NCBI GenBank assembly: GCA_016783245.1 | Contig: JADHWY010000001.1 | Coordinates: 38,007 to 102,006 of the forward strand | Reading direction: 5' to 3' | Length of the DNA stretch: 64,000 nt | Source of the DNA: Dehalococcoidales bacterium | GTDB lineage: Bacteria; Chloroflexota; Dehalococcoidia; Dehalococcoidales; BS750m-G39 | Part shown: positions 1 to 64,000 of the stretch, one piece after another | How the letters are laid out: every line of letters starts with the position of its first letter | How positions within the stretch are numbered: the stretch's first letter is position 1 | Program-made: the position numbers and the translations under genes | Notes under the pieces: generated by a model | What the model saw: only the letters and a program-made list of their open reading frames with translations | What the model was told of the DNA's origin: nothing | The model's database searches: none

Positions 1-806
1 TGGATATCAATATCCATCCTGGCAAAACCGAGGTGAAATTTCAGCAGGAACGCGCCATTTTCAGCGCTGTCCAGAAGGCAGTGAGGCAGGCGCTGATCAA
101 GCTTACGCCGGTGCCTCAGGTTGAGGAGGTGGCTATCGCCTATGAAGCACCCTCACTGCTGAAGCAGGGATTTGAGATGCCAATCGGGGGTGATAGCGGC
201 ATCACCCCGGCACCGACAGTGGCTGCTCAGACCACAACGGCAACCCTGCCTGTGCTGCGGGTGTTGGGTCAGATCTCGGCTAGCTATATTATCGCTGAGG
301 GACCTGACGGATTGTATCTCATTGACCAGCATGCTGCCCATGAGCGCGTTCTCTTTGAACAGATTGTGGGACAGAGGTCACGACAGGAAATAGAGGTTCA
401 GGGGTTACTGGAGCCAGCGACATTTGAGGTCAGTCCTCAGCAGGAGCAGGTTCTCCGCGCTCGCTATAAAGACCTGGCTGGATTCGGCTTCTCTATAGAG
501 CCTTTTGGCGAGAAAACCTTTCTCGTTCGGTCGGTGCCAGCCTTGCTTTCTAATAAAGACTGGGCAGGGATGGTAAGGGGGTTATTGGATTCAGGGGGGA
601 ATGAAGACGATTGGATGGAAAAGGTGGCAGTATCTATGGCTTGCCACAGTGCGGTGAGGGCGGGGCAGATATTAACCGAGGATGAGATGCGCGAACTGGT
701 GCGCAAGTTGGAGCAGGCTTCCCTTCCTCACACCTGCCCTCATGGCAGACCGACAATGATTCATCTCAGCTTAGGGCAGCTGCGGAGCGAGTTTGGTAGA
801 AGGTAG
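1..806 (+). CDS. mutL: DNA mismatch repair protein MutL, C-terminal part (5' end lies upstream of window)
   Basis: Frame is open from nt 3 (DINIHPGKTEVKF), so the ATG at 33 is internal. C-terminal domain motifs: DQHAAHERVLFE (endonuclease), ACHSAVRAG, CPHGRP. Confidence 0.9.
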   Translation, partial: DINIHPGKTEVKFQQERAIFSAVQKAVRQALIKLTPVPQVEEVAIAYEAPSLLKQGFEMPIGGDSGITPAPTVAAQTTTATLPVLRVLGQISASYIIAEGPDGLYLIDQHAAHERVLFEQIVGQRSRQEIEVQGLLEPATFEVSPQQEQVLRARYKDLAGFGFSIEPFGEKTFLVRSVPALLSNKDWAGMVRGLLDSGGNEDDWMEKVAVSMACHSAVRAGQILTEDEMRELVRKLEQASLPHTCPHGRPTMIHLSLGQLRSEFGRR

Positions 807-1376
807 CTGCTCTTGTGGGGTGTAGTGAGCGACCACTCCCCATTGGTCCGGTGGCCATACTGATAGCCAAGCCTTGCCCACTATGTTCTGGCGTGGCACT
901 GTTCCCCAATCACGGGAATCGTTGCTGATATTGCGGTTGTCTCCCAGGACAAAATATTCGTTCTCAGGGATTTCTGTCGGACGGAGGGTATCGTTGGTCG
1001 GCGCTTTAATGTAGGGCTCGTCTAAAGCTACATTATTAATATACACCGTTCCTCCTTTTATCTCAACTGTGTCGCCGGGTAAGGCGATGACGCGCTTGAT
1101 GTAATCTTCATCCTCGTTGTCGGGGGGACGGAACACAATTACCTCACCTTGCTGAGGTTCGCCAAAGCGATAGACGACCTTGTTAACCAGCAGCCGTTGC
1201 CCTGGCTCAAAATTGGGCTTCATACTGGAGCCTATTACAACAGAACTCTGGACGGTGGCCTGTAGCACGAGGAAGATTACTACCGCCACTATGATAGTGG
1301 TTACAACTTCGCGGATAACGCCTCTCATTTGTTTGAACTGCTTTGTTATATAGGTTAAATTGCTCAGGAGAACCAT
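771..1376 (-). CDS. lepB: signal peptidase I
   Basis: N-terminal TM helix. Catalytic boxes GSSMKPN, YIKRVIALPGD, GDNRNISNDSRDWG. The 3' end overlaps mutL by 36 nt (convergent). Confidence 0.9.
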   Translation of the reverse strand: MVLLSNLTYITKQFKQMRGVIREVVTTIIVAVVIFLVLQATVQSSVVIGSSMKPNFEPGQRLLVNKVVYRFGEPQQGEVIVFRPPDNEDEDYIKRVIALPGDTVEIKGGTVYINNVALDEPYIKAPTNDTLRPTEIPENEYFVLGDNRNISNDSRDWGTVPRQNIVGKAWLSVWPPDQWGVVAHYTPQEQLPSTKLAPQLP

Positions 1377-1470
1377 CCTCAGCGGTTTAATTATACTCTA
1401 TATGCCTCTATTCTTTCCAGTATCACCAAATTTGCACATTTTTCAGAGTAGGTGCTAGAATGGGGATGGT

Positions 1471-2583
1471 ATGGATTGTATGAAGCAGGCGCTCTCCCTG
1501 GCGAGATTAGCTTTAGGGCAGGTTAGTCCTAATCCGGCGGTGGGGGCACTGATAGTGAACAATGGTGAGCTTGTGGGGCAAGGTTATACCCAGCCACCAG
1601 GCTTGCCTCATGCTGAGGCAGAAGCGCTAAAGCAGGCGGGTGAGCGAGCGCGGGGCGGCGTGATGTATGTTACCATGGAACCTTGTTGCCATTATGGACG
1701 GACCCCTCCCTGTACCGGGGCAATCATCGATGCTGGCATCTCTGAGGTTCATCTGGCTATGCTTGACCCTGATCCTCGGGTTTCCGGGCGAGGCAAGAAG
1801 GGATTGGAGGAAAAAGGCATCAAGACATACGTTGGTGAGTATGAGGAAGAGGCCGAACAGATAAATGAGGCTTATATCAAGTTCATTACCACAGGCGTGC
1901 CCTTCGTTACCGCAAAATTTGCCGTCAGTCTGGATGGGAAAATTGCCACTAAGAGTGGCGATTCTAGGTGGATTAGCAGCGAGGTGGCAAGGAAAAGGGT
2001 TCATAGTCTGCGTTATACCACCGATGCTATTATGACTGGGGTGAATACCGTTCTCATTGATAATCCCGAGCTTACCGCCAGGAGTTGTGGTGGGAGGGGA
2101 GGAACAGTGAGGGCACACCCTCTTCGAATAATCGTGGATAGCAAGGGGAGAACTCCGCTGACTGCCCGGGTGCTCAGTGCGCCCGGCAAGACACTGCTGG
2201 TACTGGCTAGATTGGCCCAGTCGAAGGAGAGGGAAGCCTTCGCCCGGGCTGATGCCAAATTACTGGAATTGCCCTCGGAGGGGGGGCGAGTGGACCTGGG
2301 GAAGCTGCTCAAGGTATTGGGTGAACAGGAAATCACCAGCGTTTTAGTTGAGGGGGGTGGAATTCTCCTCGGCTCGCTGTTTGATGGCGGGCTGGTTGAT
2401 AAGGTTGTTGTTTTTGTCGCCCCTATTATTATTGGTGGAGAGGAGGCTAAGACGGCTGTGGGTGGTGAAGGGGTGGACAAGGTTGCCGACTCACTGAGAT
2501 TAGAGCAGGTTTGTGTGGAGAGGCTTGGTGATGATGTGATGGTAAGCGGTTATGTCTCGGCACAGCCTCAAAAGCAGGGATAA
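1471..2583 (+). CDS. ribD: bifunctional riboflavin biosynthesis deaminase/reductase RibD
   Basis: Zinc deaminase motifs HAEAEAL and PCCHYGRTPPC, followed by the reductase half (KFAVSLDGKIA, VEGGG). First gene of the rib operon. Confidence 0.93.
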   Translation: MDCMKQALSLARLALGQVSPNPAVGALIVNNGELVGQGYTQPPGLPHAEAEALKQAGERARGGVMYVTMEPCCHYGRTPPCTGAIIDAGISEVHLAMLDPDPRVSGRGKKGLEEKGIKTYVGEYEEEAEQINEAYIKFITTGVPFVTAKFAVSLDGKIATKSGDSRWISSEVARKRVHSLRYTTDAIMTGVNTVLIDNPELTARSCGGRGGTVRAHPLRIIVDSKGRTPLTARVLSAPGKTLLVLARLAQSKEREAFARADAKLLELPSEGGRVDLGKLLKVLGEQEITSVLVEGGGILLGSLFDGGLVDKVVVFVAPIIIGGEEAKTAVGGEGVDKVADSLRLEQVCVERLGDDVMVSGYVSAQPQKQG

Positions 2584-2585
2584 CA

Positions 2586-3215
2586 ATGTTTACCGGGATT
2601 GTAGAAGAAGTAGGTAAGGTCAGTTTGGCTCAATCTGGAGGGCTGGTCATCGACGCCAGCAAGGTGCTTCAGGGAATGGAGCCAGGCGGCAGCATCGCTG
2701 TTAATGGGGCTTGCCTGACCGTAACCAGTTTTGGCGATAAGTCACTCTCTGTTGACATAATGCCAGAAACATTGAACCTCACTAATCTTGGGCGGCTCGG
2801 TGTCGGGGATGAGGTTAACCTGGAACGAGCACTAACCTTGGAGAAACAGATGGGCGGTCATTTAGTTCAGGGTCATATAGATGATACGGGGAGGGTAACC
2901 TCCGTTGCCAGGGATGGCGAGGCGGTGATAGTCAGGATTCAAGCTCCTTCACAGGTTATGCTTTATATTGTGAAGAAGGGCTTTATCGCTGTTGATGGGG
3001 TTAGCTTGACTGTTGTTGATAATGATGCCAGTTCTTTTCTGGTTTCTATAGTTGGCTATACCAGGGAACATACCACACTGGGCAGCAAGAGGGTGGGCGA
3101 CCTGGTTAATCTGGAGGTGGATATCATTGCCAAATATGTGGAGCGGTTTAGCCAGGCTCGCACCTCCGGTATCACCGTCGACTTCTTAAAGGAGCACGGT
3201 TTTTCGGTAGCTTAG
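2586..3215 (+). CDS. ribE: riboflavin synthase alpha chain
   Basis: MFTGIVEEVG start. Duplicated lumazine-binding halves (NGACLTV / DGVSLTV). Lies 3 nt after ribD. Confidence 0.92.
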   Translation: MFTGIVEEVGKVSLAQSGGLVIDASKVLQGMEPGGSIAVNGACLTVTSFGDKSLSVDIMPETLNLTNLGRLGVGDEVNLERALTLEKQMGGHLVQGHIDDTGRVTSVARDGEAVIVRIQAPSQVMLYIVKKGFIAVDGVSLTVVDNDASSFLVSIVGYTREHTTLGSKRVGDLVNLEVDIIAKYVERFSQARTSGITVDFLKEHGFSVA

Positions 3216-3236
3216 TCTATTTTCAGGTGGGGTAGT

Positions 3237-4460
3237 ATGAGTATATCAACCATTGCTGAGGCTATTGAGGATATCAAGACAGGCAAATTTGTTATCATTG
3301 TTGATGACAAGGATAGGGAGAATGAGGGTGACCTCGCCATGGCTGCTGAGAAGGTTACTACTAAGGCGATTAACTTTTTGACCTTACACGCCAGGGGGTT
3401 GATTTGTATGCCCATAACGGGCAAGCGACTGGACGAATTGAGGATTCCCCTGATGGTCGGGGAGAACACATCAAAGTTCTCCACTGCCTTTACTGTATCT
3501 GTTGAGGCTAAACATAAGGTGAGCACCGGCATTTCAGCGGCTGACAGGGCAGAGACAATAAAGACGATGCTTGACCCGAATATCACGGCTGAGGATTTGG
3601 CTCGACCAGGGCATATGTTCCCCTTGCGGGCTAGAGAGGGTGGGGTTCTGGTGCGAGCAGGGCATACCGAGGCGGCGGTTGATTTGGCCAGGCTGGCTGG
3701 CCTTTACCCCGCGGGGGTTATCTGCGAGATTTTGAATGAAGACGGCTCTATGGCAAGGCTACCTCAACTTGAGTCCTTGTCAGAGCAACACGGGATTAAG
3801 ATTATAACTGTGGCTGACCTTATCACCTATCGTCATCGCTATGAAAAGCTGGTGCACCGTGTAGCTGAGGCCAAGCTGCCCACCAGATATGGTGAGTTTG
3901 CCGCTCTTGCCTATAAGAGCGATATCGACCCTGATGAACACCTTGCTTTGGTAATGGGGGATATATCTACTGATGAGCCGGTGTTAGTCCGGGTTCACAG
4001 CGAGTGTATAACTGGGGATGTGTTCAGTAGCATGCGCTGTGATTGCGGTGAGCAGATAGGGTTAGCCATGAAATCTATCGCTGATGATGGGCGAGGCGTT
4101 TTTCTCTATATGCGGCAGGAGGGGCGAGGCATCGGTTTCCATAACAAAATCCGTGCTTATGCACTTCAGGATAAAGGCTTGGATACCGTGGAGGCTAATT
4201 TGTCCTTAGGATTTGACGCCGACCTGAGGGATTATGGTATCGGTGCCCAAATTTTAGCCGACCTGGGTTTACATCAGATTCGATTACTTACCAACAATCC
4301 CAAGAAGGTGATAGGTCTGGAGGCTTATGGTCTAAAAGTGGTGGAAACAGTCCCCATCCTCACCACCCCCAACCCATATAACCGTCATTACCTGGAGACA
4401 AAGCAGAAAAAACTAGGTCATCGCCTGCACACATTGGGTGGCAGTGATAAAGATAACTAA
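3237..4460 (+). CDS. ribBA: bifunctional 3,4-dihydroxy-2-butanone-4-phosphate synthase / GTP cyclohydrolase II
   Basis: N-half [18 protein letters not shown]-half [22 protein letters not shown]. Confidence 0.93.
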
Positions 4461-4484
4461 AAACCTAACCATAAGGAGAAATCG

Positions 4485-4958
4485 ATGAACAAAAATAAGT
4501 GTTTCGAAGGCATGCTACTGGGGAAGGGGTTGAGGTTTGGACTGGTTGTCTCCCGTTTTAATGAGTTCATTACCAACAAACTGCTTGAAGGAGCACTGGA
4601 TGCTCTGAAGCGCCATGGTGTTGATGAGAATGATATAGAGGTTGCCTTGGTGCCGGGCTCATTTGAAATACCGGTAATTGCCAAGAAATTAGCCCAGTCC
4701 AAGAGGTATGATGCCGTTATCTGCCTGGGTACCGTGGTTCGTGGTGGGACACCTCATTTCGATTATATCGCCACTGAGGTGACCAAGGGCATTGCCCATG
4801 TAGGTCTGGAGACTGGACTGCCGGTTGTTTATGGCATAATCACTGCTGATACCCTGGAGCAGGCTATCGAGAGAGCAGGGACCAAGATGGGGAACAGGGG
4901 TTCCGAAGCGGCAAAGGATGCCATCGAAATGGCAAACCTACTCAAGAGTATAGGTTAA
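4485..4958 (+). CDS. ribH: 6,7-dimethyl-8-ribityllumazine synthase
   Basis: [26 protein letters not shown] motifs. Last gene of the rib operon. Confidence 0.93.
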
Positions 4959-5006
4959 CTATACTTGCCGACTGTTACCATTTTAAGCTTGGGGGAAAGC
5001 TTGCCC

Positions 5007-5261
5007 TCAGTCAGTAACCTTGTAGACCGTATCCCCTCTCCTTGCCCGGTCGGAGATCTTGATGCCGATAGAGTCTCCTGACTTAGCCTCGGTAACATTC
5101 TCATTGTCGATCTGCATAGAGTCAACAGTGAGTTCCATATCGGTGGTGTGACCCTTAATGTGGATTTTGTCACCGAGTTTCAAGGCTCCGGTTAGCTCGA
5201 TGCCGGCTACTACTGGTCTGGCGAAGAAGTCGCTTACCTTTCCAATTACCACCTCAGGCAT
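5007..5261 (-). CDS. small EF-Tu domain-2-like beta-barrel protein (translation elongation factor-like)
   Basis: 84-aa ORF. Its pattern (GKVSDFF..VAGIEL..LKLGD.I.I.G) resembles the GTP_EFTU_D2 barrel. SD ggaggt lies upstream of the ATG. Confidence 0.55.
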   Translation of the reverse strand: MPEVVIGKVSDFFARPVVAGIELTGALKLGDKIHIKGHTTDMELTVDSMQIDNENVTEAKSGDSIGIKISDRARRGDTVYKVTD

Positions 5262-5369
5262 TGGGATACCTCCTTTATGTTTAGTGTGGCAATAGGTTAT
5301 TCGGTTGTTTGGGGTTAGTATACGCTATGTTGTTGATGTAAATCAATATCACAGGCCCATCTTCAGTCT

Positions 5370-5398
5370 TTGACATCGTGCTTCCTATCGCCTATAAT
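5370..5398 (+). promoter_or_regulatory. sigma-70 type promoter (TTGACA-17-TATAAT)
   Basis: Perfect consensus hexamers TTGACA (5370-5375) and TATAAT (5393-5398) with a 17-nt spacer. It lies inside the 5' end of track ORF 5378..5665, so that ORF's GTG start is unlikely. Confidence 0.6.
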
Positions 5399-5485
5399 TG
5401 CCCTGACTTATCATCAAACAGAGGTTGTATAATCTTGGCAGAGAAAAGGAAATCCAAATCAGCGACTCAGGAGCAGGCGCTGGAT

Positions 5486-5665
5486 ATGGAAAATATAAGG
5501 CGGCAGCTGGATATGTTTGACCACCGCTTGGATAACATCGATTCCATAGTTACAGCAGTTGCTGAACGGCTGATGAGCCAACCTATCACTCTTAATATAA
5601 CCTGCCCTCACTGCGGCAGCAATGTAGAGATTACCATCATAGGTAACTATAAGCCCAGGAAGTAG
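5486..5665 (+). CDS. small hypothetical protein with C-terminal CxxC (CPHCGS)
   Basis: Track ORF 5378..5665 trimmed to the first ATG downstream of the consensus promoter. A TTG at 5435 is an alternative start. No recognisable family. Confidence 0.35.
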   Translation: MENIRRQLDMFDHRLDNIDSIVTAVAERLMSQPITLNITCPHCGSNVEITIIGNYKPRK

Positions 5666-5710
5666 TAGCACGCCTGCCTACAATCAAACTAACTACAAGG
5701 GGGATTAATT

Positions 5711-6370
5711 ATGCAAATAGCAGCTAGAATTGACCAGGCTAGGTACGATGTCTTCCGCTGGAGATATGAGCTTGCTATACCCAAGAAGTTAGCTTTAGCC
5801 CTCGGTATTGCTGGGCTTGCTGGACTTCTTGCCCAAGTAAGATTCTTTCTTCCCTGGACTCCAGTGCCGTTAACCGGGCAAACCTTTGCTGTTCTTCTCG
5901 CCGGGGTCCTCCTGGGCAGGTGGTGGGGCGGTATCAGTCTGGGTATCTATGCCGGCATTGGCGCTGCCGGCCTTCCCTGGTTCACCAACTGGTCTGGCGG
6001 AGTGACTCACCTTGCTGGACCAACGGGAGGATATATAATTGGTTTTATCCTCGCTGCCCTTTTCCTGGGCCACTTCACTGATACCTATATCAAAGCAAGA
6101 AGCTTCCGAAGTATGCTGGCGCTCATGCTCTTTGCCAATTTCGTTCTCATTTATTCTCCCGGCCTGTTCCAACTTGGCCTATGGGTAAAGGCGGTAACGG
6201 GAGAACCCGTATCCTTTACCACTCTCCTCGGCATGGGAGCTATTCCCTTCATCCCTGGCGATATAGCCAAGGCTGTGGCGGCAGCAGCTATAGCCGCAGG
6301 AGTAACGCCTAAGCGGGCCTATAACGGAGAGGTAGATAAAGGCAAACAGGCGGCTTGGCGCCTCTTTTGA
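5711..6370 (+). CDS. bioY: biotin transporter BioY (ECF S-component family)
   Basis: Multi-TM protein with BioY-like motifs TPVPLTGQTFAVLLAG, GPTGGYIIGF, PGDIAKAVAAA. Confidence 0.8.
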   Translation: MQIAARIDQARYDVFRWRYELAIPKKLALALGIAGLAGLLAQVRFFLPWTPVPLTGQTFAVLLAGVLLGRWWGGISLGIYAGIGAAGLPWFTNWSGGVTHLAGPTGGYIIGFILAALFLGHFTDTYIKARSFRSMLALMLFANFVLIYSPGLFQLGLWVKAVTGEPVSFTTLLGMGAIPFIPGDIAKAVAAAAIAAGVTPKRAYNGEVDKGKQAAWRLF

Positions 6371-6471
6371 AAGCTTGAGTTCCTCACCCATAGCAACAAC
6401 TCTTGGCTCAGCATTGTGAGCTTCATTATTGCTTGACGCCAAGAAGGGCATCTAGTAGACTTAAAATGTTG

Positions 6472-6548
6472 GGGCGGTTAGCTCAGTTGGTTAGAGCGCT
6501 GCGTTGACATCGCAGAGGTCAGAGGTTCAAGTCCCCTACCGCCCACCA
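6472..6548 (+). tRNA. tRNA-Val (anticodon GAC), CCA encoded
   Basis: Cloverleaf read by hand: acceptor GGGCGGT/ACCGCCC, D arm GCTC..GAGC, anticodon stem CTGCG/CGCAG with loop TTGACAT, T loop TTCAAGT. One A:C mismatch in the T stem. Confidence 0.9.
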
Positions 6549-6665
6549 TGTCTGTCTCTCATATGGTAATAAGGAGAAAAATAGCTCAAATCGATTGAGC
6601 TGCTGGCGCAACCAAGAGATAGACCGTTTCGTTCAGTCACTACGCTGACAGCTCACCTCACATCA

Positions 6666-6697
6666 CAGAGGTCAGTGGTTCAAGTCCCCTACCGCCC
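6666..6697 (+). repeat. direct repeat of the 3' 32 nt of tRNA-Val (variable loop to acceptor end)
   Basis: cagaggtcagTggttcaagtcccctaccgccc matches 6513..6544 at 31/32 positions. No matching 5' half upstream, so this is a tRNA fragment and not a gene. Confidence 0.8.
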
Positions 6698-6747
6698 CTC
6701 TATTCTTTGTAATAGCCGTCCCTGTTTAGTATGGTAGCCCAAGGTGA

Positions 6748-6776
6748 TTGCGATTGGAACTGGTGGCTGGTATAAT
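6748..6776 (+). promoter_or_regulatory. putative thrS promoter (TTGCGA-17-TATAAT)
   Basis: Hexamers at 6748-6753 and 6771-6776 with a 17-nt spacer, about 150 nt upstream of the thrS ATG. Confidence 0.45.
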
Positions 6777-6838
6777 ATATATTTACAGGTAGCTTCATCG
6801 ATGGTGCTAAGCAAGGGTAGCGACAGGGGTGGTTAGAG

Positions 6839-6870
6839 CCTCTCCTCATCAGATAGAGGGAGGGGTTTTT
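6839..6870 (+). terminator. terminator-like hairpin plus T5 in the thrS leader (possible attenuator)
   Basis: CCTCTCC (6839-6845) pairs with GGAGGGG (6859-6865) over 7 bp including one G:U. Followed by TTTTT (6866-6870). Located 52 nt upstream of the thrS start. Confidence 0.35.
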
Positions 6871-6922
6871 ATCTAATAACTTGGAGAAGGATTCCAATAG
6901 TACTTCCTGACAGGGGCAGCAA

Positions 6923-8659
6923 ATGACGGAAGAGGAAAAGCTGGAGATAATGCGGCACTCTGCCGCTCATGTCATGGCTGAGGCGGTTCAGTCTATCTTT
7001 CCCGATACCAAGTTTGGCATTGGTCCATCTATTGAGAATGGCTTTTACTACGACTTTGATTTGCCCCGTTCATTGACCCCGGACGATTTATCGCTTATTG
7101 GGAGCAAGATGAATGAGATAATCGCCGCCGATATGCCTTTTGTCAGGCAGGAAGTGACCAAGGAGGAGGCTCGCAGGCTGTTTGCGGCTCAGCCCTATAA
7201 GCTGGAGTTGCTCGATGAGATTCCAGATGAAAAGGTCGGCGTGTATCGTCAGGGTTCATTTATTGATTTGTGCCGTGGGCCTCATGTGGACTCCACTGGC
7301 GAGATAAAGGCTTTTAAGCTGGTTAGCATTGCCGGCGCCTACTGGCGGGGCGATGAGCATCAACCTATGTTACAGCGGATATACGGCGTTGCCTTTGTCG
7401 CCAAAAAGGCTTTGGACGAGCACCTCAAAAAACTTGAGGAAGCAGCCAAGCGTGACCACAGGAAACTAGGCGCAGAGCTTGACCTTTATAGCATCCATGA
7501 GGAGGCAGGCCCAGGGCTGGTTCACTGGCATCCCAAGGGGGCGGTGATACGTCGTGTCATCGAGGATTTCTGGAAGGATGAGCATATTAAACGTGGCTAT
7601 GACATCATATATACCCCCCATATTGCTAAGCTAGACCTGTGGAAAACCAGCGGCCACTGGGAATTTTACCGTGATAACATGTATAGCCCCATGGAGATAG
7701 AAGGGCAGGAATATGTTCTTAAACCGATGAATTGTCTGGGGCATATCCTGATTTATAAGACCAGGCTGCGTAGTTACCGTGAGCTGCCGCTGCGCTATGC
7801 TGAGCTGGGCACTGTTTATCGGTATGAACGCTCCGGGGTACTGCTTGGTCTCTCCCGTGTCAGGGGCTTTACTCAGGATGACGCCCATATATTTTGCCGC
7901 TTTGACCAGCTGGAAGATGAGGTGGTGGGGGTACTAGATTTAGCTCGCTTTATGATAGATACCTTTGGTTTTACCACTTATCGCGTGTTGCTTTCTACTC
8001 GTCCCGAGAAATATGCTGGCGCACTGAAGGTGTGGGAGGAAGCCACGGATACCCTGAGACGAGCTCTGGAAAAACTAGATGTTGCCTACGAGATAGACCC
8101 GGGCGAAGGCGTATTCTATGGTCCCAAGATAGATATTAAATTCGAAGATGCCCTGGGGAGAGGGTGGCAGGGGCCTACTATTCAGATTGATTTTAATTTG
8201 CCCCAGCGCTTCGATGTTACCTACATCGGTGAGGATGGCAGAGAACACTCGGTAGCCATGGTACACCGTACCGTGCTGGGCAGTATGGAGCGTTTTCTTG
8301 CTTCGCTTATCGAGCATTACGGGGGTGCTTTCCCGGTATGGTTGGCACCGCTCCAGGTGATGATAATACCGATAGCTGACCGCCATCTGGATTATGCCCA
8401 TCAGCTGGAGGATGAACTTAGAAATGAGGGGATGCGGGCAAAGGTTGATACTCGCTCGGAGAGGGTGAACCTTAAAATTCGACAGGCGCAACTGGACAAG
8501 GTGCCCTACATGCTGATAGTAGGTGACAAGGAGGTAGCCGATTCTACTATATCCGTGCGGTTACGCAGCGGCGAACAGGCGGCTTCCCAATCCCTTGACA
8601 GTTTTAAGAGAAGTGTCAGGGCGGCTATCGCCAGCAGGGCGAAGGATTTAGAATTATAA
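6923..8659 (+). CDS. thrS: threonine--tRNA ligase (no N-terminal TGS domain)
   Basis: Starts in the editing domain (RHSAAHVMAEAV, GFYYDFDL). Class II catalytic core (YRYERSG, GFTQDDAHIF) and anticodon-binding domain are present. Confidence 0.95.
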   Translation: MTEEEKLEIMRHSAAHVMAEAVQSIFPDTKFGIGPSIENGFYYDFDLPRSLTPDDLSLIGSKMNEIIAADMPFVRQEVTKEEARRLFAAQPYKLELLDEIPDEKVGVYRQGSFIDLCRGPHVDSTGEIKAFKLVSIAGAYWRGDEHQPMLQRIYGVAFVAKKALDEHLKKLEEAAKRDHRKLGAELDLYSIHEEAGPGLVHWHPKGAVIRRVIEDFWKDEHIKRGYDIIYTPHIAKLDLWKTSGHWEFYRDNMYSPMEIEGQEYVLKPMNCLGHILIYKTRLRSYRELPLRYAELGTVYRYERSGVLLGLSRVRGFTQDDAHIFCRFDQLEDEVVGVLDLARFMIDTFGFTTYRVLLSTRPEKYAGALKVWEEATDTLRRALEKLDVAYEIDPGEGVFYGPKIDIKFEDALGRGWQGPTIQIDFNLPQRFDVTYIGEDGREHSVAMVHRTVLGSMERFLASLIEHYGGAFPVWLAPLQVMIIPIADRHLDYAHQLEDELRNEGMRAKVDTRSERVNLKIRQAQLDKVPYMLIVGDKEVADSTISVRLRSGEQAASQSLDSFKRSVRAAIASRAKDLEL

Positions 8660-8660
8660 T

Positions 8661-8689
8661 TTGATTACTCTTGACAAGTATGCTATAGT
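8661..8689 (+). promoter_or_regulatory. putative infC-rpmI-rplT promoter (TTGATT-17-TATAGT)
   Basis: Hexamers at 8661-8666 and 8684-8689 with a 17-nt spacer, in the thrS-infC gap. Confidence 0.4.
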
Positions 8690-8710
8690 TTTTGCCTGTG
8701 AAGGCTGGGT

Positions 8711-9256
8711 TTGAAGGAGGTAGATAAGAATATAATTAAGAAGCTGCGTGTAAATAGGGAGATCAGAGCCAGAGAGGTTCGCCTCGTGGGGGAGAAAGGG
8801 GAGCAGTTAGGCATTATGCCCATAGACCAGGCACGGGAAACGGCGAGGAGGCAGAACCTCGACCTTGTTGAGGTGGCAGCAACCGCAACACCTCCTGTGT
8901 GTCGCCTGCTTGATTACGGAAAATACAAGTATGAGCAGGCTAAGAAAGAACGTCAGGCCAGGAAGAGCCAGAAGATTTCGCTTTTGAAGGAAGTGCGGAT
9001 ACGACCAAAGATTGGCAGCCATGATTTTGATGCTAAAACGAGGAAAGCAAAGAAATTCCTGGAGGGTGGGGATAAGGTTAAGGTAAGTGTGCTGTTTAGA
9101 GGGCGTGAAATCACTCACCCTGATATCGGCTTGAGGTTGTTAAAGAAGATGGCGGGATCGGTACAAGAAGTGGCTTCCTTGGAGAGACAGCCATTAATGG
9201 ATGGCAGGAGAATGATTATGATTTTAGCACCAGCAGCCACCAGAAAAACTAAATAA
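8711..9256 (+). CDS. infC: translation initiation factor IF-3
   Basis: INREIRAREVRLVG..., YGKYKYEQ, VRIRPKI motifs. The track start TTG 8711 contains the SD GAAGGAGG (8713-8720). The true start is probably ATA 8732 or ATT 8735 (see finding). Confidence 0.93.
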   Translation: MKEVDKNIIKKLRVNREIRAREVRLVGEKGEQLGIMPIDQARETARRQNLDLVEVAATATPPVCRLLDYGKYKYEQAKKERQARKSQKISLLKEVRIRPKIGSHDFDAKTRKAKKFLEGGDKVKVSVLFRGREITHPDIGLRLLKKMAGSVQEVASLERQPLMDGRRMIMILAPAATRKTK

Positions 9257-9278
9257 GGGAAGGACAAGGGAAGCAAGG

Positions 9279-9482
9279 ATGCCAAAAATCAAAACTCATA
9301 AAGGCGCGAAGGGCCGCTTCCATATTACTGGCAGCGGCAAACTTATGCGGACTAAGGGCGGGAAAAGTCATTTGCGCCGCCGCAAAGCAAAACGAACCAA
9401 GCGCCTTTATGGTGAAACAATACCGGTAAGCCCTAGTGATAGGGCTCGGATAAAGAGACTTTTACCGTATGGAATCAGATAG
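9279..9482 (+). CDS. rpmI: 50S ribosomal protein L35
   Basis: MPKIKTHKGAKGRF... typical L35. Lies between infC and rplT. Confidence 0.95.
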   Translation: MPKIKTHKGAKGRFHITGSGKLMRTKGGKSHLRRRKAKRTKRLYGETIPVSPSDRARIKRLLPYGIR

Positions 9483-9491
9483 GAGGACATT

Positions 9492-9845
9492 TTGCCTAGA
9501 GTAAAGAGAGGGGTAACTGCTCATCGGCGACATAAGAAGGTGCTGTCCCTGACCAAAGGACATAGGGCAACCAAGCACTCCATTTATCGTCGGGCTCATG
9601 AGTCTATGCTGAAGTCGTTGAGCTATGCCTATTTCCACCGCCGTGAGCGAAAAGGTGATATGAGGCGTCTCTGGATTTCACGGGTCAATGCTGCCAGTCG
9701 AGCCCAGGGGCTTGGCTATAGTCAGTTTATCGAAGGATTAAGGAAGTCTGGGGTTGAAATCAACCGCAAGATGCTGGCCGATATGGCAGTTAGAGAGCCT
9801 GAATCTTTTGCCCATCTGGTAACCTTAGCTAAAGGCAAAGTCTAG
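9492..9845 (+). CDS. rplT: 50S ribosomal protein L20
   Basis: (M)PRVKRGVTAHRRHKK... typical L20. TTG start after SD AGGAGG. Confidence 0.95.
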   Translation: MPRVKRGVTAHRRHKKVLSLTKGHRATKHSIYRRAHESMLKSLSYAYFHRRERKGDMRRLWISRVNAASRAQGLGYSQFIEGLRKSGVEINRKMLADMAVREPESFAHLVTLAKGKV

Positions 9846-9863
9846 GACTGATAAAGGCAAAAG

Positions 9864-10904
9864 ATGCTGCAAAAACTGAAAGCATTAAAAGCGAATGCCA
9901 TCCAGGAGCTGGAAAGCATTGATATCGCCAAGGAGCTGGAGTCTTGGCGAATTCGCTATCTGGGCAAGAAAAGCGAGCTGACCCAGATTCTGCGCAGTTT
10001 GGCATCATTACCCATTGAGGAGAAGAGGGCGGTTGGCGCCTGTGCCAACGAGGTCAGGGCCGAGCTAGAGGATAACCTGCGACAGAAAGAGCAAGCCCTG
10101 CAAAAGGCGCAACTGGCGCTATCAGCGCAGAAAGAGAGCGTTGATATTACCTTGCCTGGCCGTTCCTTCCCCAGGGGTCATTTACATCCCATTACGCAAA
10201 CGCTCTATGAAATATGTGACATATTTGGCTCTATGGGCTTTCGGGTAATGGAAGGCCCGGAGGTAGAGTGGGATTATTATAACTTTGAGGCACTGAACAT
10301 CCCTGAGGAACATCCCGCCCGTGATGTCATGTCTACATCCTGGATTGATTATGAGACTGACAGTGGGCAGAGACCGATGTTGCTGCGCACCCACACTACT
10401 TCAGTAACCGCCAGGACTATTGAGACCATGAGTCCTCCAATAAGGGTAGTTGAGCCGGGAAGGGTCTATCGCTATGAGGCTAGTGATGCTACCCACACCC
10501 CTATGTTCCATCAGATTGATGGGCTGGTGGTGGATAAGGGCATTACTATGGGCGACTTGAAGGGGACGCTCTATGAGTTTGCCCGCCGTTTCTTTGGAGA
10601 GGAGAGAAAGGTACGTTTCCGTTGCGACTATTTCCCCTTTGTTGAGCCTGGTGCCGAGATGGCTATAGAATGCCTGAACTGCGGCGGCGAGGGATGCCGC
10701 TTGTGCGGCAACAGCGGCTGGATTGAGATATTAGGTGCTGGAATGACCCATCCCGAGGTGCTGCGGCGTGGTGGTATAGACCCCGAGGTTTATACCAGCT
10801 TTGCCTTCGGTATGGGTATCGACCGTCTGCCTATGCTTCGCCACAACATCGACGACATCAGGCTATTTTATGGTAGCGACCTTAGATTTTTAAAGCAGTT
10901 CTGA
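9864..10904 (+). CDS. pheS: phenylalanine--tRNA ligase alpha subunit
   Basis: [40 protein letters not shown] motifs. Confidence 0.95.
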
Positions 10905-10907
10905 GAG

Positions 10908-13307
10908 ATGAAGATTCCACTAAGCTGGCTTCAAGAGTATGTAGATATTGCTCTGCCCTCAGCTGACTTAGCCGACAGGCTGACAATGGCTGGCACTGAG
11001 GTCAAGGGCATACAGGTTATTGGCGATGGCTGGGAGAACATCGTCATCGGCCAGATTGTTGCCATCAATCCACACCCCAATGCCGACCGCCTGAGATTAG
11101 CCACCATAGACCTGGGTACAGAGCAGCATACCGTTGTCTGTGGAGCACCGAACCTTAACCTTGGTGATAGGGTGGCTTTCGCCTATGTTGGTGCCCAACT
11201 TATCGATGGGCATAGTGGGGAGGTGTTTCGCCTCAAACCTGCTAAGATTCGGGGCGTGGTCTCCAAGGGCATGGCATGCTCGGAAAAAGAGCTGGGCATC
11301 TCTGACAGCCACGAGGGGATTATGGTCTTGCCCGCCGAAGCGCCCATTGGAACTCCGCTTGCCGAGTATCTGGGCGATACTATCCTTGATGCGGATATAA
11401 CTCCTAACCGCCCTGATTGTCTCTGTATACTTGGCATCGCCAGGGAAGCTGCTGCTCTAACGAGGCAGAGTCTGCCTCTTCCTGAGGTGAAGTATGAACA
11501 GGCGGGCCCACCTATAGACCAGCAGGTGTCGGTGGAGATTGCTGCTCCTGACCTGTGCCCCAGATACTGCGCCAGCCTCATCACCGGGATAAAGGTGACT
11601 GAGTCCCCCCTATGGATGCAACAACGATTGCTGAAGTGCGGTATGCGGCCGATAAATAACATTGTGGATATCACCAACTATGTCATGCTGGAGTACGGTC
11701 AGCCCCTGCACGCCTTTGACTATCAAAAAATTAAGGGTGGAAAGATTATCGTGCGCCGACCCGCCAGCGGTGAGACCATCACCACTCTGGACGGGGAGGA
11801 GCGGCGCCTTTCTCAGGATATGCTGGTTATTGCCGATAAAGAAGGACCGGTGGCTATCGCCGGTGTTATGGGCGGTGCCGCTAGCGAGGTTGCCTCGGAG
11901 ACGACATCAATATTGCTGGAGGCAGCCAATTTCAACCCTGCCAATATTCACTATACCGGCAGGGTATTGGGTATGCCCAGCGAAGCCTGTATGCGATTCG
12001 AGCGAGGCATTCACCCCGAGCTTGTTATGCCGGCAATCGAACGGGCTACCCAGCTGATTGTCCAGTTAGCCGGTGGCGAGGCAGCCAGGGGCTTAGTTGA
12101 TGTTTACCCTGGCAAAGCAGAGCCTGAGCCTATTACTCTGACAACTGACCAGGTAAAGCGTCTTCTGGGTGTTGATTTCAGCCTTGACCAGATAGTGGGG
12201 GCACTGACCTCCCTGGGTTTTGACTGTCAGGAAGGAGCTTCGGAGGTTAGAGCTATCGCACCCTACTGGCGAAGCGATATTCATGTGGCGGTTGACCTTA
12301 TCGAAGAGGTGGCTCGTATTATGGGCTATGATAACATCCCCACCACTATGCTGAGCCAGCCCATACCGAGACAAACCCCTGACCCTATTCTCAGCCTTAA
12401 GCAGGGGGTTAGAGATAGCATTGCTGGTTACGGCTTTCAGGAGGTACTTACATATTCGCTGACCAGTCTGGAAATGCTGAATAAGCTGTTGCCCGAATCC
12501 GGCTCTGTTGAACCTCTGCCGCTTCGTGTCGCCAATCCTATGACTCTGGAGCAGGAGTACCTTCGTCCTGACCTGCGAGCTAATCTGTTAGCTGCCCTCT
12601 CAGCCAACATGAGATATGAGGAGGACAGCATCAAGCTTTTTGAGCTGGGTAAGGTATATCTGCCCAAGGAGAAGGATTTGCCCGATGAGCCTGAAATGAT
12701 GTGCGGCGTAGCAAGCGGCTCCAGATGGGGAAGGTCATGGCACGGCGGAGATGATGCGTTTGATTTCTATGATGCTAAAGGGGCGGTTGAAGGCTTACTC
12801 AGTCAGCTGAATATAGAAGCCAGCTTTGTAGAGGGCAAAGACCAGAGTTTGCATCCGCTCAGGCAGGCGGCAATAGTTGCTGGGAGCAACCAACTGGGCG
12901 TTGTCGGTGAGCTGCACCCTAAGGTATCGCTGGCTTTTGAAATTCCTGAAGCGGTCTACCTTTTTGAAATCAACCTGTCAGCGTTGCTGCCTTTCACCCT
13001 GGGTCACAGAATATTCCAGCCGGTATCACCATTTCCCACCATGGTCAGGGATATCGCCCTGGTAGTTGATGTTGGGGTAACTCATCAGCAGGCAACGGAT
13101 ATCATCAGGGGCTTTCCCCTGGTGAAACAGGTCGCTATATTTGATGTCTATTCCGGCGGGCAGGTTGCGTCAGGGAAGAAGTCCCTGGCCTACAGCATCA
13201 CCTTCCAATCCTCCACTCATACCCTGACCGATGAAGAGGTTAACAAGGTTCAGCAGAAAATTCTAGATGAGCTATCTCGCGAGCTTGGCGCCGACCTGCG
13301 TGCTTGA
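10908..13307 (+). CDS. pheT: phenylalanine--tRNA ligase beta subunit
   Basis: MKIPLSWLQEYV start, tRNA-binding domain (HPNADRL), B3/4, B5 and FDX-ACB domains. Lies 3 nt after pheS. Confidence 0.95.
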   Translation: MKIPLSWLQEYVDIALPSADLADRLTMAGTEVKGIQVIGDGWENIVIGQIVAINPHPNADRLRLATIDLGTEQHTVVCGAPNLNLGDRVAFAYVGAQLIDGHSGEVFRLKPAKIRGVVSKGMACSEKELGISDSHEGIMVLPAEAPIGTPLAEYLGDTILDADITPNRPDCLCILGIAREAAALTRQSLPLPEVKYEQAGPPIDQQVSVEIAAPDLCPRYCASLITGIKVTESPLWMQQRLLKCGMRPINNIVDITNYVMLEYGQPLHAFDYQKIKGGKIIVRRPASGETITTLDGEERRLSQDMLVIADKEGPVAIAGVMGGAASEVASETTSILLEAANFNPANIHYTGRVLGMPSEACMRFERGIHPELVMPAIERATQLIVQLAGGEAARGLVDVYPGKAEPEPITLTTDQVKRLLGVDFSLDQIVGALTSLGFDCQEGASEVRAIAPYWRSDIHVAVDLIEEVARIMGYDNIPTTMLSQPIPRQTPDPILSLKQGVRDSIAGYGFQEVLTYSLTSLEMLNKLLPESGSVEPLPLRVANPMTLEQEYLRPDLRANLLAALSANMRYEEDSIKLFELGKVYLPKEKDLPDEPEMMCGVASGSRWGRSWHGGDDAFDFYDAKGAVEGLLSQLNIEASFVEGKDQSLHPLRQAAIVAGSNQLGVVGELHPKVSLAFEIPEAVYLFEINLSALLPFTLGHRIFQPVSPFPTMVRDIALVVDVGVTHQQATDIIRGFPLVKQVAIFDVYSGGQVASGKKSLAYSITFQSSTHTLTDEEVNKVQQKILDELSRELGADLRA

Positions 13308-14996
13308 TACCAATCCCGCAAGCCTGTCTGCTATTCCCTCTAAAGGCACCAGCTGGGATTTTTTCTCGGAGCGTTTCTTTATCTCTGCGCTGTTCTTCTC
13401 CAAGGTGCGAGGGCTGATGGTAACCCTGATAGGTATCCCCAGAAGGTCGGCGTCGTTGAACTTCACCCCCGGCGACTCCCGCCGGTCGTCGTAGAGAACC
13501 TCTAGACCTTTTGATTCCAGCTTGGCATAGAGATTCTCGGCGGCGGCGGCTACCTCGGGGTTTTCCATGTACAAGGAGCAGAGATAGATGTGGTAGGGGG
13601 CAATGGACATCGGCCAGATAATGCCCTTATCGTCGTGATTTTGCTCTATGGCAGCAGCCAGTAGTCTGCCCAGACCGATGCCGTAGCATCCCATGACTAT
13701 CGGTCGAGATACGCCGTCGGCGTCGGTGAAGAACGCCCCTAATTTCTTGCTGAGAAAGGTGCCCAGCTTGAAGATATGTCCTACCTCAATGCCATGACTG
13801 GATGTTAGTATGCCGCCACACTTGGGGCACCCTTCTCCCGCCTTAGCCTGGGCTATATCCGCCATAATATCGGCTTCGAAGTCCCTGGGGTAATTGACAT
13901 TTTTAATATGGGTATCAGGTTTATTCCCCCCGGCAACATAGTTTGCTCCTGAGGTTATAGATTCATCGGCAATGACCTGAATACCTGTAATGCCTACTGG
14001 GGAGGCTGAGCCAGCGATTAGCCCGGCTTCTTCCGGCTCATCCTCTCTGGCAAGGCGGAGCTCGACGCATCGTAGAATGTTTTTCAGCTTTACCTCATTT
14101 ACCTCAATGTCTCCTCTGATAACGGCAATGATTAGCTTCCCATCAACAGCGTAGAATACTGCTTTGAGGGTGCGGGATTGAGGTATGTTGAGGAAATTTG
14201 CTAACTCCTTGATAGTATCGACACCGGGTGTGGCAACTTCTTCTATGGGCAGTGGCTTCTCTTCAGCTAATTTTTCTTTAACGCTCTGGGCCCTGTCCGT
14301 ATTAGCTGAGTAGCCGCAATCGGGGCAGTGGACCGTCTCATCCTCGCCGGTTTCGGTAAAAATCATAAACTCGTGGGAGTCCTTGCCCCCGATAGCACCG
14401 CTATCAGCTTCAACCAGAATAGAGACTAAACCACAGCGGTTATAGATGTTCTCATATGCCTGGAGCATTTTGTTGTAGCTCTGGCTCAGTCCCTCCTCAT
14501 CGCTATCGAAGCTATAGAGGTCTTTCATGCTGAATTCGCGAACCCGGAGCAATCCCCCCCTGGGACGGGGCTCGTCACGGAACTTGGTCTGAATTTGATA
14601 TAACAGGATGGGCAGGTCACGGTAGCTATCAACATAGCGATTGACCAGCCCGGTAATAACCTCTTCATGGGTTGGTCCCAGAGCTAATTGACGCTCTTTG
14701 CGGTCAATGAGGGTAAACAGGCTTTTGCCGAAAGCCCGGTCTCGCCCTGTCTCCTGCCACAACTCTATGGGCTGGAGAACAGGGAGCATTAGCTCCTGCC
14801 CGCCGGCTTTATCCATCTCATCCCGGATGATGTTCTCTATCTTCTTCAGCACTCTCCAGGCTAGAGGCAAATAGGAATACACTCCAGCGGCTACCTGATA
14901 TATCATCCCTGCTTTCAGTAGCAGCTGGTGACTAACTGTTTCTGCCTCCGCTGGCACCTCGCGTTGTGTCTTACCAAATAGCTTTGATATGCGCAA
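13272..14996 (-). CDS. proS: proline--tRNA ligase (bacterial type with INS editing domain)
   Basis: MRISKLFGKT..., FRDEPRPRGGLLRVREF, GCYGIG motifs. The 3' end overlaps pheT by 36 nt (convergent). Confidence 0.95.
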   Translation of the reverse strand: MRISKLFGKTQREVPAEAETVSHQLLLKAGMIYQVAAGVYSYLPLAWRVLKKIENIIRDEMDKAGGQELMLPVLQPIELWQETGRDRAFGKSLFTLIDRKERQLALGPTHEEVITGLVNRYVDSYRDLPILLYQIQTKFRDEPRPRGGLLRVREFSMKDLYSFDSDEEGLSQSYNKMLQAYENIYNRCGLVSILVEADSGAIGGKDSHEFMIFTETGEDETVHCPDCGYSANTDRAQSVKEKLAEEKPLPIEEVATPGVDTIKELANFLNIPQSRTLKAVFYAVDGKLIIAVIRGDIEVNEVKLKNILRCVELRLAREDEPEEAGLIAGSASPVGITGIQVIADESITSGANYVAGGNKPDTHIKNVNYPRDFEADIMADIAQAKAGEGCPKCGGILTSSHGIEVGHIFKLGTFLSKKLGAFFTDADGVSRPIVMGCYGIGLGRLLAAAIEQNHDDKGIIWPMSIAPYHIYLCSLYMENPEVAAAAENLYAKLESKGLEVLYDDRRESPGVKFNDADLLGIPIRVTISPRTLEKNSAEIKKRSEKKSQLVPLEGIADRLAGLVSSTQVGAKLAR

Positions 14997-15193
14997 TTTA
15001 CCGTTTGACCTATCTAATCATGTTTATTAGTCTAACAATCCTGATGGGTTTAGGCGAATTTCCTCTTGCCCATTGAGACAAATATGGTAGCTAGTATTCC
15101 GAGGGGTCCCCCCGTGACAATAGCCAGAAAAGCATCGCTAGCAATACCAATAATACCGGCAATTATAGTTAATATACCAGCTACCGCCCTCAA

Positions 15194-15556
15194 CTAAACC
15201 ATGGGAAATAGGAAGGGTATAAAAATGGACCAAGCTCCCAAAGCTATTATAGGCGATATGATAATGAGGAATATTATAAGGCCCCATATTGCCCATTTTC
15301 TTTGGGACGCTTTGTACTGCTCAATGCTGTCCCATTTCTCATGCTGCCATGCCCATTTATTCCCCTTAGCTCCTAAGATGAATGGCATAACAACACTAAC
15401 AAAAGGAATGAAGCTAAGAAAAGCAATATAGGTTTTGTTCCTTATTCCCCAAATCCAGGTTAGCCAAAAAGCACCCCAGTTCCATCCTCTAAGTTCTGGA
15501 GGCAAGATTGCGGACTGGCCCGTTCCAGACGTATTCTGACCTGCATCTTTTACCAT
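15194..15556 (-). CDS. membrane protein, DUF2628-like (WNWGAF motif)
   Basis: 120-aa ORF with GWNWGAFWLTWIWGIRNKTY and several hydrophobic segments. It ends in TAG, followed in-frame by 47 further hydrophobic codons (see finding). Confidence 0.55.
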   Translation of the reverse strand: MVKDAGQNTSGTGQSAILPPELRGWNWGAFWLTWIWGIRNKTYIAFLSFIPFVSVVMPFILGAKGNKWAWQHEKWDSIEQYKASQRKWAIWGLIIFLIIISPIIALGAWSIFIPFLFPMV

Positions 15557-15662
15557 TTGTTACCTCCTTATTTTTAATATAGATATGAGATGATAGCTGA
15601 CCACTATTTAATCATATTAGAGCGCTTTATTCTAGTGGTAGTAAATATTTCCTGCTTTGTGC

Positions 15663-16709
15663 CTAGAACCTCTCCACCTCTGCCATTAGTGCCGCTACAA
15701 AGTCCTTTTCCTCCACCACTCCAATCTTCCTGCCTTTTTTGAACAGGACGGCTTTGCCTTTGCCGCAGGCGATGCCTACATCAGCCTCTTTGGCTTCGCC
15801 CGGTCCGTTAACCACACAGCCCATCACCGCCACCCTTATCGGCTTCTTAACCTTCGATAGCTCTTCCTCTACCTCCTCGGCTAGCTTTACGATATCAACC
15901 TCAGCCCGACCACAGGAAGGACAACTCACTAGAACGGGGCCATGCTGACGCAGGTTCATGCTTTTCAGGATTTCATAGGCGGCGATTACCTCTTCCCTGG
16001 GGTGAGCCGTCAGGGAGACCCGTATAGTATCACCGATGCCCTGGTAGAGAAGGGTGCCGATGCCCACCGCACTGCGAATAATGCCCCCGCGCCGGGTGCC
16101 GGATTCGGTGATGCCGATGTGAAGAGGGTAGGGTATCTTCCTGGCGATGCTCTGGTAGGCTTCGATGGTGGTGGGGACATCAAAGGCTTTGAGTGAGACC
16201 TTGATGAGGTCGAAGTCGAGGCTCTCCAGTAGCCTTATCTGCCGCAGGGCGGCATCCACCATCTGCTCGGCGATGGTCAATTTGGGGTCAGCTGTCTTGG
16301 GCAGACTGCCGGCATTTACCCCGATACGAATGGGGACACCCCGTTCCCTGGCTGCTTGAGCTATGACGGAGACCTTTTTCGGCTCGCTGATGTTGCCTGG
16401 ATTTAGCCGCAATCCGTCGACGCCAGCCTCCAGCGCCATCAATGCCAGACGGTAATCAAAGTGGATATCAGCCACTATGGGCAGGGAAACGCCCTGTTTT
16501 ATGGCTTTTATCGCCTGGGCAGACTCAGCATCGGGCACAGCCACTCGAACTATCTGACAGCCGTAATCCTCCAGCTCTTTTATCTGGGCAATAGTTGACA
16601 TAATGTCTTTGGTATTTGTTTTAGTCATGGACTGCACCACAATGGGGGCATCACCGCCGATAGTTACACCGCCAATGTCGATAGCCTTGCTCACTCGTCT
16701 GGGGTTCAT
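15663..16709 (-). CDS. ispG: 4-hydroxy-3-methylbut-2-en-1-yl diphosphate synthase
   Basis: VQSMTKT, RVAVP, GITESG, CPSCGR...MGCVVNGPGE motifs. Confidence 0.95.
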   Translation of the reverse strand: MNPRRVSKAIDIGGVTIGGDAPIVVQSMTKTNTKDIMSTIAQIKELEDYGCQIVRVAVPDAESAQAIKAIKQGVSLPIVADIHFDYRLALMALEAGVDGLRLNPGNISEPKKVSVIAQAARERGVPIRIGVNAGSLPKTADPKLTIAEQMVDAALRQIRLLESLDFDLIKVSLKAFDVPTTIEAYQSIARKIPYPLHIGITESGTRRGGIIRSAVGIGTLLYQGIGDTIRVSLTAHPREEVIAAYEILKSMNLRQHGPVLVSCPSCGRAEVDIVKLAEEVEEELSKVKKPIRVAVMGCVVNGPGEAKEADVGIACGKGKAVLFKKGRKIGVVEEKDFVAALMAEVERF

Positions 16710-17770
16710 GGTATGGCACTGCCTCCGCTCATGATACGAATAATGTCCTGGTAGGTGATAACCATAATGGTTCCGATGAGGGCGATGAAGCCGATAAAGT
16801 GCACTCGCCCTTCTGTCTTCGGCGATACCCGCTTGCCGCGGCGAATCGCCTCCAGAAGGACAAACACAATTCTGCCTCCATCTAAGCCAGGAAGAGGGAA
16901 GATATTGATTAAAGCCAGGTTTATACTGAGAAAGGCGGCGAATTCCATCAGGGGACTAAATCCCGCCCTGGCCACCATTCCGGTGAGCTGGGCAATACCC
17001 ACCGGTCCTGTTACCTCCACTGGCACTGCCCCGATAATCATAGTCATTATTCCATTCTTGAACAGCATGAAGGTCTCGATACTGGCAGATGCCGCCAGCG
17101 GCACTGCCCTCAGGGGAGATTCCTGCACGGTAATGACGGTCGGATCGAGCATGTTGATGGTAATCCCAACAGGGCCTTGGCCTTCAGGAGGTTGCCACCT
17201 CGGTGTTACCAGAGCCTCCTCTGTGGTGGAATCGCTGTGCTGGACAAGCATGGTGATTTCACTCCCAAGATTAAGCTGAATATAACGGTGCAGGTCACTG
17301 ATATTGTGTATCGACTTCCCGTTGATGCTCAGGAGCGTGTCTCCGGGTTCAACGCCTGCTATGGCTGCCGGTGAATTGTGAGCTACATCCGTTATTATTA
17401 TCTGCCCCTCTACCACATTATGAGGAACCATGAAGGCAATGGAGAAGAGGAGTAAGGGCAGAATGATATTCATCAGTGAGCCGGCGCTGAGAACCAATAG
17501 TCTGGTACGGATGGGTTTGCCTGCCAGGCTTCGTGACGCCTCAGGGTCCTCTTCACCAGCCATTTTGGTGAACCCGCCCAGCGGTATGGCGTTTAGCGAG
17601 TATATTGTTTCTCCGTGTTTTACCGATAATAATCGCGGAGGAAAGCCGATGCCGAATTCCTTCACCAGTACCCCGGACGCTTTGGCGGTAATAAAGTGTC
17701 CCAGTTCGTGAGCAAGGATAAGCCCGGCGAGAACACCAATAAAGACTGCTATGGTAATTGGCATGGTCAT
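16706..17770 (-). CDS. rseP: RIP (site-2) zinc metalloprotease, M50 family with PDZ domain
   Basis: HELGHF zinc motif near the N-terminus, PDZ-like segment (GDTLLSINGK), C-terminal NLLPLPGLDGG-type motif (NIFPLPGLDGG). 4-nt overlaps with dxr and ispG. Confidence 0.9.
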   Translation of the reverse strand: MTMPITIAVFIGVLAGLILAHELGHFITAKASGVLVKEFGIGFPPRLLSVKHGETIYSLNAIPLGGFTKMAGEEDPEASRSLAGKPIRTRLLVLSAGSLMNIILPLLLFSIAFMVPHNVVEGQIIITDVAHNSPAAIAGVEPGDTLLSINGKSIHNISDLHRYIQLNLGSEITMLVQHSDSTTEEALVTPRWQPPEGQGPVGITINMLDPTVITVQESPLRAVPLAASASIETFMLFKNGIMTMIIGAVPVEVTGPVGIAQLTGMVARAGFSPLMEFAAFLSINLALINIFPLPGLDGGRIVFVLLEAIRRGKRVSPKTEGRVHFIGFIALIGTIMVITYQDIIRIMSGGSAIP

Positions 17771-18906
17771 GCTCCACCAACGAGCTGCAGAACCTTCTCT
17801 CTAGCCCAGCTATCAGCCGCTATAATCTCCTCCAGTGTGGGGTGGGGTGTCGACTGATGCTGTTCCAGTGCCTGCCCGACAATACGAGCAATATCAATAA
17901 ATTTGATTTTATTCGCCAGGAAAAGCTCCACAGCTACCTCGTCGGCAGCACAGAGTACTGCTGGATATGTTCCTCCCTGCCTCCCCGCCTCCACAGCCGA
18001 CCTGAGGCAGGGGAAGATAGCAAGGTCGGGTTGCCCAAAGGTCAGATTCTTGATGGTGCTCCAGTCGAGCCGAGCGAGCTGGGGATTAGGCAGACGTTCG
18101 GGATAGGACAGGGCATACTGAATGGGTAACCGCATATCGGGATAGCTCAACTGGGCCTTGATTGAGCCATCCACGAATTCTACCATGGAGTGCACAATAC
18201 TCTGGGGATGGATAAGCACCTCGATATTATCGAAAGGCATGTCAAATAGCCAATGGGCTTCAATGACCTCCAATCCTTTATTCATCAGGGTAGCGGAATC
18301 AATGGTGACCTTCTTTCCCATCTGCCACGAGGGATGCTTGAGAGCTTGCTCCACAGTAACCTCGCTTAGCTGGGCAGGCGAGTAATGGAGGAATGGCCCT
18401 CCCGATGCTGTGAGGAGCAGACGTGCTACTGGCTGCCTTTCACCGTTGAGGCACTGCCAGATAGCGCTGTGCTCGCTATCAATAGGGAATATCTGAGCCC
18501 TGTTTAGTCTGGCTTCGCTGGTGATAATCTCACCTGCCATAACCAGTGACTCCTTGTTGGCGAGGGCAATATTTTTGCCCGCCCTCGCCGCAGCCAGCGT
18601 GGGGCTTAGTCCCGAACCTCCTGAGGTAGCAATAACCACGATGTCCACCTCAGGATGGCAGGCAATGTCTTCCAGCGTGAGGAATTCATACTTGGTGCTG
18701 CTCAGACGAGTCAGTGCCTCCCCATCCTGAAAATACACAAATCTTGGCTTGAACTCGTTGATTTGTTTGCCGAACAGGTCAATATTCTTCCCCCCAGTCA
18801 GCCCCACCACCTGAAACTGGTGGGGTAGGGCACGTATTACCTCCAGTGTTTGCCGACCTATAGAGCCTGTAGAACCCAAAATCGCTATCTGCTTCATCAC
18901 GCTCAT
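17767..18906 (-). CDS. dxr: 1-deoxy-D-xylulose 5-phosphate reductoisomerase
   Basis: ILGSTGSIG, LANKESLV, PIDSEHSAI, HPSWQMG(K)K motifs. Confidence 0.95.
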   Translation of the reverse strand: MSVMKQIAILGSTGSIGRQTLEVIRALPHQFQVVGLTGGKNIDLFGKQINEFKPRFVYFQDGEALTRLSSTKYEFLTLEDIACHPEVDIVVIATSGGSGLSPTLAAARAGKNIALANKESLVMAGEIITSEARLNRAQIFPIDSEHSAIWQCLNGERQPVARLLLTASGGPFLHYSPAQLSEVTVEQALKHPSWQMGKKVTIDSATLMNKGLEVIEAHWLFDMPFDNIEVLIHPQSIVHSMVEFVDGSIKAQLSYPDMRLPIQYALSYPERLPNPQLARLDWSTIKNLTFGQPDLAIFPCLRSAVEAGRQGGTYPAVLCAADEVAVELFLANKIKFIDIARIVGQALEQHQSTPHPTLEEIIAADSWAREKVLQLVGGA

Positions 18907-19025
18907 ATCATATCATATAATGAATAACTAACTTTAACTATTTAAGGTAAATTTACCCTAATATGCTATTGACATTGAGAGTGCAATAGTTTATCGTTGA
19001 TATCAAAAAAAGAGGGAGGTGATAA

Positions 19026-19166
19026 ATGCAAGCCTACTGTGTGAAATGTCGCTCTAAAAGAGAAATGAAAGATGCTAGGAGCATAACCATGAAGAATGGC
19101 AAGCCTGCAACTCAAGGTAGATGCCCCGTATGCGGGACCAAGATGTTCCGAATTGGTAAGGCTTAA
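19026..19166 (+). CDS. 46-aa zinc-ribbon protein (DUF5679-like), absent from the ORF track (<60 aa)
   Basis: MQAYCVKCRSKREMKDARSITMKNGKPATQGRCPVCGTKMFRIGKA with two CxxC pairs. SD agagggaggtg sits 5 nt upstream. Followed by a strong terminator. Confidence 0.7.
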   Translation: MQAYCVKCRSKREMKDARSITMKNGKPATQGRCPVCGTKMFRIGKA

Positions 19167-19200
19167 AGCAAATAATCGATAAGAATCAGAGTTCTATTTG

Positions 19201-19239
19201 GGGCTGGATATTATTACTCAGGGATATCCAGCCCTTTTT
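19201..19239 (+). terminator. rho-independent terminator
   Basis: GGGCTGGATAT (19201-19211) pairs with ATATCCAGCCC (19224-19234), then TTTTT. Confidence 0.65.
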
Positions 19240-19261
19240 CTTTCGAGTGTAGGGGGGGCTA

Positions 19262-19894
19262 CTAAAAGTCGCTTAATGGGGCTTTGTGGATAGGCTTCAA
19301 AAAGGACGTGTCGTTATGCCTGGTAAGCACGAATCGGTCATCTTCATAGGCAAAGACACTAATTCCGGCGGTATCTATCCTTATGTTCCAGAAATGAGAG
19401 CTGTCCAATGCCAGGAGGGCGCATATTAGCACCTTATGTATCACTCGATGGGATACCAGGACTATAGCCCCTTCAGCTTTGGCCGTGATATCCTCTACCA
19501 GGCTGATAGCCCTTCTCCTAACATCCCTCAAGCTTTCGCCTGCTGGCATTTTTACCAGTTGGGGGCTATTGAGCCACTCGTGGTAAAGCTGCCCATATCT
19601 ATCCCTTACCGTCTCATGGGATAGCCCCTGCCATTCCCCATAGTCCAGGTCTATTAACTGGGGGGAAACCTCAACCTTAACATCATGATGCCTGGCAATC
19701 ATTTCAGCTGTTTGTAGGGCTCGTTTCAGCGGGCTGGAGTAAACGGCAGCTATCGTCATGTAGCTTAAGTGCTCGGCGAGTAGTTCTGCTTCTCTTATTC
19801 CCGTTTCATTCAGGTCAACATCTACCCTTCCTCTGAATATCTCTTCCGCGTTCCACTCAGTTTCCCCATGCCTTGCCAAGATAATCGTTGTCAT
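19262..19894 (-). CDS. histidine phosphatase family protein (phosphoglycerate mutase / CobC-like)
   Basis: ILARHGETEWN (RHG motif), SSPLKRALQTA, LVSHR. Confidence 0.8.
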   Translation of the reverse strand: MTTIILARHGETEWNAEEIFRGRVDVDLNETGIREAELLAEHLSYMTIAAVYSSPLKRALQTAEMIARHHDVKVEVSPQLIDLDYGEWQGLSHETVRDRYGQLYHEWLNSPQLVKMPAGESLRDVRRRAISLVEDITAKAEGAIVLVSHRVIHKVLICALLALDSSHFWNIRIDTAGISVFAYEDDRFVLTRHNDTSFLKPIHKAPLSDF

Positions 19895-19920
19895 TTTGCA
19901 AACCGTTGCTCCCCAGGCTT

Positions 19921-20778
19921 CTAGGACAGGAGTGCATAATAGTATACCAATACGCCGGCGAAGATAATGCTATCCATCCGGTCAAGTATACCCCCGTGCC
20001 CCGGCATAAGCGTGCCTGAATCTTTTGCTCCCATGTTGCGTTTAAGCAAGGATTCCACCACGTCACCAGCCTGACCCAGAACACTAACCCCTATGCTCAG
20101 GGGTATCACCTGCCAATAGGCGAGGGGTAGCTGGAAGGGGGTGGGGGTAAAGAATAATACACTCATGGCTATGGCACCACCTATTCCCCCTATAGCCCCC
20201 TCCCAGGTTTTTCCGGGGCTGATATTTGGGGCAAGCTTATGCCTGCCCAGTCTTCTGCCGGTGAAGAAGGCAGCGGTATCAGAGAGCCAGGTGACAAACA
20301 AAACAAAGAACACCCAATTTCTGCCGTCCTCCAAGCCCCTTAGTGCCACCATGTGGCTCAGCAGCCATCCTATATAGAGAATCCCGGCTATTGTCCATGC
20401 CCAGGTGATGAAAGCCCCCTCTTTCTGTCGGCGCGATAGGAGCCAGAGTAGGGGAGGTATCACAGCTGTGGTCAACAAGAGCGGTGTAATTAAGCCGGTG
20501 TTGAGATAAGGCTCAAGAGCAGATATCACCTGTGAATTACGGCTGAGGATGAATAGCGATGTCCAAACCAATCCGAAGTAGGAAAGCGGTGACACCTTGG
20601 AGCCAGCCACCATATGATAGAATTCCAGGGCAGCCAGGACACTGAAGACAATCATCAATGCCGTAAATCCTGGCTCCCCGCCAAACCAGACGACAACTAC
20701 CAGCAGAGAGACGAACCAGACGGAGGTTATGATTCTTTTCTTGAGCATAGGACTGCCTGTGGGAGTTAGGGCTGGCAA
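19921..20778 (-). CDS. cdsA: phosphatidate cytidylyltransferase
   Basis: Polytopic membrane protein with the CDS signature SLLKRNMGAKDSGTLMPGHGGILDRMDS. Confidence 0.92.
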   Translation of the reverse strand: MPALTPTGSPMLKKRIITSVWFVSLLVVVVWFGGEPGFTALMIVFSVLAALEFYHMVAGSKVSPLSYFGLVWTSLFILSRNSQVISALEPYLNTGLITPLLLTTAVIPPLLWLLSRRQKEGAFITWAWTIAGILYIGWLLSHMVALRGLEDGRNWVFFVLFVTWLSDTAAFFTGRRLGRHKLAPNISPGKTWEGAIGGIGGAIAMSVLFFTPTPFQLPLAYWQVIPLSIGVSVLGQAGDVVESLLKRNMGAKDSGTLMPGHGGILDRMDSIIFAGVLVYYYALLS

Positions 20779-20790
20779 ATAGTATCCCGG

Positions 20791-21513
20791 TTACAATCCA
20801 CCGAAACGCCTTTGCCTCTGTTTGTAGGATAGCAGCGCTTTTTCAATCTCTTCTTCATCAAAATCTGGCCACAAAACATCGGTGAAGTAGTACTCGCTAT
20901 AAGCTGCTTGCCATACCAGGAAGTTGCTTATCCGCAGTTCACCGCCGGTGCGGATGAGCAGGTCGACATCGGGGGAGCCAGCGGTATAAAGATAATTATC
21001 GAATAGCTTTTCGTCTATATCTTGAGGAGGGATGCCTTCGGTTATAATGTGACGCACTGCGTCCAAAATCTCAGTGCGTCCCCCGTAGTTGAAGCAGAAG
21101 CCAAGGGTCATCCCGGTATTGTTCCTGGTTAGCTCAAGAGCCCTGTTGATGACCTGCTGAAGACCTTTGGGGAGTTCTTCAAGGCGGCCAAGGTGGAGAA
21201 GCCTGACTCCCTCCTGGTGAAGCTCCGCAGCCTCCTTATCCAGTATCTGTTCAAAGATACGAAAGATGCCGCCGACTTCGCTTTCGGGGCGGGCCCAGTT
21301 TTCAGTGGAGAATCCATAAAATGTTAGATACTTTATATGGTATTTATTATTAAGGTATCTGATGGTAGAACGAGCGCTTTCCACCCCAGCCACATGCCCC
21401 TCAAACCTGGATTTTCCGTGCTGTTCTGCCCATCTGCCATTGCCATCCATGATAATAGCTATGTGGTTGGGAAGAAAAGCCATTTTTTCTTTAGCTGATG
21501 AGGTAGCTTCCAT
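20791..21513 (-). CDS. uppS: di-trans,poly-cis-undecaprenyl-diphosphate synthase
   Basis: HIAIIMDGNGRWA, TFYGFSTENW, IRTGGELRISNFL(V)WQ. Track ORF (to 21606) trimmed to the ATG at 21513 because the longer form overlaps frr. An ATG at 21483 is also possible. Confidence 0.9.
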   Translation of the reverse strand: MEATSSAKEKMAFLPNHIAIIMDGNGRWAEQHGKSRFEGHVAGVESARSTIRYLNNKYHIKYLTFYGFSTENWARPESEVGGIFRIFEQILDKEAAELHQEGVRLLHLGRLEELPKGLQQVINRALELTRNNTGMTLGFCFNYGGRTEILDAVRHIITEGIPPQDIDEKLFDNYLYTAGSPDVDLLIRTGGELRISNFLVWQAAYSEYYFTDVLWPDFDEEEIEKALLSYKQRQRRFGGL

Positions 21514-21556
21514 CTTGCCGCTCAAATGGTTAGAGCACCGGGCTCCTCGGCCCGGG

Positions 21557-22114
21557 CTATACCTCCCTGAGCTCTGCCTCTTTATCTCGCTCCGCCTGGT
21601 CGGCATCAGCTGTGAAGCTATTGGTGATCTTTTGCAGCTGGTCTAAGGCGCGCTTGAGCTCGTCCTGGGATATCTCCTTCCCTTTCTCCAGCTTTTTTAA
21701 TTCATCCATAGCATCATGCCGGTGGTTCCGTATAACCACCTTTTCCTTCTCCGCTTTCCCTCGTGCTATCTTAATTAGTTCCTGTCTTCGTTCCTCACTC
21801 AGTGGCGGGATATTTATCCGAATTACATTCCCATCACTGGTCGGGTTTAGACCAAGGTCAGATGTTAGGATGGCTTTCTCAATGTTATGGATACTGGTTT
21901 TATCCCAGGGCTGTATGACAAGCAGCCTTGCTCTGGGTGCAGAGATGCTGGCAAGTTGATTAAGCGGAGTAGGCACACCAGCATATTCTACCTTGATATG
22001 GTCTATCAAGCCAGGGGTAGCATGCCCGGTGCGAATGGTGGCTAACTCCCTCTTTAAGACCCCAATAGAGGTTTGCATCTTTTTCTCAATGTTTCTTAAG
22101 ATTTCGTCAATCAT
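21557..22114 (-). CDS. frr: ribosome recycling factor
   Basis: 185 aa. IRTGHATPGLIDHIKVEYAG, LGLNPTSDG, IRIN(I)PPLSEERR. Confidence 0.95.
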   Translation of the reverse strand: MIDEILRNIEKKMQTSIGVLKRELATIRTGHATPGLIDHIKVEYAGVPTPLNQLASISAPRARLLVIQPWDKTSIHNIEKAILTSDLGLNPTSDGNVIRINIPPLSEERRQELIKIARGKAEKEKVVIRNHRHDAMDELKKLEKGKEISQDELKRALDQLQKITNSFTADADQAERDKEAELREV

Positions 22115-22118
22115 CTCA

Positions 22119-23366
<1,248 letters not shown>

Positions 23367-23367
<1 letters not shown>

Positions 23368-24146
23368 TATTCATCGGGTGTGAAAACAACAGGCTCGGCA
23401 GCCTCTGTAGTCTCAACCTTCTCTGGGCGCTCTTCCTCCTCTGCCGGTGGAGTCGGTGCCCCAGCAGCTTTACCCTCCATTACCGCATCGGCAATATTAT
23501 TGCACATCAGCCTGATGGCTTTGATAGCATCATCATTTGCTGGAATAGGGTAGTCAATGGGCGTAGGGTCACAATTGGTATCTACAACAGCAACTACTGG
23601 TATTCCCACACGCTTGGCTTCGGCCAGGGCTATCTTTTCCTTGATGATGTCGATAATGAATATGGCAGAGGGCAAGCTGGTCATCTCTTTGAGACCACCT
23701 ATCTGTCGATTGAGGCGTATAATCTCCTTTTCCACCTTTAGCGCTTCTTTCTTAGTCAGGTAGCCGTACTCCCCCCTGGCTTTCTGGTCTTCCAGTCGAA
23801 CCAGGTAGTCTATGCGTGTTTGGATAGTGGTAAAGTTGGTCAGCACCCCTCCTAGCCAGCGCTGGTTGACATAATACATGCCGCAGCGCTTAGCCACTTC
23901 CTCTATAGTCTCCTGCGCTTGTTTTTTGGTGCCGACGAAGAGGATATCGCCTCCCCCAGCTATCAAATCCTTAACAAAGTCGCCTGCCTTTTTTAGCAGG
24001 CCGACTGTTTGCTCTAAATCAATGATATGAATGCCATTGCGCTTGGTAAAGATGAAGTTCTTCATGCGGGGGTGCCAATGACCTGTCTGGTGACCAAAGT
24101 GGGCGCCAGATTCCAAAAGTTGCTTAATGGTGACCGTATCTGGCAA
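23367..24146 (-). CDS. rpsB: 30S ribosomal protein S2
   Basis: [21 protein letters not shown](V)LTN. Start reassigned to the TTG at 24146, which lies 7 nt downstream of SD GGAAGGAG (24154-24161). The track's extra 31 N-terminal residues look non-coding. Confidence 0.93.
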
Positions 24147-24172
24147 GCTTAAACTCCTTCCAATTTTGAAAT

Positions 24173-24202
24173 AGTATAGCATAACTGGCTGGTATTCAGC
24201 AA
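24173..24202 (-). promoter_or_regulatory. putative rpsB-tsf promoter (TTGCTG-18-TATACT on minus strand)
   Basis: Hexamers read on the reverse complement: -35 at 24197-24202, -10 at 24173-24178. Confidence 0.4.
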
Positions 24203-24287
24203 TAGAGAGAGCGACTCCGGCCCCGTGTTTGCCCTCCATGCGCCATTAAGTTATTATTAGGGGAGAAGGGAAGGGGGAGAACCGAAG

Positions 24288-24653
24288 ATGCAAATCAGGA
24301 AAACATACCATAATGTAAGCCCTGAGCTACTTCATGATGAGATTAAGGACTTCGCCGTAAAGCAGGGATTGGTTATAGATGGGGCGAAACTGGAGACATA
24401 CTCTTTGCCCACTGACTCATCATCATTTGTCTTCCGTGGCACACTGACATTCAGGATTGAGAGCAAAGCGGGTAAGGGTGAGAAAGAGTGTCTCCGAGCG
24501 CATATCGTCGGCTCAGTTAAAGGGGAGACGAAAGTAATGCTGGATATAGATGAGAAGCTTTTTCCCCAAGAGAAGACTGACGCTCTGCTGAATGACCTCG
24601 GCTTTATTTTCGGCTCATATGAAGCAAAGGGCGGCAAAGGCTCGTCAAAATAG
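24288..24653 (+). CDS. hypothetical protein
   Basis: 121-aa ORF with SD gggggaga upstream. No family recognised. The 3' end overlaps the pit 3' end by 9 nt (convergent). Confidence 0.5.
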   Translation: MQIRKTYHNVSPELLHDEIKDFAVKQGLVIDGAKLETYSLPTDSSSFVFRGTLTFRIESKAGKGEKECLRAHIVGSVKGETKVMLDIDEKLFPQEKTDALLNDLGFIFGSYEAKGGKGSSK

Positions 24654-25646
24654 TGGGCGCAGTAGCAAGGCGAACCCGTAGCCCAGCCCACCAGCGATAG
24701 GGAAGGTCAAAACCCAGGCAGCGACAATCCTGCGCGCCATCCCCCACCGCACCGCCGAGAGACGCTTGGTAGCCCCTACTCCCATAATAGCGGCACTGCT
24801 ACAGTGGGTAGTGCTTACCGGGATGCCGAAGTGTGAAGCTACCTCAATAACTGAAGCTGCTGAAAGGTCGGCGGCAAATCCGTGAATCGGCTCCAGGGCA
24901 GTAATTTTCATCCCCATCGTCTTGATAACGCGCCAGCCGCCAATAGCGGTACCTGAGCTAATGGCTAGGGAGGAGACAACTATCACCCACCACGGAATAT
25001 TATCCCACAGACTAGCCTGACCGGTATGAATCACTAGCACCATCATGATAACACCGATTGGCATCTGTCCATTATTCTTACCTAGGCTATAGGCCAAAAA
25101 GGCAGTAGTCAGCCACTGCAGACGGCTGAAGATGACACGCATTCTAGCTGGCGCTCGTCTCCGGAACACCCAAAATAGAATAACCATCACGGCAAAGCCA
25201 CCGGCAAAGCCCATGGCCGGGGCAGCCGCCACTGACACCAGAACCCGTTGCATGACACCCCACCCCACCGCTTCTGTACCAGCTACAGCTACACCGGCAG
25301 CCGCCAGCCCAGCCACAAAACCATGGGTTGAGCTTACAGGCACGCCATAATATGTAGCGATGCTACCCCAGACAATAACTGCGGTTAAACCAGCAATCAC
25401 CGTCACATATGATATTGCCTCCGGCATCAAAATCCCCTTGCCGATGGTCTGGGCAACTGCAGTGCCTGAAGCAGCGCCAGCCATGGTAAAACCGGTAGCC
25501 AGTATGATGGCATTACGGGGAGAAAGGGCGCGAGAGCCGACTGAAGCGGCTACGGAATTGGCGGCATCATTGAAGCCGTTAACTACACCGAAGCCAACGG
25601 CTAAAGAAATGGTTAAGATAAGGAGTGAGAGGGAGGGGTCAGCCAT
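24645..25646 (-). CDS. pit: inorganic phosphate transporter, PiT family
   Basis: GFNDAANSVA near the N-terminus and VSTTH(C)SSAAIMG near the C-terminus (duplicated PiT signature). Polytopic. Confidence 0.9.
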   Translation of the reverse strand: MADPSLSLLILTISLAVGFGVVNGFNDAANSVAASVGSRALSPRNAIILATGFTMAGAASGTAVAQTIGKGILMPEAISYVTVIAGLTAVIVWGSIATYYGVPVSSTHGFVAGLAAAGVAVAGTEAVGWGVMQRVLVSVAAAPAMGFAGGFAVMVILFWVFRRRAPARMRVIFSRLQWLTTAFLAYSLGKNNGQMPIGVIMMVLVIHTGQASLWDNIPWWVIVVSSLAISSGTAIGGWRVIKTMGMKITALEPIHGFAADLSAASVIEVASHFGIPVSTTHCSSAAIMGVGATKRLSAVRWGMARRIVAAWVLTFPIAGGLGYGFALLLRPLF

Positions 25647-26268
25647 GCTTGATGGCTACCCCTTCAAGGACGTTAGCCACATCCTCGCATCTATCGGTCG
25701 CCGACTCCATATATTGATAAATCTCACGCCACTTGATAATGTGAGCCATATCTGTAGAATCATCGAAAAGCTCACCCATCGCCGAGCGGAACACCCTGTC
25801 AGCCATATTCTCCAATCGATTAATCTCCACGCATCGCTGGAAAATCTGCTTCAGCTCCTTGGGGTGGCGCAGTTGAGGCATTGCTTTTTCCACCTCAACC
25901 GCCGCCTGGACTATAATATCAGCCAGCTCCATAGCCTTTGGGGCGGGGCATTCTATCTTATATATGAACATGGCATCGGCTGCGGAATGTATAAAGTCGG
26001 TCACGTCATCCAGACTATGAGCCAGCAGGGCTATGTCCTCTCTATCGAACGGGGTGACGAAGGTGCGATGCAGCTGAGCAATAATCTCATGGGTAATAGT
26101 GTCGCCTTTATGTTCGAGTTCAGTTATTTCAGCAGCTCTCCTCTCAACATCTTTACAGGTATTGACCATCTTCTTCAGTTCCTGGGCTGTCTTTACCATG
26201 GTCTGAGCACTCTGCTCAAAAAGGTCAAAAAAGCCTTCTTCTCTGGGAATAAAAGGAAATCTAAACAC
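25639..26268 (-). CDS. DUF47 / PhoU-like phosphate-transport regulator partner of PiT
   Basis: FFDLFEQSAQ..., EHKGDTITHEI, helical repeats. 8-nt overlap with pit, the usual DUF47-PiT pairing. Confidence 0.8.
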   Translation of the reverse strand: MFRFPFIPREEGFFDLFEQSAQTMVKTAQELKKMVNTCKDVERRAAEITELEHKGDTITHEIIAQLHRTFVTPFDREDIALLAHSLDDVTDFIHSAADAMFIYKIECPAPKAMELADIIVQAAVEVEKAMPQLRHPKELKQIFQRCVEINRLENMADRVFRSAMGELFDDSTDMAHIIKWREIYQYMESATDRCEDVANVLEGVAIKHG

Positions 26269-26518
26269 TACTGCTCCTCCCTTGCCGATAAAAAGTGCGC
26301 GAACGTAACCACGGTTTGAAATTAAGGGGTGAAGAAAGTTTAATATTCAACCTACCTTCATTGTGATTTTAGATGAGACATATATTATTGTCAAGCCTAC
26401 ACCAAGCGTGCTTGACAGCATCCTTTGGAACTATTTTGAGATAGGAGGCCTCGTGGTATAATGAACCTGCGAGAGCTAACAGATTCTTCATAGACATCGA
26501 CACTTAGGAGGCTTAAAG

Positions 26519-27145
26519 ATGAAAAGATTGCTCCCGGTTATTACGACACTTCTGGTTCTGGTTCCAGGTGTGATAAGCTGTGCACCCTCAGCAGCACCGG
26601 AGGCAGCTCCACCAGAAGCAGAGGTAGCACCGGCGCCAGAACTCAAAACCTACTCAGCACCACCTTCGATGATGATTGATACGAATAAAGAGTACATTGC
26701 CACCATTGAAACCGAGAGGGGAGATATAGTTCTGGAGTTATTCGCCAGTGATGTTCCCATCACCGTCAATAACTTCGTCTTCCTTGCCCGTGAAGGGTTC
26801 TACAATGGCACCACCTTTCATCGGGTAATACCCGGCTTCATGGCTCAGGGAGGAGACCCCACCGGAACGGGAAGGGGCAATCCCGGCTACACCTTCGCTG
26901 ATGAATTCACAGGGCACACCCATGTGGCTGGCGCTCTGTCCATGGCTAACGCTGGCCCCAATACTAATGGCTGCCAATTCTTCATCACCTATACGCCACA
27001 GCATGGGCTTGACGGCAAACACTCCGTCTTTGGGCAGGTAATAGAGGGGTTTGATGTCCTTCAGAGCCTCACCCCCAGAGACCCATCTCGGAACCCGGAC
27101 TTCATTGGGGATAGGGTAATACGGATAACCATCGAGGAGAGGTAG
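26519..27145 (+). CDS. peptidyl-prolyl cis-trans isomerase, cyclophilin type (lipoprotein signal)
   Basis: Signal peptide ending VISC (lipobox-like). FHRVIPGFMAQGGDP, NTNGCQFFIT, HSVFGQV. Confidence 0.9.
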   Translation: MKRLLPVITTLLVLVPGVISCAPSAAPEAAPPEAEVAPAPELKTYSAPPSMMIDTNKEYIATIETERGDIVLELFASDVPITVNNFVFLAREGFYNGTTFHRVIPGFMAQGGDPTGTGRGNPGYTFADEFTGHTHVAGALSMANAGPNTNGCQFFITYTPQHGLDGKHSVFGQVIEGFDVLQSLTPRDPSRNPDFIGDRVIRITIEER

Positions 27146-27151
27146 TCCGAT

Positions 27152-27412
27152 TTAACACTGAATAAGCGAATGCTGGCTGTTTGATTCTTGTGCGTGCTTG
27201 GAGAGAAAGGCAATCGCTACAGCCTGCTCCCTATTCTCGATCTTGACATACCTCATGGTTGTATTAAGACTTTTGTGACCAGCGAGGTCTTTTATGGTGA
27301 AGGGTGCTACTCCCTTCTGATGCAGGAAGGGAATCAACCCCTTTTCTATTTGTCCTTCTGACTGGGTACCTAGAGGAGGCTTTAGAGGTAAGGTGGTCAA
27401 CTGCAAGTCCAC
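27152..27412 (-). pseudogene. 3'-terminal fragment of a tyrosine recombinase/integrase
   Basis: Only the last ~50 aa of an integrase are recognisable (LHQKGVAPFTIKDLAGHKSLNTTMRYVKI, including the catalytic Tyr box). There is no N-terminal or core-binding part. Abuts the cyclophilin stop by 6 nt. Confidence 0.7.
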
Positions 27413-27648
27413 CCTCTGGGCAAACCTGCAAAAATCACTACGCTCTCTAACGGAAATTGGGCATTGACAAAAACATTATTTAGTAGTAGGCTCAGACTTA
27501 CATGTAAGAGGAGAGGATTGAGCCAGAAGAAACAGTGACAGCGGTTAAATAGAAAAGACCTGCGACAACAAGTCTTTCAGGGGTAGGAACGGTAGTGATA
27601 CAATGATACTGTGTAATGCAATCCGAAGATATGTCAAGCGAATGTACT

Positions 27649-27751
27649 AAAGGACTCAGAGCCCCAAGTCATGGGGGCACTTCTGAGTCCTTTCATCTTT
27701 TCAGCCTCCTCCTTTTTGGGGATACCGCTGGGGGGTGGTGTCCCCCAGCGG
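27649..27751 (+). other. two strong adjacent stem-loops in an ORF-free 530-nt gap
   Basis: Hairpin A at 27649-27693: 12-bp outer stem AAAGGACTCAGA/TCTGAGTCCTTT, 5-bp inner stem GCCCC/GGGGC, then CATCTTTTC. Hairpin B at 27725-27751: CCGCTGGGGG/CCCCCAGCGG. Confidence 0.5.
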
Positions 27752-27942
27752 CAGCAAAGGGAATTTGTCCTTGGCAACTAGGTGTGGTCGAACAAGTTTG
27801 ATGCTTGTCACTGGGAATGCGAAATAATGTATGCCGAGTTTTGTATAATAAAAAGAGCCCATAAAAAGAGAGGTGATGCCGCATGAAGTGAATAATAATC
27901 GGGAGATGTTATAAAAACAGAAGCTTTAAAGGAGGTTTTACA

Positions 27943-29247
27943 TTGAAGAGAAAAGTATCTTCAAAATTAATCATTATTGTTAGCCTAGTAGCAGCGCTGG
28001 CAATACTGGTACCCGTGATAAGTGGCTGCTTCCCTGGGAGACCAGCACCAGAGGTGAAACCAATCAAGATAGCCGTTACTACTGGTGTCACCGGTGGGTT
28101 TTCAGCGCATGCAGTTCACCATGTCAGGTCGGCACAAATGGTGGTGGAAGAAGCTAATGCCCGTGGCGGAGTGTTAGGAAGGCCTGTGGAACTTGTCATA
28201 TTTGACGTTGGTGACTGCTCAGCCGGTGAGCTAATCGCTGCTCGTGATGCGCTGAAGGCAGCTGATGTGGATGTAAACTTCACTATGTGGTGGATCTCCG
28301 CAATAGCTAGTCAGTATATGCTTGAAACTGGTATTCCCATGATTCAGCAGGGATGGGTATCAGAGGACTGGGATGCGGCGTGGGAGGTCAAGGACCAGTA
28401 CCCAAACTTTCTTTTTATGAATCGGGATGAGTTGGGCTATGGTGCACCTTATTTCCAGGCGCTGACTAATCCTGAGCTGATTCCTTGGGAATTCCCAAAC
28501 AAAAAGGCAGCGATACTGACGGCTGAGGGTGAGTATAACGCAAGGATAGCAGCGTCGTGGCGAGGGGAGGCGGAAAAGGCTGGTTGGGAAATAATCCTCG
28601 AAGAGACTCATCCATGGTTTACCACAGACTATAGCCCTCAAATGGCGAGGATAAGGGAGGAAGAGCCGGCCATCATCTTTTTCAACAGCAGCATCGCGGT
28701 AGAACCAATAGCCGCCTTTAGCGACTTTTTGGAAGACCCGACAAACTCGCTTTTTGCCCTTATATGGGTTATACAACAGCCTGAATTCAAAGATACGTTC
28801 GGTACAGACGCCAATGGAGTTATAGGTACTCTACCAGGTGTCGACTTTATGGCTACTGAATACAAAGGGACGAATCCACAATACATGACGCATTATGAGA
28901 AAGGCAAAGCTTTTAACGAAGCGTATATTGCGAGGTACGGTGAGACGGCAGGGATAGCAGCACACATTGCGCAGGATGCATTCTGGGCATGGGCAGAAGC
29001 TGTAGAGCGAGTTGGTGATTCTCGCGATTTTGATGGAGTCATAAAAGATATGGAGGAACATTACTACGTTGGGATAACTGGACGGTACGGCTTCGACCCT
29101 GAGATCAAGGCTGGTCATTATGGACCCGAGAACATACCAATCACCTACTATCAAATGCAGGACGGAGAGGTTCAGGTTATGGGATTAGGAGCGGGCAGGG
29201 ACGTGGAAATAATTACGCCTTTCCAATTGCCCCATTGGATAGAGTAA
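27943..29247 (+). CDS. ABC transporter substrate-binding lipoprotein, branched-chain amino acid/amide (LIV, Peripla_BP_6-like) family
   Basis: TTG start after SD AAAGGAGG. Signal peptide with lipobox ISGC. About 400-aa type I periplasmic binding fold. Followed by LivHMGF-type genes. Confidence 0.8.
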   Translation: MKRKVSSKLIIIVSLVAALAILVPVISGCFPGRPAPEVKPIKIAVTTGVTGGFSAHAVHHVRSAQMVVEEANARGGVLGRPVELVIFDVGDCSAGELIAARDALKAADVDVNFTMWWISAIASQYMLETGIPMIQQGWVSEDWDAAWEVKDQYPNFLFMNRDELGYGAPYFQALTNPELIPWEFPNKKAAILTAEGEYNARIAASWRGEAEKAGWEIILEETHPWFTTDYSPQMARIREEEPAIIFFNSSIAVEPIAAFSDFLEDPTNSLFALIWVIQQPEFKDTFGTDANGVIGTLPGVDFMATEYKGTNPQYMTHYEKGKAFNEAYIARYGETAGIAAHIAQDAFWAWAEAVERVGDSRDFDGVIKDMEEHYYVGITGRYGFDPEIKAGHYGPENIPITYYQMQDGEVQVMGLGAGRDVEIITPFQLPHWIE

Positions 29248-29413
29248 TAGAGATAACAAGAGAGGCGATTTTTTAGGTTACGCAGCGGACAAATAAGGGC
29301 AGCGTGGAGTATTGGCATAGTGGGAGGGGATAGGTAATCATATTGGTACTTATCCCCTTTCACTAAGCAAAACTGCCGAAATGGGCTTAGTTTGCGGAAC
29401 CGGCGGAGTCATC

Positions 29414-30286
29414 ATGACTGTTAGTATGGCAGGGAATTTATTGATAGCCGGAGTTGCAGTTGGTGCTGTGTATGCCATCATGGGTTTAGGCTTAAGTTAT
29501 GTTTATGGCATAACAAAAATATTTAATTACACTCAGGGGGCGTTCTTCACCTGGGCAGCCTATATTGCCTGGGTGCTATCATCAGGATTTTTTCACTTAA
29601 ATTATGCCGCCGCGGTTATTATTACCGTTGCAACTATGTTCCTGATTGGTGTTGGCTACGAAAAAGCCGTTATACGTCCCCTGCGTCGTTTCCCAGAGTG
29701 GCAGATGACTGCGCTTATTGTTACTTTAGCCTCGGCTATGGCATTAGACAACCTGGCTTTGGCAGTCTTTGGCTATGCGCCGAAAAGAATCCCCCATTTA
29801 ATCAAGGGAAATTTCGTCTGGGGTGATTTCCTAATAACCAGGCATGAGGTGGTAACATTGGTAGCCGCCCTAGCTATAATGTTTCTCCTTATCCTTTTCT
29901 TGAAGAAGGTCAGGGAGGGTATGGCAATGCAAGGGATGGCCCAAGAGCCGGTAGGCGCACGGATTGTGGGCATACCGATAGACAAGATGTATAGCTATTC
30001 CTTTGGTATAGCAACAGTCCTGGCTGGAATTAGTGCTATATTGCTTGCCCCAAAGATCTTAATATATCCTACTGTAGGCTGGGTGGTTTTTATAAAGGCG
30101 TTTGTAGTCATGGTATTTGGTGGGGTGGGCAGTATTAAAGGAACTGTTATCGCTGCCTTTATTTTGGCAACGGTAGAGGTTTTTGTTACATATTATATCG
30201 GCGGCATTTGGGGAATGCCTATCTTCATTGCTGTGTTGGCGATTATGTTAATAATTAGACCGAGAGGGCTGTTTGGGACATGGTAG
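29414..30286 (+). CDS. branched-chain amino acid ABC transporter permease (LivH-like)
   Basis: Polytopic. AVYAIMGLGLSYVYG, GMAMQGMAQEP..ARIVGI, GGVGSIKG motifs. Start moved to the ATG at 29414 (SD GGCGGAG). The track start 29381 is possible. Confidence 0.85.
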   Translation: MTVSMAGNLLIAGVAVGAVYAIMGLGLSYVYGITKIFNYTQGAFFTWAAYIAWVLSSGFFHLNYAAAVIITVATMFLIGVGYEKAVIRPLRRFPEWQMTALIVTLASAMALDNLALAVFGYAPKRIPHLIKGNFVWGDFLITRHEVVTLVAALAIMFLLILFLKKVREGMAMQGMAQEPVGARIVGIPIDKMYSYSFGIATVLAGISAILLAPKILIYPTVGWVVFIKAFVVMVFGGVGSIKGTVIAAFILATVEVFVTYYIGGIWGMPIFIAVLAIMLIIRPRGLFGTW

Positions 30287-31275
30287 TTAATAAGATAGGT
30301 AGGAAAAACGCTTTGTTACTCGGTGGTGTGTTGGTTTTGGGACTTCTCCCAATTGCTTTACAAGGGAATGCACGCATTTTGAATGTTTTAATCGCAGCCC
30401 TTATGTGGGGAGTACTAGCTTCAGCATGGGACCTCTGCATGGGATATGCTAGGGTATTCTCTTTTGGACATCTTGCGTTTTTCACTATCGGTGCTTACAC
30501 AGCAGGCCTGACGGCACGGCAACTGGGGATACCGCCATTGGCTGCAATCCCACTCGGAGGTGTTACAGCAGCTATATTCGGTTTGCTAATTGGTTTGCTC
30601 TGCCTTAGACTTCGTGGTGTATATATAGCTATGGTTACCTTCGGCCTGCATATGGTCCTACAGACTGTTATTATCTGGGGACGTGATATTACTGGCGGGA
30701 AGACTGGTGTAACCGGCTTTGCTCCTCTGCAAATAGGGCAATATATCTTTTCCCCTAGTTATCCATTTTTCAGTTATTATATTGCTCTCGGTATATTTAT
30801 CCTGTTACTCTTTATAATTTATAGGATTATCAATTCCCCGATTGGGCTAGCATTTGTGGCTCTCCGCGATTCGGAGCCCTATGCTAAGAGCCTTGGCGTA
30901 AATGAGTATAAGTATAAGCTTATTGTGTTTGGTATCTCCGCCTTCATAGCTGGCTTAATCGGTGCTGTTTATATTCATTTCTATGGTATAATTTCTCCGG
31001 TCACGTTAGACATTCCTATTTTTCTTATGGTTCTAATCATGTTCATGCTTGGAGGATTAGGCAGGTTCCCTGGAGCAGTGATTGGCGCTTTTGTCATCAC
31101 TTTTGTCACTGAGGCTTTGCGACCACTACTACTCTGGCGCTTTGTTGCGTTGGGAGCGATAGTAGTTGCAGTGACGGTTTTTATCCCTGGGGGGCTAATG
31201 TCAATCCCTGAGAGGGTTAGACCCTTTATCCGGCGAGCTTTTGGAAGAAGGCACGTTGAAGAAGAGGTGTCGTAA
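30280..31275 (+). CDS. branched-chain amino acid ABC transporter permease (LivM-like)
   Basis: Polytopic. FSFGHLAFFTIGAY, ALRDSEPYAKSLGVN, GGLGRFPGAVIGA. Confidence 0.85.
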   Translation: MVVNKIGRKNALLLGGVLVLGLLPIALQGNARILNVLIAALMWGVLASAWDLCMGYARVFSFGHLAFFTIGAYTAGLTARQLGIPPLAAIPLGGVTAAIFGLLIGLLCLRLRGVYIAMVTFGLHMVLQTVIIWGRDITGGKTGVTGFAPLQIGQYIFSPSYPFFSYYIALGIFILLLFIIYRIINSPIGLAFVALRDSEPYAKSLGVNEYKYKLIVFGISAFIAGLIGAVYIHFYGIISPVTLDIPIFLMVLIMFMLGGLGRFPGAVIGAFVITFVTEALRPLLLWRFVALGAIVVAVTVFIPGGLMSIPERVRPFIRRAFGRRHVEEEVS

Positions 31276-31306
31276 GGGTAGAGTATGTAAGTAGGCAGAC
31301 CAAAAT

Positions 31307-32017
31307 ATGAAAATTCTTCAGGCTAAAGAAGTAACTAAGCGCTTCGGCGAATTAGCTGCCGTTAAAGACTTAACTTTTGAGGTAGAAAAGGGTGAAATCT
31401 TTGGTATAGCCGGACCAAATGGTTCCGGGAAGACCACTCTATTCAACCTTATTTCGGGGGTTTATTCTGGTTCAGGAGACATCATTTTTGAGGGTGAGAA
31501 CATTCATGGGCTTAGACCATTTCAAGTCTGCCACAAGGGAGTGGCACGGACATTTCAAATCCCCATCCTTTTCCCATCGATTACTGTATACGACAATATA
31601 AGGGTTGGCGCCCATTTTGGAGTGTTGAAAGGGAAAAATGAGAAGGAACGTATCAACGAAGTAATAGACTTCGTCGGTTTACGGGGTAGAGAAAATATTG
31701 TCGCCGAACATGTGGACCTTTTTGATAAAAGGCTAACCATGCTGGCGGGGGCGCTAGCTACACAGCCCAGGCTATTACTCGTTGATGAACCGATAGCCGG
31801 CTTAAGCCCGAGGGAGGTCAGAGATTCGGTGGCCCTGTTCCAAAAAATCAACAGAGAGCTAGGGATAACGATAATAATTATCGAGCATTTGATGAAGGTC
31901 CTGGTAGAGGTCTCCCATAGACTTATGATTATCAATAATGGGGAGAAAATCTGTATTGGCCCACCTGAGGAGGTTACTCAGAATAAGGAGGTAATAGAGG
32001 TTTACCTGGGAGGTTGA
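31307..32017 (+). CDS. ABC transporter ATP-binding protein (LivG-like)
   Basis: Walker A GPNGSGKTT, signature-region equivalent, Walker B LLLVDEPIAG. Confidence 0.9.
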   Translation: MKILQAKEVTKRFGELAAVKDLTFEVEKGEIFGIAGPNGSGKTTLFNLISGVYSGSGDIIFEGENIHGLRPFQVCHKGVARTFQIPILFPSITVYDNIRVGAHFGVLKGKNEKERINEVIDFVGLRGRENIVAEHVDLFDKRLTMLAGALATQPRLLLVDEPIAGLSPREVRDSVALFQKINRELGITIIIIEHLMKVLVEVSHRLMIINNGEKICIGPPEEVTQNKEVIEVYLGG

Positions 32018-32724
32018 TTATGCTTGAAGTAGATAGGATAGATACTTACTACGGCGAATTTCAGGCATTAAAGGAGGTTTCGGTCAACGTTAAGGAGGGT
32101 GAACTGGTGGTCGTTTTTGGACCCAACGGTCATGGTAAGAGCACTCTACTCAAGACTATCTGTGGCTTACTCACTCCAGCCTCGGGCTATGTAAAGTTTG
32201 ATGGCGAGCAAATAAACGGGATGCCCACCCAAAAAATTGTCGGGATGGGCATGGTTTATATCGCTGAGGACAGGCATCTCTTTCCTGATATGACAGTGCT
32301 AGAAAACCTGAAGTTGGGTGCCTATAGCCCCCATGCTCGACCCAAAGAAGCTGAGAACCTTGATTATGTTTTTCAGTTGTTCCCCAGGCTAAAGGATTGG
32401 AGAAAAAGAAATGCCTCGACACTGAGTGGTGGGGAGGCACGAATGTTGGCCATTGGGCGAGGACTAATGTCTGCGGCTAGGTTTCTGGCAATAGATGAGC
32501 CATCGCTGGGACTAGCGCCTATGGTTAGACGTGATGTGTTTAGAACGATTAAGGAAATTAATGAGACGGGCATTAGTGTGCTCATGGTTGAGCAGAGCGT
32601 TGTCCAAATTTCAGAGATGGCGGATAGAACCTACCTTATGGAAGATGGCAGGATAGTATTTGAAGGTAGCAAGGATGAAGCCTTGAAGGACGAGCATGTA
32701 AAGGAAGTATTTTTAGGTATATGA
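32014..32724 (+). CDS. ABC transporter ATP-binding protein (LivF-like)
   Basis: Walker A GPNGHGKST, signature LSGGEARML, Walker B FLAIDEPSLGL. 4-nt overlap with the previous gene. Confidence 0.9.
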   Translation: MIMLEVDRIDTYYGEFQALKEVSVNVKEGELVVVFGPNGHGKSTLLKTICGLLTPASGYVKFDGEQINGMPTQKIVGMGMVYIAEDRHLFPDMTVLENLKLGAYSPHARPKEAENLDYVFQLFPRLKDWRKRNASTLSGGEARMLAIGRGLMSAARFLAIDEPSLGLAPMVRRDVFRTIKEINETGISVLMVEQSVVQISEMADRTYLMEDGRIVFEGSKDEALKDEHVKEVFLGI

Positions 32725-32901
32725 AAGTTGGTGGTCTATCCTTGTTTCTGAGTGAGCAGACGTGAAAAGGTGAAACATTGAGATGTCGAGTATACCCAGT
32801 GTAGTAGCAGTTGGGACAATGGTCTGTAAATCCCCAAGGTTCAACGGGAATTCCTAAATCCCTGTGCCATTTAATTGGACGTTCCAAAAAAGAGGAGAAA
32901 A

Positions 32902-34218
32902 ATGATCGATCCAAAAGTGAAAGAGGTTGTTCTGGCAGTAGTCGATAGCTTAAAGGATGACCTTGTCCAATTGGTTTGTGATACAGTCAAGATTCCCAGC
33001 GTGAACCCCACGTTTCCGGGAGTAGTGTATGAAGAGGCTCTTGGTGGGGAGACCAAGGTAGCCGAATTCCTCAAGCCGCTTCTGGAAGATATTGGCCTCA
33101 AGACAGACATGTGGGAAAAAGAAAAGGGCCGCGCCAACCTGGTAGGAGTTTATAAGGGGACCGGGGATGGAAAATCCCTGATTTTTAATGGCCACACGGA
33201 CGTCGTCCCTCCGGGACCAGAAGAGGAGTGGACCAAGGCTGAACCCTGGAGCGGCAAAATCGCGGATGGAAAGATTTGGGGTCGCGGCGCCTGTGATATG
33301 AAGGGTGGGGATGTAGCCGCCATCATCGCACTAAAGGCTCTTCTTAATGCTGGGTATAAGCCAAAAGGCGATGTGATTATTGAGGATGTGGTTGGGGAAG
33401 AGATGATGAACACCGAGGCAGGCACTGGGGCGACCATCGAGCGCGGCTACAAAGCAGACGCGGCAATTGTTGTAGAGCCATCTGGCCCCCCTTACCGACT
33501 GGGGCTTATTCCAGCCTCACCCGGCGTCTTCTATATGGTCGTTACCATCAAGGGCAAGGCTGTCCACGCCTCAATGCGGGATGAATTAATCCGGCCTGGG
33601 GGCGGTGGGGCAAAGATAGGTGTTAGCTCAATCGATAAAGCGATGATTATATACCAAGGCCTCAGGAAACTAGAGGAGGAATGGGGGCAAACTAAGAGCC
33701 ACCCGATGTTCACCCGCCCTGGTCATTTCACCCTTCATCCCGGCGTAATCACCGGTGGTCCCAGTGGTGCTTTCGTCATTTCCAATGAAAGCAAAATTGA
33801 ATATGCAATCTGGCATGCTCCTTCCGATTCTGAAGAACAGGTCAAGAAAGAGGTAGAAGAACAGATCTCTCTGTTTGCGCAAACGGACCCCTGGCTGAGG
33901 GAACATCCGCCAAAGATAGAATGGCTGCTGTGGTGGCCACCCTACGATGTTCCCGTGGATGCCCCTATCTGCAAAGCTGTTGCTACAGCTTATGAGTCGG
34001 CAATGGAGGAACCAGTTAAGTATTACGGCTTCGCCGCAGTTGATGACGCGGCTTTCCTGAACAGGGCAGGAATCCCCGCCATTACTATCGGACCAGGTGA
34101 TCTCCGTGTTGCCCATGCCGCCAATGAGTATGTCGAGATCGCTGAACTTGTTGATGCGGCAAAGATTTACGCCTTGTCTATCGTGGAGTGGTGTGGGGTT
34201 CAACGGAGTAGAAAGTGA
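32902..34218 (+). CDS. M20 family metallo-amidohydrolase (ArgE/DapE/ACY1/CPG2-like)
   Basis: FNGHTDVVPPG, GRGACDMKGG, VVGEE, GPGDLRVAHAANEY. Start set at ATG 32902 after SD AGAGGAG. The track TTG is at 32875. Confidence 0.85.
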   Translation: MIDPKVKEVVLAVVDSLKDDLVQLVCDTVKIPSVNPTFPGVVYEEALGGETKVAEFLKPLLEDIGLKTDMWEKEKGRANLVGVYKGTGDGKSLIFNGHTDVVPPGPEEEWTKAEPWSGKIADGKIWGRGACDMKGGDVAAIIALKALLNAGYKPKGDVIIEDVVGEEMMNTEAGTGATIERGYKADAAIVVEPSGPPYRLGLIPASPGVFYMVVTIKGKAVHASMRDELIRPGGGGAKIGVSSIDKAMIIYQGLRKLEEEWGQTKSHPMFTRPGHFTLHPGVITGGPSGAFVISNESKIEYAIWHAPSDSEEQVKKEVEEQISLFAQTDPWLREHPPKIEWLLWWPPYDVPVDAPICKAVATAYESAMEEPVKYYGFAAVDDAAFLNRAGIPAITIGPGDLRVAHAANEYVEIAELVDAAKIYALSIVEWCGVQRSRK

Positions 34219-34323
34219 CTGGTTAATTGTATGTAGTCTGCGAAAGTGGGGTAGAGAAGAAGAATAACACAACAAACCTTAGTCTCTAACTTAGCACCTG
34301 AGTTTCGTATCTCTAAGTCGTAT

Positions 34324-35685
34324 TTACCTTGCTAGCATTACATAAAGGCTATTGACGTTGGTGCCGGTTTGCCCGGTTATGATTGCATCGCTCAATTTAC
34401 TCAGGATGGTAGAGGCATCGTGCGACAACAAGCTCTCAAGTAAATCCAATCCCTTTTCTTTCGCTCGCTCTGTTGTAGAGCTGTCAATGATGCCTCCGGC
34501 TAGCTCGGTTGGTCCGTCTGTGCCATCGGTATCAATAGCAGCGATGACCACCCCACTCACCCCAGCGAGTTGCAATGCCGCGCTAAGCACAAATTCCTGG
34601 TTCGGGCCTCCTTTGCCACAGTTACCACTTATGGTAACTGTGGTCTCGCCACCAGCAATAACCACGCAGGGTGTTGTGAGTGGTCTGCCGTAAGTCTTAA
34701 TTTCTCTAGCCATACCAGTAAATATGTGGCTTACTTCCCTGCTTTCTCCTTCGAAAGTGGTAGTTAGTATCATCGGGGCGAACCCTAGCTCTTTTGCCCT
34801 ATTACTCGCCGCTTCACAAACGACCTTACTCTTCACTATAACAAATGTATGCACCGGCATACCATCGAAGTTCCTGGGGTTTTCCATTTCGGGAGTGGCA
34901 TTTAATAAGTATTCTAAAGCAGATTTCGGGATCTTTCCCACTAGGTCATACTTCTTTAATACCCGAATGGCATCCTCAAAGGTCGAGGTATCGGGCACAG
35001 TCAAATCGGTTATACAATCTAGAGGGTCGCCGGTTACATCAGAGACAGTTAAATTAATAAGCTCAGCAGGAAATATGGAGAGGGCGAGTTTGCCCCCCTT
35101 AATTTGGGAGAGGTGTTTTCTAACCGCATTTATTTCCCTGATGGTGGCTCCACTATAGATAAGCAGTTCATGTACCCGTCTCTTCTCTTCAATAGTAATG
35201 CCAGGGGCAGGAAACGGCGCGAGGGCTGAACTTCCTCCGGTTATGGCACAAAAAACAAGGTCCCCCTTCTGTGCCGTCTCCGCCAATGATTTCATCTCCT
35301 TAGCTGCCATAAATCCCCGTTCATCGGGTAGCGGATGCGATGCCTCTCTCATCCGCACCCTTTCTAAAGTGCCTTCCTGTCCTTCCTTCAAAATAACAAC
35401 ACCATCGGAAATCCGTTCTCCCAGAATTTCTTCAAGGGCTTTGGCTATTGGGAAAGTAGCTTTGCCTGCCCCGAAGAGATAAATTTTCCCTCTCTTAGAG
35501 AGATCATAGCGTAAGTTATCAACGTTGAGGATGTTCCCATGCAAATGGACCAGGTTTATGGTTGCTGTATAGGGGTCTGCTGCTAGCAACGCGTGCTCAA
35601 TAATATCAATTACAGTTCCCCTTCCTGTAACCTCACCGTGGGAAGTAAGTTCTTCTTTATTCTTAATATACAAAGAATCGTCCAC
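34324..35685 (-). CDS. glycerate 2-kinase / hydroxypyruvate reductase-like protein (DUF4147 + MOFRL)
   Basis: FGAGKATFPIAKALEE in the N-domain. IAGGETTVTISG..GKGGPNQEF and DTDGTDGPT in the MOFRL domain. Confidence 0.8.
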   Translation of the reverse strand: MDDSLYIKNKEELTSHGEVTGRGTVIDIIEHALLAADPYTATINLVHLHGNILNVDNLRYDLSKRGKIYLFGAGKATFPIAKALEEILGERISDGVVILKEGQEGTLERVRMREASHPLPDERGFMAAKEMKSLAETAQKGDLVFCAITGGSSALAPFPAPGITIEEKRRVHELLIYSGATIREINAVRKHLSQIKGGKLALSIFPAELINLTVSDVTGDPLDCITDLTVPDTSTFEDAIRVLKKYDLVGKIPKSALEYLLNATPEMENPRNFDGMPVHTFVIVKSKVVCEAASNRAKELGFAPMILTTTFEGESREVSHIFTGMAREIKTYGRPLTTPCVVIAGGETTVTISGNCGKGGPNQEFVLSAALQLAGVSGVVIAAIDTDGTDGPTELAGGIIDSSTTERAKEKGLDLLESLLSHDASTILSKLSDAIITGQTGTNVNSLYVMLAR

Positions 35686-35715
35686 CTATCAAGAACCAAG
35701 TCCATGTCTTTCTGA

Positions 35716-36993
35716 TTAGAATGGTTGCCTGAACTTCCTACCAGCATATCTGGCAGAGCTTCCGAGTTCGTCCTCTATCCGTAGCAATTGATTATACTTG
35801 CTGGTTCTCTCGCTGCGCACCGGTGCCCCGGTTTTTATCTGTCCAGCATTTAATCCGACCACGCAATCAGCAATCATACTATCCTCAGTCTCACCGGAGC
35901 GCTCGGAAACTACGACCCCGTACCCGCTTCTAAAAGCCAGCCAGGCTGCATCAAGTGCCTCACTAAATGTTCCGACCTGATTATACTTCCAGAGCAGTGC
36001 ATTGGCCGCGCCCATTTCTATCCCCTTATTCAAACGTTCGGTGTGGGTGACAAATAAGTCATCCCCAACTATCTGGATATCCAGCTCTTTTGTCAGCCGG
36101 GCAAACCCTTCAAAATCGTCCTCCTGCAAAGGGTCCTCTATGGAGGCTATAGAATATGTTGACATCAAATCCTTATAAAGGCCTATCATATCATCGGTAG
36201 TCAGTTGCTCTCCTTCAATGATATACATCCCCGTCTTCTTGTCATAAAGGTGGGTTGCTGCCACGTCGAGCGCATACACTATCTTATCTTCCCATCCTAC
36301 CTCGGCCACAGCTTGTGTCAGGACTTCAAACGGCTCTCTTATCTTGGTCATAGGTGGGACATATCCACCTTCATCTCCTACGTTGAGAGCCATCTTCCCA
36401 TATTTTTCTAGTAATAACTTTCCCACTATAGTGTTAATCTCAACAGTAATTTGGAGAGCCTGAGAAAAGCTTTCGGCACCAACCGGCATTATGATGAATT
36501 CCTGGAAGTCAAGGTCGTTGGATGCCAGCTTTCCCCCGTTTATCAGATTCATCATGGGCACTGGTAAGATGCAGGCGTTAGTATTGATGTACTGGTAAAT
36601 CGGTATCCCTAGACTAGCTGAGGCTGCTTTCACCGCGGCTAGAGATACTCCCAGTATTGCATTAGCACCCAGCTTTGTCTTCTGCTTAGTGCCATCCAGA
36701 CTTATCAACAGCTCATCTATCTTTCTCTGTTCCGTTACCTTTATTCCCACAATCTCACCAGCGATAATCTCATTCACATTACGTACTGCCTTACGCACAC
36801 CAAGCCCGTTGTATCTCGAGTCACCATCCCGAAGCTCGTATGCTTCGTAAGCACCCGTGCTACGCCCGCACGGAACATCCGCCCGTCCACGCAGCATGCC
36901 ATCCACCCACATGTCAACCTGAACTGTGGGTGTTCCCCTGCAGTCTATGATTTCCCTAGCCTTCGCTCTAGTTATTTTTAACTGTTCTACCAT
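35716..36993 (-). CDS. enolase-family paralog with non-canonical active site
   Basis: Full-length enolase fold. Conserved: SIEDP, GDDL, KYNQVG, RSGETED, QIKTG. GGxHA is replaced by GGKLA (L156), and SHRSGETED by SERSGETED (E364). Confidence 0.85.
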   Translation of the reverse strand: MVEQLKITRAKAREIIDCRGTPTVQVDMWVDGMLRGRADVPCGRSTGAYEAYELRDGDSRYNGLGVRKAVRNVNEIIAGEIVGIKVTEQRKIDELLISLDGTKQKTKLGANAILGVSLAAVKAASASLGIPIYQYINTNACILPVPMMNLINGGKLASNDLDFQEFIIMPVGAESFSQALQITVEINTIVGKLLLEKYGKMALNVGDEGGYVPPMTKIREPFEVLTQAVAEVGWEDKIVYALDVAATHLYDKKTGMYIIEGEQLTTDDMIGLYKDLMSTYSIASIEDPLQEDDFEGFARLTKELDIQIVGDDLFVTHTERLNKGIEMGAANALLWKYNQVGTFSEALDAAWLAFRSGYGVVVSERSGETEDSMIADCVVGLNAGQIKTGAPVRSERTSKYNQLLRIEDELGSSARYAGRKFRQPF

Positions 36994-37361
36994 GTTCTGC
37001 TCTCCGCATTTAAAAATTTCACTTTAAAGACGCAGTGACATATGCTTAAACTTCAAGTCAAAACTAGTCAGTCATTTCCTCCTTGGCTTCGCGGTAAAGC
37101 TCAATAAACTCCTTATAGCTTTTTTGGTATTTGACCCTCCTTTCACTTGCGTATTTTAGCAATGCGTTAGTAGACTGTCAATCGCATTCATTGATATTAA
37201 ATATCAACCCAGATATGCATTTTTAAATAAGCTACGCAGATAGATTGAAGGGGCTCTATCCGTTCAGGACAACCTTTCCCCTCAAAGAGGAGAGAGACAG
37301 GGAATATGGTTGAGTTGATAGAAACCCCACTAGAACTCGTTTAGCAGCTTATCCCCCTGAC

Positions 37362-37454
37362 CCCCCTTTCCTTAACAAGGGAAGGGGGAGTGTAGGTTAG
37401 AGAGGAGTGACATCCCTCTCTAAAGCCTTTTCCTCCTCTCCTTGAAGAGGGGAG
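37362..37454. repeat. cluster of three polypyrimidine/polypurine stem-loops (REP-like)
   Basis: Hairpins at 37362-37388 (10 bp), 37397-37423 (9 bp perfect) and 37433-37454 (8 bp). Track ORF 37341..37646 merely translates them. Confidence 0.6.
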
Positions 37455-37674
37455 TGGAGACCAAGGGGTGAGGTTAAAAAGCAACCCTCCGTATTCAGAT
37501 GAAATGCGAAATTCAAAGCACGAAATCCTAAACAAACACCATTGCCTAACATTTACACACTTTTTGACAAGACCTCCTGGTATTATCTGGAGACGGTTGG
37601 AGTGCTTCAGCCGCTTTATCTTAAGCTGGGACCTCAAGACAGACAACCAAAGGAGATAGACACACCTGAACGGC

Positions 37675-37704
37675 TTGGCAAGTAACTATTTTATCCTTTA
37701 TAAT
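37675..37704 (+). promoter_or_regulatory. putative promoter of the SDR gene (TTGGCA-18-TATAAT)
   Basis: Hexamers at 37675-37680 and 37699-37704, about 60 nt upstream of ATG 37763. Confidence 0.45.
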
Positions 37705-37762
37705 CAATAGGTAACCGTGGCTGGTGCTGGCCGTTAAAAAACAAAAGGAGGTGCTGTTAAAG

Positions 37763-38542
37763 ATGGGAAGACTGGATGGCAAGGTTGCTATGATAACTGG
37801 GGCTGCTTCAGGTATTGGGAGGGGACACGCTGAGCTGTTTGCCAAAGAAGGGGCTAAGGTGGTAATTACCACCAGAAAGAAGGTAGCTGAGGGGACGGCG
37901 TTAGCGGAGAGTATCAAAAAACAAGGTGGAGAAGCTGTCTTCATTAGGCTTGATACAACCAGCGAGGATGACTGGAAAAGGGTGCTCGACGAAATTACCA
38001 AAAAATATGGCAAACTGAACATCCTGGTGAATAACGCTGGCGTTTCACTGGCAAAAACAATCGAGGAAACCTCCCTTCAGGAATGGAATTGGCTGATGAA
38101 TATAAACGCCACCGGGGTTTTCCTGGGCTGCAAATATGCCATTGAAGTTATGAAGAAGAACGGCGAACCGTGTTCCATAATAAATATCTCATCCGTTGAT
38201 GCCATGGTGGGTGAGGCTGGGTTACCTGCCTATTGTGCCTCCAAAGGTGCGGTGTGGTCATTGACCAAAGCAGTGGCACTATCCTGCGCCGAAGCAGGGT
38301 ATAACATTCGGGTCAATTCAGTACATCCCGGTCTTATTCATACTGAGCTTACCGATAAAGAGGCTCAAGACTATGGAATTACGTTCGGGCAGTATGAGAA
38401 ACTATTTACGGCAGCAATTCCACTTGGGCACATTGGTGAACCAATCGATATTGCTTATATCAGTTTATACCTTGCTTCTGATGAATCCAGTTGGGTTACC
38501 GGATCACAGTTTGTTGTTGACGGAGGTTATACCACAAAATAA
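37763..38542 (+). CDS. short-chain dehydrogenase/reductase (classical SDR)
   Basis: TGAASGIG cofactor motif, NNAG, catalytic YCASKGAV. Start set at ATG 37763 after SD AAAGGAGG. The track start is 37724. Confidence 0.9.
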   Translation: MGRLDGKVAMITGAASGIGRGHAELFAKEGAKVVITTRKKVAEGTALAESIKKQGGEAVFIRLDTTSEDDWKRVLDEITKKYGKLNILVNNAGVSLAKTIEETSLQEWNWLMNINATGVFLGCKYAIEVMKKNGEPCSIINISSVDAMVGEAGLPAYCASKGAVWSLTKAVALSCAEAGYNIRVNSVHPGLIHTELTDKEAQDYGITFGQYEKLFTAAIPLGHIGEPIDIAYISLYLASDESSWVTGSQFVVDGGYTTK

Positions 38543-38613
38543 ACGGCACAATAAGGTTAATAATAGCGGCGGGCGAATACTGAACTGGCATTGGCAGCGC
38601 TATTGTCGTTTCT

Positions 38614-38680
38614 CAGGTTAATTTACCACCCATTGTCAAGTTAATGTTCCACCCTTTTTCTCAAGTTAATTGACCACCCT
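38614..38680 (+). repeat. three 19-bp direct repeats TCARGTTAAT-NNN-CCACCC spaced 23 and 25 bp
   Basis: Copies at 38614-38632 (tcaggttaatttaccaccc), 38637-38655 (tcaagttaatgttccaccc) and 38662-38680 (tcaagttaattgaccaccc). A partial fourth copy (agttaccacc) lies about 35 nt downstream. Confidence 0.8.
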
Positions 38681-39151
38681 GTGTACACCACTGAGCATAG
38701 TAGCACACAGTTACCACCTCCTTCTCAAGGGCTTTGTCGGGGCTCTGAAAAAGTACATTGTTATAAGATGATCGAAGGGGAAGCTGAAAAACTAAAGAAA
38801 CTAGTGAGCTCTATGGGAGAGGTACCAGGGCCTCACTCCGCTACCTTTTGAGGTAATAGTCGTGTTTTGGCAGGATCTGCCAAGGGAAGCCACTTACTGC
38901 TGTAAAACTAGGCGAGATTACTCTTGAACAAATTAGATGTGGGTTATCATAAATCGAAAGATAAAGGGAGCTTGGGGTACAAGCTGGAGTATGAGGTTGG
39001 CAGTGTGATTTTTATGTCAAGGTTTTAGTGCCCGAGAGGAAGTTATGTTCAGACGCGATGTGACAATGGCTGATATCTATATGGCGAGGAAGAGGACTTC
39101 ATCTATAGTCAAAAGGACCTCTTTGGCCAGTTCTCCTTCGTTAACGGAACA

Positions 39152-39218
39152 CGTTGGTGTGCCCCGGCAATCAATGATTTCTCTAGCTTTTATGTCAGGT
39201 AATTTTTAATTGCCCCAT
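39152..39218 (-). pseudogene. frameshifted 5' fragment of a second enolase-paralog gene
   Basis: Minus strand ATGGGGCAATTAAAAATTACC...GCTAGAGAAATCATTGATTGCCGGGGCACACCAACG aligns with the 5' end of the 36993 gene (MVEQLKIT..KAREIIDCRGTPT). 30/36 identity in the best block. One extra nt gives in-frame stops, and homology ends after GTPT. Confidence 0.75.
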
Positions 39219-39234
39219 CAGATAATTTTCTCCC

Positions 39235-40458
39235 TTACTGGGATATGGCTAAAGCGATGGCAGCGCTGCCGATAGCACACTGCACTAGTGATTCAAGGCT
39301 GACTCGTTCTTTAGGAGTATGCACCAGCCCTTCTTCTCCCGGCCCATAACCAATAGTAGGGATACCCCTTACTACCGCAGTATGACTCCCATCAGTAGCA
39401 AAGTGCCAGTAGGCTCGCTCTGGTTTCTGCCCCACTTCACCTAAAGCAGCATATGCACGAGCCGCTTTAGGGTGATCCGGCTCAATAAGCCAGGGAAGTT
39501 GCAGCTTTCGCGCCCGTGTTTTCCTGCCGGTGTAGCTAACCTCATCAACTTCACGCATTCGAACATAGCCGCGAAATTGTGGGTCCTCTTTTTCAATATC
39601 TTTGAGGATTGTCTCTATTTGAGCTAATATCTGTTCCACGGTCTCGGTAGGAGCAAAGCGTCTGTCTAGGCAAACGGTACACCTATCAGGTATGACACTT
39701 AGACGCCCTGGGCTGCAGGATATGATAGTGAGACTAATGGTTGACTTGCCAAATACCCGGTGAGTTGGCAGGTTATCATTAAGAGTTTGAACCTTATCCA
39801 GCACAGGCAACATCTTGTATACAGCATTTATGCCCAGCGCTGGAGCGCTACCATGACTGGTCCGACCGACAGTAGTTACTTCTAACTCCATGCGTCCTTT
39901 ATGGCCCAGCACAAACTTGAGGTTAGAAGGTTCTCCCAATACTACAAAGTCAACCTTTATCCCTTTCTGGATAAAAGTTGTATCACAGAGAAATGCCATA
40001 CCTACGCACTCAGCTGGTTCTTCTTGGACAACGCAGGAAATAATGATATCCCCTCGGTGGGACAGTCCGAGCTTTTTTATAATATAGGCGGCGTATACCT
40101 GGGAGGCGATAGCCCCTTTCATATCGCAGGTGCCACGACCATGAAGATAACCATCAAAAATGACCCCTTCGTAAGGGTCATAATCCCATTGGTCCAATTG
40201 GCCTGGGTCTACGTGGTCCATGTGGCCATTGAGCATTATGTTCTCGCCTTGGCCGTTGCCCTTAATTATTCCCACCACATTTCCCATGGCATCGGTGAAC
40301 ACCTCGTCATACTTCAGCTTTCTCATCTCACGCACAATGATTTCGGCTACCTTTTCCTCCTCACCGCTGAGGCTGGGAGTTTGTATTAACTTTTGCGCAA
40401 ATCCAGCTACATCATCGGCTATCTGAGAGCATTCTTCCTTCAAAAGCTGAAATGACAT
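39235..40458 (-). CDS. M20 family peptidase, YgeY-like
   Basis: LNGHMDHVDPG, WDYDPYEG, GRGTCDMKGA, VQEE, SHGSAP, GYGPGEE..HTPKE. The layout parallels E. coli YgeY from memory. Start set at ATG 40458 after SD AAAGGAG. Confidence 0.85.
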   Translation of the reverse strand: MSFQLLKEECSQIADDVAGFAQKLIQTPSLSGEEEKVAEIIVREMRKLKYDEVFTDAMGNVVGIIKGNGQGENIMLNGHMDHVDPGQLDQWDYDPYEGVIFDGYLHGRGTCDMKGAIASQVYAAYIIKKLGLSHRGDIIISCVVQEEPAECVGMAFLCDTTFIQKGIKVDFVVLGEPSNLKFVLGHKGRMELEVTTVGRTSHGSAPALGINAVYKMLPVLDKVQTLNDNLPTHRVFGKSTISLTIISCSPGRLSVIPDRCTVCLDRRFAPTETVEQILAQIETILKDIEKEDPQFRGYVRMREVDEVSYTGRKTRARKLQLPWLIEPDHPKAARAYAALGEVGQKPERAYWHFATDGSHTAVVRGIPTIGYGPGEEGLVHTPKERVSLESLVQCAIGSAAIALAISQ

Positions 40459-40685
40459 AGCGTCTCCTTTCGGTGGAATGGGCATTCCTATCCTACACTG
40501 GGGTTAATTAGCTGTCAAGTGTAACGGCGACTTAAAGGAATTGGGGACTGCACCCCCTCTTCTGGGGCAAGATGGCTATAAGGGTGTCTAACCGGTCATT
40601 AATCCATCCTGCCACTAACAACTCCAGATTGTTCACTATTGCACACTTGCTTGCATTGTTCACAGTTTGCTATCGCGGGTACTCG

Positions 40686-41357
40686 CTAGATTATTTCAAC
40701 CCAGAGATGGTTATACCATCGCCGATGCTCTTCACCAGCAACCTTTCGATACTTCGCTGTGGTATTGAAGCTAGCGTGCCCCAAATGCTCCTGAAGCAAC
40801 CTAAGTGCGTCACCTGAATCATCCAGTTTCATGGCGTGTACACTAAAGGCGTCCCTGAGCCGATGAGGACTGACACCTCTCACACTGCCGGTTTCTGGAT
40901 TCACCAAGTTCGGAAGCCCAGCCCTTCTAGCACAATCTCTCACTATTTGCCAGGCCCGATGTCGGTTGATGTCAAAGATAAGATTCGTCCTTGCTTCTGT
41001 TTCAATGAAGTCAGCCAACATATTCAGCGTGTCCCTATCTAAGGGAAGTGTTCTCACACGGCGATGCTCCATTTGTCGCGTTGCAGTGGCACTTATCTCC
41101 CCGCCACACTCAGGACAGAAGCGATGCCTCTTACCTAACCTTGCCCGGCACTTCAGACATGACAATTTGGCTCGTCTCTTAAGATGCAGGATTGTGATGG
41201 TACCCCTGGCAAAGTCAACATCTCCGACATAGATGGCCAAAGCCTCTGAGATGCGGCAGGCCAAACGGAAAAGAAGCCTGATAAGCAGCTCATCACGGAG
41301 GCAAGTGGCGACTCGTTCCATTGATTCTACATCTTCAAGCTCCAGATAGGTTTTCAT
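40686..41357 (-). CDS. compact tyrosine recombinase (catalytic domain only) with internal zinc-ribbon insertion
   Basis: R (ACRISEAL), HRLRDAF (HxxR), HLGHASFNTTAKY (H..Y). CLKC...CPEC is inserted after the first beta-hairpin. No SAM-like N-domain. Confidence 0.75.
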   Translation of the reverse strand: MKTYLELEDVESMERVATCLRDELLIRLLFRLACRISEALAIYVGDVDFARGTITILHLKRRAKLSCLKCRARLGKRHRFCPECGGEISATATRQMEHRRVRTLPLDRDTLNMLADFIETEARTNLIFDINRHRAWQIVRDCARRAGLPNLVNPETGSVRGVSPHRLRDAFSVHAMKLDDSGDALRLLQEHLGHASFNTTAKYRKVAGEEHRRWYNHLWVEII

Positions 41358-41581
41358 GGCATTAAGTTCTTTCTCTCGACTTTTCCTAAGTCATCCTTAC
41401 GACCAGATTCCAGCACTTGTCGGAGAGTAAAACCTGCTGACTTCAATTGCTGATGAATATAGGCATCAGAGCAGCCAAGCTTCCGAGCAGCCCGCATAAC
41501 GTAGCCGGTCCGCTTGATCGCTCTGATTATCTCTTCCATCGGTATATCTAGTCTAGGTCGCCCACGCAGTGTTTTTTCCAT
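41354..41581 (-). CDS. small HTH DNA-binding protein
   Basis: 75 aa. The segment YVMRAARKLGCSDAYIHQQLK looks like a helix-turn-helix. 4-nt overlap with the downstream recombinase. Confidence 0.55.
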   Translation of the reverse strand: MEKTLRGRPRLDIPMEEIIRAIKRTGYVMRAARKLGCSDAYIHQQLKSAGFTLRQVLESGRKDDLGKVERKNLMP

Positions 41582-41778
41582 CGCCCCTAACCGTCTTACA
41601 AAATCTAATAAAATATGCCACCGTTAATTCTTGACCTAGGATATTCCCCGCTGTGATTCTCTGCAGAATTTCCATCTCAAACGCTCTGGCCGCTTTGTCT
41701 TTTCCCTTATTTTGGGATAAAATCTAAGCGGAGAACAGAACATATCACAACATTACATTTAGCTTTGGGATTATTGAT

Positions 41779-42234
41779 ATGGCACGGATTTGCGAAAATT
41801 GCGGACATGCATTGGGTAGATATAATCCTGGGAAGAACTGTTATGCCTGCCAAGAAAAACGACGTGAGGGGATAGTAAATATGAGTGAAAGCCCAAATTA
41901 CGACGTGGGTAATCTAGCATATCTTCTAGATTTGAGCGAGGCGCAGGTAAAAAGGAATGAGAACGATGGCAAGATACCGCCGCGTATTCCTGGTATACGG
42001 AAGTATCTTTGGCCCAAAAAGGTTATTGATTACTGGAGAGAATCGGGGTTTCGTCCTTATTGGGAAGATAGCGAGGTGGCCGAAGCAGTATTATATGGCA
42101 CTACGCATGGCTGGAATCTAGTCAGCATGACATTCGGCGGTCGCAGTACTGAGCACCCCGTAGAAAGATACCGAGAAGCCAAGAAGTTCGATGAAGAAGT
42201 CCCTAGAAACGACTTTAAATGGTTTACACCTTAA
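41779..42234 (+). CDS. zinc-ribbon + excisionase-family HTH protein
   Basis: N-terminal CENCG...CYAC. The central segment LAYLLDLSEAQVKRNENDGKIPP...KYLWPKKVIDYW resembles the Xis/MerR-type HTH_17 pattern. Confidence 0.55.
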   Translation: MARICENCGHALGRYNPGKNCYACQEKRREGIVNMSESPNYDVGNLAYLLDLSEAQVKRNENDGKIPPRIPGIRKYLWPKKVIDYWRESGFRPYWEDSEVAEAVLYGTTHGWNLVSMTFGGRSTEHPVERYREAKKFDEEVPRNDFKWFTP

Positions 42235-43153
42235 GTCTGTCCACCACTCCGTATCTTAAATGCTGCCTCTTGACATCACTATCGGCCAGGTTCGCGTAGT
42301 GTCTGGTCATGAGGAGGCTGCTGTGTCCCAGCTTCTTCTGCAGGGAGAACGGGTCGCCACCATTCCTCAGATAGATGACGCTCGAGGTATGCCGCAGCTT
42401 GTGAGGGTAGCACCTATTGAGCCCGGCAACCCTGCCGTAGTATCGGACTATCTTCGTTGTCCGGCCGGCTTTGAGCGGACGCCCATCGTTTGTTAGCCAG
42501 AACCTATCTGTTGCTAGAGGCGCCGGGCGATGTTTGAGCTTGTATTTAAGAAGAGCCTTAGCCACCTTCTGGCCGAAGGGGATATAACGCTCCCTATCTC
42601 CCTTTCCCATTACCCTTAGATAGCCATTCTCAAGGTCTACATCCTCCATCGTTAACTCCACAATTTCCGAGAGTCGGGCGCCGGTGTCTACAAAGGTCAA
42701 CAGCAGGGCGTAGTCCCTGAACCCGACATCCATAGTCTTATCGGGTTTAGACAGCAGTCGTATTATTTCCCTCTCGTTAAATGTCGGCACTACCTTCTTC
42801 GGAGCCTTAGGCAGTTTAACCCTCTCCATGGGATTCTGGTCGATAAGCCCTTCATGGCATAGGGAGCTGAAGAAGGTCCGTATCGCCCTGGCATAGGTCT
42901 GTATGGATATAGCCGATATCCTCTGCTCTTCGGTCTTATTATTGGGGTGATTAAGAAACTTGGGCCTCTTCCTCAGGGCGATGATAAATCCCCTCAGGTC
43001 ATCGGCTGTTATAGTGCTAACATCGGGATCGTAGCCAAGGTAGTCCTCGAAATAGGCCACGCTTGACATAATCCACTGGACGGTCCGGGGGCTCTTTCCC
43101 TCGGCCTCGGCACAGATACGATAGGCTGCCAGCGCATCAGTTAGAGTAGTCAA
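42224..43153 (-). CDS. tyrosine-type site-specific integrase
   Basis: SAM-like N-domain (SPRTVQWIMSSVAYFEDYL), ARLSEI, HKLRHT, LGHSSLLMTRHY. Start reassigned to the TTG at 43153, 6 nt after SD AGGAG. The track N-terminus (to 43345) runs into tRNA-Arg. Confidence 0.9.
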   Translation of the reverse strand: MTTLTDALAAYRICAEAEGKSPRTVQWIMSSVAYFEDYLGYDPDVSTITADDLRGFIIALRKRPKFLNHPNNKTEEQRISAISIQTYARAIRTFFSSLCHEGLIDQNPMERVKLPKAPKKVVPTFNEREIIRLLSKPDKTMDVGFRDYALLLTFVDTGARLSEIVELTMEDVDLENGYLRVMGKGDRERYIPFGQKVAKALLKYKLKHRPAPLATDRFWLTNDGRPLKAGRTTKIVRYYGRVAGLNRCYPHKLRHTSSVIYLRNGGDPFSLQKKLGHSSLLMTRHYANLADSDVKRQHLRYGVVDRLKV

Positions 43154-43317
43154 TCTGTTCTCCTCGCGCTGACAGCTTACAACACGCTGAGGGTAGGGGC
43201 TACGACATTGCACTACATTAGCAACGTTTTCGGGTAAAGCAGCGGCTCTTTCGGCAGAAATCCCCGGTTTTTCGGCCTGGGATTCGAGGGCAGTGTAGGC
43301 GTGGCTCGGGCGTGGTA

Positions 43318-43395
43318 TGGCGTCCCTGGAGGGATTCGAACCCACGACCCGCTGCTTAGAAGGCAGCCGCTCTATCCAGCCTGAGCTACAGGGAC
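43318..43395 (-). tRNA. tRNA-Arg (anticodon TCT), CCA encoded
   Basis: Reverse complement folds as GTCCCTG/CAGGGAC acceptor and GCTGC-CTTCTAA-GCAGC anticodon arm, with T loop TTCGAAT. One T:T mismatch in the T stem. Confidence 0.88.
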
Positions 43396-43464
43396 AGGTT
43401 GTCTGCTATTCCAATATAGCACGGGCTTGGAGAGGGGTCAAGACAAGTATTTTAGTCCCATTGG

Positions 43465-43938
43465 TCACTGCGGGTGCAGCGGCCAGCCGAAGAGAAAACC
43501 GAGGCAGGCAGCGGTAACAATGGCGCCGGCAATACACACACCGATGAAAATGGATAGCAGGGCATGCTTGAATTTTATTCCAAAAATAGCGGCAGCAAGA
43601 GAGCCTGTCCAGGCACCGGTTACAGGGAGAGGGATGGCGACAAATAACACCAGCCCGATTCGCTTATACCTTTCCACAATCTTCCCCCGCCGTCTTGTGC
43701 GTTCCTCTAGCCAGCGGAGCCACCTTTTGCAGATGCCTATTTTGCTCAAGCGCTTGGAAATAGCACCAAAAAACAACAGTAGAAAGGGTACGGGGATAAG
43801 GTTGCCGGCAATAGCTAAGGGCAGGGCATGTTGCCATGAGAGATTCTGTGGATACACGGCAGAGGGTAGCACCCCCATAGCAAACAGTATTGCTCCTCGG
43901 AGTTCAACTACAGGCAGGGCAGAGATAGCGATTACCAC
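43465..43938 (-). CDS. small membrane protein, putative small multidrug export family (COG2426-like)
   Basis: LPVVELRGAI motif near the N-terminus and four hydrophobic segments. GTG start. Confidence 0.5.
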   Translation of the reverse strand: MVIAISALPVVELRGAILFAMGVLPSAVYPQNLSWQHALPLAIAGNLIPVPFLLLFFGAISKRLSKIGICKRWLRWLEERTRRRGKIVERYKRIGLVLFVAIPLPVTGAWTGSLAAAIFGIKFKHALLSIFIGVCIAGAIVTAACLGFLFGWPLHPQ

Positions 43939-44096
43939 AAGCTCCTTGGAGAAACCTAGGCGGAAAAGGATATTGAGAATACTATCGATGGGGTGCTCCC
44001 GTTTCTTGTTGCTTAAAAACGCCGTCCTGTCCCAGAACGGTACTTAGCGAGTGTAGCAAATGAGCGCTAATGCGTCAAACTGCTTTGCCAACTGGT

Positions 44097-44125
44097 TTGA
44101 CAACCGCCACCTACATTGGTAGTAT
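44097..44125 (+). promoter_or_regulatory. putative pgk operon promoter (TTGACA-17-TAGTAT)
   Basis: Hexamers at 44097-44102 and 44120-44125, 37 nt upstream of the pgk ATG. Confidence 0.5.
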
Positions 44126-44161
44126 GATTCGGCTTCACCTGTTTACTTTCGGGGTAAATTC

Positions 44162-45352
44162 ATGAGCAAAATGACTGTCAGAGACATAGATGTCGGCAGC
44201 AAAAAAACTCTGGTCAGGGTTGATTTCAATGTCCCGTTAGATGAGGAAACAGGAGCTATTACTGATGATAGTCGCATCCGGGCGGTACTGCCTACCATTA
44301 GATATCTTCTCGACCAAGACGCAAGAATTATTCTATGCTCCCACCTGGGCAGGCCTAAGGGAAAGATAATTGACAAACTGCGATTAACCGTTGTCGCCCA
44401 GCGCCTGGCACAGATTCTGGAGCATCCGGTGGTGTACACCAAGGATTGTATAGGTCCTGAGGTCGAGAAGGCAATAGGAAAATTGAACAACAGCCATATT
44501 CTACTTTTGGAGAATGTTCGTTTCCACCCCGAAGAGGAAAGAAATGAAGCCTCCTTTGCTCAAGCCCTGTCCCAGCTAGCTGATATCTATGTTAATGATG
44601 CCTTCGGCACTGCCCATCGAAGTCATGCCTCAGTAGTTGGCATTACCAGGTATCTGCCGGCAGTAGCTGGACTGCTGCTGGAAAAGGAGCTCAAAGCCCT
44701 GGGTGGTATCCTGAAAAACCCAGCTCACCCCTTTGTCTTGCTTCTTGGCGGAGCTAAGATAAGCGACAAAGTGGCTATGATAGAAAATATCATGGACAAA
44801 GTGGACTGTATCCTGATTGGCGGCGGAATGGCCGCCACTTTTTTAAAGGCAGAGTCCTACGAGGTGGGATTATCCCTGCTCGATGGCACAGTAGACCTGG
44901 CAGCCAGATTGATAGAGAACGCAGCAAAAAACAGCACGCGTCTGCTACTTCCAGTTGATGTAGTTGTTGCCGAGGAAGTGAGAAATACAGCTAAGGGCAA
45001 CATAGTATCTGTGGAGAATATATCTCCCGAAGTAAGGATTGTAGACATAGGTCCCCAGACGATAAAAATCTTTACCGAGGAATTGCAAAAGAGCAAAACA
45101 GCTTTCTGGAACGGTCCTGTGGGCATATATGAGATTTCTCAGTTTGCCAGAGGAACACTGGCTATGACTGGGGTCTTGGCTGACCTTGATGTTACTACTA
45201 TTGTTGGGGGAGGTTCTACGGCTGAAATAGTAACCAAGTCGGGATTAGGCAACGAGATGACCTTCGTCTCCACTGGTGGTGGCGCCGCACTTAAGTTTCT
45301 CGCTGGCGAAGCGCTGCCGGGAGTGGAAGCCCTGATGAATAAAAACCCATAA
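44162..45352 (+). CDS. pgk: phosphoglycerate kinase
   Basis: RVDFNVPL, SHLGRPKG, GGAKISDK, FWNGPVG(I)YE, STGGGA. Confidence 0.95.
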   Translation: MSKMTVRDIDVGSKKTLVRVDFNVPLDEETGAITDDSRIRAVLPTIRYLLDQDARIILCSHLGRPKGKIIDKLRLTVVAQRLAQILEHPVVYTKDCIGPEVEKAIGKLNNSHILLLENVRFHPEEERNEASFAQALSQLADIYVNDAFGTAHRSHASVVGITRYLPAVAGLLLEKELKALGGILKNPAHPFVLLLGGAKISDKVAMIENIMDKVDCILIGGGMAATFLKAESYEVGLSLLDGTVDLAARLIENAAKNSTRLLLPVDVVVAEEVRNTAKGNIVSVENISPEVRIVDIGPQTIKIFTEELQKSKTAFWNGPVGIYEISQFARGTLAMTGVLADLDVTTIVGGGSTAEIVTKSGLGNEMTFVSTGGGAALKFLAGEALPGVEALMNKNP

Positions 45353-45379
45353 TCAAAATAAGGTGGAGGGTCTTCATTT

Positions 45380-46597
45380 ATGACATTGCTATTGCCTGAG
45401 TTAGAATTAATAAACACAATCAGCAGACCTTCACCCACCAAGATTGTACTATTAGTTATTGATGGCTTGGGTGGGTTGCCCCACCCCCAAACAGGCAAAA
45501 CCGAACTTGAGACAGCCAATACGCCCAATCTGAACCGATTAGCAGCCAAAGCTATATGCGGACTTACCGACCCGGTAAGCTCTGGTATAACTCCGGGAAG
45601 CGCCCCAGCTCACCTGGCTTTGTTCGGCTATAATCCTTTGTGTTTTACCATTGGTCGTGGTGTGCTGGAGGCACTTGGGGTAGACTTCGACCTTGAGTGT
45701 GAAGACATGGCGGCGCGGGGGAACTTTGGCACCATTGATGGAGCAGGGTTGGTTACCGACCGCAGGGCAGGGCGCATCTCTACCGAAAAATGCGCTGAGC
45801 TGTGCCAATTGCTTGATGGATGGACAATAGATAATGTCGAAATCTTTGTTTCCCCGGTAAAGGAACACCGCTTTATAGCAGTGTTTCGGGGAGAGGGACT
45901 TGACCCCAATATCAGCGACTCCGACCCTCAGCAGCTAGGAGTAGCGCCAACATCAATCACTGCCCTCACCCCTCAAGCCGGTAGAACAGCAAAAATCGTC
46001 GCCCAGTTTGTCGCTAAGGCGCAGACAACCTTGGCTGAGCATCATCCAGCCAATGTGATTCTCCTCCGCGGCTTTTCCCATCTACCTCAGTTCCCCACTA
46101 TGGATGAGGTATATAAATTGAAGCCGGCGGCTATTGTCAGTTATCCCATGTACCGAGGGTTGGCTAAACTGGTGGGCATGGATGTTCTCCAAACAGGAAC
46201 CAGCATCGAGGATGAGATAGCTGCGCTGAAACAGGAGTACGCCAACTATGATTACTTCTTCTTGCATGTAAAAGGAGCTGATGCTGCCGGCGAAGATGGC
46301 GACTTTGACCGAAAGGTCAAGGTTATAGAGGGGGTAGATAGAGCTTTGCCCAGCCTGATGGATGTCAAGCCTGATGTTCTCGTCATTACCGGCGACCATT
46401 CCACACCAGCCTTGCTCAAAGCACACAGCTGGCACCCGGTTCCTGTTCTGCTACATTCCAAATGGTGTCGCCCTGATAAAGTGTGCCAGTTTTCTGAGTC
46501 GGCCTGTTCTTCTGGTGGGCTGGGGCGATTGCCGGCGATACAAATCATGCTGCTGGCTATGGCTAATGCCCTGAAGCTGACAAAATTCGGCGCTTGA
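45380..46597 (+). CDS. apgM: cofactor-independent phosphoglycerate mutase, archaeal type
   Basis: LLVIDGLGG, TPNLNRLA, VKGADAAGEDGDF, ITGDHSTP. About 400 aa, the ApgM architecture. Confidence 0.85.
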   Translation: MTLLLPELELINTISRPSPTKIVLLVIDGLGGLPHPQTGKTELETANTPNLNRLAAKAICGLTDPVSSGITPGSAPAHLALFGYNPLCFTIGRGVLEALGVDFDLECEDMAARGNFGTIDGAGLVTDRRAGRISTEKCAELCQLLDGWTIDNVEIFVSPVKEHRFIAVFRGEGLDPNISDSDPQQLGVAPTSITALTPQAGRTAKIVAQFVAKAQTTLAEHHPANVILLRGFSHLPQFPTMDEVYKLKPAAIVSYPMYRGLAKLVGMDVLQTGTSIEDEIAALKQEYANYDYFFLHVKGADAAGEDGDFDRKVKVIEGVDRALPSLMDVKPDVLVITGDHSTPALLKAHSWHPVPVLLHSKWCRPDKVCQFSESACSSGGLGRLPAIQIMLLAMANALKLTKFGA

Positions 46598-46623
46598 CCA
46601 AACCGCTGTCAGGAGATGTGAAT

Positions 46624-47106
46624 ATGAAGGAGCTCTTCGCCAAAAAGCTGTACTACGAATATGATGTGGATAGAGGGCTGAGCGAGATAGACTATATACA
46701 GCTGGTGAAGGACGTCTATATGGAACTCACCAGGATAGCCAGGGAAGGAAGCCTTGTCCTCTATGGAGACCTGGGGGTTTTTCGAAAGCTGAAGGGGAGC
46801 GGTTATAAGGGCAACGAGCTCCTCGTTATCCTTGGGGCTATAGTTGGAGCATGCAGCGAATATGAAGCAGCCAATGACCGCCCCTTGCTTTCCTCCATTG
46901 TAATCAACAGGGATACACGTAAGCCAGGGCTGGGATTTTTCTATCTATCCACAGTGCCGACCTCTTTGAGCAGAAAGAACTGGGAAGATAATAATATAAG
47001 GCCTCCAGAGATTGTTATGAGGCAGAGGGATGCGTTTTGGCTACATGAGGTACAAAAAGTCCATGAATGGTGGCAAAAGCAGCCCTTGGATGAGAGGAAT
47101 GGGTGA
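46624..47106 (+). CDS. hypothetical protein embedded in the glycolytic operon
   Basis: 160-aa ORF (ATG 46624 after SD CAGGAGA; the track TTG 46594 overlaps the apgM stop). Ends 2 nt before, or overlapping, the tpiA start. No family confidently recognised. Confidence 0.6.
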   Translation: MKELFAKKLYYEYDVDRGLSEIDYIQLVKDVYMELTRIAREGSLVLYGDLGVFRKLKGSGYKGNELLVILGAIVGACSEYEAANDRPLLSSIVINRDTRKPGLGFFYLSTVPTSLSRKNWEDNNIRPPEIVMRQRDAFWLHEVQKVHEWWQKQPLDERNG

Positions 47107-47108
47107 AA

Positions 47109-47873
47109 ATGCGAATACCTTTCATTGCCGGCAACTGGAAGATGAACACCACGGTGAGCGAGGCGGCGGAGCTAGTTAAAGAGATGCGCCAAGGGCTTGA
47201 TGCGATAGCAGGTGTGGAGAAAGCGGTGTGCCCACCATTCATTTCCCTGGAGGCAGTGAGGAGGATAATCGAAGGAAGCTCAATAAAACTGGGGGCACAA
47301 AATCTCTATTTTGAGGAAAAGGGTGCCTATACCGGAGAGATTTCGCCATCGATGCTCTCCGATACCTGCGAGTTTGTCATTATCGGGCACTCTGAGCGCA
47401 GGCAATACTTTGGGGAAACGGGGAAGGTGGTTAACAAGAAGATTCAGGCGGCATTGAGGGTGGGGCTTAAACCCATCCTCTGCGTCGGGGAAAAGCTGGA
47501 GGAAAATGAGGCGGGGAGGACAGAGAAGGTGATAGTCGAGCAGCTAAGGTCTTCGCTATTTGGGATAGGTGCTGTTGATGACCTGATTATCGCCTACGAG
47601 CCGATTTGGGCTATTGGCACGGGCAGGGCAGCTACCGGCGAGCAGGCAAATGAGACCATCAGCTTTATTCGCCACAACGTTGCCAAATTGTATGACGAAG
47701 ACATTGCCCAGAGAATGCGAGTTCTCTATGGTGGCAGTGTTAATGCGGCTAATGCTGCCGAGTTTCTCAGCCAGCCTGAGATAGACGGCGCTCTGGTCGG
47801 CGGAGCCAGCCTTAAAGCCAGCGAGTTTATCAGCATTGTCAAGCAAGCCTCGGAAATCAGACAGGCAAGATGA
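47109..47873 (+). CDS. tpiA: triose-phosphate isomerase
   Basis: IAGNWKMN, IIGHSERR, AYEPIWAIGTG, YGGSV. A GTG at 47103 is an alternative start. Confidence 0.95.
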   Translation: MRIPFIAGNWKMNTTVSEAAELVKEMRQGLDAIAGVEKAVCPPFISLEAVRRIIEGSSIKLGAQNLYFEEKGAYTGEISPSMLSDTCEFVIIGHSERRQYFGETGKVVNKKIQAALRVGLKPILCVGEKLEENEAGRTEKVIVEQLRSSLFGIGAVDDLIIAYEPIWAIGTGRAATGEQANETISFIRHNVAKLYDEDIAQRMRVLYGGSVNAANAAEFLSQPEIDGALVGGASLKASEFISIVKQASEIRQAR

Positions 47874-48805
47874 ATCGTCTAGTGGCTATAGTTGGTCCTA
47901 CCGCTGTAGGCAAGAGCCAGCTAGCTGTCCGGCTAGCCCAGAGCTTTGACAAAGAGATAATAAACGCCGATAGCCGACAGATATATCGCTATATGGATAT
48001 CGGCACCGCTAAGCCCAGTCCGAAGGAGCTATCCCTCATCCCTCACCACCTGATAAGCATAGTTGACCCTGATGATGACTTCAGTCTGGCTCAATATCAG
48101 CAGCTAGCCTATGAGGCTATCAAAGATATCCAGAGGCGCAACAAACTAGCCCTGCTGGTAGGCGGCAGCGGACAGTATGTATGGTCGGTTCTGGAAGGAT
48201 GGGAAATACCGAATGTTCCCCCTGATGAGGAGTTCAGACATAGCTTGGAGGAGAGGGCAGCCGGAGGAGAGAAGGATGAGCTGTATCAGGAACTGGTAGG
48301 GCTTGACCCGAAAGCAGCGCAGAGAATCGACCGACATAATGTGCGCCGTATTATCCGAGCGCTTGAGGTGTATAAAAGTACGGGTACCCCCCCTTCTCGG
48401 CTCCAGCGAAAAAGAGGGGCGCTGTTCGAGGCACTGATAATAGGTTTAACCATGGACAGGGCGAAGCTATATCATAAAACCGACTCCAGGGTTGACCATA
48501 TGATAAATGAAGGCTTGGTAGAGGAAGTCCACAAATTACTGGATATGGGATATGACCTCGACCTTCCCGCTATGTCCAGCATTGGCTACAGGCAAATTGG
48601 CATGTTCATCAAAGGTGAACTGACCCTAGCTGCTGCCATAGAGCAAATAAAAATTGAAACTCATCGCGTTGTTAGACATCAATATGCATGGTTTGGCTTG
48701 AAAAATGGTAGAATTAAGTGGTTTGATATGGAGAGCGATAGCGCATATTGGGAAATCAGAGCCTCAGTGGCGCAGTTCTTGGGGGATAAAATAGAGGAAG
48801 AATGA
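47870..48805 (+). CDS. miaA: tRNA dimethylallyltransferase
   Basis: IVGPTAVGKS P-loop, NADSRQIYR(Y)MDIGTAKP, LVGGSGQY. Confidence 0.93.
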   Translation: MNRLVAIVGPTAVGKSQLAVRLAQSFDKEIINADSRQIYRYMDIGTAKPSPKELSLIPHHLISIVDPDDDFSLAQYQQLAYEAIKDIQRRNKLALLVGGSGQYVWSVLEGWEIPNVPPDEEFRHSLEERAAGGEKDELYQELVGLDPKAAQRIDRHNVRRIIRALEVYKSTGTPPSRLQRKRGALFEALIIGLTMDRAKLYHKTDSRVDHMINEGLVEEVHKLLDMGYDLDLPAMSSIGYRQIGMFIKGELTLAAAIEQIKIETHRVVRHQYAWFGLKNGRIKWFDMESDSAYWEIRASVAQFLGDKIEEE

Positions 48806-49677
48806 TGATGGACTTTACCAAGCTGCAGAGTGCCGGAAATGATTTTGTCCTGGTAGAGACCAGCGATTTCCAGCGTGATTGGTCAGCGGTGGCAGTGGCT
48901 ATGTGCGACCGACACTTTGGCGTTGGTGCTGATGGACTGCTGCTGTTACTGCCCTCAGATACTGCCCATTTCCAGATGCGTATGTTTAACCCCGATGGCT
49001 CTGAAGCTGAAATCTGTGGTAACGGCTTAATGTGTATGGTGAAGTATGTTGCCACCAAGGGATTACCGGCTGACATCGAGGCTGATTGGATAAAAGTAGA
49101 GACAGCGGCTGGTATCAGAAAAGCCAGGATTTATCAGGAGAAGGGTAAGCCAGCCGATATCCGAGTCACTATGGGGGTGCCGAGGTTTGGAGCCAAAGAC
49201 ATCCCGGCGGTAATAAAAGAGGGCAGCAGAGATATAGTTGACATAAAGTCTATGCTAAGCTACCCTGTTAACGTAGAGTATAGAGAACTGGTGCTAGACT
49301 TGGTATCTGTGGGGAACCCCCACGCCGTTTATTTCGACCCAGACATGGTATCCGATTTTCCGCTATCTCAGATAGGCCCAAGGGTGGAGCACCTGTCTAT
49401 ATTTCCTCAGCGGATAAACTTTGAGGTAGCTAGAGTAGTAAGCCGAGAGCAGATAGAAGCCCGTGTCTGGGAGAGGGGAGCGGGGGAGACCCTGGCTTGT
49501 GGCAGCGGTGCCTGTGCCATAGCTGTCTCTGCCCGACTTCGCGGTTATATCGACGACAAGGTGGATATAAAACTACCCGGGGGCATATTGAAGGTAGAGT
49601 GGGACGGGGTAGGTGAGATATTTCTCAGCGCCCCTGCTGAAGTAGTATTCCATGGAGAATGGTTACAAGAGGTATAA
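48802..49677 (+). CDS. dapF: diaminopimelate epimerase
   Basis: F(T)KLQSAGNDF, FNPDGSEAE(I)CGNG, GAGETLACGSGA (both catalytic Cys regions). Confidence 0.92.
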   Translation: MMMDFTKLQSAGNDFVLVETSDFQRDWSAVAVAMCDRHFGVGADGLLLLLPSDTAHFQMRMFNPDGSEAEICGNGLMCMVKYVATKGLPADIEADWIKVETAAGIRKARIYQEKGKPADIRVTMGVPRFGAKDIPAVIKEGSRDIVDIKSMLSYPVNVEYRELVLDLVSVGNPHAVYFDPDMVSDFPLSQIGPRVEHLSIFPQRINFEVARVVSREQIEARVWERGAGETLACGSGACAIAVSARLRGYIDDKVDIKLPGGILKVEWDGVGEIFLSAPAEVVFHGEWLQEV

Positions 49678-49682
49678 ATGAG

Positions 49683-50870
49683 ATGAGATTAGCCAAACGA
49701 ATAGAGAATCTGCCGCCTTACCTTTTTGTGCGGATTACCGAGAAGATTGCCGAGAAAAAGGCTAAGGGCGAGGATGTTGTTAGCTTCGCCATAGGCGACC
49801 CTGACATTGCTACCCCACCCTATATTGTGGAGCGCCTGTGTCAAGCAGCTAAAGACCCACCTAATCACCGCTATCCAGAGACTGGGGGCTTACCCCAGTT
49901 GCGTCAGGCTATAGCCGAGTGGTATCAGAAGCGCTTCGGTGTATCTCTTGATGCCGATAAGGAGGTATTACCCCTTATTGGTGCCAAGGAAGGCATTGCC
50001 CACATTGCTCTATGTTTTATAGACCCGGGAGATATTGCCCTCATACCCGACCCGGCCTACCCTGTTTATTCCAAGGGTACTTTATTCGCCGGTGGCGAGC
50101 TTTACTATATGCCTCTCACCGAGGAGAATCACTTCCTTCCAGACCTGGACGCTATTCCAACTAAGGTCTTAAAGCGAGCTAAACTGTTATGGATAAACTA
50201 TCCCAATAATCCTACCGGAGCCGTGGCTGACCTTAAATTTTTCCGCAGGGTGGTAGGATTTGCCCAGCAGCACGATTTATCTATCTGCCATGATGCCCCA
50301 TACACCGAGATAGCCTACGATGGTTATCAGCCGGCTAGCTTTATGCAGGCGGATGGAGCCAAAGAAGTGGGTGTGGAGTTTCACTCTCTATCCAAGAGCT
50401 ACAACATGACCGGGTGGCGGATAGGGATGATGGTAGGTAATGCTGCTATGGTAAATGCCCTGAAGAGGCTTAAGTCCAATTTGGATTCGGGGATTCCCCA
50501 GGCAATTCAATACGCCGCTGTTGAGGCGTTAACCGGACCGCAGGATTGCATTCAGGAACACAACGCTATCTATCAGAGACGCCGCGACCTGGTGATTGAT
50601 ATGCTGAAGAATATCGGACTTGAAGCCAGAGTGCCCAGGGCAGGGATGTATGTTTGGGCTAAGGTTCCTCCGGGCTATGCCTCTATGGATTTTGCCAATG
50701 ACCTGCTAGAGCAGGTGGGCGTGATAGTAACCCCAGGAGTAGGTTATGGCAAGGGTGGCGAAGGTTATGTCCGATTGTCGTTGACTATCCCTGATGCGGC
50801 ATTGGTCAAAGGTTTGTCGCGGTTGAGCAGCTGGCAAGACCATAAAAACAGGTTCAAACCCAAGAAGTAG
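49683..50870 (+). CDS. dapL: class I aminotransferase, probable LL-diaminopimelate aminotransferase
   Basis: LPPYLF...IGDPD, NYPNNPTG, SLSKSYNMTGWRIG (PLP lysine). Adjacency to dapF supports the DapL role. Start at ATG 49683 after the dapF stop. Confidence 0.65.
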   Translation: MRLAKRIENLPPYLFVRITEKIAEKKAKGEDVVSFAIGDPDIATPPYIVERLCQAAKDPPNHRYPETGGLPQLRQAIAEWYQKRFGVSLDADKEVLPLIGAKEGIAHIALCFIDPGDIALIPDPAYPVYSKGTLFAGGELYYMPLTEENHFLPDLDAIPTKVLKRAKLLWINYPNNPTGAVADLKFFRRVVGFAQQHDLSICHDAPYTEIAYDGYQPASFMQADGAKEVGVEFHSLSKSYNMTGWRIGMMVGNAAMVNALKRLKSNLDSGIPQAIQYAAVEALTGPQDCIQEHNAIYQRRRDLVIDMLKNIGLEARVPRAGMYVWAKVPPGYASMDFANDLLEQVGVIVTPGVGYGKGGEGYVRLSLTIPDAALVKGLSRLSSWQDHKNRFKPKK

Positions 50871-50903
50871 GACACTACTTGACATAATATAAGGAGGCGA
50901 ATT

Positions 50904-51293
50904 ATGTTTAAGAGGATTGACCATGTGGAGATTGTACCTGGTGATTTTGAGAGGACTCTCAATTTCTATATAGAAATCCTGGGTTTCAAGATTCAAATGA
51001 GACTGAAGTTGGAAAGACCTCCCTTGGAAGAGGTTGTTTTTATCGAACTGGGTGGCACATTGATAGAACTGTTTTCGGTCAATGAGCCGGCTCCCGTATC
51101 TATAGAGCCATGGCAGGTTAGTTTCCGAAGGATTACGCTCGAAGTGGAGGATATGGATAAGGCTTTAGAATATCTTAAGGCTAAGGGAGTAGAAATATCC
51201 AGCGGCCCGCGAGTCGTAGAAAGCTTAAGAGTAAGAGTGGCGGCAATTAAAGACCCTGACGGACTACCAATTGAGCTAGTACAGCGGGGGTGA
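50904..51293 (+). CDS. VOC (glyoxalase/bleomycin resistance/dioxygenase) family protein
   Basis: IDHVEIVPGDFERTLNFY..LGF at the N-terminus and a DPDGLPIELV-type C-terminus. Confidence 0.8.
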   Translation: MFKRIDHVEIVPGDFERTLNFYIEILGFKIQMRLKLERPPLEEVVFIELGGTLIELFSVNEPAPVSIEPWQVSFRRITLEVEDMDKALEYLKAKGVEISSGPRVVESLRVRVAAIKDPDGLPIELVQRG

Positions 51294-51363
51294 AGGTAGT
51301 GTAGCCCGGTAGCCTGTTTGCTGCCTCACCTCGCTATACATTGCCAGTGCTGAGCGTCAACAT

Positions 51364-52545
51364 ATGAACAGGAGGGGTGTTATTCGTCGGGGAATAGACA
51401 TTACGCAGGAATCCGCAGAACGGGCACTCTTGGTAACCGTAGCCGCTAAGAGAAGCGCTGGCCGATGGTCAGCCGAGGACTCCATGGCGGAACTGGCTCA
51501 ACTGGCAGGGACCGCCGGGGTTGAGGTTGCGGGCAAACTAACTCAACGGTTAAAGGCACCTTCCAAAACACATTATCTGGGCAAAGGCAAGCTGGAGGAA
51601 TTGATATCTCTAAAGGATAGCACCAGCTATAATGTGGTAATTTTCGATGATGAGCTTTCGCCCATCCAGCAACGAAACCTGGAGGAGATTTTAAAGGTAA
51701 AGGTAATTGACCGCTCCGCCTTGATTCTGGACATCTTTGGCCGTAGAGCCAAGACACGGGAAGGTCAATTACAGGTAGAGCTGGCCCAGCACCAGTACCT
51801 TTTGCCTCGACTGGCTGGTCAGTGGAGTCACCTGGAGAGGCTCGGAGGTGGTATCGGCACCAGGGGCCCCGGAGAGAGGCAGATTGAGACCGACAGGCGG
51901 CTTATCCGCCAGAAGATACATCGTTTGAAGGCACAGCTTGAAGAGGTAAGGAAGCATCGAGCGCTATACCGCCAGCGCCGCAAGAAAAGCGGTTCCCCGG
52001 TAGTAGCCATAGTAGGTTATACCAATGCCGGCAAGAGCACCTTGCTCAATACGCTCAGTCAGGCCGATGTCTTTGTTGAAGATAAGCTTTTTGCCACGCT
52101 GGGCCCAATCACCAGGCGAATAACTCTTCCTGATAACCGGGCTGTATTAATAACCGACACCGTAGGCTTTATCCGCAAGCTTCCTCCCACCATCGTGTCT
52201 TCGTTCAGGGCGACCCTTGAGGAGCTGTCTGAAGCTGACATACTGCTTCATGTGGTTGACCTGGCTTCTCATAATGCCGTCGAGCAATGCCAGACGGTGG
52301 AGGATATCCTTGCCGACCTTGAACTAGCAGATAAGCCGAGGATTACCGCCCTAAATAAAATCGATTTGTTGCTTGACCGGGATAAGACCTGGGATGAGGA
52401 GACGGCGATAAAGGACCTCGCTGACGAGCGCACCCCTCTGGATGAAAACACAGTTCTCATTTCAGCAGGCAAAGGTTGGGGACTAGACAGGCTTCTAAAG
52501 CTAGTGAGCCACGCTCTGGACGATATATCTCACCCATCCTCATAA
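51364..52545 (+). CDS. hflX: GTPase HflX
   Basis: HflX N-domain (IFDDELSPIQQRNLE, LILDIF..RA.T.EG.LQVELAQ). G-domain G1 GYTNAGKST, G3 DTVGF, G4 NKID. Confidence 0.93.
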   Translation: MNRRGVIRRGIDITQESAERALLVTVAAKRSAGRWSAEDSMAELAQLAGTAGVEVAGKLTQRLKAPSKTHYLGKGKLEELISLKDSTSYNVVIFDDELSPIQQRNLEEILKVKVIDRSALILDIFGRRAKTREGQLQVELAQHQYLLPRLAGQWSHLERLGGGIGTRGPGERQIETDRRLIRQKIHRLKAQLEEVRKHRALYRQRRKKSGSPVVAIVGYTNAGKSTLLNTLSQADVFVEDKLFATLGPITRRITLPDNRAVLITDTVGFIRKLPPTIVSSFRATLEELSEADILLHVVDLASHNAVEQCQTVEDILADLELADKPRITALNKIDLLLDRDKTWDEETAIKDLADERTPLDENTVLISAGKGWGLDRLLKLVSHALDDISHPSS

Positions 52546-52697
52546 GCGCTTCCAGAATGACGCTCTCAGGTCAAAATCTAGCCCCCTAAAAACTTTTCCG
52601 AGGGGTATTATACCCTGGGAAGCCGTGATGGGGAAACCAAGTCTCTTCTATAGTTATATAAAGTTGTATAATTGCATAAGGAGGTACATCGTTAAAA

Positions 52698-52898
52698 ATG
52701 GGTAAACCTAAATATAAAGTGAAATGCGCGTATTGCGGGAGGCAATTCACGGTTCCTGATTCGTCAACCCCGGTCCCGAAGCATCCCTCTAAGAGCGGGC
52801 CGAAGCCAGCAGGTATTCTATATATACCATGTGCCGGCTCAGGCCTCGAAGGCGTTCCTCTTAAACCTTCTCCTCGGAAAGGGCAGGTTATAAGTTAA
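52698..52898 (+). CDS. small hypothetical protein with N-terminal CxxC
   Basis: 66-aa ORF with strong SD TAAGGAGGT 11 nt upstream and a TATAAT at about 52667. No family recognised. Confidence 0.45.
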   Translation: MGKPKYKVKCAYCGRQFTVPDSSTPVPKHPSKSGPKPAGILYIPCAGSGLEGVPLKPSPRKGQVIS

Positions 52899-52947
52899 CA
52901 TAATATCTTGGGGTATTTATGGTATAATTTTAAGTAGGAGGTGATAT

Positions 52948-53142
52948 ATGATAGAAGTTATAGAGTCTCAAAAGCTCACGGCACATGCTTTTGAAACACA
53001 CGATACTCATGCTCTTGCTATCCTCATTAATGCTTGGCTCCAAAAAAGCAATGCTGTAATTCATGATGTTATTGTTTTTCCACAAGGCGAGCAAGTTGCC
53101 GCAATTGTTCTTTATGAGGGGTCTGGAGCGGAAAACCCATAA
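52948..53142 (+). CDS. small hypothetical protein
   Basis: 64-aa ORF. SD GTAGGAGGTG lies 5 nt upstream, with a TATAAT about 20 nt further upstream. Confidence 0.45.
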   Translation: MIEVIESQKLTAHAFETHDTHALAILINAWLQKSNAVIHDVIVFPQGEQVAAIVLYEGSGAENP

Positions 53143-53429
53143 ATCGAGCCTAATCTTGGTTCGCACTATATATGTTATGTCGAATAGACAGGCAAGGCAC
53201 GCTCGCCTCCGCTGAAAGCTGCTTCCCTCCCCACATAACTAATATGAAACCTTATGAGATGTTGAGAAAGGCACAGATTATATATTGGTTGTTGACCTGT
53301 GTCTTTAACCTTGATTACTTATCATGTTTAGAAAGAAAACCTGTGGGGACGGCATAGAGATTACAAAAGTGAGGGCGGTAATATTATGTCAACTACTCTA
53401 TCGCCACCTTATTTGCGGAGAAAATAAAG

Positions 53430-53501
53430 TGGGCTCGGTAGGGTTCGAACCTACGACCAATCGGTTATGAGCCGACCGCTCTGCCACTGAGCTACGAGCC
53501 C
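53430..53501 (-). tRNA. tRNA-Met (anticodon CAT; elongator-type, an Ile2 lysidine tRNA not excluded), no encoded CCA
   Basis: Reverse complement folds as GGGCTCG/CGAGCCC acceptor and GTCGG-CTCATAA-CCGAT anticodon arm, with T arm GTAGG-TTCGAAC-CCTAC. Lacks the initiator features (no 1:72 mismatch, no GGG/CCC anticodon stem). Confidence 0.85.
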
Positions 53502-53553
53502 TCACTGGGTAGATTATATTGCCTTCGTGTTTTACCGTCAAGCCAATTGTTGA

Positions 53554-53874
53554 CTATTTCCTTGCTGCTTTTAGGGAGGCAAGGACATGCTTGGCATTCT
53601 CTAAAGCTTTATCGTAATTGAGTAGTGGTATAACCTCTGCCTCGGTGAAGGGGAACATCGGCAGTTGAGTCAACAAACTTTGGAGTTCCTCAATAGAGTC
53701 TACATTCCAGATAGCAGAGCTTCCCCTTCTACCGGCCGCTATACCTCCAGCTAAAATCTTCCCTCGCTTTTGAAAGCTACTAAGGGTTTCGACTTGCTTC
53801 ACTGCTAGTTCCATGAATTGGTCAGGTGGCATTGGGGCTGTACCTTTCGTCTCACCTTTGAACAGAAACAACAT
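53554..53874 (-). CDS. muconolactone delta-isomerase-like (ferredoxin-fold) small protein
   Basis: The pattern MLFLF...P....F....V........Q..GK........G......I.NVDS.EELQ.LL.QLPMFPF.EAEVIPL parallels the CatC family from memory. Confidence 0.55.
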   Translation of the reverse strand: MLFLFKGETKGTAPMPPDQFMELAVKQVETLSSFQKRGKILAGGIAAGRRGSSAIWNVDSIEELQSLLTQLPMFPFTEAEVIPLLNYDKALENAKHVLASLKAARK

Positions 53875-53964
53875 AGCTATTCCCTCCTTTCTATATAGCC
53901 TTATTATACCATTATAATATTATGAGGTAGCTTTCCTTTTAAGTTTCCACAGCTTCTCGATAGT

Positions 53965-54969
53965 TTATCCCAGACCTGTGCCTCGGAAAAGAGCAGAGAT
54001 GCCAAAGATATAGAGCCCGATTAAAACAGGGGTGTACCAACCGACGCTGTGTGCCCTGCCCTTCTGTGGAAACCGGAGTCCAAGAATAACGAGAGCGCTC
54101 ATCGCTATTGTCACCCAAGCTGTAGTAAGGTGAGAGTTTGACACCAGGGCAAGGAGAGGGCCTGGCTTGTAGGCAAGGTCAACGGGTCCAATAATGGCGA
54201 TATTAAACATATTGCTGCCCAGGATATCGGCAACCGCCATATCTATCGCCCCCATGCGGAGGGCGGCGATAGTGACCACCATCTCCGGCATCGAGGTGGA
54301 AATCGCCAGAAACAGGCTGCCAACGAAGCTGGCATGCCATTGATAGGTGATGGCAAGCTCGTCACCGATAAAGGACAACCATATTCCAGCGCCGATAACA
54401 GCAGCCGCCGCTAGGCCAAATCTGAGATATACCGTCCTTGCCGAAAGCTCTTTATACCGAGGGGAAATAGACCCCACTGTCTGCGGCTGGCGGTGGCGCT
54501 CATAGCGGAATACCCACCACATCCCGAGGATATAGAGTGCCGCGATAATAATGCTGGAGGCGCCTACCCATCCCGGGCCTAATCCGGAAAACCTTTCCCC
54601 GAAAAATATATTGCCCGCGATGACGGCAACAAGCGCTATGCCCATACCAGCCGACACCATGTGGCTTGAGCTTAGCTTGCTCAAGATGGGGGCAGGGCGG
54701 TAAAGAATATCCAGCACAGCCAAAATGAGGAGATTGAATAGACAACTCCCCAAAAGGTTACCTAAAGCAAGGTCGGGGAGCTTAACCAGAGCCACAGCGC
54801 TCACTCCAGTAACCAGCTCAGGCATAGAGGTGATTGCGGCGAGGAGAACCAGTCCAATCCACATCCTGCTCAACCCCGTCTTCTCGGCAATCGCATCCCC
54901 GTATCGAGCCAGTCTCGTCCCGGCAAACAGGATGATAATAAGGCTCGCAGCAAACTTTAACCAAACCAA
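53965..54969 (-). CDS. sodium/calcium exchanger family (CaCA, YrbG-like) membrane protein
   Basis: Two alpha-repeat motifs (ITSMPELVT..., GNLLGSCLFN and STSMPEMVVT..., GSNMFN). 10-11 TM segments. Confidence 0.85.
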   Translation of the reverse strand: MVWLKFAASLIIILFAGTRLARYGDAIAEKTGLSRMWIGLVLLAAITSMPELVTGVSAVALVKLPDLALGNLLGSCLFNLLILAVLDILYRPAPILSKLSSSHMVSAGMGIALVAVIAGNIFFGERFSGLGPGWVGASSIIIAALYILGMWWVFRYERHRQPQTVGSISPRYKELSARTVYLRFGLAAAAVIGAGIWLSFIGDELAITYQWHASFVGSLFLAISTSMPEMVVTIAALRMGAIDMAVADILGSNMFNIAIIGPVDLAYKPGPLLALVSNSHLTTAWVTIAMSALVILGLRFPQKGRAHSVGWYTPVLIGLYIFGISALFRGTGLG

Positions 54970-55076
54970 AATTTGTGACTCCCGGAAATCATTAACATGT
55001 CACAAGCATACACTATCAGGCGTAAGCCAGTAAAGATATGAGCAAGATACTATGATATAATTATTAACGGAATTGA

Positions 55077-55164
55077 GGAGAGGTGTCCGAGTGGTTTAAG
55101 GTGCCGCTCTCGAAAAGCGGTCTCGCTTTGGCGAGCGTGGGTTCGAATCCCACCCTCTCCGCCA
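55077..55164 (+). tRNA. tRNA-Ser (anticodon CGA), CCA encoded
   Basis: Type II tRNA with a long variable arm (TCTCGCTTTGGCGAGCG) and anticodon loop CTCGAAA. Confidence 0.9.
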
Positions 55165-55205
55165 CCAAGCAAATAGGGTATAATATCATCATCTTGCTAT
55201 ATAGT

Positions 55206-55292
<87 letters not shown>

Positions 55293-55368
55293 CTTCCTTA
55301 TTTTCACCCTGATTTAGCGACTATTTTTGATTGTCATCAACCTACCTCTATGCTAGAATGCTCTCGTA

Positions 55369-56490
55369 GTGAGTAACAAAGACATTAAATATTGGGTGGG
55401 TTTCAGTCTGATATCAGGCATCGGTCGCGTCAGGTTGGCTCAGATGGAAAAACACTTCGGCAATCTCGAGGCTGCCTGGCAGGCTGCTCCAGCGGACTTA
55501 AAGCGCTCAGGGCTGGACAGCGGCTCAATACGTGCTATTACCTCGCGGCGACCCGATATCTCTCTGGATGCTGAGATGGAAAAGCTAGACCGCTATGGAG
55601 TGAAGGTGCTTACCTTCCATGACGCTGAGTATCCATCTCGGCTCAACGAGATATATGACTATCCCCCGATACTTTATGTCAGGGGCTCCCTGCTCTCTGA
55701 GGATGAGTGGTGCCTGGCAGTGGTTGGTACCCGTCGGGCTACTGTTTATGGAAGGCAGGTAACCGAGGAAATAGTAACTGACCTGGCTCGGAATAAAATC
55801 ACTATTGTCAGCGGCTTGGCTAGAGGGATCGATTCCATAGCCCACCGCAGTGCCCTGGAAGCTGGGGGCAGGACCCTGGCTGTATTTGCCTGCGGGCTTG
55901 ATATTGTCTACCCTGCTGAGAACGCCGAGCTAGCTCGCAGAATTATCCAGCAGGGCGCTTTAATCAGTGAGTACCCTCTAGGCACCAGACCCAGGGCGGA
56001 TAACTTTCCCCGACGCAATCGGATAATGAGCGGAATAAGCCTGGGGGTTCTCATCGCCGAGGCAGGAAAGGTCAGTGGGGCCATGATTACCGCTCAAATG
56101 GCGCTGGAGCAAAACAGAGAGGTGTTTGCCATTCCCGGCAGCATCCTCTCGCCGACGAGCGGCGGTACCAACCACCTTATCCAGGAAGGCGCTAAGCTGG
56201 TCAGCAACTACAATGATATTCTGGAGGAATTGAACCTGACAGCGGTAGTCCATCAGATGGAAATCAGGGAGATTGTCACCGCCTCTGATACCGAGTCCCT
56301 GCTATTAAAGCAGCTGGGTGCCGAGCCCACCCATATCGATGAGATCTGCCACTCAACCAGACTACCGATATCAGCACTTAGCAGTACTCTAGCAATGATG
56401 GAGCTTAAAGGACTGGTAAAGCAGGTAGGGAATATGAATTATGTTCTGGCTCGAGAAGCAAGGGGAGAATACAGGATAAAGGTAGAATAG
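55369..56490 (+). CDS. dprA: DNA-processing protein DprA (Smf)
   Basis: GTRRATVYG, SGLARGIDS(I)AH, Rossmann-like DprA core, C-terminal winged-helix (DML1-like) region. GTG start. Confidence 0.9.
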   Translation: MSNKDIKYWVGFSLISGIGRVRLAQMEKHFGNLEAAWQAAPADLKRSGLDSGSIRAITSRRPDISLDAEMEKLDRYGVKVLTFHDAEYPSRLNEIYDYPPILYVRGSLLSEDEWCLAVVGTRRATVYGRQVTEEIVTDLARNKITIVSGLARGIDSIAHRSALEAGGRTLAVFACGLDIVYPAENAELARRIIQQGALISEYPLGTRPRADNFPRRNRIMSGISLGVLIAEAGKVSGAMITAQMALEQNREVFAIPGSILSPTSGGTNHLIQEGAKLVSNYNDILEELNLTAVVHQMEIREIVTASDTESLLLKQLGAEPTHIDEICHSTRLPISALSSTLAMMELKGLVKQVGNMNYVLAREARGEYRIKVE

Positions 56491-56495
56491 GAGCT

Positions 56496-58625
56496 ATGAA
56501 GAAGAGCCTGGTTATAGTGGAATCGCCGGCTAAAGCCAGAACACTGACCAAGATTCTGGGTAAAGGCTATAGCCTCAAGGCTTCAATAGGACATATAAGA
56601 GACCTGCCTAAAAGCCAACTGGGTGTAGACACAGAGCACAGCTTTGCCCCTAAATATGTGATACCACGGGATAAAAGGAAAACAGTGGGAGAGCTTAAAC
56701 GGGCAGCTGAAGCAGCGTCTACCATATACCTTGCCACCGACCCAGACCGTGAGGGAGAAGCCATTTCCTGGCACTTAACCGAGGCAACCAGGACCAAAGG
56801 GGTACCCTACCGCCGTGTCGTCTTCCATGAGCTAACTAAGGAGGCTATCAAGCGTGCTTTCAAGCATCCCCGCTCTATAGATATGCAGCTGGTTAACGCC
56901 CAGCAGGCGCGACGCATTCTGGATAGGCTGGTGGGCTACAAGATAAGTCCCCTATTGTGGCGAAATGTGAGGAGAGGGCTTTCGGCAGGCAGGGTGCAAT
57001 CAGTAACATTAAGGATTATTGTTGACCGGGAGCGAGAGATTGAGAAATTCGTCCCCGTAGAGTATTGGTCTATCGAGGCAGAACTGACCAGGAAAGCACC
57101 CCCTGAGACACCAGCCTTCCGAGCGATGCTGGTCGGTCTTGCCGATGGCACCAAGCTGGACATCCGCAATGAAAAAGAGGCGGCCGATTTCCGTGCTGAA
57201 CTTGAGCAGGCTGCCTACAATGTTGCCAAAGTAAAGACGAAAAAGGCGACCCGTCGACCAGCCCCACCGTTTATCACCAGCACTCTACAGCAGGAATCCT
57301 GGCGTAAGCTCCGCTTCAGTGCCAAACAAACTATGGTCATTGCCCAACAGCTCTATGAGGGTCTATCTATAGGCGATGAAGGCAGTGTGGGGCTTATCAC
57401 CTATATGCGCACTGATTCCACCCGAGTGGCTCGCTCCGCTGTAGCCGAAGCCAGGGAATTCATCGTTGATAGATATGGCTCTCAATTTATTCCACCACGC
57501 GCCCGCTCCTTCGCCACCACGGTAAAAGGGGCGCAGGAAGCTCATGAAGCTATCCGTCCCACCAAGGTGTGGCGAGAGCCGTCCCTGATTAAACCCTACC
57601 TTAATAGAACTCAGTTCAAGCTATATGAGCTTATCTGGAAACGAATGGTGGCCAGCCAGATGGCAGCGGCTCTATTTGATAATACCACCGTTGATATCGA
57701 AGCCAAGCGCCCGCGTTCCAGAACTAAATACCTTTTCAGAACCACGACCTCTGTTATCACATTTCCTGGCTTTATGACCCTTTATATTGAGGGACTGGAT
57801 GAAGGCGAAGAGGAAGGCAGGAAAAAGTCCCTGCTCCCCAATCTGGAAAAGGGCGATGAGCTTAATCTGCTTGAGCTTTTCCCTGAGCAGCACTTTACCC
57901 AACCCCCACCCCGTTTCACCGAAGCCACACTGGTTAAGACCCTGGAGCAATGGGGTATCGGACGCCCCAGCACCTATGCCCCCATCCTCTCCACCATTCA
58001 GGAGCGGGAGTATGTTACTAAAACTAAAGGGGGGTTTCAGCCCACGGAACTGGGATGCGTGGTCAATGACCTGCTGGTCGAGCACTTCTCCGACATTGTT
58101 GATATCGAGTTCACCGCCCGTATGGAGAAGGAGCTGGACGAGATAGCTAATGATAACAGAGACTGGGTGGGCGTAATCCGGGATTTCTATACACCCTTTG
58201 ATAAGAGTCTCACGGATGCCTCCCAGCTTATGGAGAGGGTAAAGTTAGCCGACGAACTGGTTGAGGAAACCTGCCCTCAATGCGGCAAACCCCTGGCTAT
58301 CAAGAGGGGGCGTTATGGGAAGTTTCTCGCCTGCAGCGGCTATCCTGAGTGTAAATTTACCAAGCCCTATCAGATTAAGATTGGTGTTAGCTGCCCGCAG
58401 TGCGGCAGCGAGCTAATACAGAGGCTGAGCAAAAAGGGGCGCCTCTTCTATGGCTGCAGCAACTACCCCGACTGCCGGTTCGCCAGCAATTTCAGACCCC
58501 TCCCCGACCCCTGCCCCACCTGCGGCGGACTGCTAACCCTGTACCGGGAGAGGTGGGCAAAGTGCACCAAGTGCCGCTATAGGGGGAAGATAGAGGAATC
58601 AGAAACGACCACAGAAACTAAATAG
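56496..58625 (+). CDS. topA: DNA topoisomerase I
   Basis: Toprim N-terminus (LVIVESPAKA, DPDREGE), catalytic Tyr region (GLITYMRTDS), C-terminal tandem Cys4 zinc ribbons. Confidence 0.95.
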   Translation: MKKSLVIVESPAKARTLTKILGKGYSLKASIGHIRDLPKSQLGVDTEHSFAPKYVIPRDKRKTVGELKRAAEAASTIYLATDPDREGEAISWHLTEATRTKGVPYRRVVFHELTKEAIKRAFKHPRSIDMQLVNAQQARRILDRLVGYKISPLLWRNVRRGLSAGRVQSVTLRIIVDREREIEKFVPVEYWSIEAELTRKAPPETPAFRAMLVGLADGTKLDIRNEKEAADFRAELEQAAYNVAKVKTKKATRRPAPPFITSTLQQESWRKLRFSAKQTMVIAQQLYEGLSIGDEGSVGLITYMRTDSTRVARSAVAEAREFIVDRYGSQFIPPRARSFATTVKGAQEAHEAIRPTKVWREPSLIKPYLNRTQFKLYELIWKRMVASQMAAALFDNTTVDIEAKRPRSRTKYLFRTTTSVITFPGFMTLYIEGLDEGEEEGRKKSLLPNLEKGDELNLLELFPEQHFTQPPPRFTEATLVKTLEQWGIGRPSTYAPILSTIQEREYVTKTKGGFQPTELGCVVNDLLVEHFSDIVDIEFTARMEKELDEIANDNRDWVGVIRDFYTPFDKSLTDASQLMERVKLADELVEETCPQCGKPLAIKRGRYGKFLACSGYPECKFTKPYQIKIGVSCPQCGSELIQRLSKKGRLFYGCSNYPDCRFASNFRPLPDPCPTCGGLLTLYRERWAKCTKCRYRGKIEESETTTETK

Positions 58626-58698
58626 ATAATATCCCCCGCTCATACTCTGCCGCAAGCCCCCTAATTTCCGCATTATCCTCGAATAATGGTAAATAACC

Positions 58699-58739
58699 TT
58701 GACATTTACCAATTATTGTGCTATATCTATATATAGATA
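58699..58739 (+). promoter_or_regulatory. cassette promoter (TTGACA-17-TATATC) overlapped by a perfect 16-bp palindrome
   Basis: -35 at 58699-58704 and -10 at 58722-58727. The palindrome TATCTATATATAGATA at 58724-58739 overlaps the -10 and the start site. Confidence 0.6.
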
Positions 58740-58766
58740 AGAGAATATATCATCGAGGAGGCTTCA

Positions 58767-58994
58767 ATGAATGAAATAAATAATGAAACCCCGGAAGAGC
58801 GATTCAAAAGAATCGCTACATTGAGAACTAATACAGTCTTAGATAGAATCAGGATACTGGGTAATCTCTCCAATAAAAAGATGTACAGCCACTCAGAAGA
58901 AGATATAGACAAAATCTTCTCAGCTATAACTAAACAGCTTAGGGAAGTCAGAGCAAAGTTTAACTCTCAGAAACAAAAAAGGTTTAAACTATAA
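58767..58994 (+). CDS. cassette gene A: 75-aa predicted all-helical basic protein, unknown family
   Basis: SD GAGGAGG 6 nt upstream. AT-rich codon usage unlike the flanks. Heptad-like pattern ERFKRIATLRTNTVLDRIRILGNLSN. Confidence 0.65.
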   Translation: MNEINNETPEERFKRIATLRTNTVLDRIRILGNLSNKKMYSHSEEDIDKIFSAITKQLREVRAKFNSQKQKRFKL

Positions 58995-59009
58995 AAAGGG
59001 AGGGGTAAA

Positions 59010-60827
59010 ATGAAGAAGAGAGAGGTAAAGTTAGGATTCGCCGATGAGAATATTGCTGACCAATATCCTATTCTTCATCTTAGTGAGGGTCTCCAAAAAG
59101 ATGCCGGACAGAACTCGTGGGACGCGAAAGTGACTAGAAAGGGAAAAGCCTGGAAATTGGTGTTTAGGTATATTCCTCAATTAAATAGCCTAACCATAGA
59201 AGACTTTGGAACCCTCGGAATGAATGCAAAAAGATGGAAGGAGTACCAGAGCTTGTGGGACACAACCAAAGCTGAAGAACCAACATTAGGAGCTCGCGGG
59301 CAAGGAAAGTTCTTATTTCATTACTTTGCTAAAAACAAGCTTGTTCTGACCGAAAGCATTGACGAGGAGAAAAATTATCGTTTCTCGTTTGGCACTAGTG
59401 AAGAATATGACGATGAAAACAAAAAACTAGAGGATTTTATTCCCAATGCAAAACCGCTAGACCACCAAGGAACACGTATCTGGATTATGGATTTAAAACA
59501 AGAACTCAGGGATGAACTACTTGACTATAAAGCATTTATGAATTATATCGCAGCAACTTGGTGGGAAATTATTAGGAATTGGAATGCTACCTTTATTGTT
59601 AACTTTAACGGTACTGACCACAAAGTAGTGCTTCCTGAATTACCAGTTGCCGAAAAAGAAAAGGTATTCCCTAACGAGAAGATTATTGACTTGGGCAGAG
59701 TAAAGAAGCTCGTGTTACGATATTGCAAAAACGAAGCGCCTGAACTTTATAGAGGTATAGCGGTGCAAAGAGGGGGAATGACCATTCTCAGGCTCCCTGT
59801 TTCTGCTGAGGAAACGATTAAAAATAAGATTTACGGATATTGCACTTTCGACGAAGATTTGGAATCGGAACTAAAGAAGGTGGAACTTCCAAATCACTTT
59901 GGTTTTAGCCCCAAAAGAGCTTGGAACCATACTAAGGAATATATTAGAAGAAAATCAGATGCGTTCATTCAAGAGGTTAGCCCGGCAAAAAAGAAGAAAG
60001 AGATAAACCTACCGCAAGATTTGATAGAAAGAGCAGTCCGCATCGTAAATGACCTAGTCAGAGAATACGCTCCAGAACTAGCTGCAGAAGTAACTGGATC
60101 AGGTGGGAAAAAGCCAGACACTAAGAAGCACAGAGAACGAAAATCACCTCCTCCAATACGAATCGATACATTTAGAGGTAACGCTAGGAAATTGGAATAT
60201 GACGAATCTCTTATAACAGAGTGTGAGCTTGTTAATGGTACTGATAATGCAGCAAAATTACAGCTAAAGATAGAGGTTAGACATGAGGAAGGTGACTTGA
60301 AGTTTAACCCAAGATATACAATCGTCCTTGATAGCAACAAGAGAGAAAGGATTGATATACCCCTTGTTGACTTCCAAGAAGGCATTGACAAGCCTGGTGA
60401 ATATCGAGCAACTGCTATCTTGGAAGACGGAGAGGGAAAAGAACCTCATAGACGCTCATTTACCTTTTATTTGCATGAAGAGCCTCCACCTCCAAGAGGA
60501 AGGGTATTCCTAAGCACCATGAGGTTTTTGTATGGCAAAGGTAAACCTTTTGAGAGAAGCAAGCAGTTACCATTAACAGATAAAGCGGTTCTCTACATTA
60601 TTTTCGACCACCTTGATTTTGCACATGTGAGGGAGGTAAGAAGCTCCAAGAAAGCCCAGAAGCAAGAGGTATTTCTTTACTCGATTAAGTGCGGTATAGA
60701 TGAAGCCGTACAGAAATTGCTTGAATTCAGGTATAATGAAGGTCAGTTAGATACAGATGAGATAAGAGTAATTAAAGATAAGTGTGATGCAATGTATTAT
60801 GACGCAGTATCGAGTCCCATGGCATAA
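59010..60827 (+). CDS. cassette gene B: 605-aa protein with N-terminal GHKL (Bergerat-fold) ATPase-like motifs and an uncharacterised C-terminal two-thirds
   Basis: SD AGGGAGGGG upstream. N-box-like DAGQNSWDA (N35), G1-like EDFGTLGM (D65), G2 GARGQG (94-99). The spacing resembles MutL/MORC. A lysine-rich linker and PPPP-flanked beta-rich segment follow. Confidence 0.7.
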   Translation: MKKREVKLGFADENIADQYPILHLSEGLQKDAGQNSWDAKVTRKGKAWKLVFRYIPQLNSLTIEDFGTLGMNAKRWKEYQSLWDTTKAEEPTLGARGQGKFLFHYFAKNKLVLTESIDEEKNYRFSFGTSEEYDDENKKLEDFIPNAKPLDHQGTRIWIMDLKQELRDELLDYKAFMNYIAATWWEIIRNWNATFIVNFNGTDHKVVLPELPVAEKEKVFPNEKIIDLGRVKKLVLRYCKNEAPELYRGIAVQRGGMTILRLPVSAEETIKNKIYGYCTFDEDLESELKKVELPNHFGFSPKRAWNHTKEYIRRKSDAFIQEVSPAKKKKEINLPQDLIERAVRIVNDLVREYAPELAAEVTGSGGKKPDTKKHRERKSPPPIRIDTFRGNARKLEYDESLITECELVNGTDNAAKLQLKIEVRHEEGDLKFNPRYTIVLDSNKRERIDIPLVDFQEGIDKPGEYRATAILEDGEGKEPHRRSFTFYLHEEPPPPRGRVFLSTMRFLYGKGKPFERSKQLPLTDKAVLYIIFDHLDFAHVREVRSSKKAQKQEVFLYSIKCGIDEAVQKLLEFRYNEGQLDTDEIRVIKDKCDAMYYDAVSSPMA

Positions 60828-60838
60828 CCCAAGAAAAA

Positions 60839-61447
60839 TTGACAAGGGAAGTTAGGACTATGGTAAAGAGGAAAAGGGAGAGTATAGTAAGAAGAGATAC
60901 AATCCAATGGGGCGGAAAGGAGATAGAAGTTGATATATTTGATGCGAAAGTCGTCCTAGGCAGTGGGGAAGAACTCGAAAGCATTGAGGAGTTGCTAATA
61001 GAAGAAGAAATAGAGAAGGCAATCCACGTTGCTTTAAAGGAAATAGAAACCATCGCGCAAAAATATCCCGATAAAGAGAAAAACATATGGTATTGCTATC
61101 AAGTGGGCAAGGTGCTTCAGTTTGTAGATACCAAGGGCTTTATTGATAGGAGAGGGCTTATCTGGCGCAGAATGGCATACGACCTTCGTCCAGATTTGTT
61201 TGGTGGCAAGAAGAAAAACGCTGACGAGTCAAAAAGGTATCCAGAAATCATATATCACTTGGGGAAACAAAAAAAGAAAAATTTAAAAAGGGCCAAGTTC
61301 GACCAGTGGTATGAGATATTAAAATTTAAACGGATATATGAGGGAAAAGATAACGAGTTGCTGGAGCAAATTTTAGCTGAATGCGAGTCCAAAAACTTAT
61401 CCAGTGTTCAATTACGCCAAAGAATTAAGGAGCTCCAGCAGGAATAA
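60839..61447 (+). CDS. cassette gene C: ~200-aa lysine-rich helical protein, unknown family
   Basis: Same strand and composition as A and B. The start is TTG 60839 or ATG 60860. The pattern WY.YQVGK...W....Y.L...............QWYEILKF......LSSVQLRQRI weakly recalls the N-terminal helical domain of DUF1016/YhcG-type proteins (from memory only). Confidence 0.6.
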   Translation: MTREVRTMVKRKRESIVRRDTIQWGGKEIEVDIFDAKVVLGSGEELESIEELLIEEEIEKAIHVALKEIETIAQKYPDKEKNIWYCYQVGKVLQFVDTKGFIDRRGLIWRRMAYDLRPDLFGGKKKNADESKRYPEIIYHLGKQKKKNLKRAKFDQWYEILKFKRIYEGKDNELLEQILAECESKNLSSVQLRQRIKELQQE

Positions 61448-61451
61448 TCCC

Positions 61452-62384
61452 ATGCAACAAGTCTTTAATAGATACATAACCTACCTTGATGTGGAGCGGA
61501 ATGCCTCCCCCTACACCGTGCGCAACTACACCGCCGACCTGCTCGGCTCAAAGAACATCAGGGGGTTCTTCACCTTCCTCAAGGAAAAGGGGGTGAAATC
61601 GCTGGATGAGGTGGACAGGGCCGTCCTGCGCGATTATCTGGCTTACCTCATGGAGCAGGGGGTGGCTAAGGCAAGCATTGCCCGCAAGCTGTCGGCTATC
61701 CGTTCCTTCTGTCGTTACCTGCTGAGAGAGGGAATGATATCCTCAAGTCCGATAACTATCACCTCTTCACCCAAGCTGGATAAACGACTGCCATCCTTTC
61801 TCAGCATAGCGGAAATGGAGCGTCTGCTCAAAGCCCCTGATTTATCCACTCCGGTGGGGCAGCGCGACCGAGCCTTAATGGAGCTGCTTTATGCCGCCGG
61901 TATCAGGGTAAGCGAGCTGGCAAATCTGGATACAGGGCAGGTGAACCTAAACACCAACGAAATCCGCGTCTGGGGGAAAGGCTCCAAGGAACGGGTGGCG
62001 CTGATGGGTGAGCCTGCGGCTGAGGCTTTGAGCGCTTACCTCAGCCAGGGCAGGCCCAAGCTTATGGGCAAGAAAAGCGGCAGTGCCCTATTCGTCAATC
62101 GTTACGGAAAGCGCCTCACCGAGCGAAGCGTCCAAAAGATGCTGCAGAAATATGCCATCCTGGCTGGCATAGACAAGAGGATTTACCCTCATCTGCTACG
62201 CCACACCTTTGCCACCCATTTACTTGATGGCGGTGCCGATTTAAGGGTGGTTCAGGAGCTTCTGGGGCACGCCAATCTATCCTCAACCCAGATTTATATC
62301 CATGTAAGTCAGAGTCAGGCGAGAAAGGTATATCTCTCGGCTCATCCCCTGGCACAGGAGAAGGACGATGAGCTTAAAGAATAG
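61452..62384 (+). CDS. xerC: tyrosine recombinase XerC/XerD family
   Basis: FNRYITYLDVERNASPYTVRNY, RDRALMELLYAAGIRVSEL, HLLRHTFATHLL, LLGHANLSSTQIYIHV. Start set at ATG 61452, 4 nt after the stop of gene C. The track start 61404 lies inside gene C. Confidence 0.9.
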   Translation: MQQVFNRYITYLDVERNASPYTVRNYTADLLGSKNIRGFFTFLKEKGVKSLDEVDRAVLRDYLAYLMEQGVAKASIARKLSAIRSFCRYLLREGMISSSPITITSSPKLDKRLPSFLSIAEMERLLKAPDLSTPVGQRDRALMELLYAAGIRVSELANLDTGQVNLNTNEIRVWGKGSKERVALMGEPAAEALSAYLSQGRPKLMGKKSGSALFVNRYGKRLTERSVQKMLQKYAILAGIDKRIYPHLLRHTFATHLLDGGADLRVVQELLGHANLSSTQIYIHVSQSQARKVYLSAHPLAQEKDDELKE

Positions 62385-63438
62385 ACTTCGGAGGTTGCGG
62401 GAGGGCTTCGCTGACAAAGAGATTGATGCTATCTTTATCTCTCAACCGGAGAACAGACGATACCTTTCTGGATTTGATGGCTCATCAGGTTACTTGCTGA
62501 TTACAGAACAGAACGCCATCTTAGCCACCGATTTTCGCTATATCGAGCAAGCCAGGAGACAGGCACCTGGCTACGAGATTTTCCAGATAAAGGGCGCTAT
62601 CACAGACTGCTTTCCTCAGCTAATAGGTGGAATATCCTTGAGGAGATTGGGAGTGGAAGCCAGGCATATCAGGCTTTCCCTTTACCAGCGGTTATCTGAT
62701 ATACTCAGTAGAGTCCAACCCCAGTTCAGGCTTGTTCCTGTAGAGAGGCTGGTGGAATCCCTGCGGGCGATAAAAGAGCCTGCGGAAATTGACCTTATCG
62801 CCAGGGCAGCAGCAATAACCGATGCTGCTGTAGAATACATTAAAAACATAATTGACATCGGTATGACCGAGAAAAAGATAGCCTGGGAGATAGAGAAATA
62901 CATCCGGGAGAAGACTGATGGGGCTGTACCTTTTGATATTATTGTTGGCTCTGGCCCCAACTCAGCCCTGCCCCATGCTAAACCCTCGTCACGCCCAATC
63001 CAATCGGGGGAGCCGATAATAATTGATATGGGAGCCAGGGTTGGCGGCTACTCCAGTGACCTCAGTCGCACCATCTGCCTTGGCAATCCAGACGAGAACT
63101 TTACCAAGATATATGACACCGTCCTCAATGCCCAGCTGGCGGCGATAGGTGAAATTGAAGAGGGAATGACTGGCAACGAGGCTGATAAAAAGTCAAGGAT
63201 GATTATTGAGCAGGCGGGCTATGGTGAAGTCTTCGGGCACTCCCTGGGGCATGGCATCGGGCTGGCACCATATGAATCGCCGCGCCTTAGTCCCAATTCA
63301 GGGGATAAACTCGTCTCAGGCATGGTGTTTACTATTGAACCTGGCATTTACCTTCCCGATTGGGGTGGGGTGAGAATTGAGGATATGGCGGTAATGGAGG
63401 GTGGCAAGGTCAGGGTGATGTCAGACGCTAAGAAATAA
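62368..63438 (+). CDS. pepP: Xaa-Pro aminopeptidase (M24B)
   Basis: Creatinase-like N-domain, then the M24 metal-ligand pattern (DMGARVGGYSSD, HSLGHGIG, FTIEPG, IED). Confidence 0.88.
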   Translation: MSLKNRLRRLREGFADKEIDAIFISQPENRRYLSGFDGSSGYLLITEQNAILATDFRYIEQARRQAPGYEIFQIKGAITDCFPQLIGGISLRRLGVEARHIRLSLYQRLSDILSRVQPQFRLVPVERLVESLRAIKEPAEIDLIARAAAITDAAVEYIKNIIDIGMTEKKIAWEIEKYIREKTDGAVPFDIIVGSGPNSALPHAKPSSRPIQSGEPIIIDMGARVGGYSSDLSRTICLGNPDENFTKIYDTVLNAQLAAIGEIEEGMTGNEADKKSRMIIEQAGYGEVFGHSLGHGIGLAPYESPRLSPNSGDKLVSGMVFTIEPGIYLPDWGGVRIEDMAVMEGGKVRVMSDAKK

Positions 63439-63456
63439 TTGGGGGTTTAATATAAT

Positions 63457-64000
63457 ATGATAACCGTTGGTGAGCTAAGGAAAGGAATTACCCTCGAGCT
63501 GGACGGAGTGCTATATCAGGTTGTCGACTACCAGCATATCAAAATGAAGCGAACCGCCCTGATTCGCCTCAAGCTCCGCGATATCCGCGGTGGACATACC
63601 ATTGAGCGTACCTTCCAGAACACCGAGAAGTTCACTCAAGCCCGCCTCGACTATCGCGATATGCAATACCTCTATAATGAAGGACACCTGTACTACTTTA
63701 TGGATAAGGAGAACTATGAGCAGGTCTCCCTCGACCGCGAGCAACTGGGCGCCACCATCGACTACTTAAAGGACGGCATGTCCCTGCAGATATCAAGCTA
63801 TAAGGGTGAGGTGGTGGGGGTGGAGATGCCAATCACCGTTAAACTTGAAGTGGTTGATACCGGCCCCGGTTTTAAGGGAAATACAGCCACCGCCGGCAAT
63901 AAACCGGCTAAGCTGGAGACCGGCATCATCATTCAGGTGCCCCTGTTTATTAACAATGGGGATATTATCAAGGTCGATACCCGTAACGGTAGCTACCTGG
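63457..64000 (+). CDS. efp: elongation factor P (3' end beyond window)
   Basis: Not in the track because it is truncated by the window edge. MITVGELRKGITLELDGVLYQVVDYQH..., VVDTGPGFKGNTATAGNKPAKLETG, QVPLFI. The loop at residues 29-34 is atypical (see finding). Confidence 0.88.
   Translation, partial: MITVGELRKGITLELDGVLYQVVDYQHIKMKRTALIRLKLRDIRGGHTIERTFQNTEKFTQARLDYRDMQYLYNEGHLYYFMDKENYEQVSLDREQLGATIDYLKDGMSLQISSYKGEVVGVEMPITVKLEVVDTGPGFKGNTATAGNKPAKLETGIIIQVPLFINNGDIIKVDTRNGSYL

Follow-up and report, generated by a model that had tools for sequence, protein, structure and literature searches.

Enolase paralogs with an Arg/Glu active-site signature and an obligate MOFRL kinase partner: a possible phosphorylate-then-eliminate catabolic module

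The window analyzed here, a 64-kb (64,000-nucleotide) stretch of DNA from a Dehalococcoidales bacterium, encodes an R/L/E-type non-canonical enolase paralog. This protein belongs to a large family in which the active site is rewired and a MOFRL kinase is the obligate partner. The paralog may be the lyase half of a mobile two-gene catabolic module that would phosphorylate and then beta-eliminate, where the substrate would be a 3-substituted analogue of 2-phosphoglycerate (2-PG). We put the probability of this reading at roughly 0.48, slightly below one half. The features of the locus are collected in Table 1.

Table 1. Features at and around the enolase-like gene, with positions counted from the first nucleotide of the window.
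Feature	Position	Strand	Basis or remark
Liv-type ABC transporter (binding protein, 2 permeases, 2 ATPases) and ArgE/DapE-family M20 deacylase, convergent on the kinase	27943..34218	+	Pfam, NCBIfam
DUF4147 + MOFRL kinase (class II glycerate-2-kinase family), 30 nt 3' of the enolase-like gene	34324..35685	-	Pfam
Enolase-family gene, R/L/E-type non-canonical paralog	35716..36993	-	425 aa ORF, ATG start
Glu364 codon GAG, yeast His373 position	35902..35904	-	Alignment and yeast mapping
Trp335 codon TGG, yeast Leu343 position, just before catalytic base Lys336 (= Lys345)	35989..35991	-	
Leu156 codon CTG, yeast His159 position	36526..36528	-	Alignment and yeast mapping
Arg44 codon CGT, yeast Ala38 position, adjoining metal-II ligand Ser45 (= Ser39)	36862..36864	-	
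Promoter-like site TTGACA-17-TAAAAT with TG, 11/12, ~160 nt upstream of the start	37153..37181	-	Consensus match only
SDR oxidoreductase, divergent from the enolase-like gene, pathway membership uncertain	37724..38542	+	Pfam and NCBIfam
Relic of enolase-like 5' end (KLPDIKAREIIDCRGTPT), immediately following the YgeY-like M20 gene	39140..39205	-	tblastn, translation, DNA alignment
YgeY-like M20 hydrolase, pathway membership uncertain	39235..40485	-	Pfam; NF009555 388.7 bits vs cutoff 321

The enolase-like ATG is preceded by GGAG about 8 nt 5' of it. The product matched both Pfam domains, Enolase_N and Enolase_C (4.6e-108 and 6.8e-50), and its TIGR01060 score of 533.6 bits exceeds the curated equivalog cutoff of 300, which is why annotation pipelines name it phosphopyruvate hydratase. 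The alignment to the enolase of M. jannaschii (PDB 2pa6; E 7e-158) is gap-free around three motifs, which read, query versus 2pa6, GGK[L/H]A, VS[E/H]RSGETED, and P[C/S]G[R/A]STG. The AF2 model, which has a pLDDT of 91.7 and its lowest values in the active-site loops, was superposed on 2pa6 (MJ0232) using Foldseek with a TM of 0.96 and an rmsd of 1.6 Å. Both the sequence and the model predict a full-length two-domain enolase fold, and the end-to-end alignment with canonical enolase that was claimed in the original prediction is borne out by the two Pfam domains, the 2pa6 match, and the superposition.

The active-site residues were mapped using yeast ENO1, a reference 100% identical to PDB 1EBG/1ONE. 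Leu156 corresponds to the His159 of the literature (sequential 157) and Glu364 to His373 (sequential 370), so that in place of the two active-site histidines, the query has Leu and Glu. The original prediction had placed both replacements at exactly the codons given in Table 1, and structure-based realignment on the model (the superposition described above) did not restore the histidines. Misalignment is ruled out by the gapless motifs, the verified yeast mapping, and the superposition. To become a His codon, either codon would need two nucleotide changes, which excludes a single sequencing error, and the identical protein is encoded on eight independent contigs; together with the intact ORF and the presence of the signature in 362 clusters, these facts rule out a sequencing error or a pseudogene.

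The family was sampled as at least 362 homolog clusters at 90% identity, which are 53–100% identical to the query and come from five phyla, with members in Dehalococcoidia, Bathyarchaeia, Desulfobacter, Actinomycetota, and Proteobacteria. Glu (Asp in two) is found at the yeast His373 position in 362 of 362 clusters, and Arg is found at the yeast Ala38 position in every member with a residue in that column (one is gapped, n = 362), where the canonical representatives have Ala or Thr. In a broader set consisting of the 150 nearest 50%-identity representatives and the query, the His373 position is His in 117 of 151 sequences. The His159 position divides the family: it is Leu in all 242 members of the Dehalococcoidia and proteobacterial types, and His159 is retained in all 120 actinobacterial relatives. 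The loss of both histidines, which had been taken as the core signature, must therefore be replaced by the pair Ala38Arg and His373Glu, the change of His159 to Leu being subclade-specific. Similarly, the reported change of PSGASTG to PCGRSTG is real, but only its Ala38-to-Arg part is invariant, while the position of Ser36 (Cys in the query) varies among S, C, A, and Q. The sequence pattern across the family indicates that the Arg44/Glu364 signature is beyond chance.

Residue 335, next to the catalytic base, is Trp in 98–100% of the members from Dehalococcoidia and Actinomycetota and Phe in 117 of 120 proteobacterial members, where canonical enolases have I, L, or V. Further family-specific residues are Cys18 (yeast Ser13), Asp39, Asn187, Tyr240, His248, and Val/Ile392. 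Apart from the R/E pair, roughly ten clade-specific substitutions are located within or beside the lid loops and barrel ends. The catalytic apparatus itself is retained. The metal ligands D243, E286, D311, and S45 (Asp246, Glu295, Asp320, and Ser39 in yeast) are 99–100% conserved in the family, and K336, E208, E165, K387, R365, and S366 (Lys345, Glu211, Glu168, Lys396, Arg374, and Ser375) are at least 98% conserved; all the residues that the original prediction had listed as retained (D243, E286, D311, E165, E208, K336, K387, R365, and S366) are present in the query. In a neighbor-joining tree, the R/E family is monophyletic and lies inside a radiation of other non-canonical enolase-like clades near the archaeal-type enolases. 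A literature search found no description of the R/E enolase-like family.

The MOFRL kinase gene adjoins the enolase-like gene in 30 of 30 distinct family loci and lies beside a canonical enolase in none of 13 loci, and the kinase tree parallels the enolase-like tree; the kinase is the obligate partner of the family. The kinase of the window matched over its full length PH0495 (1x3l; 348 bits, ~40% identity), which we take to be a characterized glycerate kinase forming 2-PG, and TM1585 (2b8n; 35% identity), which was deposited as a putative glycerate kinase. 2-PG is the product of MOFRL kinases (PMC2063504). The kinase of the window is 36–45% identical to the kinases of other family subclades, and thus no closer to them than to PH0495 and TM1585, roughly speaking; its scores against the lineage-specific NCBIfam glycerate-2-kinase equivalogs are 248.9 (cutoff 550) and 172.7 (cutoff 670). 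A second, more divergent enolase-like clade (locus L041; F159, G373, SGRAGGTIDD) likewise has a MOFRL kinase as its partner, which suggests that the kinase/enolase-like pair has diversified in specificity.

Members of the family are carried on megaplasmids of the cultured bacteria Salmonella enterica sv India (WP_000097706.1) and Paraburkholderia caribensis (WP_060610894.1), both of which have a chromosomal eno; the partner kinases are WP_023245799.1 and WP_060610896.1, respectively. In a search of plasmid proteins (361 records), most matches were canonical enolase paralogs; two matches exceeded the canonical level of ~50% identity, and these top two, the ones inspected, were of the R/L/E type with the kinase alongside. 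In Salmonella, an MFS acid transporter, a GntR regulator, and a bona fide canonical pyruvate kinase are all encoded within the cluster itself. None of 5426 complete E. coli genomes carries this cluster, and near-identical DNA was found among 72,556 plasmids only in the Salmonella record itself. The plasmid copies, and the transporter and pyruvate kinase of the Salmonella cluster, indicate that the family is accessory. Its distribution across phyla is patchy, which looks like horizontal transfer.

Elsewhere, the enolase-like gene is often under a GntR/FCD regulator and beside transporters of the Pot, Liv, NMT1, and Na:Ala types. The neighborhoods are rich in amine- and sulfonate-handling genes: they include hydrolases (M20, PTER-like, Amidohydro_3, and agmatinase-like), class-III aminotransferases, an amine oxidase, a DadA-like dehydrogenase with RidA, and an Xsc equivalog. 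The neighborhoods also often contain 2-Hacid_dh genes of the hydroxypyruvate-reductase type and sugar-acid dehydratases. All-versus-all clustering of the neighbors and targeted tblastn found no universal third partner gene. The set of PTER-like, SDR, and HpaB-like genes is conserved within Dehalococcoidia only, and that of GntR-FCD, Pot-type ABC, and class-III aminotransferase genes within Actinomycetota only. Thus, no gene other than the kinase is a universal neighbor, and the context indicates no specific alternative substrate.

In the proposed module, the MOFRL kinase would phosphorylate, at the expense of ATP, the 2-hydroxyl group of a 2-hydroxy acid resembling D-glycerate. The paralog would then act with the unchanged two-Mg2+ machinery (metal ligands D243, E286, and D311 together with S45), and Q164, K387, R365, and S366 would clamp the carboxylate and the phosphate. 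Lys336 would take the C2 proton and the C3 substituent would be expelled with the assistance of Glu208 and Glu165, giving PEP or a PEP analogue, which pyruvate kinase would convert to a 2-oxo acid so that ATP is regained. The lid and the C3/leaving-group corner may be remodelled by Arg44, Glu364, the aromatic residue 335, Asn187, Tyr240, and His248, to which Leu156 would add in the subclade of the query. We infer that the paralog is catalytic, that it works in the direction described, and that its substrate is not 2-PG; an altered substrate or chemistry is a plausible reading and the one we prefer.

Candidate substrates are 3-amino analogues of the isoserine type, 3-sulfo analogues (phosphosulfolactate, which would give PEP and sulfite), and a C4 acid, whose charged group may be bound by the new Arg/Glu pair. 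Ammonia could be the leaving group if the substrate is 2-phospho-isoserine or a zwitterion of the 3-hydroxyaspartate type held by Arg/Glu; with phosphosulfolactate it could be sulfite, in the reverse of the ComA reaction. A phosphite-eliminating (C-P lyase-like) role was rejected because phosphite is a poor leaving group. The further claim that the family is the first catabolic neofunctionalization in the enolase family proper, namely, a PEP-forming beta-eliminase with a leaving group other than water, appears to us somewhat unlikely. One structural feature speaks against a 3-substituted substrate: Trp/Phe335 narrows the C3 pocket rather than widening it.

The substrate may instead be 2-PG itself. 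The paralog would then be a genuine enolase isozyme for a glycerate funnel, in which the MOFRL kinase converts D-glycerate to 2-PG and the paralog converts 2-PG to PEP; this is doubtful, but the convergence of many neighborhoods on glycerate and the likeness of the kinase make authentic 2-PG a serious candidate. With its full-length matches to PH0495 and TM1585, the kinase looks like an ordinary representative of the one MOFRL function that has been characterized. GhrA-like/2-Hacid_dh genes occur in clusters of three phyla, clusters rich in dehydratases of the UxaA/GarD and IlvD/Edd types lie upstream in Dehalococcoidia, the pyruvate kinase of the Salmonella cluster is canonical, and the heterogeneity of the neighborhoods suggests a hub metabolite. 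All carboxylate-, phosphate-, and metal-binding residues and the acid and base are retained, and the H373N variant of yeast enolase reportedly keeps roughly 10% of the activity. The lid residue Arg44 would contact the phosphate in place of His159, and Glu364 would take over the hydrogen bonding of His373; as a charge-neutral pair, the two could form an epistatically locked alternative lid latch with the substrate unchanged. Such an active site might be advantageous by resisting tartronate-semialdehyde phosphate or other inhibitors from hydroxypyruvate/tartronate-semialdehyde pathways.

However, His159 and His373 are present in all canonical enolases sampled and their mutation is strongly deleterious, and the R/E pair is held in 362 of 362 family members with no reversion, accompanied by the ten or so extra substitutions around the lid loops and barrel ends. 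The module would also be redundant in Salmonella and Paraburkholderia; in Salmonella, eno, pyk, and glycerate kinases are already present, which would make a plain glycerate route redundant there. Moreover, canonical enolases are common on plasmids, yet the kinase lies alongside only the two inspected R/L/E ones.

It is much less probable that the gene is the sole housekeeping enolase, an archaeal-type gene having displaced the bacterial one in the Dehalococcoidales lineage. The passing of the TIGR01060 cutoff fits this explanation, and tblastn found no second enolase in the 64-kb window other than the 66-nt relic. In a scan across genomes for a canonical eno accompanying the paralog, no genome was matched twice. 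The original prediction had set the gene apart from pgk-apgM, which was mistaken in that both are only ~7 kb away, beyond an integrase/tRNA-Arg junction; this proximity also fits a housekeeping role. Two integrase genes and the tRNA-Arg gene, which one integrase abuts, nevertheless intervene; a search for an att-like repeat of the tRNA end found none, and the GC shift in the region is slight. The relic, a truncated second copy, indicates a rearranging accessory region and marks a former M20-to-enolase-like arrangement, and the order M20, enolase-like gene, kinase is intact in a Bathyarchaeota MAG locus (L011). The SDR of the window is only ~33% identical to that conserved beside the module in other Dehalococcoidia, and promoter-like sites in the region are not more numerous than the shuffled expectation.

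A housekeeping enolase would be expected outside inducible catabolic or accessory loci, whereas the relatives are plasmid-borne, in bacteria with a chromosomal eno, and lie in regulated operons, always with the kinase and usually with a GntR/LysR regulator and transporters. Together with the patchy distribution, these facts uphold at the family level the earlier view that the paralog is not a housekeeping enolase. The relative in Ca. Mnemosynella (L/H/W/E type) lies outside the archaeal ribosomal/RNA-polymerase cluster where housekeeping eno is typically located, and its context is therefore uninformative.

The absence of two residues considered essential, and the fact that the lowest pLDDT values fall in the active-site loops, might suggest an inactive or moonlighting protein, such as a regulator or a scaffold for the kinase. 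However, conservation of at least 98% at eleven catalytic or ligand residues in five phyla is unexpected without catalysis, and we consider this explanation very improbable. Least probable of all is a PhpH-like biosynthetic homolog acting on a phosphate-modified glycerate: the changes on the phosphate side (His159, Ala38), the sub-threshold best match of the GntR regulators to a phosphonate-utilization regulator model, and alkaline phosphatase/PhoX genes nearby in Actinomycetota are outweighed by the lack of PEP mutase and other phosphonate-biosynthesis genes in the window and in the gene tables of the related loci, the ATP-dependent kinase partner, and a catabolic context with transporters and regulators.

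Members of the enolase subgroup of the superfamily are generally assumed to share one function, and annotation pipelines label all of them as phosphopyruvate hydratase. The present family, with at least 362 clusters in five phyla, and at least one further divergent clade with the same kinase partnership bear on this practice. A substrate other than 2-PG would imply a new phosphorylate-then-eliminate catabolic route, and many metagenomic reconstructions of glycolysis that count the non-glycolytic gene as eno would need correcting. With pyruvate kinase, such a neofunctionalized enzyme would provide an ATP-neutral deamination or desulfonation of hydroxy acids, operating in soil Actinomycetota, subsurface Dehalococcoidia, and some Proteobacteria. 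With 2-PG as the substrate, the two "essential" histidines would prove replaceable by an Arg/Glu solution, which would be informative on the mechanism of enolase and for inhibitor design. Since the family is present in cultured S. enterica and P. caribensis, either outcome is directly testable.

Compared with canonical enolase (EC 4.2.1.11), whose closest solved structure is MJ0232 (PDB 2PA6; 59% identity structurally aligned), the paralog has the same two-domain fold and length and no active-site indels. It shares the metal ligands, the Lys345 base, the Glu211/Glu168 acid pair, Lys396, Gln167, Arg374/Ser375, and Ser39. The family differs in His373 to Glu, Ala38 to Arg, Leu343 to Trp/Phe, Ser13 to Cys, Asn187, Tyr240, and His248, and the subclade of the query also in His159 to Leu; the family is, moreover, always in an operon with the MOFRL kinase, and is accessory and plasmid-borne in some hosts. 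PhpH, the enolase homolog of phosphinothricin-tripeptide biosynthesis that forms carboxyphosphonoenolpyruvate, is a precedent for a member of the enolase family proper acting on a 2-PG analogue with the same dehydration chemistry. PhpH is biosynthetic and belongs to a phosphonate cluster with PEP mutase and no MOFRL kinase partner, whereas the enolase-like loci have no phosphonate-cluster genes. The MR/MLE acid-sugar dehydratases and the Fe-S/UxaA-type dehydratases share the net beta-elimination from a 2-hydroxy acid to a 2-oxo acid; the proposed module would instead proceed through a phosphorylated intermediate and an enol phosphate in an ATP-neutral manner, and the query protein falls in the enolase subgroup, not in those of MR/MLE. 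The closest pathway likeness is to the glycerate branch of the non-phosphorylative Entner-Doudoroff, serine, and glucarate routes, in which a MOFRL glycerate 2-kinase, enolase, and pyruvate kinase act in order. This order of enzyme families is found here (with pyruvate kinase in the Salmonella cluster), as are nearby hydroxypyruvate-reductase-like and sugar-acid dehydratase genes. However, the enolase of the known branch is the ordinary His/His enzyme of the cell, unlinked to the kinase gene, whereas here the kinase scores below the curated glycerate-2-kinase equivalog cutoffs and a dedicated paralog with a modified active site is genetically locked to it.

The predicted gene was confirmed as a complete open reading frame (see the table below), and its full-length relationship with enolase was borne out: Pfam Enolase_N and Enolase_C cover the protein end to end, and the NCBIfam enolase equivalog TIGR01060 scores 533.6 bits against a cutoff of 300. 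The closest solved structure is the enolase MJ0232 of Methanocaldococcus jannaschii (PDB 2pa6, E 7e-158), and the alignment to it is gap-free around three active-site motifs, which read INGGK-L-ASNDLDFQEF, VVVS-E-RSGETED and VP-C-G-R-STG here versus INGGK-H-AGNDLDLQEF, VVVS-H-RSGETED and VP-S-G-A-STG in 2pa6. With yeast ENO1 as the numbering reference (sequence 100% identical to PDB 1EBG/1ONE), Leu156 corresponds to His159 of the literature, Glu364 to His373, Arg44 to Ala38, Ser45 to Ser39, Trp335 to Leu343 and Lys336 to Lys345. The codons originally assigned to the two changed histidine positions were exact (Leu156, CTG, 36528-36526; Glu364, GAG, 35904-35902), and each is two substitutions away from any His codon. 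The lid is remodelled at Arg44, Leu156, Ser158 and Asp160, and the C3 corner at Glu364 and Trp/Phe335. An AlphaFold2 model based on 30 family sequences reached a pLDDT of 91.7 and superposed on 2pa6 with a TM of 0.96 and an rmsd of 1.6 Å, its lowest-confidence blocks including the changed lid and active-site loops (residues 41-50, 151-160, 201-210 and 361-370). The superposition rules out the recovery of the histidines by structure-based realignment.

Coordinates of the enolase-like gene, its kinase partner and surrounding features in the window
Feature	Position	Strand	Remarks
DUF4147 + MOFRL kinase (class II glycerate 2-kinase family)	34324..35685	-	Pfam; 30 nt downstream of enolase-like gene
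Enolase-like ORF	35716..36993	-	425 aa; ATG start; GGAG ~8 nt upstream
Relic of enolase-like 5' end	39140-39205	-	66 nt; KLPDIKAREIIDCRGTPT, with the family-specific Cys
Phage-type integrase gene 1	40686-41357	-	
Phage-type integrase gene 2	42224-43345	-	Abuts or overlaps tRNA-Arg(tct)
tRNA-Arg(tct)	43318-43395	-	
pgk	44162-45352		
apgM	45380-46597		

Among the 120 database clusters closest to the protein (65-100% identity; Dehalococcoidia, Chloroflexota and one Bathyarchaeota), Arg44 and Leu156 occur in all, Glu364 in all except two with Asp, and Trp335 in all except one with Leu. When an actinobacterial relative was the query, Arg44, His156, Glu364 and Trp335 were present in 120/120 clusters, and a search seeded with a Salmonella plasmid copy gave Leu156 and Glu364 in 120/120, Arg44 in 119 (the remaining one gapped) and Phe335 in 117. 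These counts indicate that Ala38Arg and His373Glu form the core signature of the family; nearly every member also has an aromatic residue ahead of the catalytic lysine. His159Leu arose later, in the Dehalococcoidia/Bathyarchaeia and Desulfobacter/proteobacterial branches. The loss of both histidines thus holds for the window protein but not as a family signature, because the actinobacterial set keeps His156. Likewise, PSGASTG was correctly read as PCGRSTG, where residue 42 is variable (S, C or A among the closest 120 clusters) and Arg44 is the near-invariant change.

The predicted retention of the metal ligands and acid/base residues was substantiated, as Ser39, Gln167, Glu168, Glu211, Asp246, Glu295, Asp320, Lys345, Arg374, Ser375 and Lys396 (yeast numbers) are at least 98% conserved across 362 sequences. 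The enolase fold, with its full two-metal, Lys-base and Glu-acid apparatus, is under strong purifying selection. Family-specific residues include Cys18 (yeast Ser13, 100% Ser in canonical sequences), Asn187 (canonical Tyr/Phe), Tyr240 (canonical Leu/Ile), Asp39, Ser/Ala158, His248 and Val/Ile392. In a neighbor-joining tree without bootstrap, the family is monophyletic and lies inside a group of other non-canonical enolase-like clades beside the archaeal-type enolases. In a set of 151 sequences, consisting of the query and its 150 nearest 50%-identity representatives (P0121-P0270), His is absent at the His373 position in 34, or in 33/150 without the query; the near-invariance originally cited for functional enolases holds for canonical enolases but not for the enolase family at large. 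One group among these 33 has SARSGETED, with His replaced by Ala. Many further non-canonical "enolases" seem to exist beyond this Arg/Glu family.

The neighboring kinase aligns full-length with PH0495 (1x3l, 348 bits) and TM1585 (2b8n); the product of the MOFRL kinases characterised to date is 2-phosphoglycerate (2-PG) (PMC2063504). A kinase homolog adjoins the enolase-like gene, mostly immediately downstream, in 30/30 distinct family loci, which span Dehalococcoidales, Chloroflexia, Bathyarchaeia, Desulfobacter, Actinomycetota, Gaiellales, Salmonella, Paraburkholderia and contigs of 3-6 Mb, whereas 0/13 canonical (His/His) enolase loci recovered by that scan have one within the flanking sequence covered. 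The kinase tree shows the same three main subclades as the enolase tree, which indicates that the pair was inherited and transferred as a unit. The gene for an ATP-dependent 2-hydroxy-acid kinase is a fixed genetic partner of the enolase-like gene; no third universal partner was found among the neighbors of the family loci. In two long-read actinobacterial MAGs the kinase is split into two ORFs (L029, 11284-12665; L053, 11277-12697), either by a frameshift assembly error or by genuine decay. In a Ca. Korobacteraceae MAG (L041, 2900-5625; representative P0145), a MOFRL kinase and an MR/MLE-type enolase-superfamily enzyme precede a member of a second, much more divergent enolase-like clade, in which Phe replaces His159, Gly replaces His373 and SGRAGGTIDD stands for SHRSGETED. 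The association of a MOFRL kinase with an enolase-like gene is thus seen more than once, with different active sites.

The other neighbors depend on the lineage. In Dehalococcoidia, a PTER-like amidohydrolase follows the kinase (L001, 12800-13855, and 13 other loci), with an SDR and an HpaB-family gene convergent on the amidohydrolase, and upstream there are often large clusters of sugar-acid dehydratase genes. Among PDB entries the amidohydrolase is nearest to 9efa, "phosphotriesterase-related protein" (282 bits); in mammals, PTER hydrolyses N-acetyltaurine. The amidohydrolase gene is missing from the window, where two M20 deacylases take its place and flank the module together with a Liv-type ABC transporter and an SDR. 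In Actinomycetota, a GntR-FCD regulator precedes the module, which lies among two or three class-III aminotransferases, a class I/II aminotransferase, an amine oxidase and a Pot/PhnS-type ABC transporter, with a 2-hydroxyacid dehydrogenase in some loci and alkaline phosphatase or PhoX genes nearby. The remaining loci contain an agmatinase-like ureohydrolase, LarA-type isomerases, an NMT1-type ABC transporter, an Xsc equivalog, Amidohydro_3 hydrolases and a Na:Ala symporter. The LarA homologs (nickel-pincer 2-hydroxyacid racemases/isomerases) adjoin the module in two distant lineages (L001/L016, 7202-8464; L055/L056, 3695-7755, the latter with LarB/LarC-like cofactor genes), which hints at a chiral 2-hydroxy acid needing epimerisation as the pathway substrate. 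On a 5.8-Mb contig (L057, 12752-15904), the pair has as immediate neighbors the Xsc equivalog (sulfoacetaldehyde acetyltransferase; 725 bits, cutoff 676) and a class-III aminotransferase, so that at least one module is linked to sulfonate catabolism.

The relic immediately follows the YgeY-like M20 gene and has no continuing ORF. An intact M20, enolase-like and kinase order occurs in a Bathyarchaeota MAG, and the relic suggests a past rearrangement that broke such an operon. The predicted separation from pgk and apgM is correct in that two integrase genes and tRNA-Arg intervene, but the distance is only ~7 kb. The integrase/tRNA-Arg region (40686-43395) is a possible genomic-island junction, but a search for an att-like repeat was negative and GC content changes only slightly. 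A 23-nt motif (TTSTCAAGTTAATKNWCCACCCW) is present in three adjacent copies (38610-38680, +; 78-100% identity) in the non-coding stretch that separates the SDR gene from the relic, and a weaker fourth copy (37675-37697) overlaps the promoter-like site of the SDR gene; the copies may serve as operators or in recombination.

Among 72,556 plasmids, only two protein matches exceed ~50% identity, the canonical level, and both have Arg, Leu and Glu at the three positions. The megaplasmid of Salmonella enterica sv India SA20085604 has the order enolase-like, MFS acid transporter (ACS-family), MOFRL kinase, D-Ala-D-Ala ligase, GntR, pyruvate kinase and GNAT, and its pyruvate kinase is bona fide (TIGR01064, 525 bits, cutoff 306). 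This cluster (L050; NZ_CP022016.1, 463635-471609) is self-contained with IS elements on its flanks, and none of 5426 complete E. coli genomes contains it. Plasmid 2 of Paraburkholderia caribensis MWAP64 has GntR, enolase-like, kinase, Lrp, ABC transporter, DadA-like FAD dehydrogenase, RidA, GhrA-like reductase, class II aldolase and GNAT.

The substrate would be the kinase product, a 2-phospho-2-hydroxy acid, from which Lys336 would abstract H-2 before departure of the C3 substituent, giving an enol phosphate from which pyruvate kinase could regenerate ATP. We favor, at a probability of just under one half, a lyase specific for a 2-PG analogue, because the non-canonical residues are strictly fixed at first-shell positions, about ten more substitutions are clade-specific, the kinase accompanies non-canonical clades only, including that of L041, a glycerate route would be redundant in Salmonella, and amine- and sulfonate-handling neighbors are abundant. 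Three analogues are proposed speculatively. For 2-phospho-isoserine, the leaving group would be ammonia; the combination of Glu with an aromatic residue is typical of ammonium-binding sites. For phosphosulfolactate, suggested by the Xsc, TauA-like and PTER-like neighbors, sulfite would leave and Arg would be the sulfonate ligand. A C4 zwitterion, e.g., phosphorylated 3-hydroxyaspartate, is considered because its extra NH3+/COO- would fit the new Glu/Arg pair with net charge unchanged.

A 2-PG isozyme serving a glycerate funnel is less probable but a serious competitor. The kinase looks ordinary, being as close to PH0495 and TM1585 as to the kinases of other subclades; GhrA-like and sugar-acid genes occur among the neighbors; the Salmonella pyruvate kinase is canonical; and the charge-neutral Arg44/Glu364 pair could be an epistatically locked alternative latch. 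The original suggestion of an altered substrate or chemistry thus gains from the fixed substitutions and the kinase linkage, but is weakened by the ordinary-looking kinase and the canonical pyruvate kinase. That the protein is the sole housekeeping enolase of its host is improbable, even though the 64-kb window contains no other enolase except the relic; Salmonella enterica and P. caribensis each carry a chromosomal eno, so that the plasmid member there is a paralog by definition. An inactive or moonlighting protein is still less credible, given at least 98% conservation of the catalytic residues. The family occurs in Salmonella and Paraburkholderia strains in culture, where it is open to direct testing.

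Full-text literature searches turned up no paper describing the family. A PhpH-like biosynthetic role is the least probable alternative; the PhpH-type homolog, to our knowledge the sole precedent for another substrate inside the enolase family proper, belongs with phosphonate genes, none of which occur at the family loci. The window protein belongs to the enolase family by sequence and fold, and its acid-base chemistry would be enolase-like, but it lacks the two defining histidines and is therefore not filed as EC 4.2.1.11. Its nearest counterpart is found at the end of the non-phosphorylative Entner-Doudoroff, serine and glucarate pathways, where a MOFRL glycerate kinase, enolase and pyruvate kinase act in succession; enolase there is the unmodified housekeeping enzyme with a gene unlinked to that of the kinase, whereas here a modified paralog is linked to it.

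Follow-up and report, generated by a model that had tools for sequence, protein, structure and literature searches.

A divergent GHKL ATPase of an unnamed paraMORC-like family and its partner gene in a mobile low-GC cassette of Dehalococcoidales

The product of gene B of the window (the whole stretch of 64,000 nucleotides analyzed here, from a Dehalococcoidales bacterium) is a divergent GHKL ATPase with the architecture of MutL, MORC, and Hsp90. Its family is unnamed, and literature searches found no description of it. The gene lies in a low-GC cassette that is horizontally mobile, and the gene directly downstream, C, is its obligate partner. Because a GHKL ATPase and a partner gene are found in a mobile low-GC cassette, often beside restriction or anti-phage genes, it is plausible that B and C form a new defense module, and we consider the pair a candidate. 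The features are listed below in window coordinates.

58690-61447, + strand: low-GC cassette (promoter and genes A, B, and C; 2.75 kb) between topA (56496-58625) and xerC (likely start 61452)
58699-58737, + strand: cassette promoter, read from the sequence
58767-58994, + strand: gene A, an ORF for a 75-aa helical protein, the accessory first gene
59010-60827, + strand: gene B, an ORF for a GHKL + transducer ATPase (605 aa) whose paraMORC-like family is unnamed
59010-59588, + strand: Bergerat-fold ATP-binding domain, residues 1-193, including the conserved N-terminal arm M1-Y19 (from AlphaFold2 secondary structure and Foldseek)
59100-59126, + strand: motif I (N box) DAGQNSWDA, residues 31-39, invariant or near-invariant and aligned to MORC3, MutL, and Hsp90
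59202-59222, + strand: motif II (G1 box) DFGTLGM, residues 65-71, with D65 at the adenine-contact position
59262-59312, + strand: ATP-lid region (residues 85-98) running into motif III (G2 box) GARGQGKF (94-101), from model confidence and family conservation
59469-59480, + strand: motif IV, G154-T155-R-I (HQGTRIWI)
59589-59984, + strand: predicted transducer (S5-like/Hsp90-middle-like) domain, residues 194-325, from Foldseek alignment extent and model topology
60087-60155, + strand: disordered Lys/Pro/Gly-rich linker, residues 360-382 (pLDDT 34-47)
60156-60479, + strand: Ig-like beta-sandwich, residues 383-490, between PPP and PPPP (all-beta model, pLDDT 83-90)
60480-60827, + strand: C-terminal domain (beta + helical bundle) covering residues 491-605 and the stop codon; the model shows E503-531 and H535-604
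60860-61447, + strand: gene C, a 195-aa partner with an N-terminal beta-hairpin and a helical bundle, defined by its ORF and by identity to a homolog

Motifs, family, and predicted fold of gene B

A sequence-only reading of this DNA had recognized three GHKL boxes at the N-terminus of gene B and taken the region for an ATP-binding domain. Both claims are borne out: the boxes are conserved in the family, and PF13589 matches among homologs, Foldseek comparisons, and residue alignments all agree with the domain assignment. In motif I, D31 has the position of the catalytic base and N35 (codon at 59112) that of the Mg ligand, followed by D38 and A39; the pattern D31-x3-N35-x2-D38-A39 is found in 29 of 30 family sequences, with Asp and not the usual Glu as the acidic residue. 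Profile-to-sequence alignment gives E35/N39 of MORC3, E29/N33 of MutL, and E47/N51 of Hsp90 as the counterparts of D31/N35, and aligns D65 of motif II with MORC3 D67, MutL D58, and Hsp90 D93. Motif II has an extra residue compared with DxGxG, the window protein fails a strict DxGxG regular expression, and hhalign comparisons with MORC3 and Hsp90 place a one-residue gap at this motif. The family pattern is D-x-[GN]-T-x-G-[LM] (29/30 sequences), with D65 and G70 invariant and T68 nearly so. Both deviations, the Asp four residues before the Asn and the extra residue in the G1 box, had been noticed in the single sequence and proved to be family-wide. A motif III of the GARGQGKF type (codons of G94, G97, and G99 at 59289-59306) occurs in all 30 family sequences, as does motif IV in the form G[TSA][RK][IV], where G154 is invariant. 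The spacing is 30 residues from N35 to D65 and 29 from D65 to G94. Motif IV, which ends exactly at 59480, and the transducer domain (approximately residues 194-325) had gone unnoticed in the first reading.

The presence of the three boxes in gene B is not due to chance. Single motifs were seen in 1.8%, 4.9%, and 8.4% of composition-preserving shuffled sequences, and all three in order in none of 40,000 shuffles; the three-box pattern appears in only one of the window's 128 stop-to-stop segments that reach 100 aa or more, namely gene B itself. Across 33 homologs (49-92% identity), Q34, N35, D38, A39, E64, D65, T68, G70, and M71, together with G94, R96, G97, Q98, G99, K100, and F101, are invariant. 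Even in relatives of only 21-28% identity, A39, D65, G70, G94, R96, G97, G99, K100, and F101 remain so, and K30, D31, Q34, N35, D38, and T68 reach 90% conservation or more. The dN/dS ratio of gene B is 0.18. Asp at the general-base position may mean weak or no ATP hydrolysis.

The family is small, accounting for 331 of 1.84 billion cluster representatives, and close homologs of gene B occur in at least 10 phyla. In Pfam scans, the window protein itself had no match to PF13589 (HATPase_c_3) at E ≤ 1, whereas 10 of 33 homologs did; one of these, P0033 (73% identical), passed the curated cutoff (26.2 versus 25 bits), with residues 32-137 collinear with profile positions 12-117. Judged by these sequence matches, the family is at the edge of the PF13589 model. 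When A, B, and C were scanned as single sequences, nothing significant emerged from Pfam, NCBIfam, PADLOC, or PHROGs except phrog_6203 (function unknown), which matched residues 74-203 of gene B (E 3e-5). PDB sequence searches with gene B alone and with close-family and broad-family profiles gave no GHKL match; the broad-family profile retrieved only Ig-like noise (e.g., arrestin and the interferon-gamma receptor). In PADLOC-DB v2, gene B approached the candidate PDC-M33A (E 0.024), and distant relatives of gene B matched the same candidate at E 7e-7 and 4e-6, with the N box as the best stretch; neither A and C nor the partners of those relatives had a match there. Family-library, PDB sequence, and structure searches of A, B, and C revealed neither a nuclease domain nor any other effector domain.

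The AlphaFold2 model of gene B (pLDDT 79) matches solved GHKL ATPases with a Foldseek probability of 1.00. The best PDB matches are the N+middle domains of Hsp90, TRAP1, GRP94, and HtpG (370-430 columns, E down to 9e-11), the MORC3 ATPase is matched at E 4.5e-7, and the alignments run on into the Hsp90 middle and MORC3 S5 regions. In BFVD, the model matches viral (giant-virus) Hsp90, RIIA, and topoisomerase II ATPase subunits. Within the Bergerat-fold domain, where conservation is highest (mean column entropy 0.91 bits), PF13589 matches in homologs cover residues 29-137; the ATP-lid residues 85-98 have pLDDT < 50 in the model and form a loop located where the ATP lid sits.

The first reading had found no nameable motif in the remaining approximately 440 residues. 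This does not hold for the transducer or for the Ig-like segment. The transducer shows a beta-beta-beta-alpha-beta-alpha pattern in the model and contains GIAVQRGGM, with G249 and M257 invariant; position 289 is basic (K, R, or H) in 27 of 30 family sequences, and an [E/Q]xxxH motif lies at E292-H296 (59883-59897; E292-L-P-N-H296 in the window sequence). All 30 sequences have [EQ]xxxH[aromatic] with H296 invariant (ExxxH in 17, QxxxH in 13). A helix connects the transducer to the disordered linker, which has the highest column entropy (2.26 bits) and varies in length among homologs. The basic stretches KKKKE and KKPDTKKHRERK and the beta-rich segment flanked by PPP and PPPP, all reported earlier, are present; the basic character of the linker is not kept in homologs. 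The Ig-like segment has weak matches to Mannosidase_ig, C2, A2M_bMG2, arrestin, and the IFN-gamma receptor, and it is repeated as an insert of approximately 100 aa in homologs P0102, P0105, P0109, and P0111; it is possibly a recognition domain. In the C-terminal domain, [D/N]-H534 is conserved; within the broad family, H534 is near-invariant and Y557 invariant. This domain presumably serves dimerization, as in MutL and Hsp90. By column entropy, the beta-sandwich and C-terminal parts vary more than the ATPase domain.

Partner genes, mobility, and genomic neighborhoods

A gene C homolog of approximately 200 aa lies directly 3' of gene B in 37 of 39 loci (offset -8 to +33 nt), in both bacteria and archaea, from Chloroflexota to Bathyarchaeia. 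In the window, the ORF tool starts gene C at a TTG (60839), and the protein is 100% identical to P0121 from Met8 onward. The gene C family has few invariant residues and no recognizable catalytic motif, and neither gene C nor its profile had a family-library or PDB sequence match. Its AlphaFold2 model (pLDDT 73) had a best Foldseek PDB match at E 0.39. Weakly ranked matches hinted at a HEPN-like protein, a reading that was dropped because the Rx4-6H motif is absent.

Homologs of gene A are found immediately 5' of gene B in only nine loci. Gene A had no match in Pfam, NCBIfam, or PADLOC, its profile retrieved only coiled-coil noise (hemagglutinin HA2) from the PDB, and it is possibly a regulator. 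The cassette promoter consists of a -35 element TTGACA (58699-58704), a 17-nt spacer with TG, and a -10 element TATATC (58722-58727); the final C of its -10 explains why a simple promoter scan missed it. Among six otherwise unrelated upstream regions, conservation begins with TTGAC(A) and the TG-n-TAT -10. A perfect palindrome, ATCTATATATAGAT (58724-58737), overlaps the -10 and is a possible operator.

The cassette is horizontally mobile. Its GC content is 0.36-0.42, compared with approximately 0.52 in the flanks, and nucleotide homology with other loci is confined to 58755/58781-61431/61461; the homology ends at the promoter and at the gene C stop codon. A second Dehalococcoidales genome carries the cassette in the same site, where gene B has a dS of 0.38 versus 1.7-3.6 in the flanking genes. 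No terminal repeats or att sites were found at the island borders. A tRNA-linked integration site was considered and rejected, the nearest tRNAs being at least 3.3 kb away, and the region contains no Rfam families beyond those tRNAs. Searches of GenBank phages, PLSDB plasmids, and IMG/VR were negative; thus, the cassette is not a known phage or plasmid gene set.

In other loci, B-C is found in defense islands; its neighbors include genes for Type ISP and MmeI-like enzymes, TIR, PycTM, NACHT, and MNT/HEPN, and further nearby genes are FokI-like, AspBHI/Mrr, Schlafen-AlbA_2, HsdR, and Mrr_N. Four loci, from four phyla and including one in an archaeon, share the order B-C-Dcm-(Vsr or HhH-GPD): Dcm is accompanied by Vsr in locus L024 and by an HhH-GPD glycosylase in L015, L022, and L027. 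An HsdR-type helicase is near B-C in one locus only, and no conserved helicase or RE-fold gene adjoins B-C in the loci compared. A gene of approximately 340-390 aa located 5' of B in L020, L022, and L025 was examined as a hidden nuclease and rejected; inspection of the alignment by eye, rather than a family search, shows a ribbon-helix-helix-like opening that suggests a regulator. In approximately half of the loci examined, B-C lies among housekeeping genes, and in most loci, the window included, it is found without Dcm, Vsr, or a glycosylase. No methylase is encoded in the window cassette, so that, for classical restriction, self-protection would have to be supplied from another place. Restriction- and defense-linked neighborhoods like those above are known from MORC and paraMORC ATPases (PMC2292703) as well as from pairs of HATPase_c_3 "HK-like" proteins with small partners (PMC8011034).

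Proposed mechanism and alternative explanations

The first reading had proposed an ATP-driven clamp or sensor with a novel recognition region, which is a reasonable interpretation of gene B. We lean, by a modest degree, toward gene B being an ATP-gated dimeric clamp that works with gene C in a mobile restriction or defense module. Gene B would dimerize constitutively via its C-terminal domain, and ATP binding would shut its N-terminal gate, as in other GHKL+S5 enzymes; with Asp31 in place of Glu, hydrolysis would probably be slow. The closed protein would form a clamp on DNA, with gene C as a putative adaptor or regulator and the variable beta-sandwich as a possible recognition surface. Within restriction-modification or defense islands, such a module might restrict or silence incoming DNA, and in some lineages it may cooperate with the Dcm methylase and a T:G-mismatch enzyme.

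The same Dcm, Vsr, and HhH-GPD neighbors in four phyla could be read differently, with B-C as a MutL-like matchmaker for T:G mismatch repair after deamination of 5-methylcytosine that would provide the Vsr-stimulating function of MutL and have no part in defense. Stimulation of Vsr by MutL is established in E. coli (discussed in PMC2292703), and the layout of gene B (GHKL, transducer, disordered linker, C-terminal domain) mirrors that of MutL. However, most B-C pairs, including the one in the window, lack these repair-linked neighbors, the MutL endonuclease motif and MutL family matches are missing, and the low-GC, mobile cassette is often found with TIR, NACHT, and Type ISP genes; we regard a repair role as quite unlikely. 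The restriction-linked context and the recurrent Dcm/Vsr/glycosylase genes, which suggest DNA as the substrate, weigh against an Hsp90-like protein-remodeling ATPase that would clamp or sense a protein client (e.g., a phage protein on the Ig-like domain), with gene C as its co-chaperone or effector. Full-length Hsp90-family chaperones are indeed the top structural matches (E 9e-11 to 1e-7 over N+middle, giant-virus Hsp90 among the viral ones), variability is higher in the beta-sandwich and C-terminal parts than in the ATPase, as a recognition surface would show, and no DNA-binding or nuclease domain was detected in gene B. Yet Hsp90 is matched neither in Pfam nor in PDB sequence searches, even with family profiles, and MORC3 has the higher target-normalized TM-score (0.47). 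On balance, a chaperone-like role appears unlikely.

Gene B could also bind ATP without hydrolyzing it, as a nucleotide-sensing switch or pseudo-enzyme, because Asp replaces the general-base Glu and motif II carries an insertion: D31 stands for Glu in 29 of 30 sequences, which are all those covering the position (one is N-terminally truncated), and the window protein has no canonical DxGxG. Nevertheless, Asp retains a carboxylate at this position, and the GyrB E42D mutant retains reduced ATPase activity. The other ATP-binding residues and the basic residue 289 are strongly constrained, consistent with the low dN/dS, and complete loss of hydrolysis seems improbable to us. A histidine-kinase-type signaling protein with gene C as its response regulator is very hard to reconcile with the domain order: gene B begins with its ATPase and continues into a transducer in the manner of MutL, MORC, and Hsp90, with no DHp His-helix ahead of the ATPase, there is no HisKA, HEF_HK, or Response_reg match in B or C, and gene C is modeled as a helical bundle without a receiver fold. 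PF13589 does belong to the histidine-kinase-like ATPase clan, and an analogous "HK-like + RR-like" proposal has been made for HATPase_c_3 proteins beside Dcm/Vsr (PMC8011034).

Beyond the ATP-gated clamp, we offer a bolder idea, tentatively and with more doubt than conviction. A-B-C may be an unrecognized mobile immunity cassette, complete in itself and carried by mostly uncultivated bacteria and archaea, in which a MORC-like GHKL clamp and a helical partner would halt foreign DNA without a recognizable nuclease, either by trapping or compacting the DNA in an ATP-dependent manner (MORC silencing in a prokaryotic form) or through a new catalytic site formed by the invariant His296, His534, and Tyr557, with the Ig-like domain as the recognition element. 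To our knowledge, few prokaryotic GHKL+S5 members have been studied. The cassette is compact (2-3 genes in 2.75 kb with their own promoter), widely transferred, and free of an obvious nuclease, and is therefore a tractable candidate for bacterial MORC-like clamp action on DNA; it could reveal whether nuclease-free, compaction-type immunity occurs in prokaryotes. Approximately 330 protein clusters and their partner genes, now labeled "hypothetical," gain an annotation. A prediction made in 2008 held that the MORC chromatin silencers of eukaryotes descend from restriction-linked GHKL+S5 ATPases.

Comparison with known systems

The sequence-only reading had called the spacing of the boxes MutL-like, a label that is too specific, the closest structures being Hsp90 and MORC. 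MutL shares with gene B the predicted GHKL + transducer arrangement, a disordered Pro/Lys-rich linker, a C-terminal domain, similar motif spacing, and a tie to Dcm/Vsr-type functions. However, MutL is not among the top 50 structural matches of the gene B model, its endonuclease motif DQHA(x)2E(x)4E is found in 0 of 30 family sequences, no MutL family in Pfam or NCBIfam matches gene B, and hhalign of the gene B family with MutL gave E 0.083 over the N box only. The Hsp90 family (HSP90B, TRAP1, Hsc82, GRP94, and HtpG) provides the best Foldseek E-value and the same three-part layout of ATPase, middle/transducer, and C-terminal domain. Gene B differs from it in sequence (11-15% identity; no Pfam HSP90 or NCBIfam match, and no PDB match by phmmer or family profiles), in its C-terminal half, which contains the beta-sandwich, and in its mobile, restriction-linked context, whereas that of Hsp90 is housekeeping.

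The mouse MORC3 ATPase-CW cassette (PDB 5ix1) matches the fold over approximately 390 columns, with its E35, N39, D67, and glycine loop corresponding to D31, N35, D65, and G94-G99. ATP-driven N-terminal dimerization, the expected action of MORC, would by analogy be expected for gene B too. In addition to Asp for the catalytic Glu and the longer motif II, gene B differs from MORC in lacking CW and coiled-coil domains. A regular expression for the S5 motif that defines MORC, G-h-x-h-h-p-x-x-R-h-l (PMC2292703), matched 0 of 30 family sequences; G249-IAVQRGGM resembles this motif, but has the invariant Met257 at the Arg position.

Two-gene systems of similar composition are known: pairs of HATPase_c_3 "HK-like" and Response_reg_2 "RR-like" proteins adjoin C5-methylase and Vsr genes (Bellieny-Rabelo et al. 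2021, PMC8011034). Like B-C, they combine an N-terminal HATPase_c_3-type GHKL domain with a small uncharacterized partner near C5 methylases/Vsr; however, neither HEF_HK (PF19191) nor Response_reg_2 (PF19192) was detected in B or C, and gene B has no second, C-terminal HATPase_c domain. GHKL-Shedu (VcSduA/paraMORC3) is an experimentally validated anti-phage system that its authors model as a dimer with a clamp-like middle domain (PMC12137116). VcSduA has a GHKL N-domain with motifs I-IV, as does gene B with its longer motif II, but it is a single-gene system with a C-terminal DUF4263 PD-(D/E)xK nuclease (PMC12137116), whereas gene B has no nuclease domain and is paired with a partner gene.

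The paraMORC families, and paraMORC2 in particular, are among the closest known systems; they are prokaryotic GHKL+S5 ATPases (Iyer, Abhiman & Aravind 2008, PMC2292703). Like gene B, with its longer motif II and predicted transducer, they carry the full set of ATP-binding motifs in a GHKL domain at the N-terminus and an S5/transducer domain after it, and they are sporadic and laterally mobile in bacteria and archaea, with cytosine methylase, Vsr, and restriction neighbors. The hallmark of paraMORC2, reported from cyanobacteria and Gram-positives with associated SFII helicase or RE-fold nuclease genes, is an ExxxH under strong conservation in the C-terminal portion of its S5 domain (PMC2292703). 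This ExxxH is present in gene B of the window, with Gln for Glu in 13 of 30 family sequences. By published description, on which this comparison of ranges is based, the gene B family differs from paraMORC2 in occurring in Chloroflexota, candidate phyla, archaea, and sponge-symbiont Proteobacteria. It also differs in its associations: instead of a conserved SFII helicase or RE-fold nuclease partner, gene B has an obligate helical partner of approximately 200 aa, an Ig-like beta-sandwich, and a distinct C-terminal domain.

ATP-binding motifs and domain architecture of gene B

The features of gene B, which lies on the + strand of the window, are as follows.

Features of gene B
59010-60827, +: gene B open reading frame, 605 aa
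Residues 31-39 (N35 codon at 59112), +: motif I, DAGQNSWDA
Residues 65-71 (59202-59222), +: motif II, DFGTLGM
Residues 94-101 (G94, G97 and G99 at 59289-59306), +: motif III, GARGQGKF
Ending at 59480, +: motif IV, HQGTRIWI, with invariant G154; the finding of the sequence-only reading ends at the same position
Residues ~194-325, +: transducer domain; structural alignments run through this region
Residues 336-359, +: helix in the gene B model
Residues 360-382, +: disordered linker, where the family varies most
Residues 383-490, +: Ig-like beta-sandwich, confidently all-beta in the model
Residues 491-605, +: C-terminal beta and helical-bundle domain; His534 nearly invariant, Tyr557 invariant

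The sequence-only reading had placed three GHKL boxes in the N-terminus, and its positions match the gene B codons exactly. Both deviations that it pointed out are real: the Asp in place of Glu four residues ahead of the Asn is a trait of the whole family, and the extra residue in motif II relative to DxGxG belongs to a family pattern, D-x-[G/N]-T-x-G-[L/M]. The motif pattern is not a product of chance. Single motifs arise in 1.8%, 4.9%, and 8.4% of composition-preserving shuffles of the gene B protein, and all three, in order and with their spacing, in none of 40,000; of the 128 long stop-to-stop segments in the window, only gene B itself has the three-motif pattern. Conservation is the stronger argument against chance. 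A search of 5.8 billion proteins identified 138 homologues of ~600 aa, and the key motif residues are all invariant in an alignment of 33 homologues (49-92% identity). Scanning one genome per species added bacterial and archaeal relatives with 21-28% identity and lengths of ~670-690 aa; in the broad set, A39, D65, G70, G94, R96, G97, G99, K100, F101, and G154 are still invariant, and conservation is at least 90% at K30, D31, Q34, N35, D38, and T68.

Motif IV and the transducer domain were absent from the sequence-only reading, which found nothing nameable in the remaining ~440 residues. The transducer, which comes after the ATPase domain in MutL, MORC, Hsp90, and type II topoisomerases, can be named; the beta-rich segment and the C-terminal helices that were described there are real, and so is the linker, although its basic character is not kept among homologues. 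Within the transducer, G249 and M257 of the segment GIAVQRGGM are invariant, 27 of 30 sequences have a basic residue (K, R, or H) at position 289, and an [E/Q]xxxH-aromatic motif contains His296, invariant in the same 30-sequence set. The beta-sandwich weakly matches Mannosidase_ig, C2, bMG2, and arrestin. In four homologues of 704-717 aa (P0102, P0105, P0109, and P0111), an insert of ~100 aa that includes the 'RRFDFYVHEEPP' ending repeats the beta-sandwich segment (alignment A1, columns ~395-560); thus, the Ig-like module is duplicated in tandem in these proteins.

Evidence for the GHKL fold

The gene B product is close to certain to be a nucleotide-binding protein with a GHKL fold, and its predicted structure shows this fold more clearly than the sequence libraries do. 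In single-sequence scans, the gene B protein has no match in Pfam, NCBIfam, or PADLOC, and PDB sequence searches with this protein and two family profiles as queries returned no GHKL match. Of the 33 homologues, 10 match PF13589 (HATPase_c_3) at E <= 1, and one of them, 73% identical to gene B, scores barely above the curated threshold (26.2 versus 25 bits), with its residues 32-137 aligned collinearly to positions 12-117 of the profile.

An AlphaFold2 model derived from the alignment of 33 homologues (mean pLDDT 79) resembles GHKL folds. Its Foldseek matches were Hsp90-family chaperones, across 370-430 columns (E down to 9e-11), and the mouse MORC3 ATPase cassette (E 4.5e-7, target-normalised TM 0.47); matches in a viral structure library were a giant-virus Hsp90, phage RIIA proteins, and topoisomerase II ATPase subunits. 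The sole low-confidence stretch within the ATP-binding domain, residues 85-98, coincides with the place of the mobile ATP lid in GHKL enzymes. Profile-to-sequence alignments with the N-domains of MORC3, MutL, and Hsp90 gave a consistent mapping (E-values 0.0024, 0.083, and 0.045, respectively), and the resulting residue numbers fit the literature numbering: D31 aligns to E35/E29/E47, N35 to N39/N33/N51, D65 to D67/D58/D93, and the glycine loop to that of MORC3.

Positions 79-202 of phrog_6203, a 644-position phage family of unknown function, are collinear with gene B residues 74-203 (E 3e-5), a hint that phages encode a GHKL family of about this size. Searches of INPHARED and IMG/VR found no close homologue from viruses.

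The cassette and its mobility

Gene B lies in an island with a GC content of 0.36-0.42, versus ~0.52 in the flanks, between topA and a XerC/D-type recombinase gene; the 75-aa gene A is upstream of gene B and gene C is downstream. Of the 39 loci with enough sequence, 37 have a gene C homologue at -8 to +33 nt downstream of gene B, a count that includes distant bacterial and archaeal relatives and some loci that duplicate one another. The likeliest start of gene C is Met8 (60860), in agreement with a database protein from a Dehalococcoidales MAG that is 100% identical from this residue. Very few residues are invariant across the gene C family, whose alignment shows no motif that looks catalytic, and the model (pLDDT 73), a beta-hairpin and a helical bundle, has nothing similar in the PDB below E 0.39 by Foldseek. 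Gene A is present in nine loci only, and neither family-library scans nor a PDB profile search found an informative homologue.

Six compared upstream regions become alignable at a sigma-70-type promoter, and homology among loci stops at the gene C stop codon.

Features of the cassette promoter region
58699-58727, +: cassette promoter, TTGACA, 17-nt spacer with TG, TATATC
58724-58737, +: perfect 14-nt palindrome ATCTATATATAGAT, overlapping the -10 element in the window

The palindrome is a candidate operator, perhaps for the gene A protein; other loci have different AT-rich inverted repeats in its place. Neither terminal repeats at the island borders nor a tRNA adjoining the cassette was found. 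A tRNA-Met (53429-53501) and tandem tRNA-Ser genes (55077-55164 and 55206-55293, anticodons CGA and GGA) are all upstream of dprA, and the ORF listed at 55083-55376, overlapping the latter, is probably spurious. The xerC-like ORF was listed from GTG 61404, overlapping gene C; because its homology to L007, a locus in a second Dehalococcoidales genome, starts at residue 17, the real start is probably ATG 61452. This codon is just 4 nt past the gene C stop with no terminator between, and thus transcription from the cassette promoter may extend into the recombinase gene.

There is good support for gene B and gene C as a functional unit that moves horizontally. In L007, the cassette occupies the same position (dprA, topA, [A, B, C], xerC, pepP), with 86% DNA identity over the cassette (58690-61447 in the window, 5747-8423 in L007) versus 69-70% in the flanks, and other close copies sit in unrelated contexts. 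Between the window and L007, dS is 0.38 for gene B (dN/dS 0.18), 1.45 for A, 1.15 for C, and 1.7-3.6 for four flanking genes; because B is far less diverged than A and C, recent replacement or recombination of B alone is suggested. The close clade (> 50% identity) spans Dehalococcoidia, Aerophobetes, WOR-3, KSB1, Aminicenantes, Cloacimonadota, Saccharibacteria, Peregrinibacteria, Falkowbacteria, and Eubacteriales. The family is rare (among 1.84 billion cluster representatives, a profile search recovered 331 proteins at E <= 1e-3, of which 101 reached E <= 1e-30), with no match among sequenced phages, plasmids, or IMG/VR.

Many metagenomic contigs with gene B measure just 2.2-3.0 kb, roughly as much as the cassette itself (L009, 2958 nt, which carries A-B-C alone; L014, 3004 nt). 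Assemblers produce short contigs of this kind when one sequence occupies several genomic contexts in a sample.

Genomic context, possible function and relation to known families

Several gene B loci are plain defence islands: L001 is surrounded by genes for a Type ISP enzyme, TIR, PycTM, and MNT/HEPN, L004 by those for an MmeI-like enzyme and a NACHT protein, and in L003 an N6/N4 methylase gene comes after gene C. The L003 island also encodes a giant protein of > 1387 aa (7530-11113, - strand) matching sacsin (PF25794), whose repeats are themselves Hsp90-like GHKL modules. One gene order recurs across phyla, namely B-C and then genes for a C5 cytosine methylase and an enzyme acting on T:G mismatches (Vsr in L024; HhH-GPD glycosylase in L015, L022, and L027). 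L020 and L025 contain genes for a FokI-cleavage-domain protein, an HhH-GPD glycosylase, and AspBHI/Mrr or Schlafen-AlbA_2 proteins. In one distant clade, a conserved 338-390-aa protein without a Pfam match is encoded directly upstream of B (L020 4870-5886, L022 4718-5890, and L025 4895-5929); its N-terminus, MKYIxDxPxxIxKxIxxLIxxGDYxSVSDFALTAxENQ, looks ribbon-helix-helix-like by eye in the alignment, and the gene may be equivalent to gene A. The neighbourhood with methylase, mismatch-enzyme, and restriction genes is the one that was reported for prokaryotic MORC and paraMORC ATPases by Iyer, Abhiman and Aravind (PMC2292703) and for other HATPase_c_3 proteins with a small partner by Bellieny-Rabelo and colleagues (PMC8011034). 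About half of the loci examined, including the window, lie among housekeeping genes and carry no methylase.

Gene B has the domain order of MutL and Hsp90, namely ATPase, transducer, flexible linker, and C-terminal domain. Both of these proteins dimerize via the C-terminus, and their N-terminal gate shuts upon ATP binding. By analogy with them, and from architecture and context, we slightly favour a B dimer that would act as an ATP-gated clamp on DNA and would serve restriction or defence. The main gap in this model is the effector, as A, B, and C have no detectable nuclease, toxin, or membrane domain. Immunity could be nuclease-free, via MORC-like DNA entrapment, or His296, His534, and Tyr557 could form a new catalytic site.

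Other readings are less probable. Asp31 would suit an ATP-sensing switch without hydrolysis, and the Ig-like domain a protein-directed machine of the Hsp90 kind; we regard these two as equally unlikely. The recurrent order of B-C, methylase, and mismatch enzyme would fit a MutL-like helper in the repair of m5C deamination, and we give this role slightly less credence than the switch or the Hsp90-like machine. A kinase-type signalling pair formed by B and C is very improbable.

MORC sensu stricto was ruled out, as the defining S5 motif occurs in none of the 30 sequences; so was MutL (endonuclease motif in 0 of 30, no family matches), and so was Hsp90 by sequence. Distant relatives weakly match PDC-M33A, an untested PADLOC candidate, best over the N box. 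GHKL-Shedu, a validated GHKL defence protein, has a nuclease domain, whereas the gene B family has none. The one hallmark of paraMORC2 in the 2008 paper is ExxxH in the C-terminal part of the S5 domain (PMC2292703), and the gene B family shares it as [E/Q]xxxH with an invariant His; compared by published description, paraMORC2 differs in its reported taxonomic range and its helicase or nuclease partners. From these comparisons with MORC, MutL, Hsp90, paraMORC2, PADLOC, and GHKL-Shedu, we therefore place the gene B family, as a new variant, among the paraMORC-like GHKL+S5 ATPases that are associated with restriction, rather than in any named family.
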